A stretch of 47,075 nt of DNA from an uncultured Eubacteriales bacterium (GTDB lineage: Bacteria; Bacillota; Clostridia; Oscillospirales; CAG-272): NCBI GenBank assembly GCA_934446285.1, contig CAKSEI010000002.1:1-47075 (forward strand). The letters run 5' to 3'. Positions 1-47,075 of the stretch are shown here, piece by piece. The position numbers were made by a program, and so were the translations under genes. Numbering within the stretch: position 1 is the stretch's first letter; each line of letters begins with the position of its first letter. The notes under the pieces were generated by a model. That model saw nothing but the letters and a program-made list of their open reading frames with translations. It had not been told where the DNA came from and did not search any database.

Positions 1-2
1 AT

Positions 3-1220
3 GCAGAGGGCACGGGTCACGACGAGGAGAACTGCCGTTATATCGAGAGAATAGTAAAGACCATGCTCTGGGTTCGCGGCGGATATAAGGTCATTATCGC
101 CGGCTCAAAGGTTGTCGCCGACTATATCGCCGACGCATACCGCAAGGGCGGCGCGAGAGAGTTTGATGCCGACTTTATGGCGAGAGTCTACGAGAAGCCG
201 TTTGAGGTTGAATGGCGCTCGATAGACAACGCTCCCGAGACGGATGAGAGCGCAGCTCCCGTAGGACGCCACCTTGACGGTTGCCGCATAGGCTTTGACG
301 CGGGCGGAAGCGACCGTAAGGTTTCCGCCGTCGTAAACGGCGAGAGCGTGTATTCTGAGGAGGTAGTATGGTTCCCCAAGACCACGTCCGATCCGAAGTA
401 TCACTACGAAGGAATTCTCAACGCCATGAAGACCGCAGCGTCCAAGATGCCGCGCGTCGACGCTATCGGAGTTTCGAGCGCAGGCGTTTACGTTGACAAC
501 CGTATAATGGTTGCCTCGCTCTTCTTGAAGGTTTCCGATGAGGATTTCGACAAGTACGTAAAGAATATGTACATAGACGTTGCAAAGGAAATAGGCGATG
601 TGCCGCTCGAGGTTGCAAACGACGGTGACGTAACGGCTCTCGCGGGCGCTATGAGCCTTGAGGACACGGGCGTGCTCGGCATTGCCATGGGTACTTCCGA
701 GGCGGGCGGATACGTTGACCTTAACGGAAATATCACGGGCTGGCTCAACGAGCTTGCATTCGTTCCCGTAGACTATTGCCGCGACGCCATGATAGACGAG
801 TGGAGCGGAGATGTCGGATGCGGCGTCAAGTACTTCAGCCAGGATGCGGTAATCAAGCTTGCCCCCGCAGCGGGAATAGAGCTTGACCCTGAGCTGTCTC
901 CCGCAGAGAAGCTCAAGGTCGTACAGGGTCTCATGGCCGAGGGCGACGAAAGAGCGGCAAAGATATACGAGACTATAGGCGTCTACTTCGGTTACGCAAT
1001 AGCATACTACTCTACGTTCTACGATATCAAGCACGTGCTCATTATGGGACGCGTTACCTCCGGCAAGGGCGGAGAGATTGTGCTCGAGAGGGCACAGGCG
1101 GTTCTTGACACCGAGTTCCCCGAGACAGCGAAGGTAACCAAGCTTCACATCCCGGACGAAAAGGCACGCAGAGTCGGTCAGTCGGTTGCTGCGGCTTCTC
1201 TGCCCGAGATAAAGAAATAA
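3..1220 (+). CDS. ROK/ASKHA-fold sugar-kinase-like protein, probably 5'-truncated by the window edge
   Basis: ORF 63..1220 carries GFDAGGSDRKV, DAIGVSSAG, ANDGDVTALAG and LGIAMGTSEAGG, motifs typical of ROK/ASKHA phosphotransfer folds. The same frame has no stop back to nt 3, so the true start may lie upstream of the window. Confidence 0.7.
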   Translation, partial: AEGTGHDEENCRYIERIVKTMLWVRGGYKVIIAGSKVVADYIADAYRKGGAREFDADFMARVYEKPFEVEWRSIDNAPETDESAAPVGRHLDGCRIGFDAGGSDRKVSAVVNGESVYSEEVVWFPKTTSDPKYHYEGILNAMKTAASKMPRVDAIGVSSAGVYVDNRIMVASLFLKVSDEDFDKYVKNMYIDVAKEIGDVPLEVANDGDVTALAGAMSLEDTGVLGIAMGTSEAGGYVDLNGNITGWLNELAFVPVDYCRDAMIDEWSGDVGCGVKYFSQDAVIKLAPAAGIELDPELSPAEKLKVVQGLMAEGDERAAKIYETIGVYFGYAIAYYSTFYDIKHVLIMGRVTSGKGGEIVLERAQAVLDTEFPETAKVTKLHIPDEKARRVGQSVAAASLPEIKK

Positions 1221-1340
1221 ATATCGGGAAAAACCGGGGCGAGCGTCCGTTTTCGGACGGCATGGGAGACCCTGCCGCGCGGGCATGACGGGCGAAAACC
1301 CGTGTCTGCGGGACGGGCTCCCGCTCGCTCGTACCCGAAA

Positions 1341-1367
1341 GCTCCCGCTCGCGCGGGGGCTTTTCTT
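1341..1367 (+). terminator. Rho-independent terminator candidate after the ROK-like gene
   Basis: The GC-rich hairpin gctcccgc/tcgc/gcgggggc has 8 bp including one G-U and is followed by ttttctt. Confidence 0.5.
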
Positions 1368-1420
1368 GTAAACACGGGCGGCGGCAGAGCCGCAAAAAGC
1401 AATCCTGCACGGAGAAAAGA

Positions 1421-3145
1421 ATGAAACAGTGTACGAAATGCGGATGTGTAAACAGCGATATAAATAACTATTGCCGAAACTGCGGCAATCCCTTTATCAC
1501 GCTCACGGACGGCGAAAAAGACCGGGCGGAGAGCATAAAGAGTACGCCCGAGGCGGAAAACAAGCGGGCAGATGCGCGTATGGGCGGCGCACGGGCGGAG
1601 GATATTCCCGTGCGCACGGCACAGAGCGATAAATCGGATCGCGGAGAGGGCGTCGATATAGGCGCTCATGACGGCGGTTCTTACGGTACGACTGCGCCCG
1701 CAGAGGGTGCTTTTACCGACGAAACCCCGACTGCTCTGCCGCCTCTGCCCTCGCTCGACCTTGATGAGGATGAGAGCGCGGCAAACGGCACGGAGTCGGC
1801 TCGGCTCGGCGAACATGAAGAAAACGGCGGTGTGCATAGGTCTGAGCGCTTACACGGTGCGAACGTAAACTGCGATAATGACACATCAGCGGAGCGTGGA
1901 GGTTCGCCTGTTTCCGTCGGCGTTCCCGACGGTGTTTCAGACGGTTATAAGCAAATGCCCGCCGATTCATTCTTCGATTTGCGCACCGATGTACGGCAGG
2001 GGCGCAGCGCGGAGGCGGACGGGGCTTCCTCCGACGGGGATGCGGGAAACGGACAGGCGGACGCAGAGCAAAAGCGCGAAAACGCAGGCACGGCGGCATC
2101 TTCATGCGCAGACGGGACATCTGCTGCGTCGGGCACAGCGACAAACGCCGATACGGCAAAGACGGACGATGCTCTACGCTTATTCGAAGGCGGTGAAAAT
2201 AACGGCGGGAGTGACCCTTCCGAGAGCGAGGCGAGGGACGCGGGAAAAGAGTCGCCCGACACGCAACAGACGGAAAGCGGGAGCGCCGGGGGCGGGAAGA
2301 GCTATTCTCATATTCTCTCGGACGCTATCGCCGAGAGCGGACGCCCGGGGGTTGCTTTCATAGATTTTGACACGTCGGACGCACCCGTGCCCGCGCCGAA
2401 GCAACATGTCGGATCTGACGGAGAGAAGAGCGCCGCGGGGCAGTCGAGACTGTCGACTCACCCCGTGATAGACGCGCTGCGGCACGTATGGGGCGGAGGA
2501 GTCATGCTTGCGGCGAATATATGCATGAGCTTTGCCGTTGCCGCTGCGCTGCTGTCGCTGCTTATGCCTTTTACGATTATACTTTTGACTGACGACGGAT
2601 CCGCCGCGCCCGACAGGATATTTATAATATCCGTCGAGTTTCTCTCTTTGCTTATATCCGCTTTGCTCCTTGCGGGCATATGGCGGCTGTGGTACTGTGC
2701 GTGCGACAGACGGAAGAATTGGTTTGCCACGGGCGGGGTAACGCTTGTGCGCTCGGCACTTGTCATGTTCACGGTAGTTTGTGCGCTCGGTACGCTTTTC
2801 TCGGCGGGTTATCTCGGCTCACTTGTCTTTGACGGAACAGGCAAAACATCGGATCTTTACGCGCTTTACGGCGGAGCGGATGTCCGCACAACTGCCAAGG
2901 TACTTGCGGCGAGCACCTGGGGAATTGTCTTTTCGGCGCTCACCATGCGTGCGCTCGGAGCGATAAGGAAGGTTGCCCGCACGGGGAAGAGCGCCTCCGG
3001 CGTGAGTATTGCCTTTATCGTCATGTGCTTTGCTTCCGCCGTCGCCGTCGCCGTATTTTCGCCCGCTCTCAGCGCGGCGCTCGTGCTCTACGGCATATGC
3101 GCCGTCTTTCACCGCGTAAAGGTAGGAGGGAAAAACAAAAAATGA
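1421..3145 (+). CDS. Zinc-ribbon domain membrane protein with a long disordered linker
   Basis: The N-terminus CTKCGCVNSDINNYCRNCGNPF is a CxxC...CxxC zinc ribbon. About 300 aa of Ala/Gly/Asp/Ser/Glu-rich low-complexity sequence follows, then several hydrophobic helices (LAANICMSFAVAAALLSLL, FLSLLISALLLAGIW, VMFTVVCALGTLF, FIVMCFASAVAVAVF). The stop overlaps the next start (ATGA at 3142-3145). Confidence 0.75.
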   Translation: MKQCTKCGCVNSDINNYCRNCGNPFITLTDGEKDRAESIKSTPEAENKRADARMGGARAEDIPVRTAQSDKSDRGEGVDIGAHDGGSYGTTAPAEGAFTDETPTALPPLPSLDLDEDESAANGTESARLGEHEENGGVHRSERLHGANVNCDNDTSAERGGSPVSVGVPDGVSDGYKQMPADSFFDLRTDVRQGRSAEADGASSDGDAGNGQADAEQKRENAGTAASSCADGTSAASGTATNADTAKTDDALRLFEGGENNGGSDPSESEARDAGKESPDTQQTESGSAGGGKSYSHILSDAIAESGRPGVAFIDFDTSDAPVPAPKQHVGSDGEKSAAGQSRLSTHPVIDALRHVWGGGVMLAANICMSFAVAAALLSLLMPFTIILLTDDGSAAPDRIFIISVEFLSLLISALLLAGIWRLWYCACDRRKNWFATGGVTLVRSALVMFTVVCALGTLFSAGYLGSLVFDGTGKTSDLYALYGGADVRTTAKVLAASTWGIVFSALTMRALGAIRKVARTGKSASGVSIAFIVMCFASAVAVAVFSPALSAALVLYGICAVFHRVKVGGKNKK

Positions 3146-4419
3146 AAAAAGTAATTTCCATGCTCCTTGCACTTATACTGTTCGTGCCGTTTATGCCCGC
3201 GTCCATCGCAGGTCAGGAGATAATCGCGCGCGGAATAGACGTGTCGCGGTGGCAGGGAGAAATCGATTTCGCGGCGGTCAAGGCATCGGGCGTGGATTTT
3301 GTCATAATACGCATAGGCTACTCAAGCGCGATTGATATAAATTTTGAGAAAAATTATGCTGCCGCACGCGCAGCGGGACTTGATATCGGAGCTTATTTTT
3401 ATTCCTACGCGGAGAATACGGAAGAGGCGGTAAAGGATGCGCGCGATGCCGCCGCATGGCTGAAGGGCAAGCGCCTTGAGTACCCGCTCTACTACGATAT
3501 AGAGGACGAGGTGCAGGCGCCCCTCTCAAAAAGGGAGCTTACCGACCTTGCCGTTGCCTTTATGGACGAGGGCGCGCGGCTCGGGTGGTATACCGGGTTA
3601 TATTCAAACGAAAATTGGTTTACGAACTATTACGAGCAGGGCGCTTTTGACGGGTTTCCGCTGTGGCTTGCCAAGTGGCCGAAGTCGGGCAAGCCCGACA
3701 ACACCCCCGACGCGCCCTACGGGCTTTGGCAATATTCGTCAAAGGGGCGCGTGCCGGGCATTTCCACCGACGTCGACCTTGATGTGGCATTTTTTGACTA
3801 CCCGTCGTATATAAAAAAGCGTGCGCTGAACGGATATAAAGGGCCGGACTACGACCCGGATTTGCCCTTTGACGACGTGAAAATGTCGGCGTGGTACTAC
3901 GAGAGCGTAAAGAAAGTGTACGAGAGAGGAATATTCAACGGACTGTCCGAGAGCAAATTCGGACCGGACGGCAGTGTGACGCGCGGCATGTTTGCGACGA
4001 TAATCGGGCGCATGTGGGGAATAGACACGGCGCAATACACCGACCCGGGCTTTGTCGATGTCTCGCCCAAGGCGTACTACGCGCCGTACATAGAATGGGC
4101 GCGCGAGAGCGGCATTGTCGACGGTATCGGCATGGGGCACTTCTGCCCCGATGACTTTATAACGCGTGAGCAGATGTGCGCAATGATATACCGCTTTGCG
4201 GAGTTCGCTGGCATAGCCCTTGAGGGCGAAGAGACGACTTTTAAGGATGAAAAGGACATATCCTCATGGGCAAAGGAAGGCGTTCACGCGCTTGCCGCCG
4301 CGGGGATTGTCAGAGGCATGGGCGGCGGGATATTCTCGCCCAAGTCAGGCGCACGCCGCAGCGAGTGCGCCGCCATCACCGTGCGCATCCCGATGCCCGA
4401 CGCGGAGCAGAAAAATTAA
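3142..4419 (+). CDS. GH25 muramidase (lysozyme) with a signal peptide and C-terminal SLH repeats
   Basis: I chose the internal start at M40 of ORF 3025..4419 (MKKVISMLLALILFVPF signal peptide, GGAGGG upstream). GIDVSRWQGEIDF...VDFVIIRIGY...DIGAYFYSYA is the GH25 signature. The C-terminal repeats (FDDV..WYYESV..G.F.G......FGP...VTR, FVDV...YYAPYIEWA, FKDEKDISSWAKEGV) are SLH-like. Confidence 0.85.
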   Translation: MKKVISMLLALILFVPFMPASIAGQEIIARGIDVSRWQGEIDFAAVKASGVDFVIIRIGYSSAIDINFEKNYAAARAAGLDIGAYFYSYAENTEEAVKDARDAAAWLKGKRLEYPLYYDIEDEVQAPLSKRELTDLAVAFMDEGARLGWYTGLYSNENWFTNYYEQGAFDGFPLWLAKWPKSGKPDNTPDAPYGLWQYSSKGRVPGISTDVDLDVAFFDYPSYIKKRALNGYKGPDYDPDLPFDDVKMSAWYYESVKKVYERGIFNGLSESKFGPDGSVTRGMFATIIGRMWGIDTAQYTDPGFVDVSPKAYYAPYIEWARESGIVDGIGMGHFCPDDFITREQMCAMIYRFAEFAGIALEGEETTFKDEKDISSWAKEGVHALAAAGIVRGMGGGIFSPKSGARRSECAAITVRIPMPDAEQKN

Positions 4420-4492
4420 CAGTCGTATTTAGGTGGCTTTCCCGAAGAAGCGGCATTTACTATAACACAAACGAAAGGAGAGCCATTTGGCA

Positions 4493-4525
4493 GGAGAATC
4501 CCCCGAGAGGGGTTCTCTTTTTTTG
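4493..4525 (+). terminator. Rho-independent terminator
   Basis: The hairpin ggagaatcccc/gaga/ggggttctc is followed by a run of T. Confidence 0.7.
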
Positions 4526-4547
4526 ATTGGTTGGTTTTCGTATAACA

Positions 4548-5164
4548 AATACCGAGCTGCACTCTAAATTTGCTACAGAAAAGCTTTAATATAAAAAGCA
4601 AATATACCTGATGCAGGATGCCTCTTCCTCGGTTATTGAAAAGCCTGCGGACATGAAATATATGTCCGAGTACATCGACGCATACAGAAATATATGGCAA
4701 ACGCCGCGCCGTCCCATCGCGTAAAGGGGACACATGACGTTGATTTTGAGCAGGGACGGCACGAGATAGAATTCCGCAATGTTTCTTTCAGATATCCGAA
4801 CAGCGAAAGCTATGCGTTGAAAAACATATCCTTAAAAATAAAAAGCGGCGAGCATCTGTCGCTCGTCGAATATAACGACTCGGGCAAGAGCACGTTCGTA
4901 AAGCTTTTATGCCGGCTGTACGAGCCGACATCCGCCCTCGACCCCGTAACTGAATACGATATATTTAATCGCCTTCATACTGTATCAAAGGGAAAAACCG
5001 CGATTTATATTTCCCACCGTCTGTCGTCGTCGCGCTTTACGGATAAGGTCGCACTGCTCCGTGACGGAACTCTTGCGGAATTCGGTACGCATGAGGAGCT
5101 GATGACCTTGCCCGACGGCATATACCGCGAAATGTTCCGGACTCAGGCGCGGTACTACGTATAG
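4548..5164 (+). pseudogene. Decayed remnant of a fused permease/ATPase ABC exporter (3' part only; frameshifted with an internal deletion)
   Basis: ORF 4694..5164 encodes an NBD tail (EIEFRNVSFRYP...GKSTFVKLLCRLYEP|TSALD...KTAIYISHRLS...LPDGIYREMFRTQARYY). The Walker A motif is corrupted (VEYNDSGKST), and the region between LYEP and the D-loop SALD, which contains the Q-loop, ABC signature and Walker B, is missing. Upstream in another frame, ...ADMKYMSEYIDAYRNI... matches the linker (ENSAYVKNYIDFMQ) of the intact paralog at 40795..42582. No TMD is present. Confidence 0.75.
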
Positions 5165-5220
5165 ACCGCGCCGTTTTTGCAAAAAAAGTCGGATAAAGCG
5201 GCTCTTAGGCAAAAAATGGC

Positions 5221-5249
5221 TTGATATATAAGGCGATGTATGATAATAT
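5221..5249 (+). promoter_or_regulatory. Sigma-A-type promoter candidate for the ZTP-pflBA transcript
   Basis: TTGATA (5221-5226), a 17-nt spacer and TAATAT (5244-5249). Confidence 0.5.
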
Positions 5250-5285
5250 AATATAAAGAATGAATTACAACAGAGCATAAGAAAT

Positions 5286-5398
5286 TCTCCCGTGACTGAC
5301 GGAAAGCAAGCGGAAAAACCGCAGGGGAGCGGGGTTAAATATTTGGGAATTCGCAAAGCACGGCATCTGCCGCGCGGTTTCCGCCGACCGTCTGGGCA
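5286..5398 (+). promoter_or_regulatory. ZTP riboswitch (pfl motif)
   Basis: The 5' subdomain is cCCGUGACUGaCGgAaAG..GCGGAAAAACCGC..GGGGAGCG. The 3' subdomain is CGGCAUC...CCGCCGACCGuCUGGGCA. Both match the conserved cores I remember from characterized ZTP aptamers (GGGUCGUGACUGGCGAAC...GGGGAGCG and CCGCCUGGGCA). It lies directly upstream of pflB, the context that gave the motif its name. Confidence 0.85.
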
Positions 5399-5441
5399 TT
5401 ATCGCTGTTTCATAAAAAGCCGTGCAAAAGGGAGGAATACA

Positions 5442-7670
5442 ATGAAAGCATGGAAGAACTTTAATGGCGGAGATTGGGAAAGAGAAATCAACGTCCGCGA
5501 CTTTATTCAGAGAAACTATACGCCGTATGACGGCGACAGCTCCTTTCTCGCTCAGGCAACGGAGCGTACAAAGCTCTTACGCAAAGAGTTTGAGACGCTG
5601 CTCGCAAGGGAACGCGAGAACGGCGGAGTTTATAAGATAGATACCGAGACGGTCATCACCGTCACGGCTTTTGCACCCGGGTATATCGATAAGGAAAATG
5701 AGATAATCGTCGGACTTCAGACCGATGAGCCTCTAAAGCGCGCGTGCAACCCGTTCGGCGGTATGCGTATGGTGCGCGAGGCGTGCAAGCAGTACGGATA
5801 TGAGGTCTCACCGAAAATCGAGGAAGAATTCAAGTACCACAAGACGCACAACGACGGGGTTTTCTCCGCGTATACAAAGGATGTGCGCGAGGCGCGCCAC
5901 GTCGGACTCCTCACGGGACTGCCCGACGCATACGGACGCGGACGCATAATAGGCGACTACCGCAGAGTGGCTCTCTACGGCACTGACAGACTTATAGAAA
6001 AAAAACAGTGCGATAAGGACGCGCTCGGAGAAGTTCCCACGACCGAAAAGGAGATACGCTGCGCTGAGGAGCTAAGCGATCAGATAAAGGCACTGCGCGA
6101 CATGACCGCCATGGCAGCATCCTACGGCTTTGACATCAGCCGCCCGGCTGAGAACGCAAAGGAGGCGGTACAGTGGCTGTATTTCGCTTACCTCGCGGGC
6201 ATAAAGGAGCAGAACGGCGCTGCGACGAGCCTCGGACGCACGTCGACCTTCCTTGATATTTACTTTGAGAGAGATATCGCGGCGGGCGTTTTAAGTGAGA
6301 GCGAGGCACAGGAGATAATGGACGATTTCGTCCTGCATCTGCGTATGGCGCGTCATCTGAGAACGCCCGAGTACAACGAGCTTTTCGGCGGAGACCCCAT
6401 GTGGATAACCGAGGCAGTAGGCGGAGTCGGTGAGGACGGACGCCATATGGTAACAAAAAACAGCTACCGTATGCTCAATACCCTCTATAACCTTAATCCC
6501 GCCGCTGAGCCTAACCTCACCGTGCTATGGAGTGAGAAGCTGCCCCGGAGCTGGAAGAAGTTCATAGCTAAGGTCTCTATAGATACCGACGCGATACAGT
6601 ACGAGAACGACGACGTTATGCGCCCCTACTACGGCGACGATTATGCCATAGCCTGCTGCGTTTCTGCTATGCGCGTGGGCAAGGATATGCAGTTCTTCGG
6701 CGCGCGTGCGAACATTGCGAAGCTGCTTATGCTTGCGATAAACGGCGGACGCGACGAGAACAAATTTGAACAGGTTGGCCCCGAGATGCCCGTGATCGAC
6801 GGCGATGTCCTCGACTATGAGGAAGTGCTGCGCCGCCTTGACTTCTACCGCCCGTGGCTTGCAAAGACATACGTATCCGCTATGAATACCATACACTATA
6901 TGCACGACAAGTATGCGTATGAGAAGAGCCAGATGGCGCTGCACGACACTGACGTGCACAGAATGATGGCATTCGGTATCGCGGGTATGAGCTGCATGGC
7001 TGACTCTCTCTCAGCGATAAAATATGCAAAGGTAAAGCCGATACGTAATCCCGAGAACGGAATTATTACCGACTTTGAGATAGAGGGAGACTTCCCGAAA
7101 TTCGGAAACGACGACGACCGCGTTGATACAATTGCCTGCGAGCAGGTAGAGAAATTCTACGGTGCGCTTAAGCAGTTCCCGCTTTACCGCGGAGCAGAGC
7201 ACACGCTCTCGATACTTACGATAACGTCGAACGTCATGTACGGTAAAAAGACGGGCAATACCCCCGACGGCAGACACAGGGGAGAGCCGCTCGCTCCGGG
7301 CGCTAATCCCATGAGCGGACGCGACATATCGGGGGCGCTGGCATCCCTTAACTCGGTTGCAAAGCTGAGCTACGACTACTGCCGCGACGGCATATCAAAT
7401 ACATTCTCGATAACACCCGGGGCGCTCGGCGCGGATGACGGTGCGAGAGTAGAAAACCTTGTCACCATTCTCGGCGGATATTTCGCTCAGAAGGCACATC
7501 ACCTCAATGTCAATGTACTGAACAGAGAGACGCTTATCGCGGCGTATGAGCATCCCGAGCTTTATCCGAACCTTACCATCCGTGTCTCGGGATATGCGGT
7601 CAACTTCTACAAGCTGAGCCGCGAGCAGCAGCGTGAGGTTATCTCGCGCACCTTCCACGAGTCGGTTTAA
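5442..7670 (+). CDS. pflB: Pyruvate formate-lyase (formate C-acetyltransferase)
   Basis: I chose the internal start at M51 of ORF 5292..7670 (GGGAGG RBS 7 nt upstream), giving [32 protein letters not shown]. The active-site region is AIACCVSAM and the C-terminal glycyl-radical motif is [11 protein letters not shown]. Confidence 0.95.
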
Positions 7671-7697
7671 GACGCGGTCACTTTTGAGGACAGAGTA

Positions 7698-8396
7698 TTG
7701 ACGGGAAGAATACATTCCGTTCAGTCGCTCGGCGCGGTGGACGGGCCGGGAGTGAGATGCGTTGTCTTTATGCAGGGCTGTCCGCTGCGCTGCCTCTACT
7801 GTCATAATCCCGATACATGGTCGCCCGCGGGCGGTGAGGAGGTCGACACGGACGCTCTCGTGCGGCGCGTGCTGCGTTTCCGCCCTTATTGGAGCGGGGG
7901 CGGCGGCGTGACCGTCTCGGGCGGCGAGCCGCTTATGCAGGCGGATTTTACGGCGGAGTTTTTCGCCGCTCTTCATACGCACGGCGTGCATACGGCGCTT
8001 GATACTTCGGGTATGTGTGAGCCCGAGAAAGCGGAGAGGGTGCTTGAGCACACCGACCTTGTGCTCTGCGACATGAAGTTCCTTTCCGAGGAGGAATACA
8101 GGGAGAATTGCCGCGCGGATTTTCACCGCGTGCGTGAGTTTCTCGACCTTACGGCGAGGGCGGGTGTGCCCCTGTGGATACGCCATGTGGTCGTGCCCGG
8201 GCTTACCGACGGGATAGAGTACATGCGGGGAATAAAGGCGGCGGCGGAGAAGTATCCGAACTTTGAGAAGCTTGAATTCCTGCCTTTCAGAAAGTTGTGC
8301 ATAGAGAAGTACGAGCGCATGGGAATACCTTTCCCGCTGCGCGACACACCTCCGATGAGCGAGGCTCGCTTAGACGAGCTGCGCTCGCGGCTTTGA
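7698..8396 (+). CDS. pflA: Pyruvate formate-lyase activating enzyme (radical SAM)
   Basis: TTG start. The product has GPGVRCVVFMQGCPLRCLYCHNPDTW (CxxxCxxC radical-SAM cluster) and GGVTVSGGEPL. It lies immediately downstream of pflB. Confidence 0.93.
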   Translation: MTGRIHSVQSLGAVDGPGVRCVVFMQGCPLRCLYCHNPDTWSPAGGEEVDTDALVRRVLRFRPYWSGGGGVTVSGGEPLMQADFTAEFFAALHTHGVHTALDTSGMCEPEKAERVLEHTDLVLCDMKFLSEEEYRENCRADFHRVREFLDLTARAGVPLWIRHVVVPGLTDGIEYMRGIKAAAEKYPNFEKLEFLPFRKLCIEKYERMGIPFPLRDTPPMSEARLDELRSRL

Positions 8397-8435
8397 TTTT
8401 GATTTCAAGTCCGATAGGACAGAAAAGAGGATAAA

Positions 8436-9323
8436 ATGGAAGCATTAAAGAAAGCGTTTTCGTCCGGGCAGTTCCTTGCCGCAACTATTCTCGCGACATG
8501 CTCCGTCGGCACGTCCCTTATCTTTTCCGCAAGCTTTGACATCATAGGCATATTGCTTGTCATAGGCATGTGGCTCACGTGGAACGCAGCGCGCAGCGGG
8601 GAAGTGAAGTGCCGTTTTCTGCGCGGCGTTGCCAAGGCAAAGGTTATTCTCACATGGGTGGCAATCGGTTTTCTCGCCCTCGGTGCGATACTGCTTTTCG
8701 TGTGTTCGGCGTTCGTAGGGTATGTGACCGATGCCGTCGTCGATGACGGCCTGCCGGGGGCGGTGGATGAATTGAAATTCACAGGAGTCAGCGACGAGAG
8801 GGCAAACGCAATCCTCGGGCAGTTCAATGAGCTGGTAAACGAAGATCACAGCGACCTTGATATCGACCTGCACATGGAGAACGGCAGACTGTACATCAAT
8901 GACAGGCGTATCGATTCGTCGCTTATTAAGGATATTTTTGACGACGATGATGCACGCACGGCATTGGCGCTGATATTTACATTTATATTTGTCGCCTTCG
9001 GTATCGGTATGATAATCGCCGCTGTTATAGCACTTGTCATAAATCTTGCCTATAACAGGAAGCTGTACGGATTTCTCGACGGTGCGTCGGGCGGCAGCCT
9101 CAACGTCAAGATGTTAAAGGGCTTGCGCGGGTGGTTTATGTTCTTTGCGGTGATAAAAATAATTTCCGCACTCGGCGGCATACTCATAGGCTCTCTTTCG
9201 TCCGCGTGCGACGCTGCGATGTATATAATACTTTTCATTATCGCCGGCAATGTGCTGAATGCGCAGAAGGCTCAAATCCCGCCTGAAGCTCCTGCCATGG
9301 AGTATCCGCAGGATAACGTATAA
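8436..9323 (+). CDS. Hypothetical multi-pass membrane protein
   Basis: AGAGGA RBS. There are several hydrophobic helices and a central acidic soluble segment. I did not recognize a family. Confidence 0.6.
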   Translation: MEALKKAFSSGQFLAATILATCSVGTSLIFSASFDIIGILLVIGMWLTWNAARSGEVKCRFLRGVAKAKVILTWVAIGFLALGAILLFVCSAFVGYVTDAVVDDGLPGAVDELKFTGVSDERANAILGQFNELVNEDHSDLDIDLHMENGRLYINDRRIDSSLIKDIFDDDDARTALALIFTFIFVAFGIGMIIAAVIALVINLAYNRKLYGFLDGASGGSLNVKMLKGLRGWFMFFAVIKIISALGGILIGSLSSACDAAMYIILFIIAGNVLNAQKAQIPPEAPAMEYPQDNV

Positions 9324-9380
9324 CCGGGATTCGGTAAGAGGAGAGCTCTCCCGATCAGCTTTTCGATAAAAGCTGACAAG

Positions 9381-9420
9381 AAAACTACTGCCGGGCTTAT
9401 TTAAGCCCGGCAGTAGTTTT
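9381..9420. terminator. Bidirectional terminator between convergent genes
   Basis: The perfect hairpin aaaactactgccgggctt/attt/aagcccggcagtagtttt has an A-run and a T-run on its two sides. It sits between the 9323 (+) and 9435 (-) gene ends. Confidence 0.8.
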
Positions 9421-9434
9421 TATATTGATTCTTT

Positions 9435-10508
9435 TCAGTCTACACTTACGTGCCAATTGCCGTAGGGGTCTTTTATTGCTCCGGACTGTATGCCGGTCAC
9501 GGTGTCGTACAGGCGCGCACTTATCTCGCCTATCTTGCCGCCGTTTATTTCCATGACCTCGTCCTCGTAGCGCAGCTTGCCTACGGGGCTGATGACTGCG
9601 GCTGTTCCGGTGCCGAAGCACTCCTCGAGCTTGCCGCTCTTCTGCGCCTCTATCAGCTCGTCAACGGAAATCTTACGCTCCTCGACCTCATAGCCCCAGT
9701 CGCGGCAGAGGGTTATTACCGAATTGCGCGTGATGCCGGGAAGTATACTGCCCGAGAGCGCGGGCGTGACTATCTTGCCGTCTATCTTAAAGAAGATATT
9801 CATGGCGCCGACTTCCTCTATGTACCTGCGCTCAACGCCGTCGAGCCACAGCACCTGAGAGAAGCCCTCGTCGTGCGCCTTGACCTGCGCGATGAGGGAT
9901 GCGGCATAGTTGCCGCCCGTCTTTGCAAAGCCGATACCGCCGCGAACCGCACGCACGTATTCGTCCTCTATCCATATGCCTACGGGAGCGAGTCCGCTCT
10001 CGTAGTATGCGCCCGAGGGCGAGAGAATGACGATAAAGAGATAGGTCGACGACGGCTTTACGCCGAGAAATTCATCGGTTGCGATAACAAAGGGGCGTAC
10101 ATAGAGTGACGTGCCGGGGTCGGTGGGAATCCAGTCCTTGTCAACCTTGACAACAGCCTTTATCGCCTGAACAAAGTCTTCCTCGGGTATCTCGGGGATG
10201 CACAGACGCCTGTTCGACGCGTTGGCGCGCTTTGCATTCATGTCCGGGCGGAAAAGATATGCGCCGCCGTCCGTACCCTTATATGCCTTGAGTCCCTCGA
10301 ACATCTCCTGTCCGTAGTGGAATACCATTGCGGCGGGAGAGAGAGAAATTCTCTCAAAGGGGACTATGCGCGCATCGTGCCAGCCCTTGCCCTCGGTATA
10401 GTTCATTACGAACATATGGTCGGTGAAAATCTTGCCGAATCCGAGAGGCGCACCCTTTTCGGGTTTCTTCTTCGGGTTGTCCGTGAGAGTTACCTTTATG
10501 TCTAACAT
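9435..10508 (-). CDS. ilvE: Branched-chain amino acid aminotransferase (class IV)
   Basis: ...FGKIFTDHMFVMNY...GLKAYKG..G...LFRP..N..R...S..RL.IP...VRPF... is a typical BCAT-II pattern. I chose the start at M9 of the listed ORF (AGGAGGA RBS 5 nt upstream), which leaves a 13-nt gap to the upstream gene. Confidence 0.9.
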   Translation of the reverse strand: MLDIKVTLTDNPKKKPEKGAPLGFGKIFTDHMFVMNYTEGKGWHDARIVPFERISLSPAAMVFHYGQEMFEGLKAYKGTDGGAYLFRPDMNAKRANASNRRLCIPEIPEEDFVQAIKAVVKVDKDWIPTDPGTSLYVRPFVIATDEFLGVKPSSTYLFIVILSPSGAYYESGLAPVGIWIEDEYVRAVRGGIGFAKTGGNYAASLIAQVKAHDEGFSQVLWLDGVERRYIEEVGAMNIFFKIDGKIVTPALSGSILPGITRNSVITLCRDWGYEVEERKISVDELIEAQKSGKLEECFGTGTAAVISPVGKLRYEDEVMEINGGKIGEISARLYDTVTGIQSGAIKDPYGNWHVSVD

Positions 10509-10521
10509 TTTTTCCTCCTGA

Positions 10522-11061
10522 TTATTTTTCATAGCTCATGCCGAGCTTTATTGCCTCAAGGTTCTTGTCAAAGAGGTCGGCGTGCTTTGCGGAGACAACC
10601 TTCTTAAGCGCCGGCTCGATAAGCTCCTCCGGCACGCAGTCGGCGTGCGCGATGAGTGCGCCCGTCATTATCATGTTCGCAAGTCCCGAGAGCTCATTCT
10701 CCGTCGCAAGCGTCGTCGCGGGTATATATACCGTCTTTACGTCCGTGCGCTCAACCTTTTTCGCTATGAGCGAGCTGTCGACGAGGATAAGTCCGCCAGC
10801 CTTTGCCGCACTCTCGTATTTCTCGAGTGAGGGCAGGTTCATAGCGACAAGGATGTCGGGAGAAGTTACTATCGGAGAGCCGACGGGGGTGTCCGAGAGA
10901 ATTACCGAGCAGTTTGCCGTGCCGCCGCGCATCTCCGGTCCGTATGAGGGCAGCCAGCTTACGTTGCGCTCACCGAGCAGCCCCGTATATGCGAGAAATT
11001 TACCGGCGAAAAGTATACCCTGTCCGCCGAAGCCCGCGATAAGTACCTGTGTAGTGCTCAT
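10522..11061 (-). CDS. 2-oxoacid:ferredoxin oxidoreductase, gamma subunit
   Basis: MSTTQVLIAGFGGQGILFAGKFLA...SYGPEMRGGTANC is the typical OFOR gamma pattern. The start overlaps the beta-subunit stop (ATGA). Confidence 0.88.
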   Translation of the reverse strand: MSTTQVLIAGFGGQGILFAGKFLAYTGLLGERNVSWLPSYGPEMRGGTANCSVILSDTPVGSPIVTSPDILVAMNLPSLEKYESAAKAGGLILVDSSLIAKKVERTDVKTVYIPATTLATENELSGLANMIMTGALIAHADCVPEELIEPALKKVVSAKHADLFDKNLEAIKLGMSYEK

Positions 11062-11810
11062 TTGCTTTCCTCCTCTGCATATTTATCCTTAAAGACACCG
11101 AGCGGGTAGTAGGGAATCATATTCTCCTCCAGCCAGTCAAGCGCGCCCTGCGGCGTTTTTCCCCAGTTGGTCGGGCAGGTCGATACGACCTCGATAAGCG
11201 AAAAGCCCTTGCCCTCCTTCTGACGGCGGAATGCCTTTTCTATAGCCTTTTTTGCGTTCCTTACGTTTTTGACATTGTTTACGGCAACACGCTCTATGTA
11301 TCCCGCACCGTCAAGAGTCGAGAGCATCTCGCATATCTTTACGGGATATCCTACGGTATTGACATCGCGTCCGTAGGGGGAGGTCTGCGTTATCTGACCG
11401 GGAAGAGAGGTGGGAGCCATCTGACCGCCGGTCATGCCGTATATTGCGTTATTTACGAATATTACCGTGATATTCTCGCCGCGTGCTGCGGAGTGAACCG
11501 TCTCGGCAGTGCCTATGGAGGCGAGGTCGCCGTCACCCTGATAGGTAAAGACTATCTTCGAGGGGTCTGCGCGCTTCACGCCCGTAGCGACAGCCGGAGC
11601 ACGTCCGTGAGCCGCCTGAACCATATCGACGTTAAAATAATTGTATGCAAAGACCGAACATCCGACGGACGCGACGCCTATCGTTTCGCCCGCGATGCCG
11701 AGGCTGTCTATCGCCTCCGCGACGAGGCGGTGAATAATACCGTGCGTGCAGCCCGGGCAATAGTGCAGGGGCGCATCGGTCAGGGCTTTCGGTTTCTCAA
11801 AGACTGTCAT
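11058..11810 (-). CDS. 2-oxoacid:ferredoxin oxidoreductase, beta (TPP-binding) subunit
   Basis: I chose the internal start at M35 (MTVFEKPKALTD). HYCPGCTHG and GDGD...GG..H..R...N....NN.IYGMTGGQ are the TPP/Fe-S beta-subunit motifs. The start overlaps the alpha stop (TGATG at 11808-11812). Confidence 0.88.
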   Translation of the reverse strand: MTVFEKPKALTDAPLHYCPGCTHGIIHRLVAEAIDSLGIAGETIGVASVGCSVFAYNYFNVDMVQAAHGRAPAVATGVKRADPSKIVFTYQGDGDLASIGTAETVHSAARGENITVIFVNNAIYGMTGGQMAPTSLPGQITQTSPYGRDVNTVGYPVKICEMLSTLDGAGYIERVAVNNVKNVRNAKKAIEKAFRRQKEGKGFSLIEVVSTCPTNWGKTPQGALDWLEENMIPYYPLGVFKDKYAEEESK

Positions 11811-12871
11811 CACTTGTCCTCCTTTGCGGCTTTTTCTATACTTGCTATAACTTCCTCGGGCGTGGGTATCATACCGCCCGTGCGGCAGCAGAGGTCGACG
11901 GGGCGCGAGCACTCTATCGCGAGGCGCACGTCCTCTATCATCTGTCCCATATTAAGCTCGACGGAGATAAATCTCTTCACGCCTGCCGCAACCTGCTTTA
12001 AGGCTTTCTCGGGGAATGGCCAGAGGGTTATCGGGCGGACAAGACCGACCTTTATACCCTTTTCGCGTGCCGCATCGACCGCATTCTTTGATACGCGGGC
12101 TGCAATGCCGAATGCGACAACGGCAATCTCCGCATCCTCGCAGCGGTAAAGCTCGCACAGCTGCTCCTTTTCCTTTACCTCATCATAGCGGGCGAAACGT
12201 ACATTGTTCCAGTCCTCAAGCTCCTGCGGCTCGAGAGCGAGGGAGTTGATTATATTCGGCTTGCGCTCTCCCTTTGTTCCCGTGAGTGCCCAGGGCTTAG
12301 GGCAGCCCTCTGCGGGCGCTTCGTCAAGGGTGACGGGCTCCATCATCTGACCCATCGTTCCGTCGGCGAGCAGCATACAGGGCATACGGTACTTCTCCGC
12401 GAGGTCAAAGCCGCGGAAGACCATGTCCGCCATCTCCTGAACCGAGTCGGGAGCGAGGACGAGCAGGTGATAGTCGCCGTGTCCGCCGCCGCGCGTCGCC
12501 TGGAAGTAGTCGGACTGAGAGGGCTGAATTCCGCCGAGACCCGGTCCGCCGCGCTGTACGTTTACGATAAGCGCAGGCAGATCACAGCCCGCCATGTAGG
12601 ATATTCCTTCGCTTTTAAGGGAAATTCCGGGGCTGGAGGAGGAGGTCATGGCACGCTTGCCCGCTGCGGCAGCGCCTATTACCATATTTATCGCGGCGAT
12701 TTCGCTCTCCGCCTGCAGGAAAGTACCGCCTATCTTGGGCATGCGCTTTGCCATGTAAGCGGCAACCTCGGTCTGCGGCGTTATCGGATATCCGAAGTAG
12801 TGGCGGCAGCCCGCGCGTATAGCTGCCTCGGCGAGGGCTTCATTGCCCTTCATCAAAACTTTTTCTGACAT
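11810..12871 (-). CDS. 2-oxoacid:ferredoxin oxidoreductase, alpha subunit (VorB/KorA type)
   Basis: MSEKVLMKGNEALAEAAIRAGCRHYFGYPITPQTE... is the canonical N-terminus of VOR/KOR-type alpha subunits. The substrate class cannot be assigned by eye. Confidence 0.88.
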   Translation of the reverse strand: MSEKVLMKGNEALAEAAIRAGCRHYFGYPITPQTEVAAYMAKRMPKIGGTFLQAESEIAAINMVIGAAAAGKRAMTSSSSPGISLKSEGISYMAGCDLPALIVNVQRGGPGLGGIQPSQSDYFQATRGGGHGDYHLLVLAPDSVQEMADMVFRGFDLAEKYRMPCMLLADGTMGQMMEPVTLDEAPAEGCPKPWALTGTKGERKPNIINSLALEPQELEDWNNVRFARYDEVKEKEQLCELYRCEDAEIAVVAFGIAARVSKNAVDAAREKGIKVGLVRPITLWPFPEKALKQVAAGVKRFISVELNMGQMIEDVRLAIECSRPVDLCCRTGGMIPTPEEVIASIEKAAKEDK

Positions 12872-12881
12872 TTCTTCCTCC

Positions 12882-13088
12882 TTATTTCTCGACGGTTATA
12901 ACGCAGTCGGGACACATCGTGGCGCAGAAAGCACATGCTATGCACTTGCTCTCATCGGTTATGTGCGCGGGGTGATGACCCTTTGGGTTAATTTCGTCTT
13001 TCGCAAGGGAAATGAGTCCCTTAGGACATGCCGTGACGCACAGTCCGCAGCCCTTGCACAGGTTTTTCTCAAATGTTACCTTTGCCAT
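12882..13088 (-). CDS. 4Fe-4S dicluster ferredoxin-like delta subunit of the OFOR
   Basis: A 68-aa product with two Cys motifs, CKGCGLCVTACP and CIACAFCATMCP. Confidence 0.88.
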   Translation of the reverse strand: MAKVTFEKNLCKGCGLCVTACPKGLISLAKDEINPKGHHPAHITDESKCIACAFCATMCPDCVITVEK

Positions 13089-13100
13089 TTTATATCTCCT

Positions 13101-13739
13101 TTACCAAATGGTTTTTTGCAGAGTAAGAGCAAGCTCGTTTTTTCGGGCGATGCCGCTTTCCGCGCATGTAAAGCGCAGCGGCAGCCCGCTCTCTTCACAG
13201 AGGTGCTCTATCTTTTCCTTCGAGCGGTCTAAGTCCGAGCGAACCGTGTCTTTACCGAGATTTGTATTGTTGACTATGCCCGTAAAGGGTATGCCGCACG
13301 CCGCTTCTATCTCGCGCATGACTCCGAGAGCCTCCTCGGGCGTGCGCGTGAGCGGGCGCATGAAATTGCATACAAAGAGCATATCGTAGTCGCCCTCCGC
13401 GATTATCGCGGGAGTGAGTCTGCCGAGCGCGAGCGCGCCTCTGTCGTCTCCTCCTACGTCGACGACGGCGAATCTGTCCGTCTCGTCCGTCACGCGGTAC
13501 ATGTCACCGGGGAGAGCGGGAGTGTCGACATTCGTATTCGCATAGTCTGAGGCGACAAGCTCTATGCCCTCCTGCCGCAAAAGGTCGCCGGAATCCTTTG
13601 AGCGGTAGTACGGATTTACTATATCGAGGTCAAAGAGCGTTACTGCCTTTCCCTCGCGGCGCAGGCGCACGGCGTAGTTTATCGCTATATTCGTTTTTCC
13701 GCTGCCGTAGTGACCGCAGAAAAGCGTTATTCTGCTCAT
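13101..13739 (-). CDS. P-loop NTPase (MinD/ParA/CobQ-like fold), function unknown
   Basis: The deviant Walker A is FCGHYGSGKTNIAINYA and the Walker B-like segment is FAVVDVGGDD. It is tightly packed between the synthetase (13-nt gap) and the OFOR delta gene (12-nt gap). Confidence 0.75.
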   Translation of the reverse strand: MSRITLFCGHYGSGKTNIAINYAVRLRREGKAVTLFDLDIVNPYYRSKDSGDLLRQEGIELVASDYANTNVDTPALPGDMYRVTDETDRFAVVDVGGDDRGALALGRLTPAIIAEGDYDMLFVCNFMRPLTRTPEEALGVMREIEAACGIPFTGIVNNTNLGKDTVRSDLDRSKEKIEHLCEESGLPLRFTCAESGIARKNELALTLQKTIW

Positions 13740-13752
13740 TTTATCTCCGTTC

Positions 13753-16038
13753 TCACAGCTTCGCGCGTATTATCTTGCCCGAGGTGGTCTTGGGCAGCTC
13801 GTCGCGGAATACGACGATTCGCGGATATTTATACGGCGCGGTGTGCTCCTTTACGTAGTTCTGTATTTCCTTCTTAAGCTCTTCCGTGCCTTCCGTGCCC
13901 TTTGTAAGCACGATGCTCGCCTTGACGACCTGTCCGCGAATCTCGTCGGGTGCGGCGGAGACTCCGCATTCAAGCACGTAGGGCAGCTCCATTATGACAT
14001 TCTCTATCTCGAAAGGCCCTATGCGGTAGCCCGAGCTCTTTATAACGTCGTCTATGCGGCTGACGTACCAGTAGTAGCCGTCCTCATCCTTATATGCGAC
14101 GTCTCCCGTGTGATATATGCCACCTGCGAAAACCTCATCGGTCTTTTCCTTATTGCGGTAATACTCGGTGACAAGTCCGCAGGGGTGACCGCGGTCGAGC
14201 TTTACGCATATTTCGCCGGGAGTACCGACGGGAACGGGATTGCCCTCCGTGTCGAAAATGTCTATGTCATACGACGCTACGGGCTTGCCCATAGAGCCGA
14301 GACGCGGGGTCATGCCGACGGTGTTCGCAATAAGCACGGTCGACTCGGACTGGCCGAAGCCCTCCATTATCGTAAGGCCCGTTGCCTCCTTAAATCTGCG
14401 GAATACCTCGGGATTGAGCGCCTCGCCCGCCGTCGTCATATGCTTGACGGACGAGAGGTCGAAACGCGAGATATCCTCCTTTATCATCATACGCAGCATG
14501 GTTGGCGGTGCGCAGAAGGTCGTGATACCGTATTTTGCAAACATCGGGAGAATGTCCGAGGCGTGGAAACGGTCGAAATCATAGACGAAAAGCGGCGCCT
14601 CACACAGCCACTGACCGTAGAGCTTACCCCACATGGACTTAGCCCAGCCCGTGTCCGAGATGGTGAGATGAAGTCCGTTCGGGTCGACCCTGTGCCAATA
14701 TTTTGCGGTGACAAAGTGACCTAACGGGTATTTGTACGAATGAACGGCAATCTTCGGATAGCCCGACGTGCCCGAGGTGAAGAACATGAGCATCTTATCG
14801 TCTCCGCACGGGCTGTCCGGCGTGCGCTCAAAGTGGCTCGAATATACCGAATACTCCTCCTCAAAGCTGCGCCAGCCGTCCTTTTTCCCGCCTACGGTTA
14901 TCTTTGTTACAAGCGACGGGCTTGTTGCCTCCGCTATATCAACCTCGTCGGTTATCCCGCCTACTGCAGTGCACATTACGGCGGATATTCCCGCGCTGTT
15001 TATGCGGTACTCAATGTCGTGCGAGAGCAGCTGATTGGGTGCTAATATCGCTATCGCGCCTATCTTGTGCAGGGCGTTTATTATGTACCAGAATTCATAG
15101 TGACGGCGCAGGATGAGCATTACTCTGTCTCCGCGTTTTATGCCTATGCTTTTAAAGTAATTTGCCGCTCGACTCGATTCCTTTTTCACCATGCCGAAGG
15201 TTATGCGCTTTTCCTCTCCCGTGCGGGATATGTGAAGAAGAGCGGTCTTATCGGGGCATTTGTCACCGAGCGCGTCAACTACGTCAAAGGCAAAGTTGAA
15301 TTTGTCTTCATTCTTATATTCTATCGATGCGAGGCTGCCGTCCTGGTTTTCGTGCGGGATGATAAAATTCTCGTACACTCTCTCCTGATTGTCACTCTCG
15401 GGCTTTGACTGCTTCTCCTCCTCATGCGCTCTGTGCGCTATGTAGTCGGTCGGGTTGAGGACGACTGCGTAAAACTCGCAGTCCTCGCCGTCCACGGCTA
15501 TCATGCCGTGAGGTGTGGACGAGTCGTAGTATATCGTGTCGCCCACGCCGAGAATTTCCGAGTGAGTGCCGACCTGAACCTTGAGATGTCCGCTTATTAC
15601 AAGGTCAAATTCCTGACCCTCGTGGGTGGTCAGCGGGATGTCGCGCGTCTGCGCCTCCTCGGAGTACTCCGCGCGGACGTAAAGCGGTTCGGCGATACGG
15701 TCACGGTAGGATGACGCCATATTGAAGTAGGTCATGCCGTGTGCCTTTTCTATCTTCTGACCCGCACCCGCACGCGTCAGCTCATATGCGGTAAGCGTCG
15801 GGGAGCTTCCCTGAATTATGTCGGTGACGTCCACTCTGAAAGCAAGCGCACAGCGGTAGAGAAAAGCAAAGTTGAGGTCGCGCCCGCCCGACTCGCACGC
15901 GTTGTATTCGTCCTCGGAGACGCCGACCTTTTCCGCCATCTCCGCAGGGGAGAGACCTTCTATCGTGCGCAGCTCGTGAATTCGGGCAGCCATCTCGCGT
16001 ATCGTAAGGTCAAGTCCGGTAGTAAGTTTTTCTTCCAT
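13753..16038 (-). CDS. Fusion protein: XRE-type HTH + cupin + AMP-forming medium-chain-type acyl-CoA synthetase (paralog 1)
   Basis: The N-terminal HTH is LSPAEMAEKVGVSEDEYNACESG. The cupin is GQEFDLVISGHLKVQVG...GDTIYYDSSTPHGM. The AMP-binding core is MLMFFTSGTSGYPK, TTAGEALNPEV and YHTGDVAYKDEDGYYWYVSRIDDVIKSSGYRIGPFEIE...TSGKI, which resembles the ACSM/MACS family. GGAGGA RBS. Confidence 0.88.
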   Translation of the reverse strand: MEEKLTTGLDLTIREMAARIHELRTIEGLSPAEMAEKVGVSEDEYNACESGGRDLNFAFLYRCALAFRVDVTDIIQGSSPTLTAYELTRAGAGQKIEKAHGMTYFNMASSYRDRIAEPLYVRAEYSEEAQTRDIPLTTHEGQEFDLVISGHLKVQVGTHSEILGVGDTIYYDSSTPHGMIAVDGEDCEFYAVVLNPTDYIAHRAHEEEKQSKPESDNQERVYENFIIPHENQDGSLASIEYKNEDKFNFAFDVVDALGDKCPDKTALLHISRTGEEKRITFGMVKKESSRAANYFKSIGIKRGDRVMLILRRHYEFWYIINALHKIGAIAILAPNQLLSHDIEYRINSAGISAVMCTAVGGITDEVDIAEATSPSLVTKITVGGKKDGWRSFEEEYSVYSSHFERTPDSPCGDDKMLMFFTSGTSGYPKIAVHSYKYPLGHFVTAKYWHRVDPNGLHLTISDTGWAKSMWGKLYGQWLCEAPLFVYDFDRFHASDILPMFAKYGITTFCAPPTMLRMMIKEDISRFDLSSVKHMTTAGEALNPEVFRRFKEATGLTIMEGFGQSESTVLIANTVGMTPRLGSMGKPVASYDIDIFDTEGNPVPVGTPGEICVKLDRGHPCGLVTEYYRNKEKTDEVFAGGIYHTGDVAYKDEDGYYWYVSRIDDVIKSSGYRIGPFEIENVIMELPYVLECGVSAAPDEIRGQVVKASIVLTKGTEGTEELKKEIQNYVKEHTAPYKYPRIVVFRDELPKTTSGKIIRAKL

Positions 16039-16067
16039 TATTTTTTCCTCCGCTTACTTCCCCGGGG

Positions 16068-16337
16068 CAGGAAAAACAAAAAACGCCCCAAAGAATACTG
16101 ATTCTTTGAGACGAGAAAACCTCCCGCGGTACCACTCAAATTGCGCTTTGCGCCACTCACGCTCAAACAAGCGTTATGCCTTTACGCGGCAAAACGGGAA
16201 AGGTCTACTCACCTGCGGCTTTCTTCTTTCCGACTCGGAAGCTACCGGCGTTATGCCTCGGACAAACGGCTCTCACCATCCGCCGTCTCTCTGTGCGTCC
16301 GTAAAACACGCGCCCTCTTCGTCACAGTCTTTATTTA
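16068..16337 (-). promoter_or_regulatory. T-box riboswitch leader 1 (Stem I, T-box antiterminator, intrinsic terminator)
   Basis: Reading the minus strand: K-turn GAC-UGU-GA-C-GAAG...CUUC-C-GA-GUC, AG bulge AGAGAG, distal loop GGAUGGUGAGA and T-box core UUUGAGUGGUACCGCGGGA (plus 16123-16138). A terminator hairpin CUCAAAGAAU/cagu/AUUCUUUGGGG plus a U-run follows, about 30 nt before the ATG. Confidence 0.85.
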
Positions 16338-16343
16338 CTCAGT

Positions 16344-16372
16344 ATTCTACCACATCGTATATGACTTGTCAA
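16344..16372 (-). promoter_or_regulatory. Sigma-A promoter for T-box 1
   Basis: On the minus strand: TTGACA (16372-16367), a 17-nt spacer and an extended -10 TGgTAGAAT (16349-16344). Confidence 0.7.
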
Positions 16373-16409
16373 GTGCTTTTTATGCAGAAAAAGGATTTTT
16401 TTGCATAAA

Positions 16410-16446
16410 AGTCGGGGCGGCGGCAGCCCGCCGCCCGCTTTTTTTC
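16410..16446. terminator. GC-rich hairpin terminator after paralog 2
   Basis: The 9-bp G/C stem cggggcggcgg/cagc/ccgccgcccg is flanked by an A-run and a T-run. On the minus strand it is followed by ACUUUUAU. Confidence 0.6.
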
Positions 16447-16447
16447 C

Positions 16448-18712
16448 TTAAAGCTTGTTTCTCTGTATTTTGCCCGAGATGGTCTTGGGCAGCTCGTCGC
16501 GGAATACGACGATACGCGGATACTTGTAGGGAGCGGTATGGCTCTTTACATAATCCTGTATCTCTTTCTTAAGCTCCTCCGTTCCCTCGGTGCCCTTGGT
16601 AAGCACGATGCTCGCCTTGACGACCTGACCGCGTATCTCGTCGGGTGCGGCGGAGACTCCGCATTCAAGCACGTAGGGCAGCTCCATTATGACGTTCTCT
16701 ATCTCGAAAGGCCCTATGCGGTAGCCCGAGCTCTTTATAACGTCATCGACGCGTCCGACGTACCAGTAGTAGCCATCCTCATCCTTCCACGCAGTGTCGC
16801 CCGTGTGGTAGAGTCCGTCGTGCCATACCTCGGCGGTCTTTTCCGGCTGACCGTAGTAGCCCTTGAAGAGTCCGCAGGGAACTTTCTCCGAGGTGCGCAC
16901 GCATATCTCACCCGTCTCACCTACGGGCACGCTGTTGCCGTCGGGGTCGACTATATCTACGTCGTAGAGCGGAGAGGGCTTGCCCATTGAACCTATGCGC
17001 GGCGTGTCTCCGTAGAAGTTTCCTATCGTGAGGGTTGTCTCGGTCTGACCGAAGCCCTCCATTATCGTAAGTCCCGTCGCCTCGCGGAAGAGCCTGAACA
17101 CCTCGGGGTTGAGCGCTTCGCCCGCCGTCGTCATATGATGAATGCTTGAGAGGTCGTACTTTGATATATCCTCGCGGATGAGCATACGCAGCATGGTGGG
17201 CGGCGCACAGAAGGTCGTGATACCGTATTTCGCAAAGAGCGGCAGTATGTCATGCGCGTCAAAGCGGTTGAAGTCGTATACAAATACCGCGCCCTCGCAC
17301 ATCCACTGACCGTAGAATTTACCCCAAAGAGCTTTACCCCAGCCGGTATCGGATATGGTGAGATGAACGCCGTCGCGCTCGCAGCAGTGCCAGTATTTCG
17401 CGGTTAAGAAGTGACCGAGCGCATATTTGTGCGAATGGGCTGCAATCTTCGGATATCCCGTCGTGCCCGAGGTGAAGAACATGAGCGCGGTGTCGTCGCC
17501 GCATGCGCTGTCCTCCGTTCGCTCAAAGTGGCTCGAGAAGAGCGGGCACTCGGAGTGATAGTCGTGCCAGCCCTCGCGGTGTCCGCCGACGAGAACCTTT
17601 GTCAGAGTCTTTGCGAGATTCTTCTCCGCCTCCTCGACGCTCTCACACGCGCTGCCGTGAGATGAACATACGATAGCGGATACCCCGCCCGCTTCAAAGC
17701 GGTATTCGTAGTCGTGAGTGAGCAGCTGGTCTGTGGCGGGAATCGCAACCGCACCCAGTTTATGCAGGGCGAGCATACTCGTCCAGAATTCAAAGCGGCG
17801 GCGCAGCACGAGCATAACCCTGTCGCCCTTGCTTATACCGAGGCTCTTATAGTAGTTTGCCGTCTGATTTGACAGGCGCTTCATGTCGGAAAAGGTAAAT
17901 CTGCGCTCGTTTTTATCCTCGTCGAGATGAATCATTGCGAGCTTGTCGGGATAAGCATTTGCCACTGCGTCGACGGTATCGAAAGCAAAGTTGTATTTAT
18001 CCTCATTCTCAAAGGAAATGCCCGTGACCTTCCCGTCTGCGTCCTCCGTGCAGTGTACGAATTTCTCGCAGAGCAGACTGCTGCTCTCGCGTGCGCGCAC
18101 GAGGGTGCGGCTTATCTCCTCCTCGGGCGCTTCCTCACCCGTCAGGACAAGAGCGATGAATGTGCAGTCTCTGCCGTTGACGGCTATCATGCCGTGGGGC
18201 GTGCCCGAATCGTATATGATCGAGTCGCCCTCGTGCAGTACCTCGGTATGATCACCCACACGCACCTTCATAGAGCCGGAGAGTATATAGTCGAACTCCT
18301 GACCCGAATGGGTGTCGGTATGTATCGGCTTGTGCTGCTGCTCCTCGGAATATTCATATTTTACGAGATAAGGCTCGGCGAGCTTACCGCGAAAGCGGGG
18401 AGCAAGGTTTTTTATGAGTATCCCGTCGTCGTCGACCGTCGTCTGTCCCGCTCCTCCGCGCGTTACCTGATAGTGGCGCAGCATGGGGCTGCGCCCCTCG
18501 AGCAGCTCTATCATATCGACGTCAAAGGCGAGCGCGCAGTTATGTATGAAAGAGAACGGCAAATCGACCGTACCCGCCTCATATGCGCGGTATTCCTCAA
18601 GCGGAAAGCCCGCAGCCTCGGCTGCCTGCTCCTCGCTCATACCGAGAACTCCGCGCAGCTCTCTTATACGTGCGCTGACCTCGGTAAGCTTGGTTTCAAC
18701 ATTTGAATTCAT
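16448..18712 (-). CDS. Fusion protein: XRE-type HTH + cupin + AMP-forming medium-chain-type acyl-CoA synthetase (paralog 2)
   Basis: I chose the internal start at M41 of the listed ORF (MNSNVETKL..., GGAGGA RBS), because the upstream 40 codons overlap the T-box terminator. The architecture matches paralog 1: HTH MSEEQAAEAAGFPLEEYRAYEAG, cupin GQEFDYILSGSMKVRVG...GDSIIYDSGTPHGM, and AMP-binding motifs ALMFFTSGTTGYPK and YHTGDTAWKDEDGYYWYVGRVDDVIKSSGYRIGPFEIE. Confidence 0.88.
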   Translation of the reverse strand: MNSNVETKLTEVSARIRELRGVLGMSEEQAAEAAGFPLEEYRAYEAGTVDLPFSFIHNCALAFDVDMIELLEGRSPMLRHYQVTRGGAGQTTVDDDGILIKNLAPRFRGKLAEPYLVKYEYSEEQQHKPIHTDTHSGQEFDYILSGSMKVRVGDHTEVLHEGDSIIYDSGTPHGMIAVNGRDCTFIALVLTGEEAPEEEISRTLVRARESSSLLCEKFVHCTEDADGKVTGISFENEDKYNFAFDTVDAVANAYPDKLAMIHLDEDKNERRFTFSDMKRLSNQTANYYKSLGISKGDRVMLVLRRRFEFWTSMLALHKLGAVAIPATDQLLTHDYEYRFEAGGVSAIVCSSHGSACESVEEAEKNLAKTLTKVLVGGHREGWHDYHSECPLFSSHFERTEDSACGDDTALMFFTSGTTGYPKIAAHSHKYALGHFLTAKYWHCCERDGVHLTISDTGWGKALWGKFYGQWMCEGAVFVYDFNRFDAHDILPLFAKYGITTFCAPPTMLRMLIREDISKYDLSSIHHMTTAGEALNPEVFRLFREATGLTIMEGFGQTETTLTIGNFYGDTPRIGSMGKPSPLYDVDIVDPDGNSVPVGETGEICVRTSEKVPCGLFKGYYGQPEKTAEVWHDGLYHTGDTAWKDEDGYYWYVGRVDDVIKSSGYRIGPFEIENVIMELPYVLECGVSAAPDEIRGQVVKASIVLTKGTEGTEELKKEIQDYVKSHTAPYKYPRIVVFRDELPKTISGKIQRNKL

Positions 18713-18734
18713 AGCATCCTCCGTTTTTACGACG

Positions 18735-18990
18735 GGAAAAAACAAAAAATCCCGTCTCAAAATTTCTTTGAGACGGGATATATTCCCGCGGTACCACTCA
18801 AATTGCGCCATGCGCCACTCACGCTCAATCAAGCGTTATGCCTTTACGCGGCAGTCACGAAACCGACTACTGTGTTTCACCGGTTCAGCTCGGAAGGGAT
18901 GGGCTTCGGGATGGCTCTGCGTGCTCACACCGTCCGCACGCTCTCTGTAAGAGGTTATGTCCCCCGCCGTCTTCGTCACAGCTTTTATCA
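18735..18990 (-). promoter_or_regulatory. T-box riboswitch leader 2
   Basis: Reading the minus strand: K-turn AGC-UGU-GA-C-GAAG...CUUC-C-GA-GCU, AG bulge AGAGAG, distal loop GGACGGUGUGA and T-box core UUUGAGUGGUACCGCGGGA (plus 18785-18800). The terminator is CCCGUCUCAAAGAAAUUUUGAGACGGG plus AUUUUUUGUUUUUU. Confidence 0.88.
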
Positions 18991-18997
18991 TGTGCAG

Positions 18998-19026
18998 ATT
19001 ATATCACCGCACGTGGAGTTTGTCAA
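18998..19026 (-). promoter_or_regulatory. Sigma-A promoter for T-box 2
   Basis: On the minus strand: TTGACA (19026-19021), a 17-nt spacer and TATAAT (19003-18998). It lies 10 nt downstream of the dxs stop. Confidence 0.75.
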
Positions 19027-19035
19027 TAGCTTTTT

Positions 19036-20859
19036 TTAAAATTTTTCGCCTTTTTTCTCCCTTACCGTGCGCAGTATGCTTGACGCATCTATGCCGCACG
19101 TCTCGTAGTAGCTCCTGCCCTCTTCACCCTCGGCAAAGCCGTCTATAGCGAGCACGTCAGGGTCTTTGTCGCGGAAAAATTCGCTCAGCACCATTCCCGC
19201 GCCGCCCTCGCGTACTCCCTCCTCGACAAAGACAAGCCGCCTAACGCCCTCGGGCAGCAGAGAGCGTATTCCGCGCGCGCATTCGGCATACGGCGAGAGC
19301 TTCTCAAGGAGAATAACACCGAAGTCCTCTTCTCTGCGCGCAGCCTCGACCTCGCGGACTATCCTGCCGTAGGTTATCACGGCGCAAGTGCAGTCCCGAG
19401 GCAGGTAATATCTCATGTTCTTACCGCGCAGATAACCCTGCGGCACGAACTCTCCGCAGTTCGGGTAGCGTATCACGTTAACCCCGTGGGAGCAGCAGAC
19501 GGTGTCCATTGCCTCTCTTAGGAAGTCAAAGTCGGCGGGTGCGTATATCGCCACGCCCGGTACCGTATTTAAGAGCGCGACGTCGTATATTCCGTGGTGG
19601 GTCGCCCCGTCCCCGCAGGCGAGCGCCGCTCTGTCTACGCACAGCGTCACGTCAAGGCCCTGCAGCGCCGCGTCGTGCAGTATATTGTCATATGCTCTCT
19701 GAAGAAATGTCGAATATACGGCGAAAAACGGCTTCATGCCGTCTGCGGCAAGCCCCGCGGCAAAGGTGACGGCGTGTCCCTCGGCAATACCCACGTCAAA
19801 GAAACGGTCGGGAAATCTCTTTCTGAAAGGAATTAACCCCGTGCCGTCCGCCATGGCGGCGGTTATTGCGCAGATATTGCCGTGCTCCTCCGCCATATCG
19901 CAGAGATGCAGCCCCATCTGCTCGGAGAAATTGTCTATCGCCGGGCTGCCCGCGGCGGGTATGCCGTGAAAGAGCGCCGGGTGCTCCTCGGCGGGAGCAT
20001 AGCCCATGCCCTTTTTCGTCTTTACGTGTACGAGCGTCGCCTGACCCGTGAGCTTTGCCTCACGCAGTATTCTCTCAAGCTTTACCGTGTCGTTCCCGTC
20101 GACGGGTCCGAGATAGGTAAGCCCTAACTGCTCGAAATAATTCGCGCCGTATACGGCGTTTTTCACTATTCTTTTTATAAAAGAAACCCCGTTATAAAGC
20201 TTCTTTCCCACGTACGGGATATGTAAGAGAAAGCTCGCTATCTGCCTTTTTGCCTTATAATAGCTCTTTGACGCGCGCAGTCTGTTCATCTGCCGCGCGA
20301 AAGCACCCGTATTGCGCGAGATTGACATTTCGTTTTCGTTCAGGATTATTACGAGATTGAGCTTCTTCTTACAGTTGTTGAGCGCCTCGTGTACAAGCCC
20401 GCCCGTATACGCGCCGTCGCCAACCACCGCGACGGTAAAAGCGTCCGAGCCTCTCAGCCTGTCCGCCTCGGCAAAGCCGAGTGCCGCCGACACGGATGTG
20501 GAGGCATGTCCCGCACCGAAAGGGTCGTGCTCGCTCTCCGAGCGCTTGGTAAAGCCGGAAAGTCCGCCCGGCGTGCGCAGAGTGCCGAAAAGCTCTCTGC
20601 GCCCCGTGAGCAGCTTGTGCACGTAGCTCTGATGTCCGACGTCAAAAATTATATGGTCGCGCGGAGAGTCGAAAACACGGTGCACGGCGAGGGTAAGCTC
20701 GACCGCGCCGAGATTGGATGCGAGATGTCCGCCGGTACGAGAGACGCTGCGGCAGAGATAATCGCGTATCTCGTCCGCAAGCGGCAAAAGGCTCTCCTGC
20801 GGGAGAGCCTTAAGATCGTCAGGTGAATTTACATGCGGTAATAATTTATATTCCATCAA
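19036..20859 (-). CDS. dxs: 1-deoxy-D-xylulose-5-phosphate synthase
   Basis: RTGGHLASNLGAVELTLAVHRVFDSPRDHIIFDVGHQSYVHKLLTGRR, the TPP motif VVGDGAYTGG and FDVGIAEGHAVTFAAGLA. Confidence 0.93.
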   Translation of the reverse strand: MMEYKLLPHVNSPDDLKALPQESLLPLADEIRDYLCRSVSRTGGHLASNLGAVELTLAVHRVFDSPRDHIIFDVGHQSYVHKLLTGRRELFGTLRTPGGLSGFTKRSESEHDPFGAGHASTSVSAALGFAEADRLRGSDAFTVAVVGDGAYTGGLVHEALNNCKKKLNLVIILNENEMSISRNTGAFARQMNRLRASKSYYKAKRQIASFLLHIPYVGKKLYNGVSFIKRIVKNAVYGANYFEQLGLTYLGPVDGNDTVKLERILREAKLTGQATLVHVKTKKGMGYAPAEEHPALFHGIPAAGSPAIDNFSEQMGLHLCDMAEEHGNICAITAAMADGTGLIPFRKRFPDRFFDVGIAEGHAVTFAAGLAADGMKPFFAVYSTFLQRAYDNILHDAALQGLDVTLCVDRAALACGDGATHHGIYDVALLNTVPGVAIYAPADFDFLREAMDTVCCSHGVNVIRYPNCGEFVPQGYLRGKNMRYYLPRDCTCAVITYGRIVREVEAARREEDFGVILLEKLSPYAECARGIRSLLPEGVRRLVFVEEGVREGGAGMVLSEFFRDKDPDVLAIDGFAEGEEGRSYYETCGIDASSILRTVREKKGEKF

Positions 20860-21353
20860 AGCTTAGATTTTATCTCTCGTATGCCGCGTTCTATCGCACA
20901 CAGCACGAAGGCGCACGAAAGCGAGAAAGCAACACCTACCGCGCCGAAGATTATGCACAGCAGCTGCGACATGACAGCTCCTCTGAAATACCACCACGCA
21001 CCGACAAAAGCAAGCACCATAAAGACAAATGATAATATCATCGAGGACACGGTAAGTACGGTCGTCCATACGGGAGCTTTTTCGACGGGGGACTGCGGCC
21101 TCTCAAGGGCGTGTCTTAACTCGTCAATGGTTATCGCCTGCTGCTTCGGCTGCGCCTTCGCTGTCTGCGGCGCGCGCCCGGCTGTGCTCTGCGGCTTTTC
21201 ATTTTCGCTCTGCTTAGTCTGAGTCGGGTGCATACCGGGAGCCTCGTGACGCGGCGTCATGGGCGCGGATTTTTTCGCACCGGGCGCTGAGGGTATGCTC
21301 GAGAAGAGCGCGTCTATGGGGTTGTCCGTCTTGTTCCTGTTTTCTTCAGCCAT
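20856..21353 (-). CDS. Hypothetical membrane protein (disordered N-terminus, two C-terminal TM helices)
   Basis: I chose the internal start at M25 (MAEENRNK, GAGGT RBS). A Pro/Gln/Ala/Lys-rich segment is followed by WTTVLTVSSMILSFVFMVLAFVGAWWY and LLCIIFGAVGVAFSLSCAFVLCAI. The stop overlaps the dxs start (ATGA). Confidence 0.55.
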   Translation of the reverse strand: MAEENRNKTDNPIDALFSSIPSAPGAKKSAPMTPRHEAPGMHPTQTKQSENEKPQSTAGRAPQTAKAQPKQQAITIDELRHALERPQSPVEKAPVWTTVLTVSSMILSFVFMVLAFVGAWWYFRGAVMSQLLCIIFGAVGVAFSLSCAFVLCAIERGIREIKSKL

Positions 21354-21438
21354 TTTTCTACCTCGCTTTCCTATATTATATAGGATTTGCCCGCCCGTGT
21401 CAACTGATTTGATAAAATACGGCAAATTTCGGGCGCAT

Positions 21439-22338
21439 CTATCCGAAGAGTTTTTTCAGTACGGTCAGGTTTTCTTCCATTGCTTTTATATAATCGGCGT
21501 TCTGCGGGTCGCTCACCTGCTGCATGGAGTCAAGGGTCAGCACCTGCGCCTGCACCCCCGCCGATGAGATGACCGTATCGGCAAGCCCTCTGTCGCCCGT
21601 CTCGGTTATCACGACGTAATTGAGTCCGCGCACGCGCAGCGCATCGGCAAGAGCCTTTACCGTCTCAAAGCTCGCCTCGCTCTCGGCGGAACAGCCGTCG
21701 AAGGCGGCGATATACTCTATATCGTAATCGCGCGCAAGGTAGGCAAAGGGAAAACGGTCGGCGACAACGGCGAATTTGCCGTCCTTGCCGTCGAGCGCCG
21801 CCCGATACTGCCCGTCGAGACTTTCGAGGCGCTGCGCGTAGTTTTCCGTCTTTTCCTTTATCTCATCGCGTTTCTCGGGTATTATTTCGCACATTTTATC
21901 CGCAAGGGCAAGGGCAGCGGCGCGCATTTCGCGCGGCGACATCCAGAAGTGCTCGTCGACCTCTTCTCCGTGCTCTCCGTGTTCCTCACCCTCATCATGC
22001 TCTACTATACCGTTTACCTTTTCGGAGAGGACGATCATATCGAAATTCCCCGCCTGCGCTGCGTCATGACACCATTCCTCCGACTCTCCGCCGACGCATA
22101 CGGCAAGCTCACACGAGTAGAGAGAGGCGAGCGCCTGCGCGTCAGGCTCGTATGAGTGCGGGTCTGCCCCGTCCGAGAGCAGCGTGACTGCAGTGCCCTG
22201 CGGCGCGATATTTCTCGCGAGGTCATATGCGGCGAACGCCGTGCAGACGATTCCGCTTTTTTTCTCTACGTCCTTTGCGCACGAAAAGAGCGCCGCCGCG
22301 AGCAATGCGGCGAGGACAAAACAAAGTATTTTCTTCAT
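21439..22338 (-). CDS. Metal (Zn/Mn-type) ABC transporter substrate-binding lipoprotein, ZnuA/TroA-like
   Basis: The lipobox is LFSC. DPHSYEP and EHFW are metal-ligand motifs, and the acidic/His-rich loop HDEGEEHGEHGEEVDEH is typical of ZnuA. No cognate permease or ATPase gene is adjacent. Confidence 0.8.
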   Translation of the reverse strand: MKKILCFVLAALLAAALFSCAKDVEKKSGIVCTAFAAYDLARNIAPQGTAVTLLSDGADPHSYEPDAQALASLYSCELAVCVGGESEEWCHDAAQAGNFDMIVLSEKVNGIVEHDEGEEHGEHGEEVDEHFWMSPREMRAAALALADKMCEIIPEKRDEIKEKTENYAQRLESLDGQYRAALDGKDGKFAVVADRFPFAYLARDYDIEYIAAFDGCSAESEASFETVKALADALRVRGLNYVVITETGDRGLADTVISSAGVQAQVLTLDSMQQVSDPQNADYIKAMEENLTVLKKLFG

Positions 22339-22483
22339 TATTGTATTCTCCTACCCTTTATTATACCGCACAAAGCCGCTTTGTCAAGCAGATTGCGTTT
22401 ATTTTTTGCCTGTGTGCTTTACAAAAGACTTTTATTGTGATAAAATTTTACCGTAAGCAATATACTTTTTGTGAGGAAAAAAT

Positions 22484-22936
22484 ATGAAGTGCCCTACCTG
22501 CGGATATGCAGACAGCAAAGTGATAGATTCCCGTCCGACCGAGGAGGGGTCGATAAGGAGACGGCGCGAGTGTCTCTCATGCAAGCGCCGTTTCACCACG
22601 TATGAGATAATCGATACCGTGCCGATAACCGTCACGAAAAAGGACGGCAGCGAAGAGATTTTCGACAAAAATAAAATATATACCGGTATAGTCAAGAGCT
22701 GCTACAAGCGCCCGATAACCCGCGAGCAGATAGACGCGCTCGTAGGCGATGTCGAGCAGGATATAAAGGCACGGCTCACGGGTACGGTAAGCTCGACGGA
22801 GATAGGCAATATGGTTATGGAAAAGCTGCGCACGCTCGACGAGGTGTCATACGTCCGCTTTGCCTCGATTTACCGCGAATTCAAGGATGTGGAGACCTTT
22901 ATGAACGAAATTAACAAGCTGAGGAACGACAAGTAA
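22484..22936 (+). CDS. nrdR: Transcriptional repressor NrdR
   Basis: MKCPTCGYADSKVIDSRPTEEGSIRRRRECLSCKRRFTTYE (zinc ribbon) followed by an ATP-cone. Confidence 0.95.
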   Translation: MKCPTCGYADSKVIDSRPTEEGSIRRRRECLSCKRRFTTYEIIDTVPITVTKKDGSEEIFDKNKIYTGIVKSCYKRPITREQIDALVGDVEQDIKARLTGTVSSTEIGNMVMEKLRTLDEVSYVRFASIYREFKDVETFMNEINKLRNDK

Positions 22937-23163
22937 TGACATTGGCAGAGCTTGCTCCCGGGAAAAAGGGAAAAATACTGCGGGTAGGCGGCGAAGGTGC
23001 ACTTCGCTTCCACCTGCTGGATATGGGGCTTATCCCCCGAACGGAAATTACGGTAACAAAAATAGCGCCTATGGGAGATCCGTTGGAGCTGCGGCTGCGC
23101 GGCTATGAGCTTACCATCAGGCTTGACGACGCGAAAGAAATAGAAATAGAGGAAATCCCGTGA
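22936..23163 (+). CDS. feoA: Ferrous iron transport protein A
   Basis: A 75-aa SH3-like FeoA pattern (L..L..G..G.I..V......R..L.DMGL.P...I.V....P.GDP). The start overlaps the nrdR stop (TAATG). Confidence 0.88.
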   Translation: MTLAELAPGKKGKILRVGGEGALRFHLLDMGLIPRTEITVTKIAPMGDPLELRLRGYELTIRLDDAKEIEIEEIP

Positions 23164-25148
23164 GATTTGCACTTATAGGAAACCAAAACTGCGGAAAGAC
23201 AACTCTCTTCAATAAGCTTACCGGGGCAAGCGCCCATGTGGGAAACTTTCCCGGTGTAACTGTTGATTCAAAGGAGGGGGAAATACGTGCGCATTCCGAC
23301 TGCACAGTGGTCGATCTGCCGGGGATATACTCCCTGCGCCCTTACTCAAGTGAGGAAATCGTTACAAGGGATTTTCTCCTCAAGGGAAAGCCGGACGGGA
23401 TAATTAACATAGTAGATGCGACGAATATAGAGAGAAATCTCTACCTGACTCTCCAGATACTTGAGATGGGAATACCGACGGTTCTTGCTCTCAATATGAT
23501 GGATGAGGTGCGCGGAAACGGCGGCAGCATAGATGTGGACGGGCTTTCCCGTGCGCTCGGCGTCCCCGCCGTCCCGATATCCGCAGCGAAGAACGAGGGT
23601 GTGGAGGAGCTTACGGATGTCGCGCTCGATATAGCGAAAAAGCGTATAAAGCCGGCGAAATACGACTTCTGCACGGGAGCGGTGCACCGCTGCGTTCATT
23701 CGCTGTGTCATATGATAGAGGACCACGCACGTGAGGCGGATATTCCGGTTCGCTTTGCCGCATCAAAGCTCATAGAGGGTGATTCGGACGTTACGGCGCG
23801 GCTGCGGCTCGGAGAAAACGAGCTTGAAACGGTTGAGCATATCGTATCCGAGATGGAGAACGACAGCGCTCTTGATCGCAATGAGGCTATGGCAGACATG
23901 CGATATACTTTTATAGAGAACGTATGCCGCGGAACTGTCAACCACCCGCGCGAAAGCAAGGAGCATGAGCGCAGTATGCGCATAGACAGAGTGCTCACCG
24001 GAAAGTATACTGCGATACCTATTTTTATCGCGATAATGGCGGCGGTTTTCTTCCTTACGTTTCAGGTAATCGGACTCGCCGGTCAGCGTCTCATGGAGAC
24101 GGGGGTCGACGCATTCACTCGCGCGGCGGACGGCGCTCTTGATGCATACGGGATAAACCCCGTCGTGCACTCTCTGATAATAGACGGAGTTTTCACGGGG
24201 GTTGGCAGTGTGCTGTCATTCCTTCCCATAATCGTCGTCCTTTTCTTCTTTCTCTCGCTTCTTGAAGACAGCGGATATATGGCGCGTGTTGCATTTGTCA
24301 TGGACAGGCCTCTGCGCCGCATCGGTCTTTCCGGTAAAAGCTTTGTTCCCATGCTCATAGGCTTCGGGTGCTCCGTGCCCGCAATAATGGCCACTCGGAC
24401 AATCTCCGGTGAGCGTGACAGGCGTATGACCGTGATGCTCGTTCCATATATGTCCTGCTCGGCGAAAATACCGATATACACGCTCTTCACCGCCGCCTTT
24501 TTTGCGCACGGCAGGTTGCTCGTTGTCGCCGAGCTGTATATTATCGGCATGGCTGTAGGAATTCTCGCGGCTCTGATAATGAAAAAAACGGCATTTCGCG
24601 GCAATCCCGTTCCCTTTGTAATGGAATTGCCCAATTACCGTATTCCTTCGGCTAAAAGCGTGCTGCTGCTCATGTGGGAAAAGGCTAAGGATTTTCTGCA
24701 GAAGGCGTTTACCGTAATCTTTGTTGCATCTGTTGTTATATGGTTTCTGACGGCATTCGACACGCGCTTAAATTACGTCTCCGACCCACAGACGAGTATG
24801 CTTGCGGGTATCGGGCGTGCTCTTGCCCCGCTCTTCCGCCCGCTCGGCTTTGCCCGCTGGGAGGTCGCGACAGCCCTGATAACCGGTCTTACGGCGAAGG
24901 AGGCGGTGATATCAACCCTTTCCGTGCTTACGGGAGGGGCAGAGATGACAGCCCTCTTCGCGGGCCGAGCCGAGGCATTTTCGTTTCTTATATTTACGCT
25001 GCTGTATACGCCGTGCGTCGCAGCCTTCGCCGCGGTGCGCCGTGAGCTCGGCTCTGCGGTAAAGGCGGTCGGAGTTGCCGTTATGCAATGTGCGGTTGCG
25101 TGGGCGTGCGCCGGTGTCTTTTATACCGTTGCGGGGTTTATAAGCTGA
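23160..25148 (+). CDS. feoB: Ferrous iron transporter B
   Basis: GTG start overlapping the feoA stop (GTGA). The G-domain is ALIGNQNCGKTTLFNKLTG...VVDLPGIYSL...NMMDE, followed by a polytopic membrane domain. Confidence 0.95.
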   Translation: MRFALIGNQNCGKTTLFNKLTGASAHVGNFPGVTVDSKEGEIRAHSDCTVVDLPGIYSLRPYSSEEIVTRDFLLKGKPDGIINIVDATNIERNLYLTLQILEMGIPTVLALNMMDEVRGNGGSIDVDGLSRALGVPAVPISAAKNEGVEELTDVALDIAKKRIKPAKYDFCTGAVHRCVHSLCHMIEDHAREADIPVRFAASKLIEGDSDVTARLRLGENELETVEHIVSEMENDSALDRNEAMADMRYTFIENVCRGTVNHPRESKEHERSMRIDRVLTGKYTAIPIFIAIMAAVFFLTFQVIGLAGQRLMETGVDAFTRAADGALDAYGINPVVHSLIIDGVFTGVGSVLSFLPIIVVLFFFLSLLEDSGYMARVAFVMDRPLRRIGLSGKSFVPMLIGFGCSVPAIMATRTISGERDRRMTVMLVPYMSCSAKIPIYTLFTAAFFAHGRLLVVAELYIIGMAVGILAALIMKKTAFRGNPVPFVMELPNYRIPSAKSVLLLMWEKAKDFLQKAFTVIFVASVVIWFLTAFDTRLNYVSDPQTSMLAGIGRALAPLFRPLGFARWEVATALITGLTAKEAVISTLSVLTGGAEMTALFAGRAEAFSFLIFTLLYTPCVAAFAAVRRELGSAVKAVGVAVMQCAVAWACAGVFYTVAGFIS

Positions 25149-25149
25149 A

Positions 25150-25290
25150 ATGAGTGCGCCCGACGTAATAATAATAGCAATAATTGCCGTGTGTCTTGCG
25201 CTCGCGGTGCGCAGACTCTTTCGTGCGGGATGCTGCGGTTCGTGCCACTCATGCGATAAGTGTAAAAAAGAAAAGGGAGATAAAAAATGA
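25150..25290 (+). CDS. FeoB-associated Cys-rich small membrane protein (46 aa; absent from the ORF track because it is under 60 aa)
   Basis: My translation is MSAPDVIIIAIIAVCLALAVRRLFRAGCCGSCHSCDKCKKEKGDKK. That is one TM helix plus a C-terminal Cys cluster, the pattern of the small proteins that commonly follow feoB in Firmicutes. It starts 2 nt after the feoB stop, and its stop overlaps the next start (ATGA at 25287). Confidence 0.75.
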   Translation: MSAPDVIIIAIIAVCLALAVRRLFRAGCCGSCHSCDKCKKEKGDKK

Positions 25291-26084
25291 AAAGAAGCTT
25301 ATATGCGGCGACGGGCTTGATTTTTGCTTTCTGCGCTGCCGTCGGAATTGCGGCGACTTTTACCGAGAGCGGCTCGCCATGGCTTGCTTTCGCTGACAGT
25401 ATAGGTCTGATTTTGCCCGCGCGCGTGATAATATGCGCGCTGTGCGCGTCACTTGCGTTTATGTCCTGCGGCTGCTTTATCTCCGCCGCTCCCGCACGTC
25501 TCGGCAGCATGCTGCTCAGGAAAACTGAAATAAACGCCGGCGACGACGTCACAGACTCGGAGCGCGCGCAGATAAAAGGAAAAGTCGGAGCCGTGGGTAT
25601 TGTGCACGCGGGAGCGGTCTTTTCCCTTTTTACACTGTGCGCTGCGTCGATTTCCGTCACGGCGGTATTCTGTATGCAGGTGATAACGAGCCTTGCACAC
25701 AGATATACCATGCCGCCCTCGCGTGCCTTTAAGCTTTTCGCCCTCGCTGCCCTCTGCCTTGCGTTTTTTATATTGACGCTGTGTATGCGATCGGCGGCGA
25801 AGGAGCTCGGCAGGGTCGCTCTGCTGTACGGCGCGAGCGGTACGCGCTCGCGCGTAAAGACTGCTTTTATGACGTTTTACTGCATTCTGTGCGCGGGTAT
25901 CGCGCTGCTCGGCTTTGCATTCTCGGTGCGCACGCGTGGCTGCGCTCTGTCGACTTTATTCTGCGTGCTGCTTGCATGTGCGGCATTTTTCTCTGCCGCG
26001 CTGCTGCACACGATAAAGAAAAAGGTCTTTCCTACCTCTCCCGAGCGGGGAAATGCAGTCTATATGCGGGACTATAATAAATAA
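25287..26084 (+). CDS. Hypothetical polytopic membrane protein
   Basis: Six or more hydrophobic segments with coding-like codon usage. It is translationally coupled to the preceding small ORF. I did not recognize a family. Confidence 0.6.
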   Translation: MKRSLYAATGLIFAFCAAVGIAATFTESGSPWLAFADSIGLILPARVIICALCASLAFMSCGCFISAAPARLGSMLLRKTEINAGDDVTDSERAQIKGKVGAVGIVHAGAVFSLFTLCAASISVTAVFCMQVITSLAHRYTMPPSRAFKLFALAALCLAFFILTLCMRSAAKELGRVALLYGASGTRSRVKTAFMTFYCILCAGIALLGFAFSVRTRGCALSTLFCVLLACAAFFSAALLHTIKKKVFPTSPERGNAVYMRDYNK

Positions 26085-26089
26085 CTCAG

Positions 26090-26175
26090 CGGCTTTTGAA
26101 TAAGAAAAGCATTCGCTAACCTTTTTATTAAAAGTTTTTGCAGAGCTTTTTATAAAAAGCCCGTGAAGTTCGCGC
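26090..26175 (-). repeat. Dispersed intergenic repeat, copy A1 (inverted orientation)
   Basis: The reverse complement ...ggctttttataaaaagctctgcaaaaacttttaataaaaagg...tgcttttcttattcaaaag aligns with the copy at 38666-38763. Confidence 0.55.
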
Positions 26176-26189
26176 CATATCAGTAAAAG

Positions 26190-26222
26190 AGGAGGAACCC
26201 CCCGACGGAGGTTCCTCCTGCA
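26190..26222. terminator. Hairpin between convergent genes (terminator-like on the minus strand)
   Basis: The 10-bp stem aggaggaacc...ggttcctcct is followed on the minus strand by CUUUUAC. Confidence 0.5.
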
Positions 26223-26239
26223 TATTTCGCGAACGGTTA

Positions 26240-26320
26240 TTGTCGATTATCGGGAAAAGCCCGGCAAAAATTCTAATAAAGCGGTAGGCAACAGCGTTTC
26301 TTTTACGCCTCGCTTGTGCT
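26240..26320 (+). repeat. Dispersed intergenic repeat, copy A2
   Basis: cgggaaaagcccggcaaaaattctaataaagcgg... matches cccgaaaaagcccggcaaaaattattgtataagaagcg at 38678-38715. Confidence 0.55.
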
Positions 26321-26324
26321 GCTC

Positions 26325-27149
26325 TTATATATCGCTCTTGAGCGCCGCACCGATGACCGTCGCGTAGCGCGCAAGCTCGGGAATGACGAAATTCATGCCG
26401 AACATGGCTGAGAGCGACGCGAAGATGTCTTTTGCCTGAGGTATTGTGGTCATATTACCCGTCACCACGATGTCGCGCACATTATAGCTGCGCGCGGCGA
26501 AAATAGACAGCATTCCCGCCGTCTCGAATATCATGTTTATTATGCCGAGGGCAAGGTCGCCCTTGTCCGCGAGGTCGCTTATCTTTCCGAAATTCGCGAC
26601 GGTGAACGAGTCGGGCTTACCGGGGATTATTTCCTTGCGCGAAATGTCCTTTAACCGTCTGTCTATTTTGTTGAGGTCGCCCGTGCGCGCGCACTCGATT
26701 ATATTGTCTATGTCCTCCATGTCGAGCAGCTTTTTCGACAGCCCCATGAGTGTGCCGCCGCCGACGCCCGTACCGCCGAGGTAGGAGAATGCTCCGTCCC
26801 GTTTCGCGTGAACCATCGCCGTGCCCGTGCCCATGCTGACTATTATTGCCTCGTCAAGTCCCGAGAGAAACATGCCGCCGCGCGCCACGCTCTCAAATTC
26901 CGCGACGTGATAGCAGTTAAGTCCGTATATCGGCTCGGAGATGAAGGTATTTCCCGCGCCGGTTATCATCACTCTCTCTATATCCGAGAGAGCTATTTTG
27001 TTTTCACTCGTAAATTTGCCGAATGCGCCGTATATTGACGTTGCGGGGTCGGTCGCCTTGACGAAAAGCGGCGGGATAAGCTCTTTACCGTGAAATCCTA
27101 CTATTTTCGTCGTTGTTCCGCCGACATCTATTCCGATTACGTTTTTCAT
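26325..27149 (-). CDS. coaW: Type II pantothenate kinase
   Basis: GIDVGGTTTKIV, VSMGTGTAMV, LGGTGVGGGTLMGL, TVANFGK and a C-terminal ..ATVIGAAL align with my memory of staphylococcal CoaW (GIDAGGTLIKIV, NVGTGTSLH, GGIGTGGGMIQGL, TAANFG, GAIGAL). Confidence 0.8.
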   Translation of the reverse strand: MKNVIGIDVGGTTTKIVGFHGKELIPPLFVKATDPATSIYGAFGKFTSENKIALSDIERVMITGAGNTFISEPIYGLNCYHVAEFESVARGGMFLSGLDEAIIVSMGTGTAMVHAKRDGAFSYLGGTGVGGGTLMGLSKKLLDMEDIDNIIECARTGDLNKIDRRLKDISRKEIIPGKPDSFTVANFGKISDLADKGDLALGIINMIFETAGMLSIFAARSYNVRDIVVTGNMTTIPQAKDIFASLSAMFGMNFVIPELARYATVIGAALKSDI

Positions 27150-27292
27150 TTTGTCTCTGTTCTTTTCCGAAAGTTTGTAATAATTATCCTATCATATTAT
27201 TGCAAAAAAAGCAAGAGTGTGATACAATTTATGCACACGGGGCGGTATAAATGCTCCGCCGCGGCATACAATTTATTACGGAGGACAGTAAT

Positions 27293-27589
27293 ATGAGTGA
27301 GGAATTATACGGCGACGAGATTTTCACCCTTACCGATGAGGAGGGCAATGAGAACGAATTCGCACTTCTCGGAAATGCCGTTATAGACGACGTTACCTAC
27401 TACGCCCTTGAGCCTGTAGACGACAACCCCGAGGGAGAGTACGTCATACTTAAGGCCGATAAGGACGGCGACGAGGAAATTCTCGTGACTATAGACGACG
27501 ATGACGAGTTCGACCGCGTGGTCGACTACTTTGAGGACGAGCTTTTCTCGGATATCGACTACGATGCGGCAGACACGGACGGGGAATAA
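27293..27589 (+). CDS. DUF1292-family small acidic protein
   Basis: I chose the internal start at M15 (GGAGGA RBS). The product is MSEELYGDEIFTLTDEEGNENEFALLGNAVIDDVTYYALEPVDDNPEGEYVILK..., the typical DUF1292 pattern. Confidence 0.8.
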   Translation: MSEELYGDEIFTLTDEEGNENEFALLGNAVIDDVTYYALEPVDDNPEGEYVILKADKDGDEEILVTIDDDDEFDRVVDYFEDELFSDIDYDAADTDGE

Positions 27590-27654
27590 TCCGATTAAGG
27601 ATTTTTCCGTCCTGCCCGGTGCGCGAATATACGCATATTGACCCACACTTTTAA

Positions 27655-27765
27655 AAGAGGAGTCCGCGTTCCCGTTCGGGTTTGCAGACCTCCCCGCAAG
27701 GGATGCTGGGAGCACAAGGTCCGGGATAGGACACCAACCTGCACATGCAGGGTTTTAATAGCGTA
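27655..27765 (+). ncRNA. Candidate structured RNA or leader segment (unclassified)
   Basis: There are five consecutive short hairpins: cccg-uuc-ggg, cccc-GCAA-ggg (GNRA loop), ugc-uggga-gca, gucc-gggaua-ggac and ccugc-acau-gcagg. The strand and the RNA class are not established. Confidence 0.25.
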
Positions 27766-27881
27766 TAATACGGCCGGGCGGGATATTTTTTTCGCGCTCT
27801 GACATTTTTTCGGAAAAATCGGAGCCGGGGATATTTCTCAGGCGGGGAAAAAGCTTGAATGATTACCAAAATATACGGGGG

Positions 27882-27909
27882 ACAGAGCCTTTTGCGGCTC
27901 TGTTTTTTC
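27882..27909 (+). terminator. Rho-independent terminator inside the 450-nt intergenic region
   Basis: acagagcc/ttttgc/ggctctgt followed by ttttt. Confidence 0.65.
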
Positions 27910-28038
27910 GGCTTTTTATACAAAAACACGACTCTCAATTTGTTCAAAGTGCCATACTTTAAAAATGTAAGGAAATCTCCTTGAAAAAAAGACTGTTGTG
28001 TTGTAAAATACTTATATACCAATATAACGGAGGTAAAT

Positions 28039-31000
28039 ATGAAAAGATTTTTAGCATTGGTTCTCGCCGTGCTTACGGTTCTTTCGGTCTGCTCGTTCTG
28101 CGCTCTCGCGGACGACGAGCCCGCGACCGATGCAAAGCCGTACCTGCTCTTAAATGAGAACCCGACGTATATCACGCCGGTTTCCACGAAGAGAACCATG
28201 ATATTCAACGATACCTATACCGTAGCCGATGAGAACGGCGCGGACGGTATAACGCTCTGGATAAACGCAAGGAACGTTAAGTCCGCTGCGTACCTTACAG
28301 GTGTTATGTTTGACATGATCATGGCGAAGTCCGGAACGACCTACAACTCCGCTTCCACCGGCGGCGCGAATCTTCAGGGTAACGGATTTACCATAGATGC
28401 CGACGGTGACTACCTGCTTTGGATTCCGCTCAACGGATACCTTTCATGGCAGTGGAAGAGTGATGTCGACGGTCTTATCAGAAGCGTAAAAAACATTCAG
28501 CTTCTCGGCTACGAGAAGAACAGCTACGACACCGGCAGCAAGAGAGATACCGAGATTGAGATAGCTCTCATGGGTATCTTCAACGGCAATATCACCGCTG
28601 ACGCTACCGAGACTGTTTACGCGTACGACGGCAAGTCCGTTACCGCAGCTCCCACGTATGAGGAAGTTCCGTATGTCGGCAAGATCGGCACGGCAAGCTC
28701 GACGGGAGCTCCGATCTACACGTTCGTAAAGGTTCACGGACCCGACGATGTTACCGTTCCCGCGGGCAAGCAGCTCTTCGCATGGGCTGACGAAGCAGGA
28801 AACATTTCCCTGCCGATAATCTCGTCAAAGCTCACTCCTGTCTTTGAAAACGAGATGATTACGTCCTTCTTCACGATGGACAAGACGACGTGGAAGTTCA
28901 ACTCCAAGGGCAACAAGGTTGACATAAGAGTTGCAAACACCGACAAGGGTATTTCGTCCGGTCATGTCATGATAAAGTATGACGAGGGTCTTGTACACAT
29001 CGACGGCGGCGTAGACGGAATTAAAGAATTTGACTTTGGCAGCGTCGGCGCAGACGGTAAGGTCGGCGAAATCACGGTTGATACCGCAGAGAACGTTTCG
29101 GCAGAAGTTCCCTTTACCTTCATGGGCAGCGCTAAGGCGGGCGATACCGACGTAACCGTTGTTACCGGCGTTGTAACCAACCTCATCGACGGCAATCAGA
29201 CGGGTAAGTTCTTTACCAACCCCGAGACTGTCAAGATAAACTCCGCTGCAGAAGGCTCTTCACCCGAGGCTCAGACGCTTTGGGAGGGCTATGTTCCTTT
29301 CGGAACCTCTCAGAAGGGCGTAACCTATGTCTTTAAGCTTGAGGGTCTTGATACCCCCATTGACGCGACCTGCTTCGACTTTGACTTTGTTGAGCCGAGC
29401 GGAAGCGATAATAAGTTCTCTTCCGGCAACTGGTTCTATGACCAGGCATGGGGTAAGGCTCCCCGTCAGTTCCGCTGCCTGACCTTTGAGGGCAACGGCA
29501 TCTACCGCCTGTATGTAAACCAGCGTATCAACGCCGGCAGATCCCTGCTCGGCATAAAGAGCTTCAAGATATTCCAGGGCTCTTCCGTTACGGACGCCTC
29601 CGGGAACACCTATGTTGCAACGAATACAAATGAGAATGCTGCTTTCACCATGCTCGCAGTAGTTGCAGATGTACTTAACTACAACGTAACATTCCACGAT
29701 GTAAACGGCGAGGTTATAGGCACTTACAACCAGAAGCATCAGGGCTTAGCAGGCAGCGAGAGCGGTACAACCGCATTCCAGTTTGAGAAGGTTCTCACGC
29801 CCGCTGAGCTTTACGCAGCATTTGTTGAGGCTAAGAAGGCAGAGGATCCCGAGTATGTCGAGACTGCTTTCGAAAAGACCTCCGACGTTGCTAACGTAAC
29901 CTACGAGTTTGACGGCTGGCAGGATGCAGAGGGCAACGTAGTAGAGGGTACGTATATGAATATCGACCTCTACCCGCACTTCAAGGTTGTTGATAACCGC
30001 ACATACTTTAGTGTTGAGTTCCGCAACGAGGACGGCAGCGTTCTCTACACGGCATCCGTTCCCGAGGGCGTTATCCCCGAGTACAAGGGCGACACCCCGA
30101 GAAAGGCATCGACCGACACCTACTCCTATGAGTTCAAGGGTTGGACTCCCGAGCTTGCCGCAAAGGGACACGACGACGACAACTCTCAGACGATAGTATA
30201 CACCGCAACCTACAATCAGACCGAACGTACCTACGATGTCATCTTCATGAACGAGGACGGCACCGAGAAGGTAGGCGAGAGCCTGCACATAAAGAAAGGC
30301 GGCGCAGCTACTCTTCCCGAAGCTCCCGCAAAGGCTTCCGACGTTAAGTACAGCTACACCTTTGACAAGTGGGTAGCAATGGACGGCAGCGACGTTGACC
30401 TTAACAATGTTACAGCCGACATCACCGTAAAGGCAACCTATAAGGCAACTCTCAACAAGTACACCGTTACTTACCTTGACGAGGCGGGCAACGAGGTAGC
30501 TAAGGCAGAGGTCGACTACGGCACTGCTGCCCCCGCTCAGACCGCTCCCGAGAAGGCTGAGACCGACCTTTACAGATACGAGTTCGCAGCATGGCTGCTC
30601 AAGGACGGCACAAAGGCTGACCTCTCCTCCGTCACCGAGGATGTCACCGTTAAGGCTTCCTACAACGCCATCTACAAGAATCCTTTCGGCGATGTAAAGA
30701 AGAATAAGTACTACACCGATGCAGTAGAGTACTGCATGGCAAACGGCATAATGAACGGTATGTCCGCATCCGAGTTCGGCGTCGGCTCAAAGACCACGCG
30801 CGGAATGCTCGTAACCGTCCTCTACCGTCTTGACGGTCAGCCGGATGTTTCTTCCGTTACGAATCCCTTCACGGATATCGGCGACAAGCAGTCGAACAAG
30901 TACTACTATCACAACGCTATTCTGTGGGCTTACGACAAGAAGATAACCACGGGCAGAACCGCAACGACCTTTGACCCCAACGGTTACATCAACCGTCAGG

Positions 31001-31266
31001 AGATGGCTACGTTCATGTTCCGTTACAACCAGTACAAGGGTTACTCCTACGATGTCGATAAGTATAACAGAGTAATGCTCTCCGACTTCAAGGACAAGAA
31101 CGATATAGATTCCTGGGCTATCGACGCTGTCAAGTGGGCATATTCTCAGGAGCATATCAAGGGTGTTACCGACAACGGCGTGCTCAAGTTCGCCCCGAAG
31201 GATCCCTGCGTGCGCGAGCAGATGGCTACCATACTTGCACGTTTCGCTCAGGCAAACATAAAATAA
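28039..31266 (+). CDS. Large secreted cell-surface protein: signal peptide, uncharacterized N-terminal region, Listeria-Bacteroides (InlB B-type) repeats and three C-terminal SLH domains
   Basis: The signal peptide is MKRFLALVLAVLTVLSVCSFCALA. Four repeats have the form Y.V.F....G......(V/L).....A..P..P.K.....Y.Y.F..W (YNVTFHDVNGE.., YFSVEFRNEDGS..YSYEFKGW, YDVIFMNEDGT..YSYTFDKW, YTVTYLDEAGN..YRYEFAAW). The SLH-like tail is FGDVKKNKYYTDAVEYCMANGIMNG, FTDIG...YYHNAILWAYDKKITTG and FKDKNDIDSWAIDAVKWAYSQEHIKG. Confidence 0.85.
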   Translation: MKRFLALVLAVLTVLSVCSFCALADDEPATDAKPYLLLNENPTYITPVSTKRTMIFNDTYTVADENGADGITLWINARNVKSAAYLTGVMFDMIMAKSGTTYNSASTGGANLQGNGFTIDADGDYLLWIPLNGYLSWQWKSDVDGLIRSVKNIQLLGYEKNSYDTGSKRDTEIEIALMGIFNGNITADATETVYAYDGKSVTAAPTYEEVPYVGKIGTASSTGAPIYTFVKVHGPDDVTVPAGKQLFAWADEAGNISLPIISSKLTPVFENEMITSFFTMDKTTWKFNSKGNKVDIRVANTDKGISSGHVMIKYDEGLVHIDGGVDGIKEFDFGSVGADGKVGEITVDTAENVSAEVPFTFMGSAKAGDTDVTVVTGVVTNLIDGNQTGKFFTNPETVKINSAAEGSSPEAQTLWEGYVPFGTSQKGVTYVFKLEGLDTPIDATCFDFDFVEPSGSDNKFSSGNWFYDQAWGKAPRQFRCLTFEGNGIYRLYVNQRINAGRSLLGIKSFKIFQGSSVTDASGNTYVATNTNENAAFTMLAVVADVLNYNVTFHDVNGEVIGTYNQKHQGLAGSESGTTAFQFEKVLTPAELYAAFVEAKKAEDPEYVETAFEKTSDVANVTYEFDGWQDAEGNVVEGTYMNIDLYPHFKVVDNRTYFSVEFRNEDGSVLYTASVPEGVIPEYKGDTPRKASTDTYSYEFKGWTPELAAKGHDDDNSQTIVYTATYNQTERTYDVIFMNEDGTEKVGESLHIKKGGAATLPEAPAKASDVKYSYTFDKWVAMDGSDVDLNNVTADITVKATYKATLNKYTVTYLDEAGNEVAKAEVDYGTAAPAQTAPEKAETDLYRYEFAAWLLKDGTKADLSSVTEDVTVKASYNAIYKNPFGDVKKNKYYTDAVEYCMANGIMNGMSASEFGVGSKTTRGMLVTVLYRLDGQPDVSSVTNPFTDIGDKQSNKYYYHNAILWAYDKKITTGRTATTFDPNGYINRQEMATFMFRYNQYKGYSYDVDKYNRVMLSDFKDKNDIDSWAIDAVKWAYSQEHIKGVTDNGVLKFAPKDPCVREQMATILARFAQANIK

Positions 31267-31302
31267 TTCGCACTATGCGGCGTGATATCGCCGTGTGTGA
31301 GA

Positions 31303-31340
31303 AAAAGAGGAAGACAAGCTCTTCCTCTTTTTTCTTTTTT
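31303..31340 (+). terminator. Rho-independent terminator
   Basis: aagaggaag/acaagct/cttcctctt followed by a long T-run. Confidence 0.8.
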
Positions 31341-31353
31341 CACGGAAAACCAC

Positions 31354-31381
31354 TTGTAAATATCAGAAAATATGGTATAAT
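31354..31381 (+). promoter_or_regulatory. Promoter candidate for pgk-tpiA
   Basis: TTGTAA, a 16-nt spacer and an extended -10 TGgTATAAT. Confidence 0.5.
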
Positions 31382-31419
31382 ATTCTTGATTTAAATGATG
31401 GATGTAAGGAGTACAAACT

Positions 31420-32721
31420 ATGTCTATGTATAATAAGAAAACCATTGAAGACATTGACGTTGCGGGCAAAAGAGTCCTTGTACGCTGTGATTTCAACGTA
31501 CCGATGAAGGACGGCGTTATCACCGACAATAAGCGTATCGTCGGCGCACTGCCCACAATAAAGTATCTTGCGGACCACGGCGCAAAGGTTATCCTCTGCT
31601 CTCACATGGGTCGACCGCACAATATTTTCAACGACACGGTAAAGCTTGATAAGAAGGAAAAGAAGAAGATAGAGGCTCTCCCCGAGTCCGAGCAGGCGCA
31701 AGCAAAGGCAGAGGCTCTCGAAAAGGCTAAGTCAGACGTAAAGAAGTTCTCGCTCGCCCCCGCGGCAGAGGAGCTTTCAAAGCTGCTCGGCAAAGAGGTC
31801 GTCATGGCAAAGGACGTTATCGGCGAGGATGCTAAGGCTAAGGCTGCGGCTCTGTGCGACGGCGACGTTATGATGATAGAGAATGTCCGCTTTCACGAGG
31901 AGGAGGAGAAGAACGATCCCGAGTTTGCAAAGGCTCTTGCCTCCATGGCTGAGATTTATGTAAACGATGCATTCGGCACGGCTCACCGCGCTCACGCATC
32001 CACCGCGGGTGTTGCGGACTATCTGCCCGCTGTATGCGGATATCTTATTCAGAAGGAGATTTCCGTCATGGGCGGTGCTCTCGCCGATCCGAAGCGTCCC
32101 TTCGTCGCCATTCTCGGCGGTGCAAAGGTTTCCGATAAGATAGGCGTTATCAACAACCTCATTGACAAGGTTGACACGCTCATCATCGGCGGCGGTATGG
32201 CTTATACCTTCTTTAAGTCGCGCGGAAACGACGTCGGCTCGTCCCTCTGCGAGACGGACAAGCTAGACCTCGCAAAGGAGCTTGTTGACAAGGCTCACGC
32301 CAAGGGCGTCAACTTCTTACTCCCCATAGACAACGTAATAGGCAGAGAGTACAAGGAGGATACACCTCATATGCGTATCTACTCCGACTCCATTCCGGAC
32401 GGCTGGATGGGTCTTGATATCGGCTCGCGCACGCAGGAGCTTTTCGCAAAGTCCATTGAGGGCGCGGGAACGGTTATCTGGAACGGACCTATGGGCGTAT
32501 CCGAGTGGGAGAACTTTGCTGCCGGCACTGTCGCAGTTGCAGAGGCGGTTGCAAACTCCGGCGCTATCTCGATAATCGGCGGCGGCGACTCCGCAGCAGC
32601 CGTTGAGAAGCTCGGTTTTGCAGACAAGATGACTCACATATCCACCGGCGGCGGCGCGTCGCTCGAGTTCCTTGAGGGCAAGGAGCTTCCCGGTATCGCT
32701 TGCCTTAACGATAAGGACTGA
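31420..32721 (+). CDS. pgk: Phosphoglycerate kinase (with an extra Lys/Glu-rich insertion)
   Basis: [66 protein letters not shown] and [22 protein letters not shown] 8 nt upstream. Confidence 0.95.
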
Positions 32722-32731
32722 GGTGAAAAAA

Positions 32732-33499
32732 ATGAATAAGACACTTCGCAAAGCGGTTATCGCAGGTAACTGGAAAATGAATAAGACCCCCGCACAGGCA
32801 AAGGCTCTGCTCGAGGAGCTTTCGCCCATGGTAGCGGGAAAGGACGGCTGCGAGATTATAGTCTGCACGCCGTTCGTCGACCTCGCAAATGCCATAGAGG
32901 CAACGCGCGGAACGAATATAAAGGTGGGCGCGCAGAACGTCCATTTCAAGGAGAGCGGCGCTTACACAGGTGAGATTTCCGCCTCCATGCTGACAGAGAT
33001 GGGCGTGGAGTACGTTATAATCGGTCACTCCGAGCGCAGACAGTATTTCGGCGAGACGGACGAGACCGTCAATCTGAGAGTAAAGGCAGCCCTTGACGGA
33101 GGCTTAAAGGTTATACTTTGCGTAGGCGAGCTGCTTGCACAGAGAGAACTGGGCATCACCTCAGAGATTGTCGCTATGCAGACGAAAATTGCACTTTCGG
33201 GCGTTTCCGCAGAGCAGATGAAGAATGTCATCATAGCTTACGAGCCTGTATGGGCGATAGGCACGGGCAAGACCGCAACGGCAGAGCAGGCAGAGGAAGT
33301 CTGTGCGCTCATCCGTGACGTTATCGCGGGTCTTTACGGCAAGGCCACGGCAGACGCAACTACCGTACAGTACGGCGGCAGCATGAATGCCGGCAACGCA
33401 GCCGAGCTGCTCGCCAAAGAGGATATCGACGGCGGTCTTATCGGCGGCGCATCGCTCAAGCCCGCTGACTTCACCGTCATAGTCGATGCAGCACAATAA
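32732..33499 (+). CDS. tpiA: Triosephosphate isomerase
   Basis: I chose the internal start at M21 (MNKTLRKAVIAGNWKMNKT; GAGGTG RBS). The product has IIGHSERR, AYEPVWAIGTGKTAT and YGGSMN. Confidence 0.95.
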   Translation: MNKTLRKAVIAGNWKMNKTPAQAKALLEELSPMVAGKDGCEIIVCTPFVDLANAIEATRGTNIKVGAQNVHFKESGAYTGEISASMLTEMGVEYVIIGHSERRQYFGETDETVNLRVKAALDGGLKVILCVGELLAQRELGITSEIVAMQTKIALSGVSAEQMKNVIIAYEPVWAIGTGKTATAEQAEEVCALIRDVIAGLYGKATADATTVQYGGSMNAGNAAELLAKEDIDGGLIGGASLKPADFTVIVDAAQ

Positions 33500-33512
33500 G
33501 AAGGTAAAACAG

Positions 33513-33547
33513 CGCAGCTTTCCCGACGGAAAGCTGCGTTGGCTTTT
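33513..33547 (+). terminator. Terminator hairpin after tpiA
   Basis: cgcagctttcc/cgac/ggaaagctgcg followed by ttggctttt. Confidence 0.6.
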
Positions 33548-33660
33548 CGCAAGCTTTTCGCAAGCTTTTCGAGAAAAGCTTGGCAAAAGCTTTTGTATAT
33601 GAAATGCCTTAGCTTACCCCTTATTTGAAGTTTTTTGCGCAGCTTTTTTTCAAAAAAGCG
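33541..33660 (+). repeat. Dispersed intergenic repeat, copy B1 (with an internal tandem duplication of aagcttttcgc)
   Basis: ttttcgcaagcttttcgagaaaagcttggcaaaagcttttgtatatgaaatgccttagcttaccccttatttgaagtttt aligns along its length with 38661-38745. Confidence 0.65.
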
Positions 33661-33811
33661 ACATATACTATACGTAAACTTCAGGAGAAACCCTCTGCGC
33701 GAGGGTTTCTCCTCTTTTACGCCTGCGGCGTAAAATTCACCTCTTCCTGCGCTTTTGGAAGCATAGGGGCGTTTCGCCGCCGCATTGGCGATTAGAGGCT
33801 CTGCCTTTAAA

Positions 33812-33915
33812 AACCGCGAGCCTTTAAAAAGGCTCGACCCAAACTTTTAATAAGGGAAAAGCGTAGGCATCTCTTTTACAAAAGCTGCCCGAGCTTTTTT
33901 CGGGAAAGCCTTTGC
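33812..33915 (-). repeat. Dispersed intergenic repeat, copy B2 (inverted)
   Basis: The reverse complement ggctttcccgaaaaaagctcgggcagcttttgtaaaagagatgcctacgcttttcccttattaaaagtttgggtcgagcctttttaaaggctcg is co-linear with 38670-38763, including the terminal aagcctttttaaaggctt hairpin. Confidence 0.7.
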
Positions 33916-34791
33916 CTACTTCTGCAGCAATGTCATGTCTATTGCCGAGGAGAGCACGCTCGCGAGCGTGCGCACGACAAGGTCGCTTTCATTGAGAGAT
34001 ACGAAAAAGTCCTGCTGCCTGTCAAGCTCCCTCTCCGCTGCACGGTCGAGAACCGTTCCCGCCGTCGAGAGCGCGTCATATATTATCGTCTGACACGAAG
34101 TGACCGTCGGCACGCCGAGAGCGATGACGGGCACGCCGAGCGTCTCACGCGACAGCTCGCGCCTTTTTTGCCCTATTCCGCTGCCCGGACGTATGCCCGT
34201 GTCCGTCATCTGCACCGTGGTAGCAAGCCGCGACACGCTGCGCGCCGCGAGTGCGTCAACGGCAATGACGAGCGACGGGCATAGGCACTTTACCACTCCG
34301 CTCATAAGCTCCGCTGTCTCTACTCCCGTCTGACCGACGACCCCCGGGCTTATCGCCGATACGTCGTAGGCGCTCGGGGACACGCCCTGCCCGCCCGTTT
34401 CCTCGCGTATGTGACGCGTCACCGTTACCGTGTCTGCGGTGAAGGGTCCAATCGCGTCCGGTGTTACCGAGCGGTTTCCGAGCCCGCATACGAGCACGCT
34501 TTCTATCCTTTTGCAAGCCGAGTGCATAAGGTCATTTAAATGCCGCGAAACCGTTCGCGCGGCACGCATACATTCCTCCCCGTCCTGCTCCCACAGTCTG
34601 CCGACGTCGATCGTTATATAAGAGCCGATCGGTCTGCCGAGCAGGTCCGCGCCTCTCTCATCCGTTACCCGTATGTCCGTAACCGAAAAACCGTCCGAGT
34701 CGTATACGTTTCTGCTTACTCCATCCGCCGCACCCGACAGGTCGTGCGCCTCCGAGGCGAGGTCGGTAAAAATAAATCGTGAAGCTGACAT
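33916..34791 (-). CDS. gpr: GPR endopeptidase (spore germination protease)
   Basis: TDLASEAH..., PIGSYITID, VLVCGLGNRSVTPDAIGP, VSAISPGVVGQTGVET and GVPVIALGVPTV are the typical Gpr pattern. Confidence 0.9.
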   Translation of the reverse strand: MSASRFIFTDLASEAHDLSGAADGVSRNVYDSDGFSVTDIRVTDERGADLLGRPIGSYITIDVGRLWEQDGEECMRAARTVSRHLNDLMHSACKRIESVLVCGLGNRSVTPDAIGPFTADTVTVTRHIREETGGQGVSPSAYDVSAISPGVVGQTGVETAELMSGVVKCLCPSLVIAVDALAARSVSRLATTVQMTDTGIRPGSGIGQKRRELSRETLGVPVIALGVPTVTSCQTIIYDALSTAGTVLDRAAERELDRQQDFFVSLNESDLVVRTLASVLSSAIDMTLLQK

Positions 34792-34816
34792 GTTATCCTC
34801 CGTTATTTACTTAACA

Positions 34817-34846
34817 TATTCTGCTCAGAGGGTCCGAACCTTATGC
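34817..34846 (-). promoter_or_regulatory. Forespore-type (sigma-G/F-like) promoter candidate upstream of gpr
   Basis: The minus strand reads GCATA, 18 nt, then CAGAATA. The remembered sigma-G consensus is GHATR-18-CATnnTA, so there is one mismatch. gpr is classically forespore-expressed. Confidence 0.35.
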
Positions 34847-35006
34847 AAAATGCAAAAAAACCGTCAGTGCGATTTGTGCAAACACATGAAACTTCGCCCG
34901 GCGGATTTTTTTAACCCGAATGTCCTTGCGAAAAAGCGCGTTTGGTGCTATACTATTGTAGTAATTAACCATTGTGGAAAACTATGTGGTTGCAAGGAGC
35001 ACAAAA

Positions 35007-36923
35007 ATGAAAAGAACACTATGCCTTGTCCTTGCCGTCGTCATGGCGGTATGCATTTTTACCGGATGCACGGACAAAACGGATAAGGGACCGATAATCC
35101 CCGTTTATATCTGTGATGAGACGATTATTTTCGACCCTGCCTACGCATATACGGACGATGCGTCGGTGAAAATTCTTTCCCTGCTTTACGAGGGTCTTAC
35201 CCGCGTTAATGAAAAGGGTAAGGTTGAGAATGCACTCATGGACAGCTATAAATATTATCAGCAGGAGGACGGCTCTTACGTTATGGAGGCGACCCTTGCC
35301 GAGTCATATTGGAGCGACGGACTGTCCGTTTCCGCGAACGATATAGTATATTCCATAAAGCGTATAATGGATCCCGAGTTCTCGAGCGAGGCAGCGCCTC
35401 TGCTCTATGAGCTGCGCAATGCGCGCGATGTTAAGAAAGGCGACTTAAGCATAGACGACCTCGGTGTACGCAGCGCCGAGAACCAGGTCGTGCAGTTTAT
35501 CTTTGACCGCGATATTGACGTGGACGAATGGCTTGAGACGCTCGCGAGCCCCGCGCTTGTGCCTCTGCGCGAGTCGGCTGTATCTACCCTCACTCCCTGC
35601 GAGCGCATTTACGAGACGACGACAAACGGCTCGGGCACCGAGATAAAAGTCATCAAGCAGTATGATATTCCCGAGTATGCATGGAGCACAAACAACCAGA
35701 TATTCGTCGGTAACGGTGAGTTTACGATAAAGAGCTTTAAGCGTGCCTCCGCCGAGGAAAACGGCGAGCTGACACTTATCCGCAACTCCTACTATCACCG
35801 TGACCCGATGGGCAACGAGGCTCTCTCCTCGCAGGTTAAGCCCAATCAGGTAAAGATAGTATTCCCGTCCAAGATGGCAAAGGCAGAGTATGAGCTTAAG
35901 GACGGCGAGCAGGAGGTTGCACTTGACCAGCTCGTTTCCTACGCGTCAATGAGTGCGTCCGACAAGACACAGGCGATAACATTCGATTCCAACATCTCTC
36001 TCGTGAATGCGGGCAAGAGCAAGGAGGCGAATATGCTCACGCAGCACGCATATTACTTCAATACGGACAATGAGCTGTTTGCCGACGCGGACGTGCGCCT
36101 TGCACTGTCAATGGCAATAGACAGAAACCATATAGCGGAGCTTGTTTCGGGCGTTACCGCGTCAAAGGGTTGGGTTGCCGACGGTGTTTACTCCGACAGC
36201 TCGAGAAAGAAAACCTACCGTGAGGCGAACAGCGAAACGCTTGTATCGGCATCGGCTGACCTCGAGGGCGCAAAGTCGCTGCTCAAGGGTAAGAAGAAAG
36301 GCTCGTTTACGATAACATGCCGCGACAGTGCAGTCGAAAAGACGATTGCAGAATACGTGAAGAGTGTATGGTCTGAGCTCGGCTACACGGTAAAGGTCAG
36401 CGCCCTCGGTCTTGATAACAAGGGTATCGGAGACGAGACTGAATTTACCAACTACTATTCGCTCTGGAGAGACAACTTCACGAGCGCCTATATCGCACGA
36501 GACTTTGATGTCATCGCCATAGACTATACGTCCATGGGCACATATGCTTTCGCATCGCTTGCTCCGTTTGCTACGGGCTTTACCGGCAAAGCCATAAGCC
36601 TGAAGGATCTTACGCTCGACCCCGATTACGATGCGAACATCCCGCATATAACGGGCTGGCAGAACGATGAGTTTGACAGCCTTATCGAAAAGGCATTTGA
36701 GGAGAAGGACCTCGGCGCACGCAGCACGATTCTCGCCGATGCGGAGAAGATACTCATGAAGGAGATGCCCGTAATGCCTCTCGTACAGTATAAGAACTGC
36801 TACGTCAAGAGCAAGGATCTCTCGGGTCTCTCCGTGTCTTACTACGGAGCTGTAAACTTCAGGGACGCAAAGCTTAAGAATGCAGACGACTACACGGCAA
36901 CCGAGCCTATCGAAGAGGAATAA
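35007..36923 (+). CDS. ABC transporter substrate-binding lipoprotein, family 5 (peptide/nickel, OppA-like)
   Basis: I chose the internal start at M12 (MKRTLCLVLAVVMAVCIFTGC lipobox; AAGGAG RBS). Its length of about 640 aa and general SBP_bac_5-like features (...YEGLTR..., ...WSDG..V.A.D..YS..R...) fit the family. No permease or ATPase gene is adjacent. Confidence 0.7.
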   Translation: MKRTLCLVLAVVMAVCIFTGCTDKTDKGPIIPVYICDETIIFDPAYAYTDDASVKILSLLYEGLTRVNEKGKVENALMDSYKYYQQEDGSYVMEATLAESYWSDGLSVSANDIVYSIKRIMDPEFSSEAAPLLYELRNARDVKKGDLSIDDLGVRSAENQVVQFIFDRDIDVDEWLETLASPALVPLRESAVSTLTPCERIYETTTNGSGTEIKVIKQYDIPEYAWSTNNQIFVGNGEFTIKSFKRASAEENGELTLIRNSYYHRDPMGNEALSSQVKPNQVKIVFPSKMAKAEYELKDGEQEVALDQLVSYASMSASDKTQAITFDSNISLVNAGKSKEANMLTQHAYYFNTDNELFADADVRLALSMAIDRNHIAELVSGVTASKGWVADGVYSDSSRKKTYREANSETLVSASADLEGAKSLLKGKKKGSFTITCRDSAVEKTIAEYVKSVWSELGYTVKVSALGLDNKGIGDETEFTNYYSLWRDNFTSAYIARDFDVIAIDYTSMGTYAFASLAPFATGFTGKAISLKDLTLDPDYDANIPHITGWQNDEFDSLIEKAFEEKDLGARSTILADAEKILMKEMPVMPLVQYKNCYVKSKDLSGLSVSYYGAVNFRDAKLKNADDYTATEPIEEE

Positions 36924-36986
36924 CAGACAAACAAAATACCCGCCGGGTGGATGCCCCACCCGGCGAATTTTTTTCGGAGAAGAATT

Positions 36987-37556
36987 ATGGCGGCAATTCA
37001 GGAAAAAAATGATGTAAAAATATTTATACTCTACATTCTCGGTCATATCGGATATCCGATAGACTATGCGTCGCTCACCGACCTCGTGCTCGGTGGCGGA
37101 GTGGTGAGATATTTTGACTTTGTTGAGTGTTTCGGCGAACTGGTGGACGACGGGAGTATACTGCGCTGCGACAGAGAGGCGACGGGCGAATACAGAGCGA
37201 CGGAGAAATTTGAGATAACCGCGCGCGGTAAGGAGCTCTCCGAGGTTCTTTCCTCCGAGCTCGCATCGTATATCAGGGATAAGAGCCTGAAGAGGACTAT
37301 GCAGTATCTGTCGTTCAAAAAGGACGGCACGCACATTCACTTTGACACAGAGCCTCTGTATGATGAGCGCAGCAAGATAAAATTCTGCCTCACGCGTGAT
37401 GAAGGGGAGATATTCCGCCTTGAATTCATCTCTGACAACGAGCGCATGACGGAGCGGGTACGCATGAATGTCGACTATGCTCCGGAGGACATATACAAGA
37501 GCATTCTGTCAATCATAACGGGCGACTCGGCGTATCTTTTCGGTGAGCAAAGCTGA
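36987..37556 (+). CDS. DUF4364-family protein
   Basis: I chose the internal start at M13 (MAAIQEKNDVKIFILYIL...; GGAGA RBS). The pattern resembles DUF4364 proteins common in Clostridia. The assignment is from memory only. Confidence 0.6.
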   Translation: MAAIQEKNDVKIFILYILGHIGYPIDYASLTDLVLGGGVVRYFDFVECFGELVDDGSILRCDREATGEYRATEKFEITARGKELSEVLSSELASYIRDKSLKRTMQYLSFKKDGTHIHFDTEPLYDERSKIKFCLTRDEGEIFRLEFISDNERMTERVRMNVDYAPEDIYKSILSIITGDSAYLFGEQS

Positions 37557-37659
37557 AAATACGCCGATTTCTTTGTCTAATCCGTCAAAAACGCATGCCC
37601 GTATTTGTGCACTATTAACGAACTTGAGCTTTGATGGTGGGAAGTCAACGTATTTGTTA

Positions 37660-37688
37660 TTGACATTTTACTAATAATCGCTTATAAT
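37660..37688 (+). promoter_or_regulatory. Consensus sigma-A promoter directly abutting the sigma-factor gene
   Basis: TTGACA (37660-37665), a 17-nt spacer and TATAAT (37683-37688). The ATG is at 37700. Confidence 0.7.
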
Positions 37689-37699
37689 GGTAATAAACT

Positions 37700-38230
37700 A
37701 TGAAGAATGAGCCGAATGAAACTGTTCTGCGTGCGCGCTCGGGCGATGCGGACAGTATGGAAAAGCTTATAGAGCAGTACCGCCCGATGATAGAGCGTGC
37801 GGTGGACGCATCCTACACAGGGCTGTGCGGCAGCACGTCGCGGGAGGACGTCATGCAGGAGGCACTGCTTGCCTTTTCGCGTGCGATAGACTCCTTTGAC
37901 TCTGACAGGGGCGTGACGTTCGGCGCATATTCGAGAAAATGCGTGAGGAATGCACTTATTTCACACGCACGCAGAGAAAACGCGCAGCGCAGAAAGAAAA
38001 AGCCCGTTCCCCCGCCGACGAAAAAAGCCGACGAGGAAAAAACGGAGTTTCTTATCCGCAGCCTTGAATGTCTTTACCCGACTCTTACTTCCCTTGAGCG
38101 GACGGTGCTCGGCTACACGGTCCGCGGATACCGCCCGCGCGAGATTGCAGAGGCGACGGGCAGGACACCCAAGAGCGTTTACAACGCACTTTGCCGTGTC
38201 AGGGAAAAGGCGTCGCGCATAAAAATGTAA
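37700..38230 (+). CDS. Sigma-70 family RNA polymerase sigma factor (regions 2 and 4 only)
   Basis: Region 2 is YRPMIERAV...EDVMQEALLAFSRAIDSFDSDRGVTFGAYSRKCVRNALISHAR. Region 4 is LTSLERTVLGYTVRGYRPREIAEATGRTPKSVYNALCRVREK. Confidence 0.85.
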   Translation: MKNEPNETVLRARSGDADSMEKLIEQYRPMIERAVDASYTGLCGSTSREDVMQEALLAFSRAIDSFDSDRGVTFGAYSRKCVRNALISHARRENAQRRKKKPVPPPTKKADEEKTEFLIRSLECLYPTLTSLERTVLGYTVRGYRPREIAEATGRTPKSVYNALCRVREKASRIKM

Positions 38231-38331
38231 TAAATGCTTCGGTAGCTTAAATAGAGCGTTGTTGTAAAATAAAGGTGACGGTTTGAGCCCGCCCTGAGGC
38301 GAAATAATTACCGCTAAAGCGAGGTAAAACA

Positions 38332-38616
38332 ATGTTTGAGGACAAGACATTAAAATGCGTTGAATGTGGAAAAGACTTCATATTCACCGCCGGTGAGCAG
38401 GAGTTCTATGCCGAGAAAGAGTATAAGAACGAGCCCAAGAGATGCAAGGAGTGCAGAACAGCGCGCAAGGGCTCAGGCAGAGCTGCACGCGAGATGTTTA
38501 CGGGCATCTGCTCAAATTGCGGCGGCGAGGCGCGTGTGCCTTTCCAGCCGAAGGACGACAGACCGATATATTGCAGCACCTGCTACGAGCAGATGCGCAG
38601 CAGCAAAAGAGGTTAA
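38332..38616 (+). CDS. Small double zinc-ribbon (CxxC-x17-CxxC type) protein
   Basis: CVECGKDFIFTAGEQEFYAEKEYKNEPKRCKEC and CSNCGGEARVPFQPKDDRPIYCSTC. GAGGT RBS. Confidence 0.8.
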   Translation: MFEDKTLKCVECGKDFIFTAGEQEFYAEKEYKNEPKRCKECRTARKGSGRAAREMFTGICSNCGGEARVPFQPKDDRPIYCSTCYEQMRSSKRG

Positions 38617-38620
38617 TAAG

Positions 38621-38665
38621 CCGAAAAGAATAAGCGACGGTGCATCCGTCGCTTATTCTTTTCGG
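38621..38665 (+). terminator. Long perfect hairpin after the zinc-ribbon gene
   Basis: The 20-bp stem is ccgaaaagaataagcgacgg / ccgtcgcttattcttttcgg. Confidence 0.6.
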
Positions 38666-38763
38666 CAAGCTTTCCCGAAAAAGCCCGGCAAAAATTATTG
38701 TATAAGAAGCGTATTCGATTTTACCCCTTATCAAAACTTTCGGTCAAGCCTTTTTAAAGGCTT
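38666..38763 (+). repeat. Dispersed intergenic repeat, copy C (reference copy)
   Basis: caagctttcccgaaaaagcccggcaaaaattattgtataagaagcgtattcgattttaccccttatcaaaactttcggtcaagcctttttaaaggcttg. See the copies at 26090, 26240, 33541 and 33812, and a degenerate copy near 4436. Confidence 0.65.
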
Positions 38764-38770
38764 GTGCGCT

Positions 38771-39571
38771 CTACTCTCCCGTCTTCTCCGAGAAGTCTAT
38801 GAGTGTTCCGGCGCTGCCCGTTACCTGAGGCAGAATGCCGTTCCACTTTTCAATCTTGTTGTATTCGATTATGTCCGCGGAGAGCGACTCGCTTATCGTG
38901 TCGTTCGCCTGGGCCTCAGCCTCCGCCTTTATGCGTATCGTTTCCGCCTCTGCCTCTGCATTCGTTATGGCGGTCTGCTTTTCCGTTTCAGCTTTGAGCA
39001 GCTGCTGCTGTGCTACCTGCTTTTCTTCTATTGCATTTATAAATGCGTCGGAAAATTCATAGTTTATTATGTTTACGTCTGCGATGTAAAGCCCGCTCTC
39101 GTTGAGCTTGTCATTTAACCCGGATATCAAGCCGTCGGAAATGAGCGTTCGGTTGGTGACGCTCTCCTCCGCCGTGTACTGCGCGGTTATCGCCTTGAGC
39201 ACTTCGTTTACAGCGGGAGTTACAAGCACGTCCTCGTAGTTTGCTCCGATATTCTTGTAAATGCTGTAGGATTTGCTCGTGTCAACGCGGTAGTTTATCG
39301 CGAGAATGGTCGATACGGTCTGTAAGTCCTTTGAGAAGGCCTCGGTCTCTACCTCAAGCTTGATTATCCTGTTGTCAATTTTTACTACCTGCTGCACGAA
39401 CGGCATTTTCAGGTGTATTCCCTCCTGAAGAACCCGCTCTGAGACTTTACCGAGCGTGACTACGACGCCCGTGTGTCCCGCCTCGACCACACAAACGCAG
39501 TTGAGGGCTATAATGACAGCCGCCGCGACGGCGACTATTGCTATGATGAGCTTTGACGATACTCTTTTCAT
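38771..39571 (-). CDS. SPFH/band-7 (prohibitin/HflC-like) membrane protein
   Basis: I chose the internal start at M51 (MKRVSSKLIIAIVAVAAAVIIAL; AAGGAG RBS). VEAGHTGVVVTLGKV....L.EGIH.K.PF is followed by an EA-rich coiled C-terminus (AEAEAETIRIKAEAEAQA). Confidence 0.85.
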   Translation of the reverse strand: MKRVSSKLIIAIVAVAAAVIIALNCVCVVEAGHTGVVVTLGKVSERVLQEGIHLKMPFVQQVVKIDNRIIKLEVETEAFSKDLQTVSTILAINYRVDTSKSYSIYKNIGANYEDVLVTPAVNEVLKAITAQYTAEESVTNRTLISDGLISGLNDKLNESGLYIADVNIINYEFSDAFINAIEEKQVAQQQLLKAETEKQTAITNAEAEAETIRIKAEAEAQANDTISESLSADIIEYNKIEKWNGILPQVTGSAGTLIDFSEKTGE

Positions 39572-39585
39572 TCTTCGTTCTCCTT

Positions 39586-40155
39586 TTAAACCTTGATTTT
39601 GCCGAATGCAAGCTCGGCTTCTTTTTTGTATTTGCCTGCATAATATGCATATGCCATCACGCGCAGGGCGTATTCGAGAGTGTCCGAATATTTTTTCTCC
39701 TCCGGCGTAAGCAGCTTGCAAGCATCACGTGCAGCACTATCCACATTCGCAGGGGCGTTTTTTGTCAGCCTTACGACACGGCAGAAAAGCTCAAAGAGTC
39801 TGCGCTCTTGGATAATATCGTCGCCCTCGTCGTTCACGTCACCGTTCAGTGCGCGCAGCAGCGCTCCGACATTGTCAATCTTCATGCCGTCGCGCACCGC
39901 GTTTATCGTGAGTATGCGGCACAGATGCCGCTCTGAATACCTGCGTCCGTTGGGATGGGGGACAAAGCCGCGCTTTATCCAGTTCTGAACCGTCGCGCTC
40001 TCAAGTCCCGTCACGTGGCATATCTGCGAGAGCGTCAGCCCGCCTCCCGACTGCGTGAACGGTCTGAATATTTCGAGAACATCGCGGTTGTCGGGATATG
40101 CGATGTTCGTCCCCGGTATCAATGCTTTATTCAAAACATTACCTCTTCTCTTCAA
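39586..40155 (-). CDS. DUF1836-like HTH protein
   Basis: LTLSQICHVTGLESATVQNWIKRGFVPHPNGRRYSERHLCRILTINAVRD is a MerR-like HTH characteristic of DUF1836. The listed start is TTG at 40155. An alternative TTG at 40134 has a better-placed GAGG RBS. Confidence 0.7.
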   Translation of the reverse strand: MKRRGNVLNKALIPGTNIAYPDNRDVLEIFRPFTQSGGGLTLSQICHVTGLESATVQNWIKRGFVPHPNGRRYSERHLCRILTINAVRDGMKIDNVGALLRALNGDVNDEGDDIIQERRLFELFCRVVRLTKNAPANVDSAARDACKLLTPEEKKYSDTLEYALRVMAYAYYAGKYKKEAELAFGKIKV

Positions 40156-40166
40156 GAGTTTATATG

Positions 40167-40195
40167 ATTATATCACACGGTCACAAGACTGTCAA
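40167..40195 (-). promoter_or_regulatory. Consensus sigma-A promoter for the DUF1836-SPFH operon
   Basis: On the minus strand: TTGACA (40195-40190), a 17-nt spacer and TATAAT (40172-40167). Confidence 0.7.
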
Positions 40196-40361
40196 TAGTC
40201 ACAAAAAATCTTTTTTGAAAAAATGTGCGCACGTATATTCACAATTGACTTGTCATGTTGATAGTGCTTGCGGATATGCACGCCGATTGCCGACATAATG
40301 ACGTATGCGCTCTGCCTACGGCAGAATATATGTTGGCATAATTATTTGATTTTGATATGTA

Positions 40362-40391
40362 TTGACAAAAAAGCGAGAGGCATGATATACT
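40362..40391 (+). promoter_or_regulatory. Promoter candidate giving a leader of about 400 nt ahead of the ABC exporter
   Basis: TTGACA (40362-40367), an 18-nt spacer and TATACT (40386-40391). Confidence 0.5.
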
Positions 40392-40636
40392 TATTTTGGA
40401 AATAGCTTTTGATGTTCGATATTTGTATACCGCCTAAATTGTAAATCGTTTAAAATAATCGCGTATAAAATAAGCAATTATTAATGCAATCTATTCCGTA
40501 TTAATAAATAAAAAACTATGATAGACATGCACGGCGAGACTGAACTTGTAAATAAGTACACGATCACTGCTTTGTGTGGCAAACCAAACTCGGAAAGAGT
40601 GTTGTTGCCGGCGCTCCGATTTTGTTAGCAATTATA

Positions 40637-40732
40637 ATGCAATATGAAGAACGCGATTTGGGTGTCGGATGTGACTGCGGCTGTGTGACGGTGAATATTT
40701 CCTGCCCGACAGTGCAGGAGTCATGTTCGTAA
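40637..40732 (+). CDS. Hypothetical 31-aa Cys-rich peptide (MQYEERDLGVGCDCGCVTVNISCPTVQESCS); a speculative ORF
   Basis: My own translation. The ORF runs from ATG to TAA, encodes 5 Cys in the last 20 residues, and lies 62 nt upstream of the ABC exporter, followed by a hairpin. No Shine-Dalgarno sequence is present, so coding status is uncertain. Confidence 0.3.
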   Translation: MQYEERDLGVGCDCGCVTVNISCPTVQESCS

Positions 40733-40748
40733 CAAAAAACCGATATAA

Positions 40749-40775
40749 GGGCGGTATATGATACCGCTCTTATTC
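40749..40775 (+). terminator. Hairpin (attenuator or leaky-terminator candidate) between the small ORF and the ABC exporter
   Basis: gggcggtat/atg/ataccgctc (9 bp including one G-U) followed by ttattc. The AGGAGGA RBS of the exporter follows at 40781. Confidence 0.45.
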
Positions 40776-40794
40776 ACCTCAGGAGGATGCTCGG

Positions 40795-42582
40795 ATGAAG
40801 CTCAAAACAGTTTTTCATTGCGTAGGTTACATGTTCAAGTCTATGTGGGCCTTTAATAAGGGGCTCTTTGTCGGGGAGGTGCTGACTGCGGTTCTGAACG
40901 GTGTGATTGCCCCTGTAAATGCATATCTTATTAAAATTCTCGTAGATAATATATCGGCAAAAGCCTTTGACACTTCTTTAAAGATAATTGCAGCGGTGAT
41001 GCTTGTCAATTTGCTTTACGGCCTCGTTATATCAAAGACAAAAAAGGAAACGGGAATTCTCGACGATCTGTTCAGAAACCAATTGATTTTGGACTTCTAC
41101 TCGAAAATTGCGGATATGGACTACGAGATTTTGTATACTCCCGATATGATTCAGCAAAAAAACATGGCGCTTAAGGCAATTCAGAGCGGGTACGCCATGA
41201 ATTATCTGAGAATAATGTTTTCCTGGGTTTCTGCAATTATAACCTTTATTTCAATTCTGTACCTGCTTACGTCAATCTCGGTGTGGGTGTATGTATTGAT
41301 TCTGATCCTGATAGCGGTCAGGATATTTACCGTTATGCTCGATAAAAAGCGGAAATACAGGACGACCGAGGAGTTGTCCCGCGTTAACACGGAAATCAAC
41401 TACTATATGAACGTGTTGTCGGATGAGGCATACGTTAACGATATCAAAATGTTCTCGGTCTCCGATTGGATATTAAATAAATACAAAAAGTGTATGTACA
41501 GCGTGCAGAGCCTGATTCGGAAATTGTCCGCATACGTATACAGGAACGATATAATACGCGATTTTCTCTCCTGCATAGAAACGGTGCTTCCGTATATATA
41601 CGTGACCGTTCAGGTTATATTCTACGGAATGTCTTTTGCGAATTTCACGCTGGTTACCGCTACTCTGAAAAGCCTTACCGACTCGGTCTCCGGCATCACA
41701 AACAACATGGTCAACATGCGAGAAAACAGTGCATACGTCAAAAATTATATTGACTTTATGCAGGTTGGAAATAAAATAGCAGTCCCGGACAAGGGGATTG
41801 CCGTATCGGAAATTCGCAGTGTGACTCCGGTTTTTGAATTTAAAAACGTCGGGTTCGTATATCCGGAATGTGAACGATTTACGCTGCGCAATATAAATAT
41901 GAAAATCGAGCCGGGTAAGTTTTACGTAATGGTCGGAGAGAACGGCGCGGGTAAAACGACGCTCGTGAGGCTGATGTGCAGACTTTATGACGTGAGCGAG
42001 GGCGCTCTTCTGTACATGGGCACGGACGTAAAGGACGTTGAGTATAAATCCTACAGGAACAATATCGGCGTTGTATTTCAGGACTATAAATACTATTGCT
42101 TCTCGATAGCGGAAAACGTGGCGATGAACGATTACCGCGACACGCCGGAGACGGAAGAAAGAATTTTAAAAGCGCTTGATGAGGCGGGACTGGGAGAGAA
42201 AATCGCTTCCCTGCCGAAAGGGATACATACGCAGCTCGGCAAGATATTCGATAAAGACGGAATTCAGCTTTCCGGCGGCGAATTGCAGAAGCTTGCTCTC
42301 GCGAGAGTTCTCTTTAAAGATCCGTCCATAGTAATTCTCGATGAGCCGTCAAGCGCGCTCGACGCCTTTGCCGAGGATGAACTTATAACGACATTCAACT
42401 CGGCTCTGAGGGGGAAAACCGTTATATATATATCCCACAGACTGTCGGTAGCGTGCCATGCGGATAAAGTAATCTTCGTAAAGGACGGAGAGATTGCCGG
42501 GATGGATTTGCATAAAGCGCTCATGGAGAAATTGCCCGACTACAAGGAAATGTACGAGACGCAGGCAAAGCATTATGAATAG
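40795..42582 (+). CDS. ABC exporter, fused transmembrane + ATP-binding protein (type I exporter half-transporter)
   Basis: A 6-TM N-terminal domain. The NBD has Walker A GENGAGKTTL, signature LSGGELQK, Walker B IVILDEPSSALD and an H-loop ISHRL. Composition is visibly AT-richer than the surrounding genes. Confidence 0.9.
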   Translation: MKLKTVFHCVGYMFKSMWAFNKGLFVGEVLTAVLNGVIAPVNAYLIKILVDNISAKAFDTSLKIIAAVMLVNLLYGLVISKTKKETGILDDLFRNQLILDFYSKIADMDYEILYTPDMIQQKNMALKAIQSGYAMNYLRIMFSWVSAIITFISILYLLTSISVWVYVLILILIAVRIFTVMLDKKRKYRTTEELSRVNTEINYYMNVLSDEAYVNDIKMFSVSDWILNKYKKCMYSVQSLIRKLSAYVYRNDIIRDFLSCIETVLPYIYVTVQVIFYGMSFANFTLVTATLKSLTDSVSGITNNMVNMRENSAYVKNYIDFMQVGNKIAVPDKGIAVSEIRSVTPVFEFKNVGFVYPECERFTLRNINMKIEPGKFYVMVGENGAGKTTLVRLMCRLYDVSEGALLYMGTDVKDVEYKSYRNNIGVVFQDYKYYCFSIAENVAMNDYRDTPETEERILKALDEAGLGEKIASLPKGIHTQLGKIFDKDGIQLSGGELQKLALARVLFKDPSIVILDEPSSALDAFAEDELITTFNSALRGKTVIYISHRLSVACHADKVIFVKDGEIAGMDLHKALMEKLPDYKEMYETQAKHYE

Positions 42583-42595
42583 GCGACGGATAAAA

Positions 42596-42629
42596 ACAAA
42601 AATCCTCATTCTTGCGAATGAGGATTTTC
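42596..42629. terminator. Bidirectional terminator between the ABC exporter and the tRNA genes
   Basis: aaaatcctcattc/ttgc/gaatgaggatttt with flanking A- and T-runs. Confidence 0.8.
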
Positions 42630-42714
42630 TGGTGGGAGCGGGTGGATTCGGACCACCGAAGTCGAAGACAACAGATTTACAGTCTGCCCCCTTTGGCCGC
42701 TCGGGAACGCTCCC
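42630..42714 (-). tRNA. tRNA-Tyr (anticodon GTA), type II with a long variable arm, CCA encoded
   Basis: The minus strand reads gggagcg-tt-cccgagcggccaaaggg-g-gcaga-ctGTAaa-tctgt-tgtcttcgacttc-ggtgg-tccgaat-ccacc-cgctccc-a-cca. The acceptor, anticodon and T stems all pair. Confidence 0.9.
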
Positions 42715-42789
42715 TGGAGCTGGTGAACGGAGTCGAACCATCAACCTGCTGATTACAAATCAGCTGCTCTGCCATTGAGCCACACCAGC
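42715..42789 (-). tRNA. tRNA-Thr (anticodon TGT), CCA encoded
   Basis: The minus strand reads gctggtg-tg-gctc-aatggca-gagc-a-gctga-ttTGTaa-tcagc-aggtt-gatgg-ttcgact-ccgtt-caccagc-t-cca. Confidence 0.9.
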
Positions 42790-42839
42790 ATATAACGGTC
42801 TGTCTTCCGTGCATTTTCAATGCTTACTGATTATATCAC

Positions 42840-42868
42840 AAACACGGCGCTATGTCAAGAACTTTTTT
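42840..42868 (-). promoter_or_regulatory. Consensus sigma-A promoter for the tRNA-Thr/Tyr unit
   Basis: On the minus strand: TTGACA (42868-42863), a 17-nt spacer and TATAAT (42845-42840). Confidence 0.75.
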
Positions 42869-42929
42869 TATTTTTTACAAAAGTGCGCAGCTGCGGCGAG
42901 GGAAAAAACAAAGGTTTTTCCCTCAATTC

Positions 42930-42958
42930 TTGATTTCTTCACTATTATTTGTTATAAT
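42930..42958 (+). promoter_or_regulatory. Promoter candidate for the ABC-2 operon
   Basis: TTGATT (42930-42935), a 17-nt spacer and TATAAT (42953-42958). Confidence 0.6.
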
Positions 42959-42991
42959 TTAATGTAATTAAATTCTGAAAGGAATGCGAAA

Positions 42992-43960
42992 GTGATAAAA
43001 ATAGAGAACCTGACCAAAAAATTCGGCGCAAAGACCGTTCTCGACAACATCTCCTTTGAGGTTGCGGACGGCGAGATAGTGGGATTTCTCGGCCCGAACG
43101 GTGCAGGTAAAACAACGACGATGAACATTCTCACCGGCTACCTCTCCGGCACGTCCGGCAGCGCGACGGTCGACGGGATAGATATTCTGGAAGACCCTCA
43201 TACTGTCAAAAAGCTCATAGGCTTTCTGCCGGAGCAGCCGCCGCTATATCTCGATATGACGGTGAACGAATATCTCAACTTTATATACGACCTCAAGGGC
43301 TGCACGCTCAACAGGGAAAAGCATCTGAAGGAGATATGCGACGTCATAAAGATAACCGACGTGAGAGGGCGGATAATACGCAACCTGTCAAAGGGCTATA
43401 AGCAGCGCGTGGGCATAGCGCAGGCTCTCGTCGGAAACCCGAAGGTGATAATATTCGATGAGCCGACGGTCGGACTCGACCCGAAGCAGATAATCGAGAT
43501 ACGCAACCTGATAAAGACCCTCGGCAAAAACCATACGGTTATCCTCTCGACGCACATTCTGCCGGAGGTTCAGGCGGTGTGCGACCGTATCGTTATAATA
43601 AATAAGGGGAAAATAGTCGCGAACGAGCGCACGGAGAATATCGCGAATATCGTCGACGGCAACCGCCGCCTTTCGCTCAAGATATGCGGACCGGAAAAGG
43701 AAGTGCTCGGACTCCTAAAGTCCCTTGACGGAGTTGCATACGCCGAGTGCGTCGGAAACGTCGACAAGGACAGCATGACTTATCTCGCGGAGAGCAAGCC
43801 CGGGCTTGATATGCGCAAGCCGATATTCAACGCCATGGCATCGCGCGGATTTCCCATCATAGGTATGGAGAGCCTCGGAGCGAACCTTGAGGACATCTTC
43901 ATCGCCATAGTGGATAAAAAAGAGGCTCCTGACAACAGGCGCAGGGGCAAGGGGGCGTAA
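42992..43960 (+). CDS. ABC transporter ATP-binding protein (ABC-2/GldA-like)
   Basis: GTG start. The product has MIKIENLTKKFG, Walker A GPNGAGKTTT, signature LSKGYKQRV and Walker B IIFDEPTVGLD. Confidence 0.92.
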   Translation: MIKIENLTKKFGAKTVLDNISFEVADGEIVGFLGPNGAGKTTTMNILTGYLSGTSGSATVDGIDILEDPHTVKKLIGFLPEQPPLYLDMTVNEYLNFIYDLKGCTLNREKHLKEICDVIKITDVRGRIIRNLSKGYKQRVGIAQALVGNPKVIIFDEPTVGLDPKQIIEIRNLIKTLGKNHTVILSTHILPEVQAVCDRIVIINKGKIVANERTENIANIVDGNRRLSLKICGPEKEVLGLLKSLDGVAYAECVGNVDKDSMTYLAESKPGLDMRKPIFNAMASRGFPIIGMESLGANLEDIFIAIVDKKEAPDNRRRGKGA

Positions 43961-43962
43961 AA

Positions 43963-44670
43963 ATGTTTGCAATATATAAAAGAGAGCTGCGGTCGTACTT
44001 CACCTCCGCGCTCGGGTACATCTTCATGGCGCTCTATCTCTGCCTTGCGGGCGTGCTTTTCGCAACGCAGACCCTGCAGAAGGGCGAGGACAGCAACGTA
44101 AACTACTATTTCGTTTACCTGCTCATCAGCTTTGTAATAGTCCTGCCGCTGCTCACGATGAAGCTTTTCAGCGAGGAGCGCAAGATGCGCACGGAGCAGC
44201 TGCTGCTCACCTCTCCCGTGACCCTCTCGGGCATGGTGATAGGTAAGTTTCTCGCGGCGTATACGGTTTTTGCCGCGACATATCTTTTCTCGTGCATTCC
44301 GTTTACCGCGCTGTACACCTTCGGAAATCCGAATACCGCGCAGCTCGTCGGATGCTCGGTCGGCATACTGCTCTTCGGCGGGGCGTGTATAGCCATAGGC
44401 TGCTTTGTTTCGTCCCTTACGGAGAATCAGCTTATCGCCGCCATCGGCGCTATGGCGATACTTTTCGCCTTCGTCATGTCGGGGTATCTTTCCTCTTATA
44501 TAAACAGCGCCGCCGTGCGCACGGTCATAAGCTGGGTCAGCCTGCTCGACAGGTTTAATTCTTTCGGCAACGGCATATTCGACTTTTCCGCAATCCTTTA
44601 CTATATATCCGTAGCCGCGGTGTTCCTCTTCCTTACGGTCCGCGTATACGAGAGACGCCGCTGGGCGTGA
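43963..44670 (+). CDS. ABC-2 family permease (GldF-like)
   Basis: MFAIYKRELRSYFTSALGYIFMALYL... is the typical start of ABC-2 type permeases, with six hydrophobic segments. The gap to the ATPase gene is 2 nt. Confidence 0.88.
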   Translation: MFAIYKRELRSYFTSALGYIFMALYLCLAGVLFATQTLQKGEDSNVNYYFVYLLISFVIVLPLLTMKLFSEERKMRTEQLLLTSPVTLSGMVIGKFLAAYTVFAATYLFSCIPFTALYTFGNPNTAQLVGCSVGILLFGGACIAIGCFVSSLTENQLIAAIGAMAILFAFVMSGYLSSYINSAAVRTVISWVSLLDRFNSFGNGIFDFSAILYYISVAAVFLFLTVRVYERRRWA

Positions 44671-44680
44671 GGTGCAAAAA

Positions 44681-46141
44681 ATGACATCGGCAGAAAAAAG
44701 AAAATTCAGATACGGCGGCACGGGCGCGGCTCTTACGGTCGTCTTTATCGCCGCGGTGATACTTGTAAACGCCGTCTTTTCGGTGCTGTGCACGCGCTAT
44801 GCGCTGTACGCCGATATGACGACGACCGGCTACTACGGCATTTCGGACAGGACGCGCGAGCTGCTCGCGGACGTTGACGATGAGATAAAATTCATCTTCT
44901 GCACGCCGCTTGATAAGCTTTCGGACAATACAACGTCGTCCATGATTTACACTCTCGCGCAGGCTTATGCTGCGGAGTACGACAATATTTCGTGCGATTA
45001 TCTCAACTACGAGACGGAGACAGCCCGCACCCAGAGCTATATGATAACCTCCGGCTCGACCATTAACGCAAAGACGGTAATAGTCGACTGCCCCGCGCGC
45101 AACAGCTACCGCGTCTACTCGTGGGATTCGTTCATCGCCTACGACACGGACGGGTATCAATACGGCTTTAACGGCGAGCTTAAGTTCACCTCGGCTATTC
45201 TTCAGCTGACGGGCGAGCATCCCGTTGTAGCTTTTACAAAGAACCATTCAGAGGATATCACGGGTGCTGCGGCGCTGATGAGCCTCTTTGAGAATGCGGG
45301 CTATGATACGGTCACCTTTGACCTGACATCAGAGCCTATCCCCGACGGGACGCGCATCATAGTTACATTCGACCCGCGCACCGACTTTATCGGCATGGGC
45401 GCGGAGCAGAATGAATTTGAAAAGCTCAATGCATTCACCGCCGACTACGGACACCTCATGGTATTCCTCTCCGCGGGGAGAGGTACTCTGCCCGAGCTTT
45501 ACTCATATCTCTATGAGCATTGGTATATAGAGCCGAGCAACTATACGGTGAGCGACACGGCGCAGAATTCTCTCTCAGCCGACGGCAGAGCCATTTCTGC
45601 CACGTATGTGACGGACGGAGTGGGAGCCGGCCTTACAAAGACGCTGCGCTCCATGCAGTCGACACCGAGGGCGCTCGTCGAGAATTCCCTTGCGCTCTCG
45701 CTTGCTCCGGGCGCTCAGACGGAGAACTCAAGCATAAATTCGTCGCTTATTCTGACCTCCTCGCCCGAGGCTGTTGCGTATGACAACGGACAGAGCGTGG
45801 GCAGCGGGACTTACGGACTTTTGGCGCTCTCCTGCTACAGCACTTATGTTGATAACGAGCAGAAGAATAACTATGTACTTGTCTCGGGAAGCTCGCAGTT
45901 TGCAAGCAATGACAATCTCAACTCCGCGTCCTATGCCAACTCCGATATACTCTACTCCGCCATGACGGCAATGGGCAAGGACAAGGTGCCATCGGGAATA
46001 GAGTGCAAGAAATTTGAGGACGCGAAGCTCGATATAACCTCGGCTCAGGCGAATACACGCACGGTGATTTTCGCCGTGATAATCCCCGCTATTCTCATGC
46101 TCTCGGGACTCTTCGTTTACGTCAGGAGAAAGCATCTATGA
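44681..46141 (+). CDS. GldG-like ABC-transporter auxiliary protein (N- and C-terminal TM anchors)
   Basis: I preferred the ATG at 44681 (GAGGTG RBS 7 nt upstream) over the listed GTG at 44672. The N-terminal TM is AALTVVFIAAVILVNAVFSVL, followed by a large extracytoplasmic domain and the C-terminal TM VIFAVIIPAILMLSGLFVYV. Its position after the GldA/F-like genes fits GldG. Confidence 0.75.
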   Translation: MTSAEKRKFRYGGTGAALTVVFIAAVILVNAVFSVLCTRYALYADMTTTGYYGISDRTRELLADVDDEIKFIFCTPLDKLSDNTTSSMIYTLAQAYAAEYDNISCDYLNYETETARTQSYMITSGSTINAKTVIVDCPARNSYRVYSWDSFIAYDTDGYQYGFNGELKFTSAILQLTGEHPVVAFTKNHSEDITGAAALMSLFENAGYDTVTFDLTSEPIPDGTRIIVTFDPRTDFIGMGAEQNEFEKLNAFTADYGHLMVFLSAGRGTLPELYSYLYEHWYIEPSNYTVSDTAQNSLSADGRAISATYVTDGVGAGLTKTLRSMQSTPRALVENSLALSLAPGAQTENSSINSSLILTSSPEAVAYDNGQSVGSGTYGLLALSCYSTYVDNEQKNNYVLVSGSSQFASNDNLNSASYANSDILYSAMTAMGKDKVPSGIECKKFEDAKLDITSAQANTRTVIFAVIIPAILMLSGLFVYVRRKHL

Positions 46142-47075
46142 GCGAGAAGAGAAAGAAATCCACACTGCGCACGCAGCTGATAACGACAGCCGTCGCACTC
46201 GGAGTGACCGTCGCGCTCGCGATTGTGTATTTTATCGCGGTGCGCGGGCTCGGCTCGGGTGAGGAGTCGAAAAAAGAGCCGACGATACTCTCGGGAGAGT
46301 ATTACGCTTATAACAGCCTCTACCTTTTCGAGCCTTTTTCGAGTGACGATATGCAGAGGATAAGCGTCGTAAACGAAAACGGCGGATATACAGTAGAGCG
46401 AGGCGACGACGGAGAATTTTACGTAAACGAAAATAAAAATGCCGCGTACAGCCCGACGCTTTTTGCATCCCTTGCCGTTGCCGTCGGCAGACCGATGGCA
46501 AGCACACGCATAGAGCCGGCGGAGGACGTCGGCTCTGAGCCGGATTATATAAATTACGCAAATTACGGCCTTGACGAGGATTCCGAGAGCGGCAGCTTTA
46601 CGGTAGTGCGGACGGACGGAACTGAGCATACCGTGCATATAGGCTATGCCGTATCGTCAGGCGACGGTTATTACGCTCGCCTTGACGGCAGAAATGCGGT
46701 ATATATAATATCAAACGACGTAAAGAGCACGGTGCTCGCTCCCGTCGAGAATATCATCACGCCCATGCTCGGCTTCCCCGTGTCGACAAACGAGTATCGG
46801 AATTTCGATAACTTCACCGTATGGCACGGCGGCGAGCACTTTGTCACGGTGCATAAGCTCGCCGACAATGAGGAGGTATCCGACCTTGCCGCTTCGTCAA
46901 ATTACGTGCTTGCCTTTTCATGCGGTATAACCCCCGAGCAGGCAGTGGCATGTGACAGCGAAAAGAAACAGAGTGCTCTTTTCGGCACGGATGCGCTGAA
47001 TTATTCATACGTGCCCGATATCGACGGGTACGGGAGTATGCTCTCGGGCTTTGCATCCTTCCAAGGGGATGCGAC
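46138..47075 (+). CDS. DUF4340-like protein, 3'-truncated by the window edge (not in the ORF track because no stop is reached)
   Basis: The ATG at 46138 overlaps the GldG-like stop (ATGA). My translation is MSEKRKKSTLRTQLITTAVALGVTVALAIVYFIA...RISVVNENGGYTVERGDDGEFYVNEN...VHIGYAVSSGDGYYARLDGRNAVYIISND.... This single N-terminal TM followed by repeated beta-rich modules is typical of DUF4340 proteins that follow GldG genes. The frame is open to nt 47075. Confidence 0.7.
   Translation, partial: MSEKRKKSTLRTQLITTAVALGVTVALAIVYFIAVRGLGSGEESKKEPTILSGEYYAYNSLYLFEPFSSDDMQRISVVNENGGYTVERGDDGEFYVNENKNAAYSPTLFASLAVAVGRPMASTRIEPAEDVGSEPDYINYANYGLDEDSESGSFTVVRTDGTEHTVHIGYAVSSGDGYYARLDGRNAVYIISNDVKSTVLAPVENIITPMLGFPVSTNEYRNFDNFTVWHGGEHFVTVHKLADNEEVSDLAASSNYVLAFSCGITPEQAVACDSEKKQSALFGTDALNYSYVPDIDGYGSMLSGFASFQGDA

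Follow-up and report, generated by a model that had tools for sequence, protein, structure and literature searches.

A T-box-controlled gene cluster of gut and rumen Clostridia with a predicted role in the assimilation of branched short-chain fatty acids into isoleucine and valine

The window analyzed here is a 47,075-nt stretch of contig CAKSEI010000002.1 (GCA_934446285.1) from an uncultured Eubacteriales bacterium of the CAG-272 lineage, and we focused on positions 9,435–19,026. All elements of the locus lie on the minus strand, in the 5'→3' order: promoter and T-box leader A, the acyl-CoA synthetase ACS-A, promoter and T-box leader B, a second synthetase ACS-B, a P-loop NTPase, the four subunits of a 2-oxoacid:ferredoxin oxidoreductase (OFOR; VorD/A/B/G), and the aminotransferase IlvE. 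The genes from ACS-B to IlvE are tightly packed (adjoining ends at 13753/13739, 13101/13088, 12882/12871, and 10522/10508), and the OFOR genes overlap at TGATG (11810, alpha stop/beta start) and at ATGA (11058, beta/gamma). A preliminary description of this DNA had listed the same strand, gaps, and overlaps, and its coordinates proved exact or at most a few bases off. Independent gene calls on identical contigs in public data returned the same gene set. Between the convergent genes, a 19-bp hairpin (9380–9421, strand not assigned) is likely the operon-end, bidirectional terminator. On the minus strand 3' of ACS-A, a GC-rich hairpin with a weak U-tract (16415–16436) is possibly a partial terminator; it is not conserved, and in many relatives promoter B follows immediately after the ACS-A stop codon.

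Both leaders match the T-box family RF00230. Leader A (18766–18988) scored 95.0 bits (gathering score 93, E = 1.1e-19), and leader B (16104–16334) gave a full-length match (1–219) at 77.6 bits (E = 5e-17), a score that, like those of most orthologous leaders, lies below the gathering score. Each leader has its own near-consensus promoter with an extended -10 element: TTGACA-17-TATAAT with a TG extension (18998–19026, 12/12 hexamer matches) for the first, and TTGACA-17-TAGAAT, likewise with TG (16344–16372, 11/12 matches), for the second. These are the only two strong promoter sites in 9.8 kb. Intrinsic terminators follow at 18749–18779 (a 14-bp stem and TTTTTGTTTT) and 16084–16113 (a 13-bp stem and TTTTTTGTTT), and in both leaders the 5' arm of the terminator is also the 3' arm of the antiterminator. 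In leader A, the antiterminator bulge reads UGGU, with the A73 discriminator as its predicted pairing partner. Both elements are thus transcription-terminating T-boxes, each with its own promoter, terminator, and antiterminator. The two leaders of the preliminary description, and the second promoter and paralogous synthetase that it placed upstream, were thereby borne out; its term "tandem" was loose, since the leaders are separated by a whole gene and do not form a single leader.

Among related loci, the T-box core motif precedes the synthetase gene in 49/49 A-type and 75/77 B-type cases. Of 129 related leaders, nearly all have an equivalent terminator; an automated re-scan found none in two of them (L020_B and L067_B).

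The specifier codon is AUC (Ile) in leader A (18900–18898) and GUA (Val), followed by G, in leader B (16245–16243). The codon register is fixed by the closing helix, which pairs in 123 of 124 leaders with compensatory changes. At the specifier column, ATC occurs in all 50 readable A-type orthologous leaders, while the 77 B-type leaders carry GTA (74), GTC (2), or CTG (1). A purine follows the specifier in 77/77 B-type leaders, whereas about half of the A-type leaders have C after the Ile codon in place of the usual purine. Of the 127 readable leaders, 126 have the specifier that corresponds to the paralog class, which was set by protein similarity. AUC, GUA, and CUC are the canonical specifiers of ileS, valS, and leuS in Bacilli. 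Specifier identity is therefore conserved across species, and it covaries with both the paralog class and, as described below, a single pocket residue.

ACS-A (754 aa, 16448–18712) and ACS-B (761 aa, 13753–16038) are 60% identical and share the Pfam architecture HTH_31/HTH_3, Cupin_2, AMP-binding, and AMP-binding_C, exactly the XRE-cupin-synthetase arrangement that had been predicted. The best NCBIfam model for both is MbcS, at 447 and 421 bits, far below its cutoff of 850, and the closest solved relative is Macs of Methanosarcina acetivorans (3ETC, E = 2e-170). With S. aureus MbcS and Macs, the enzymes share the ANL fold. The acetate-gating Trp414 of E. coli Acs is replaced by Gly and Acs Val386 by Ala in both paralogs, while a Trp is retained at the position of Macs Trp259; Macs likewise has Gly at the gating position (PMC10455477). 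This pattern agrees with the earlier expectation that the enzymes are not acetate-specific.

Only one position of the catalytic domain, residue 466, discriminates the two classes at ≥90% conservation: all A-type proteins (100%) have Gly here (Gly459 in ACS-A, nt 17338–17336), and all B-type proteins (100%) have Ala (Ala466 in ACS-B, nt 14643–14641). Its counterpart in Acs is Val310, a residue of the acyl pocket, and Gly at this position is common to the ACS-A class and Macs. The preferred substrate of Macs is 2-methylbutyrate, and the enzyme adenylates C3–C8 acids (PMC10455477). By this comparison, ACS-A is a putative 2-methylbutyrate-CoA ligase and ACS-B a putative isobutyrate-CoA ligase. Unlike Macs and MbcS, the two synthetases form a Gly/Ala pair tied to different T-boxes, and they carry an N-terminal XRE-HTH and cupin module of ~200 aa. 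We know of no role for Macs or MbcS in feeding amino-acid synthesis.

The gene downstream of ACS-B (13101–13739) encodes a SIMIBI-class P-loop NTPase of 212 aa with the Walker A motif GHYGSGKT. It has weak Pfam matches to CbiA/ParA, and its AF2 model (pLDDT 86.6) is nearest to the folds of ATPase-type HypB and Ffh/FtsY (TM 0.5–0.65). In related loci the gene always lies between the synthetase (or IlvE) and VorD, and its presence as a dedicated gene of the cluster is a point of difference from the classical VOR system. The protein may be a maturation factor for an OFOR cofactor or cluster. The preliminary inventory had the synthetases, OFOR, and IlvE right, but left this conserved gene unnamed although its junction list spanned it.

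The OFOR has the four-subunit alpha/beta/gamma/delta form of 2-oxoisovalerate:ferredoxin oxidoreductase (VOR). Domain and family models identify delta (12882–13088, 68 aa) as a 2x[4Fe-4S] ferredoxin, beta (11058–11810, 250 aa) as the TPP-binding subunit, and gamma (10522–11061, 179 aa) as the POR-domain subunit. Alpha (11810–12871, POR_N and PFOR_II, best PDB match 1YD7) is the only subunit to pass a curated model, the VorB model NF005507 (551 bits, cutoff 399), a model name that may reflect annotation rather than assay. It fails the NCBIfam models for KOR, PFOR, and IOR. Archaeal VOR models score poorly (e.g., NF006232, 89 bits versus 646), which sets this OFOR apart as a distinct bacterial clade. 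IlvE (9435–10508, 357 aa) passes two models for branched-chain amino acid aminotransferases, NF009897 (499 bits, cutoff 307) and TIGR01123 (413, cutoff 250), and its start at 10508 is preceded by the ribosome-binding site AGGAGG 7 nt upstream. The protein family assignments are thus supported.

The cluster is conserved across related species. Our comparison covered 80 related loci of gut and rumen Clostridia, which are the closest relatives (64–75% identity) and not a random sample of the family. Among the 52 loci whose downstream flank extends for 5.5 kb or more, 42 contain the whole cluster, and its start is visible in 19 further truncated loci, which answers in the affirmative the earlier question of whether this neighborhood recurs. 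In 8 of the 52, a T-box(Val)-synthetase unit stands alone without an adjacent OFOR. There are at least 596 genome matches, and the habitat is that of human gut and ruminant MAGs.

Taken together, we read the locus as a T-box-gated system that makes isoleucine and valine by assimilating branched short-chain fatty acids, with a probability of roughly 0.75. An uncharged cognate tRNA would pair at two sites, through its anticodon at the Stem I specifier codon and through its free NCCA end at the UGGU bulge; this pairing would stabilize the antiterminator over the terminator and allow RNA polymerase to read through. Leader A would sense tRNA-Ile through AUC and switch on ACS-A, and leader B would sense tRNA-Val through GUA and switch on ACS-B, the SIMIBI NTPase, the four OFOR subunits, and IlvE. 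The AMP-forming synthetases would commit the free acids, with ACS-A (Gly pocket) converting 2-methylbutyrate to 2-methylbutyryl-CoA and ACS-B (Ala pocket) isobutyrate to isobutyryl-CoA. The VOR-type OFOR would then use acyl-CoA, CO2, and reduced ferredoxin to form 2-oxo-3-methylvalerate or 2-oxoisovalerate, which IlvE would transaminate to isoleucine and valine, respectively. T-boxes are switched on by amino-acid starvation and AMP-forming ligases run toward acyl-CoA; induction by uncharged tRNA and ligases of this type together argue for the biosynthetic direction, from acid through acyl-CoA and 2-oxoacid to amino acid. We infer how the leaders respond to tRNA, which acids the synthetases use, that the OFOR runs reductively, and what the P-loop protein and the fused HTH-cupin module do. 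The preliminary description had already proposed a T-box-gated route from short or branched acids to amino acids; the present data support it, with a favorable outcome for each computational check that it had suggested, and add the AUC/GUA specifiers and their covariation with the Gly/Ala pocket.

Three other readings draw on part of the same evidence. The isoleucine arm could start from propionate, with ACS-A activating this acid, the OFOR carboxylating propionyl-CoA to 2-oxobutyrate, ordinary ilv enzymes completing isoleucine, and the valine arm unchanged. Such a route is known from labelling in some anaerobes, an Ile T-box fits any isoleucine precursor equally, OFORs are often promiscuous, and ACS-A and the OFOR belong to separate transcription units. 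The C3–C8 range of Macs (PMC10455477) also accommodates propionate, but it is the Ile-linked paralog that has the larger Gly pocket, like the 2-methylbutyrate-preferring Macs, while the Val-linked one has Ala; a smaller pocket would be expected for a propionate enzyme. An IlvE encoded in the operon also suits a carboxylation product that is transaminated directly. We regard the propionate route as unlikely. The synthetases could instead mainly supply branched acyl-CoA primers for branched-chain fatty acid (BCFA) synthesis, with low BCAA charging as the signal to scavenge external acids in place of the primers that BCAAs normally provide. Their best NCBIfam match is MbcS, which in S. aureus allows BCFAs to be made from 2-methylbutyrate and isobutyrate supplied from outside (PMC10026030, PMC11167679), and the T-box-synthetase unit stands alone in some loci. 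The co-transcription of the synthetase with OFOR and BCAT in 42 of the 52 informative loci makes a primer supply rather improbable, as primers need neither enzyme; run oxidatively, OFOR and BCAT would deplete the same amino acid that has to be scarce for their induction, and separate Ile and Val switches make most sense if isoleucine and valine are the products.

A catabolic cluster, in which IlvE converts BCAAs to 2-oxoacids and VOR converts these to acyl-CoA, with ancillary synthetases and leaders that are non-functional or respond differently, would be in keeping with the usual annotation of such OFORs as oxidative "dehydrogenases" and with the production of branched SCFA from BCAAs by gut Clostridia (bioRxiv 10.1101/401489). 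This reading appears very improbable given that uncharged tRNA, the T-box inducer, signals amino-acid shortage, that the terminators and antiterminators are intact, and that the specifiers are conserved in dozens of species. Moreover, AMP-forming ligases are effectively irreversible toward acyl-CoA and would waste ATP in a fermentative exit, a step for which phosphotransacylase plus kinase or an ADP-forming synthetase is normally used.

Known T-box biosynthesis operons include the Leu T-box of B. subtilis ilv-leu, those of trp, his, ser, and cys genes, and those of transporters. The leaders described here belong to the same RNA family and share its logic, in which uncharged tRNA read by a specifier relieves a terminator before supply-restoring genes; AUC, GUA, and CUC are the usual choices for Ile, Val, and Leu. 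Their targets differ: instead of a transporter, an aminoacyl-tRNA synthetase, or the acetolactate pathway, they control a predicted salvage route for external fatty acids that consists of an acyl-CoA synthetase, a 2-oxoacid synthase dependent on ferredoxin, and a transaminase. Neither CoA nor oxidoreductase targets appear in a 2008 survey of T-box regulons (PMC2494555), and we found no prior description of such a T-box-controlled system in the searchable literature.

The chemistry predicted from gene content matches a classical one in the same gut and rumen habitat. Labelling studies of rumen and gut anaerobes (Allison, Bryant, and Robinson, 1960s–70s) established the reductive carboxylation of isobutyrate, 2-methylbutyrate, and isovalerate; to our knowledge, they assigned neither genes nor regulation. 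The present locus points to genes and a starvation signal that would allow many gut and rumen bacteria to build isoleucine and valine from branched short-chain fatty acids.

VOR and IlvE are gated by the Val T-box only, so isoleucine starvation alone has no obvious means of inducing the VOR and IlvE that the Ile branch also needs. The preliminary description had left this gating unremarked and the specifier codons unread.

The N-terminal module resembles one-component XRE-HTH and cupin regulators, with 1Y9Q ("HTH_3 family transcriptional regulator") as the best profile match (E = 2.3e-7), but here it is fused to an enzyme. No conserved operator for it was found at related loci. This module holds 12 of the 13 class-discriminating residues, which suggests that its function is branch-specific. 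In Bacteroidota, the HTH-cupin module is encoded by a separate 184-aa gene directly upstream of the synthetase.

Both T-box leaders and all genes of the operon lie on the minus strand. Leader A, which precedes the upstream HTH-cupin-acyl-CoA synthetase gene ACS-A, spans 18988–18766 and matches the Rfam model RF00230 over its full length (95.0 bits, E = 1.1e-19); in an Rfam scan of the whole window it was the only RF00230 match above the gathering score of 93. Leader B, which precedes the downstream paralog ACS-B, was located at 16334–16104 by a permissive RF00230 scan of 15900–16600, with a full-length match (1–219) of 77.6 bits and E = 5e-17. Since this score falls under 93, the membership of leader B in the T-box class depends on its other T-box features, and the RF00230 match proposed for both leaders in the preliminary description clears the gathering score in leader A only. 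Each leader contains a basal GA/K-turn motif, a specifier loop, an AGAGA bulge and a GGUGNRA distal loop in Stem I, with the specifier codon located just 5′ of the closing helix of the specifier loop. The conserved T-box sequence GAGUGGUACCGCG and an antiterminator with a UGGN bulge are likewise present in both.

Both leaders end in a hairpin followed by a U-run (terminator A, 18779–18749; terminator B, 16113–16084; stems of 13–14 bp). In each of them CCCGUCUCAAAG forms the 5′ arm of the terminator hairpin and also the 3′ arm of the antiterminator, which bears the UGGUACC bulge; this is the classical mutually exclusive terminator/antiterminator design. Near-consensus promoters with an extended -10 element precede leader A (19026–18998; 12/12 hexamer positions) and leader B (16372–16344; 11/12), and no other strong promoter-like site occurs in the 9.8-kb region. 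The T-boxes had been described as tandem: there are two of them, and they belong to separate leaders with their own promoters.

For comparison we used the best 80 of at least 596 matching stretches from species-representative genomes, with protein identities of 64–75%. Almost all of these 80 loci come from metagenome-assembled genomes of gut or rumen Clostridia (Acutalibacteraceae, Oscillospiraceae, Christensenellaceae and Ruminococcus). Their synthetases and leaders were assigned to the A-type or the B-type by the better tblastn match to the two paralogs of the window. Among these best 80 loci, the T-box core motif was found upstream of 49/49 A-type and 75/77 B-type genes with enough upstream sequence. 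A loosened pattern was used in this search, as the stricter GGTGG[TA]ACC[GA]CG is unfit for synthetase leaders, which have GAGTGG. The Stem I elements of the window were seen across 129 aligned related leaders, and an automated re-scan revealed strong terminators sharing the antiterminator arm in almost all related leaders, with no terminator detected in the B-type leaders L020_B and L067_B. None of the synthetase-associated T-boxes in four of the loci (L002, L020, L026 and L068) reached the RF00230 gathering score, which the Leu T-boxes of L002, L020 and L026 do reach. As most orthologous synthetase leaders score below this threshold, standard Rfam-based annotation would miss the regulon.

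The Rfam alignment leaves four bases unpaired immediately 5′ of the closing helix of the specifier loop, AUC+C in leader A and GUA+G in leader B. When 129 leaders were aligned with MAFFT, all 50 A-type leaders of the best 80 loci had ATC at the specifier column, and the 77 B-type leaders from the same loci carried GTA (74), GTC (2) or CTG (1). All 77 B-type leaders have a purine directly after the specifier, and A-type leaders have A or C there. Pairing of the 4-bp closing helix, which forms in 123/124 leaders, fixes the register; the helix shows compensatory variants (GAAG/CUUC to GGAG/CUCC, GAAA/UUUC, GGAA/UUCC, GAGG/CCUC and GGGG/CCCC). AUC, GUA and CUC are the usual specifiers of ileS, valS and leuS leaders, respectively, and the UGGU bulge fits the A73 discriminator common to Ile, Val and Leu tRNAs. 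The pairing of Ile and Val leaders with their respective paralogs is invariant across dozens of species. We infer that tRNA-Ile controls the upstream paralog, and that tRNA-Val controls the downstream paralog together with the remaining genes of the operon; no gene for either tRNA was found in the window. The single CTG belongs to L068 (leader at about 9780–9990, context GATCTGGTTTTCGAG), whose synthetase is nevertheless B-type at all 13 class-discriminating positions, including Ala466. This CTG probably reflects a local alignment or register ambiguity, or else a real change of specifier.

ACS-A (18712–16448, minus strand, 754 aa) and ACS-B (16038–13753, minus strand, 761 aa) are 60% identical. 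As proposed previously, both consist of XRE-HTH, Cupin_2, AMP-binding and AMP-binding_C domains (PF00501, E = 1e-68 and 1e-58; PF13193, E ~ 1e-21). The best curated model of the catalytic domain is that of MbcS, the branched short-chain synthetase of S. aureus (NF047394; 447 and 421 bits against an equivalog cutoff of 850), but scores so far under the cutoff indicate that ACS-A and ACS-B are not MbcS orthologs. Among solved structures, 3ETC is by far their nearest relative (E = 2.2e-170, compared with 1e-47 for Salmonella Acs); it is the M. acetivorans Macs, whose favoured substrate is 2-methylbutyrate (PMC10455477). Alignment with E. coli Acs revealed that the pocket residues V310/T311/V386/W414 are replaced by [G or A]/K/A/G. 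Replacement of the acetate-gating Trp (Acs W414) by Gly, which enlarges the acyl pocket, is the medium-chain signature (PMC10455477); it is common to Macs and the window synthetases, which also keep the equivalent of Macs Trp259. The possibility that the synthetases are acetate-specific ACS enzymes, raised in the preliminary description, is removed by this replacement together with the proximity to 3ETC.

Comparison of 50 A-type with 73 B-type enzymes yielded 13 class-discriminating positions, defined as differing between the classes and being at least 90% conserved within each. A single one of them falls within the catalytic domain of ~550 residues: ACS-B residue 466 in the motif DTGW[G/A]K, aligned with Acs Val310 in the acyl pocket. 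A-type enzymes have Gly here in 100% of cases (Gly459 in ACS-A), as does Macs, and B-type enzymes have Ala in 100%. An RNA feature, the specifier, and a protein feature, the pocket residue, covary independently. The larger pocket would accompany the Ile switch and a C5 acid, and the pocket smaller by one methyl group the Val switch and a C4 acid; a change in this direction is what 2-methylbutyrate versus isobutyrate would call for. The T-box specifiers and the pocket residue are the sole basis for predicting that ACS-A prefers 2-methylbutyrate and ACS-B isobutyrate. The last 300 nt of the two synthetase genes (13771–14070 and 16466–16765) are 90% identical, compared with ~70% elsewhere, and the 3′ 90 nt of the T-boxes (16102–16191 in leader B, 18764–18853 in leader A) are 91% identical, a pattern suggestive of gene conversion within this lineage between the two paralogous units.

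ACS-B is followed on the same strand by genes for a P-loop protein (13739–13101, 212 aa), the four subunits of a 2-oxoacid:ferredoxin oxidoreductase (OFOR) and the aminotransferase IlvE. The OFOR (VorDABG) comprises a delta subunit with a 2x[4Fe-4S] ferredoxin (13088–12882, 68 aa), an alpha subunit with POR_N and PFOR_II domains (12871–11810, 353 aa), a TPP-binding beta subunit with TPP_enzyme_C (11810–11058, 250 aa) and a gamma subunit with a POR domain (11061–10522, 179 aa). IlvE (10508–9435, 357 aa) is a class IV aminotransferase whose gene has AGGAGG 7 nt before the start. The gene junctions are as tight as previously reported, the element coordinates agree to within a few bases, and every gene named in that report is present; the conserved P-loop gene had been left unnamed. 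The alpha subunit passes the NCBIfam VorB model NF005507 (551 bits, cutoff 399) and fails the KOR, PFOR, IOR and archaeal VOR models of the same collection. No curated model reaches its cutoff with the beta, gamma or delta subunit; their best matches are generic or KOR-type and score far below cutoff. IlvE passes two equivalog models of branched-chain aminotransferases (BCAT), NF009897 (499 vs. 307 bits) and TIGR01123 (413 vs. 250 bits).

The P-loop protein contains the Walker A motif GHYGSGKT and gives weak CbiA/ParA matches; a PDB sequence search found no relative. Its AF2 model is confident (pLDDT 86.6), with ATPase-type HypB and SRP GTPases as the closest folds (TM 0.5–0.65), and on this model the protein is a predicted SIMIBI-class NTPase. 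By analogy with HypB, CooC and Mrp-type chaperones, it might mature the OFOR. The family comprises at least 8000 proteins labelled ‘ParA family’ or hypothetical, and virtually every cluster carries the gene of this protein between those for the synthetase and the OFOR subunits.

Conservation of the downstream genes was scored in the 52 of the best 80 loci that have at least 5.5 kb downstream of the last synthetase. The P-loop gene, VorDABG and IlvE were all present in 42 of the 52, all but IlvE in two, and none of them in eight, so the proposed recurrence of this neighbourhood is borne out. The start of the cluster was visible in 19 further loci with shorter flanks. The position of IlvE varies, the gene being sometimes placed between ACS-B and the P-loop gene. 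Stand-alone synthetase loci keep the Val T-box and the Ala pocket, followed by unrelated genes. Contigs identical to the window were found in human gut metagenomes, including Hadza samples.

In the proposed mechanism, uncharged tRNA-Ile or tRNA-Val would stabilize the antiterminator of its own leader, and readthrough would yield an AMP-forming ligase that commits the matching branched acid as a CoA thioester. The OFOR would then reductively carboxylate this thioester to the 2-oxoacid, and IlvE would convert the latter to the amino acid. A biosynthetic direction is indicated by the T-box, which is on when the amino acid is short, and by the ligases, since AMP-forming enzymes run toward the thioester. 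A catabolic operon, a reading in keeping with the common annotation of OFORs, is at odds with both, because the cell would destroy Val while Val-tRNA is uncharged; we regard it as highly improbable. Supply of primers for branched-chain fatty acids, the role of MbcS, would leave the co-transcription of the synthetase with the OFOR and BCAT genes unaccounted for, which makes this role quite unlikely. The Ile arm might instead proceed from propionate to 2-oxobutyrate. That route is compatible with an Ile T-box and fits the pocket trend poorly, so that we consider it unlikely, and reductive carboxylation of 2-methylbutyrate is preferred for this arm.

A puzzle of the branched-acid assimilation model is that VOR (2-oxoisovalerate:ferredoxin oxidoreductase) and IlvE lie behind the Val switch only. 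ACS-A is followed by a GC-rich hairpin with a weak U-tract (16436–16415, minus strand), and many relatives have promoter B immediately after the ACS-A stop codon; whichever arrangement applies, transcription from leader A still runs into the terminator of leader B. Under limitation for Ile only, the Ile branch could obtain OFOR and IlvE by basal readthrough or rely on a second OFOR encoded elsewhere.

The other 12 of the 13 class-discriminating positions fall within the HTH-cupin module (ACS-B residues 13–119, about nt 16002–15682, and the equivalent region of ACS-A), at the HTH C-terminus, the linker and the start of the cupin. This distribution suggests that the module is branch-specific, for example in ligand sensing. 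An AF2 model built from a 10-sequence alignment had a pLDDT of 54, with the HTH alone confident, and a PDB profile search with the module returned only 1Y9Q and generic XRE matches. A search of about 125 nt upstream of 127 related leaders revealed no conserved inverted repeat near the promoters, which leaves HTH autoregulation via a conserved operator unsupported. In the window, the inverted repeat TTTTATGCA-N15-TGCATAAAA (about 16412–16380, minus strand) lies directly upstream of the -35 element of promoter B; it has no counterpart in 77 related B-type promoters and is probably not a family-wide operator.

In Bacteroidota, the module is encoded on its own by a 184-aa gene (34% identity, E = 2e-39) directly upstream of a Macs-like synthetase that is 51% identical and carries DTGWGK, so the Clostridia fusion joins partners encoded by adjacent genes. 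Such pairs were found in Bacteroides finegoldii (L083, 8355–10572) and Parabacteroides distasonis (L084, 8350–10572), with proC, or proB-proA and arg genes, as neighbours. No OFOR was found beside either pair, leaving a BCAA route there unsupported, and the pair may serve another pathway.

A Leu T-box (specifier CUC; RF00230, 111–123 bits) lies beside the ACS/VOR cluster in 32 of the best 80 loci, for example in L020 (operon at 16663–21681), and also in L002, L009, L011, L022, L024, L026, L029, L032, L037, L046, L071 and others. It drives genes for a LeuA-like protein of 464 aa with HMGL-like and LeuA_dimer domains, for an 834-aa protein in which a xylose-isomerase-like TIM barrel is fused to an AMP-binding enzyme, and for an Amidohydro_2 protein. 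The operon is absent from the window, and may constitute the leucine arm of the same system.

For about 60 years, rumen and gut anaerobes have been known to form Val, Ile and Leu by reductive carboxylation of isobutyrate, 2-methylbutyrate and isovalerate, on the evidence of labelling and of growth requirements for branched acids. To our knowledge, the searchable literature assigns to this route no defined set of genes and no regulatory signal. T-boxes, Macs-type ligases, OFORs and the labelling-defined pathway are each known separately. We found no description of T-box control of acyl-CoA synthetases or OFORs in the openly searchable literature, nor of the Ile/Val paralog pair with its Gly/Ala pocket switch, the fused HTH-cupin module or the P-loop gene of the cluster. 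The T-box regulon survey of Wels 2008 never mentions CoA or oxidoreductase targets (PMC2494555).

The locus represents a complete and conserved candidate gene set for branched-acid assimilation, in which the T-box specifiers tie each synthetase paralog to one amino acid. It would add acyl-CoA synthetases and ferredoxin-dependent 2-oxoacid synthases to the targets of T-box control, provides directional evidence for an enzyme class commonly annotated as catabolic, and offers a predicted one-residue specificity switch, Gly or Ala at the Acs Val310 position. The carriers are uncultured Oscillospirales and Christensenellales-type organisms of the human gut and rumen, and the system would bear on branched short-chain fatty acid (SCFA) cross-feeding and BCAA economy in both environments.

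A joint reading, to which we tentatively assign a probability of about 0.3, is that hundreds of gut and rumen Clostridia species share an unrecognised T-box regulon in which tRNA charging gates the flow of branched SCFAs into protein. Branch identity would then be encoded twice, in the AUC/GUA specifier and in the Gly/Ala pocket switch, and the HTH-cupin module would be a second, branch-specific ligand sensor exerting feedback or feed-forward on the synthetase or on transcription. In the same reading, the SIMIBI NTPase would be dedicated to the maturation or activation of a synthase-direction OFOR, and the neighbouring Leu T-box operon, with its LeuA-like protein, TIM-barrel/AMP-binding fusion and amidohydrolase, would supply the leucine arm.

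Elsewhere in the window, a pyruvate formate-lyase gene (5292–7670, plus strand) has a ZMP/ZTP riboswitch (RF01750, 5282–5404, plus strand, 48.4 bits) directly in front of it and is followed by a radical-SAM activase gene (7698–8396, plus strand); this is the classic ‘pfl motif’ arrangement. A 6S RNA (RF00013, 51.8 bits) was identified at 27606–27788 on the plus strand, and adjacent tRNA-Thr(UGU) and tRNA-Tyr(GUA) genes at 42630–42789 on the minus strand.
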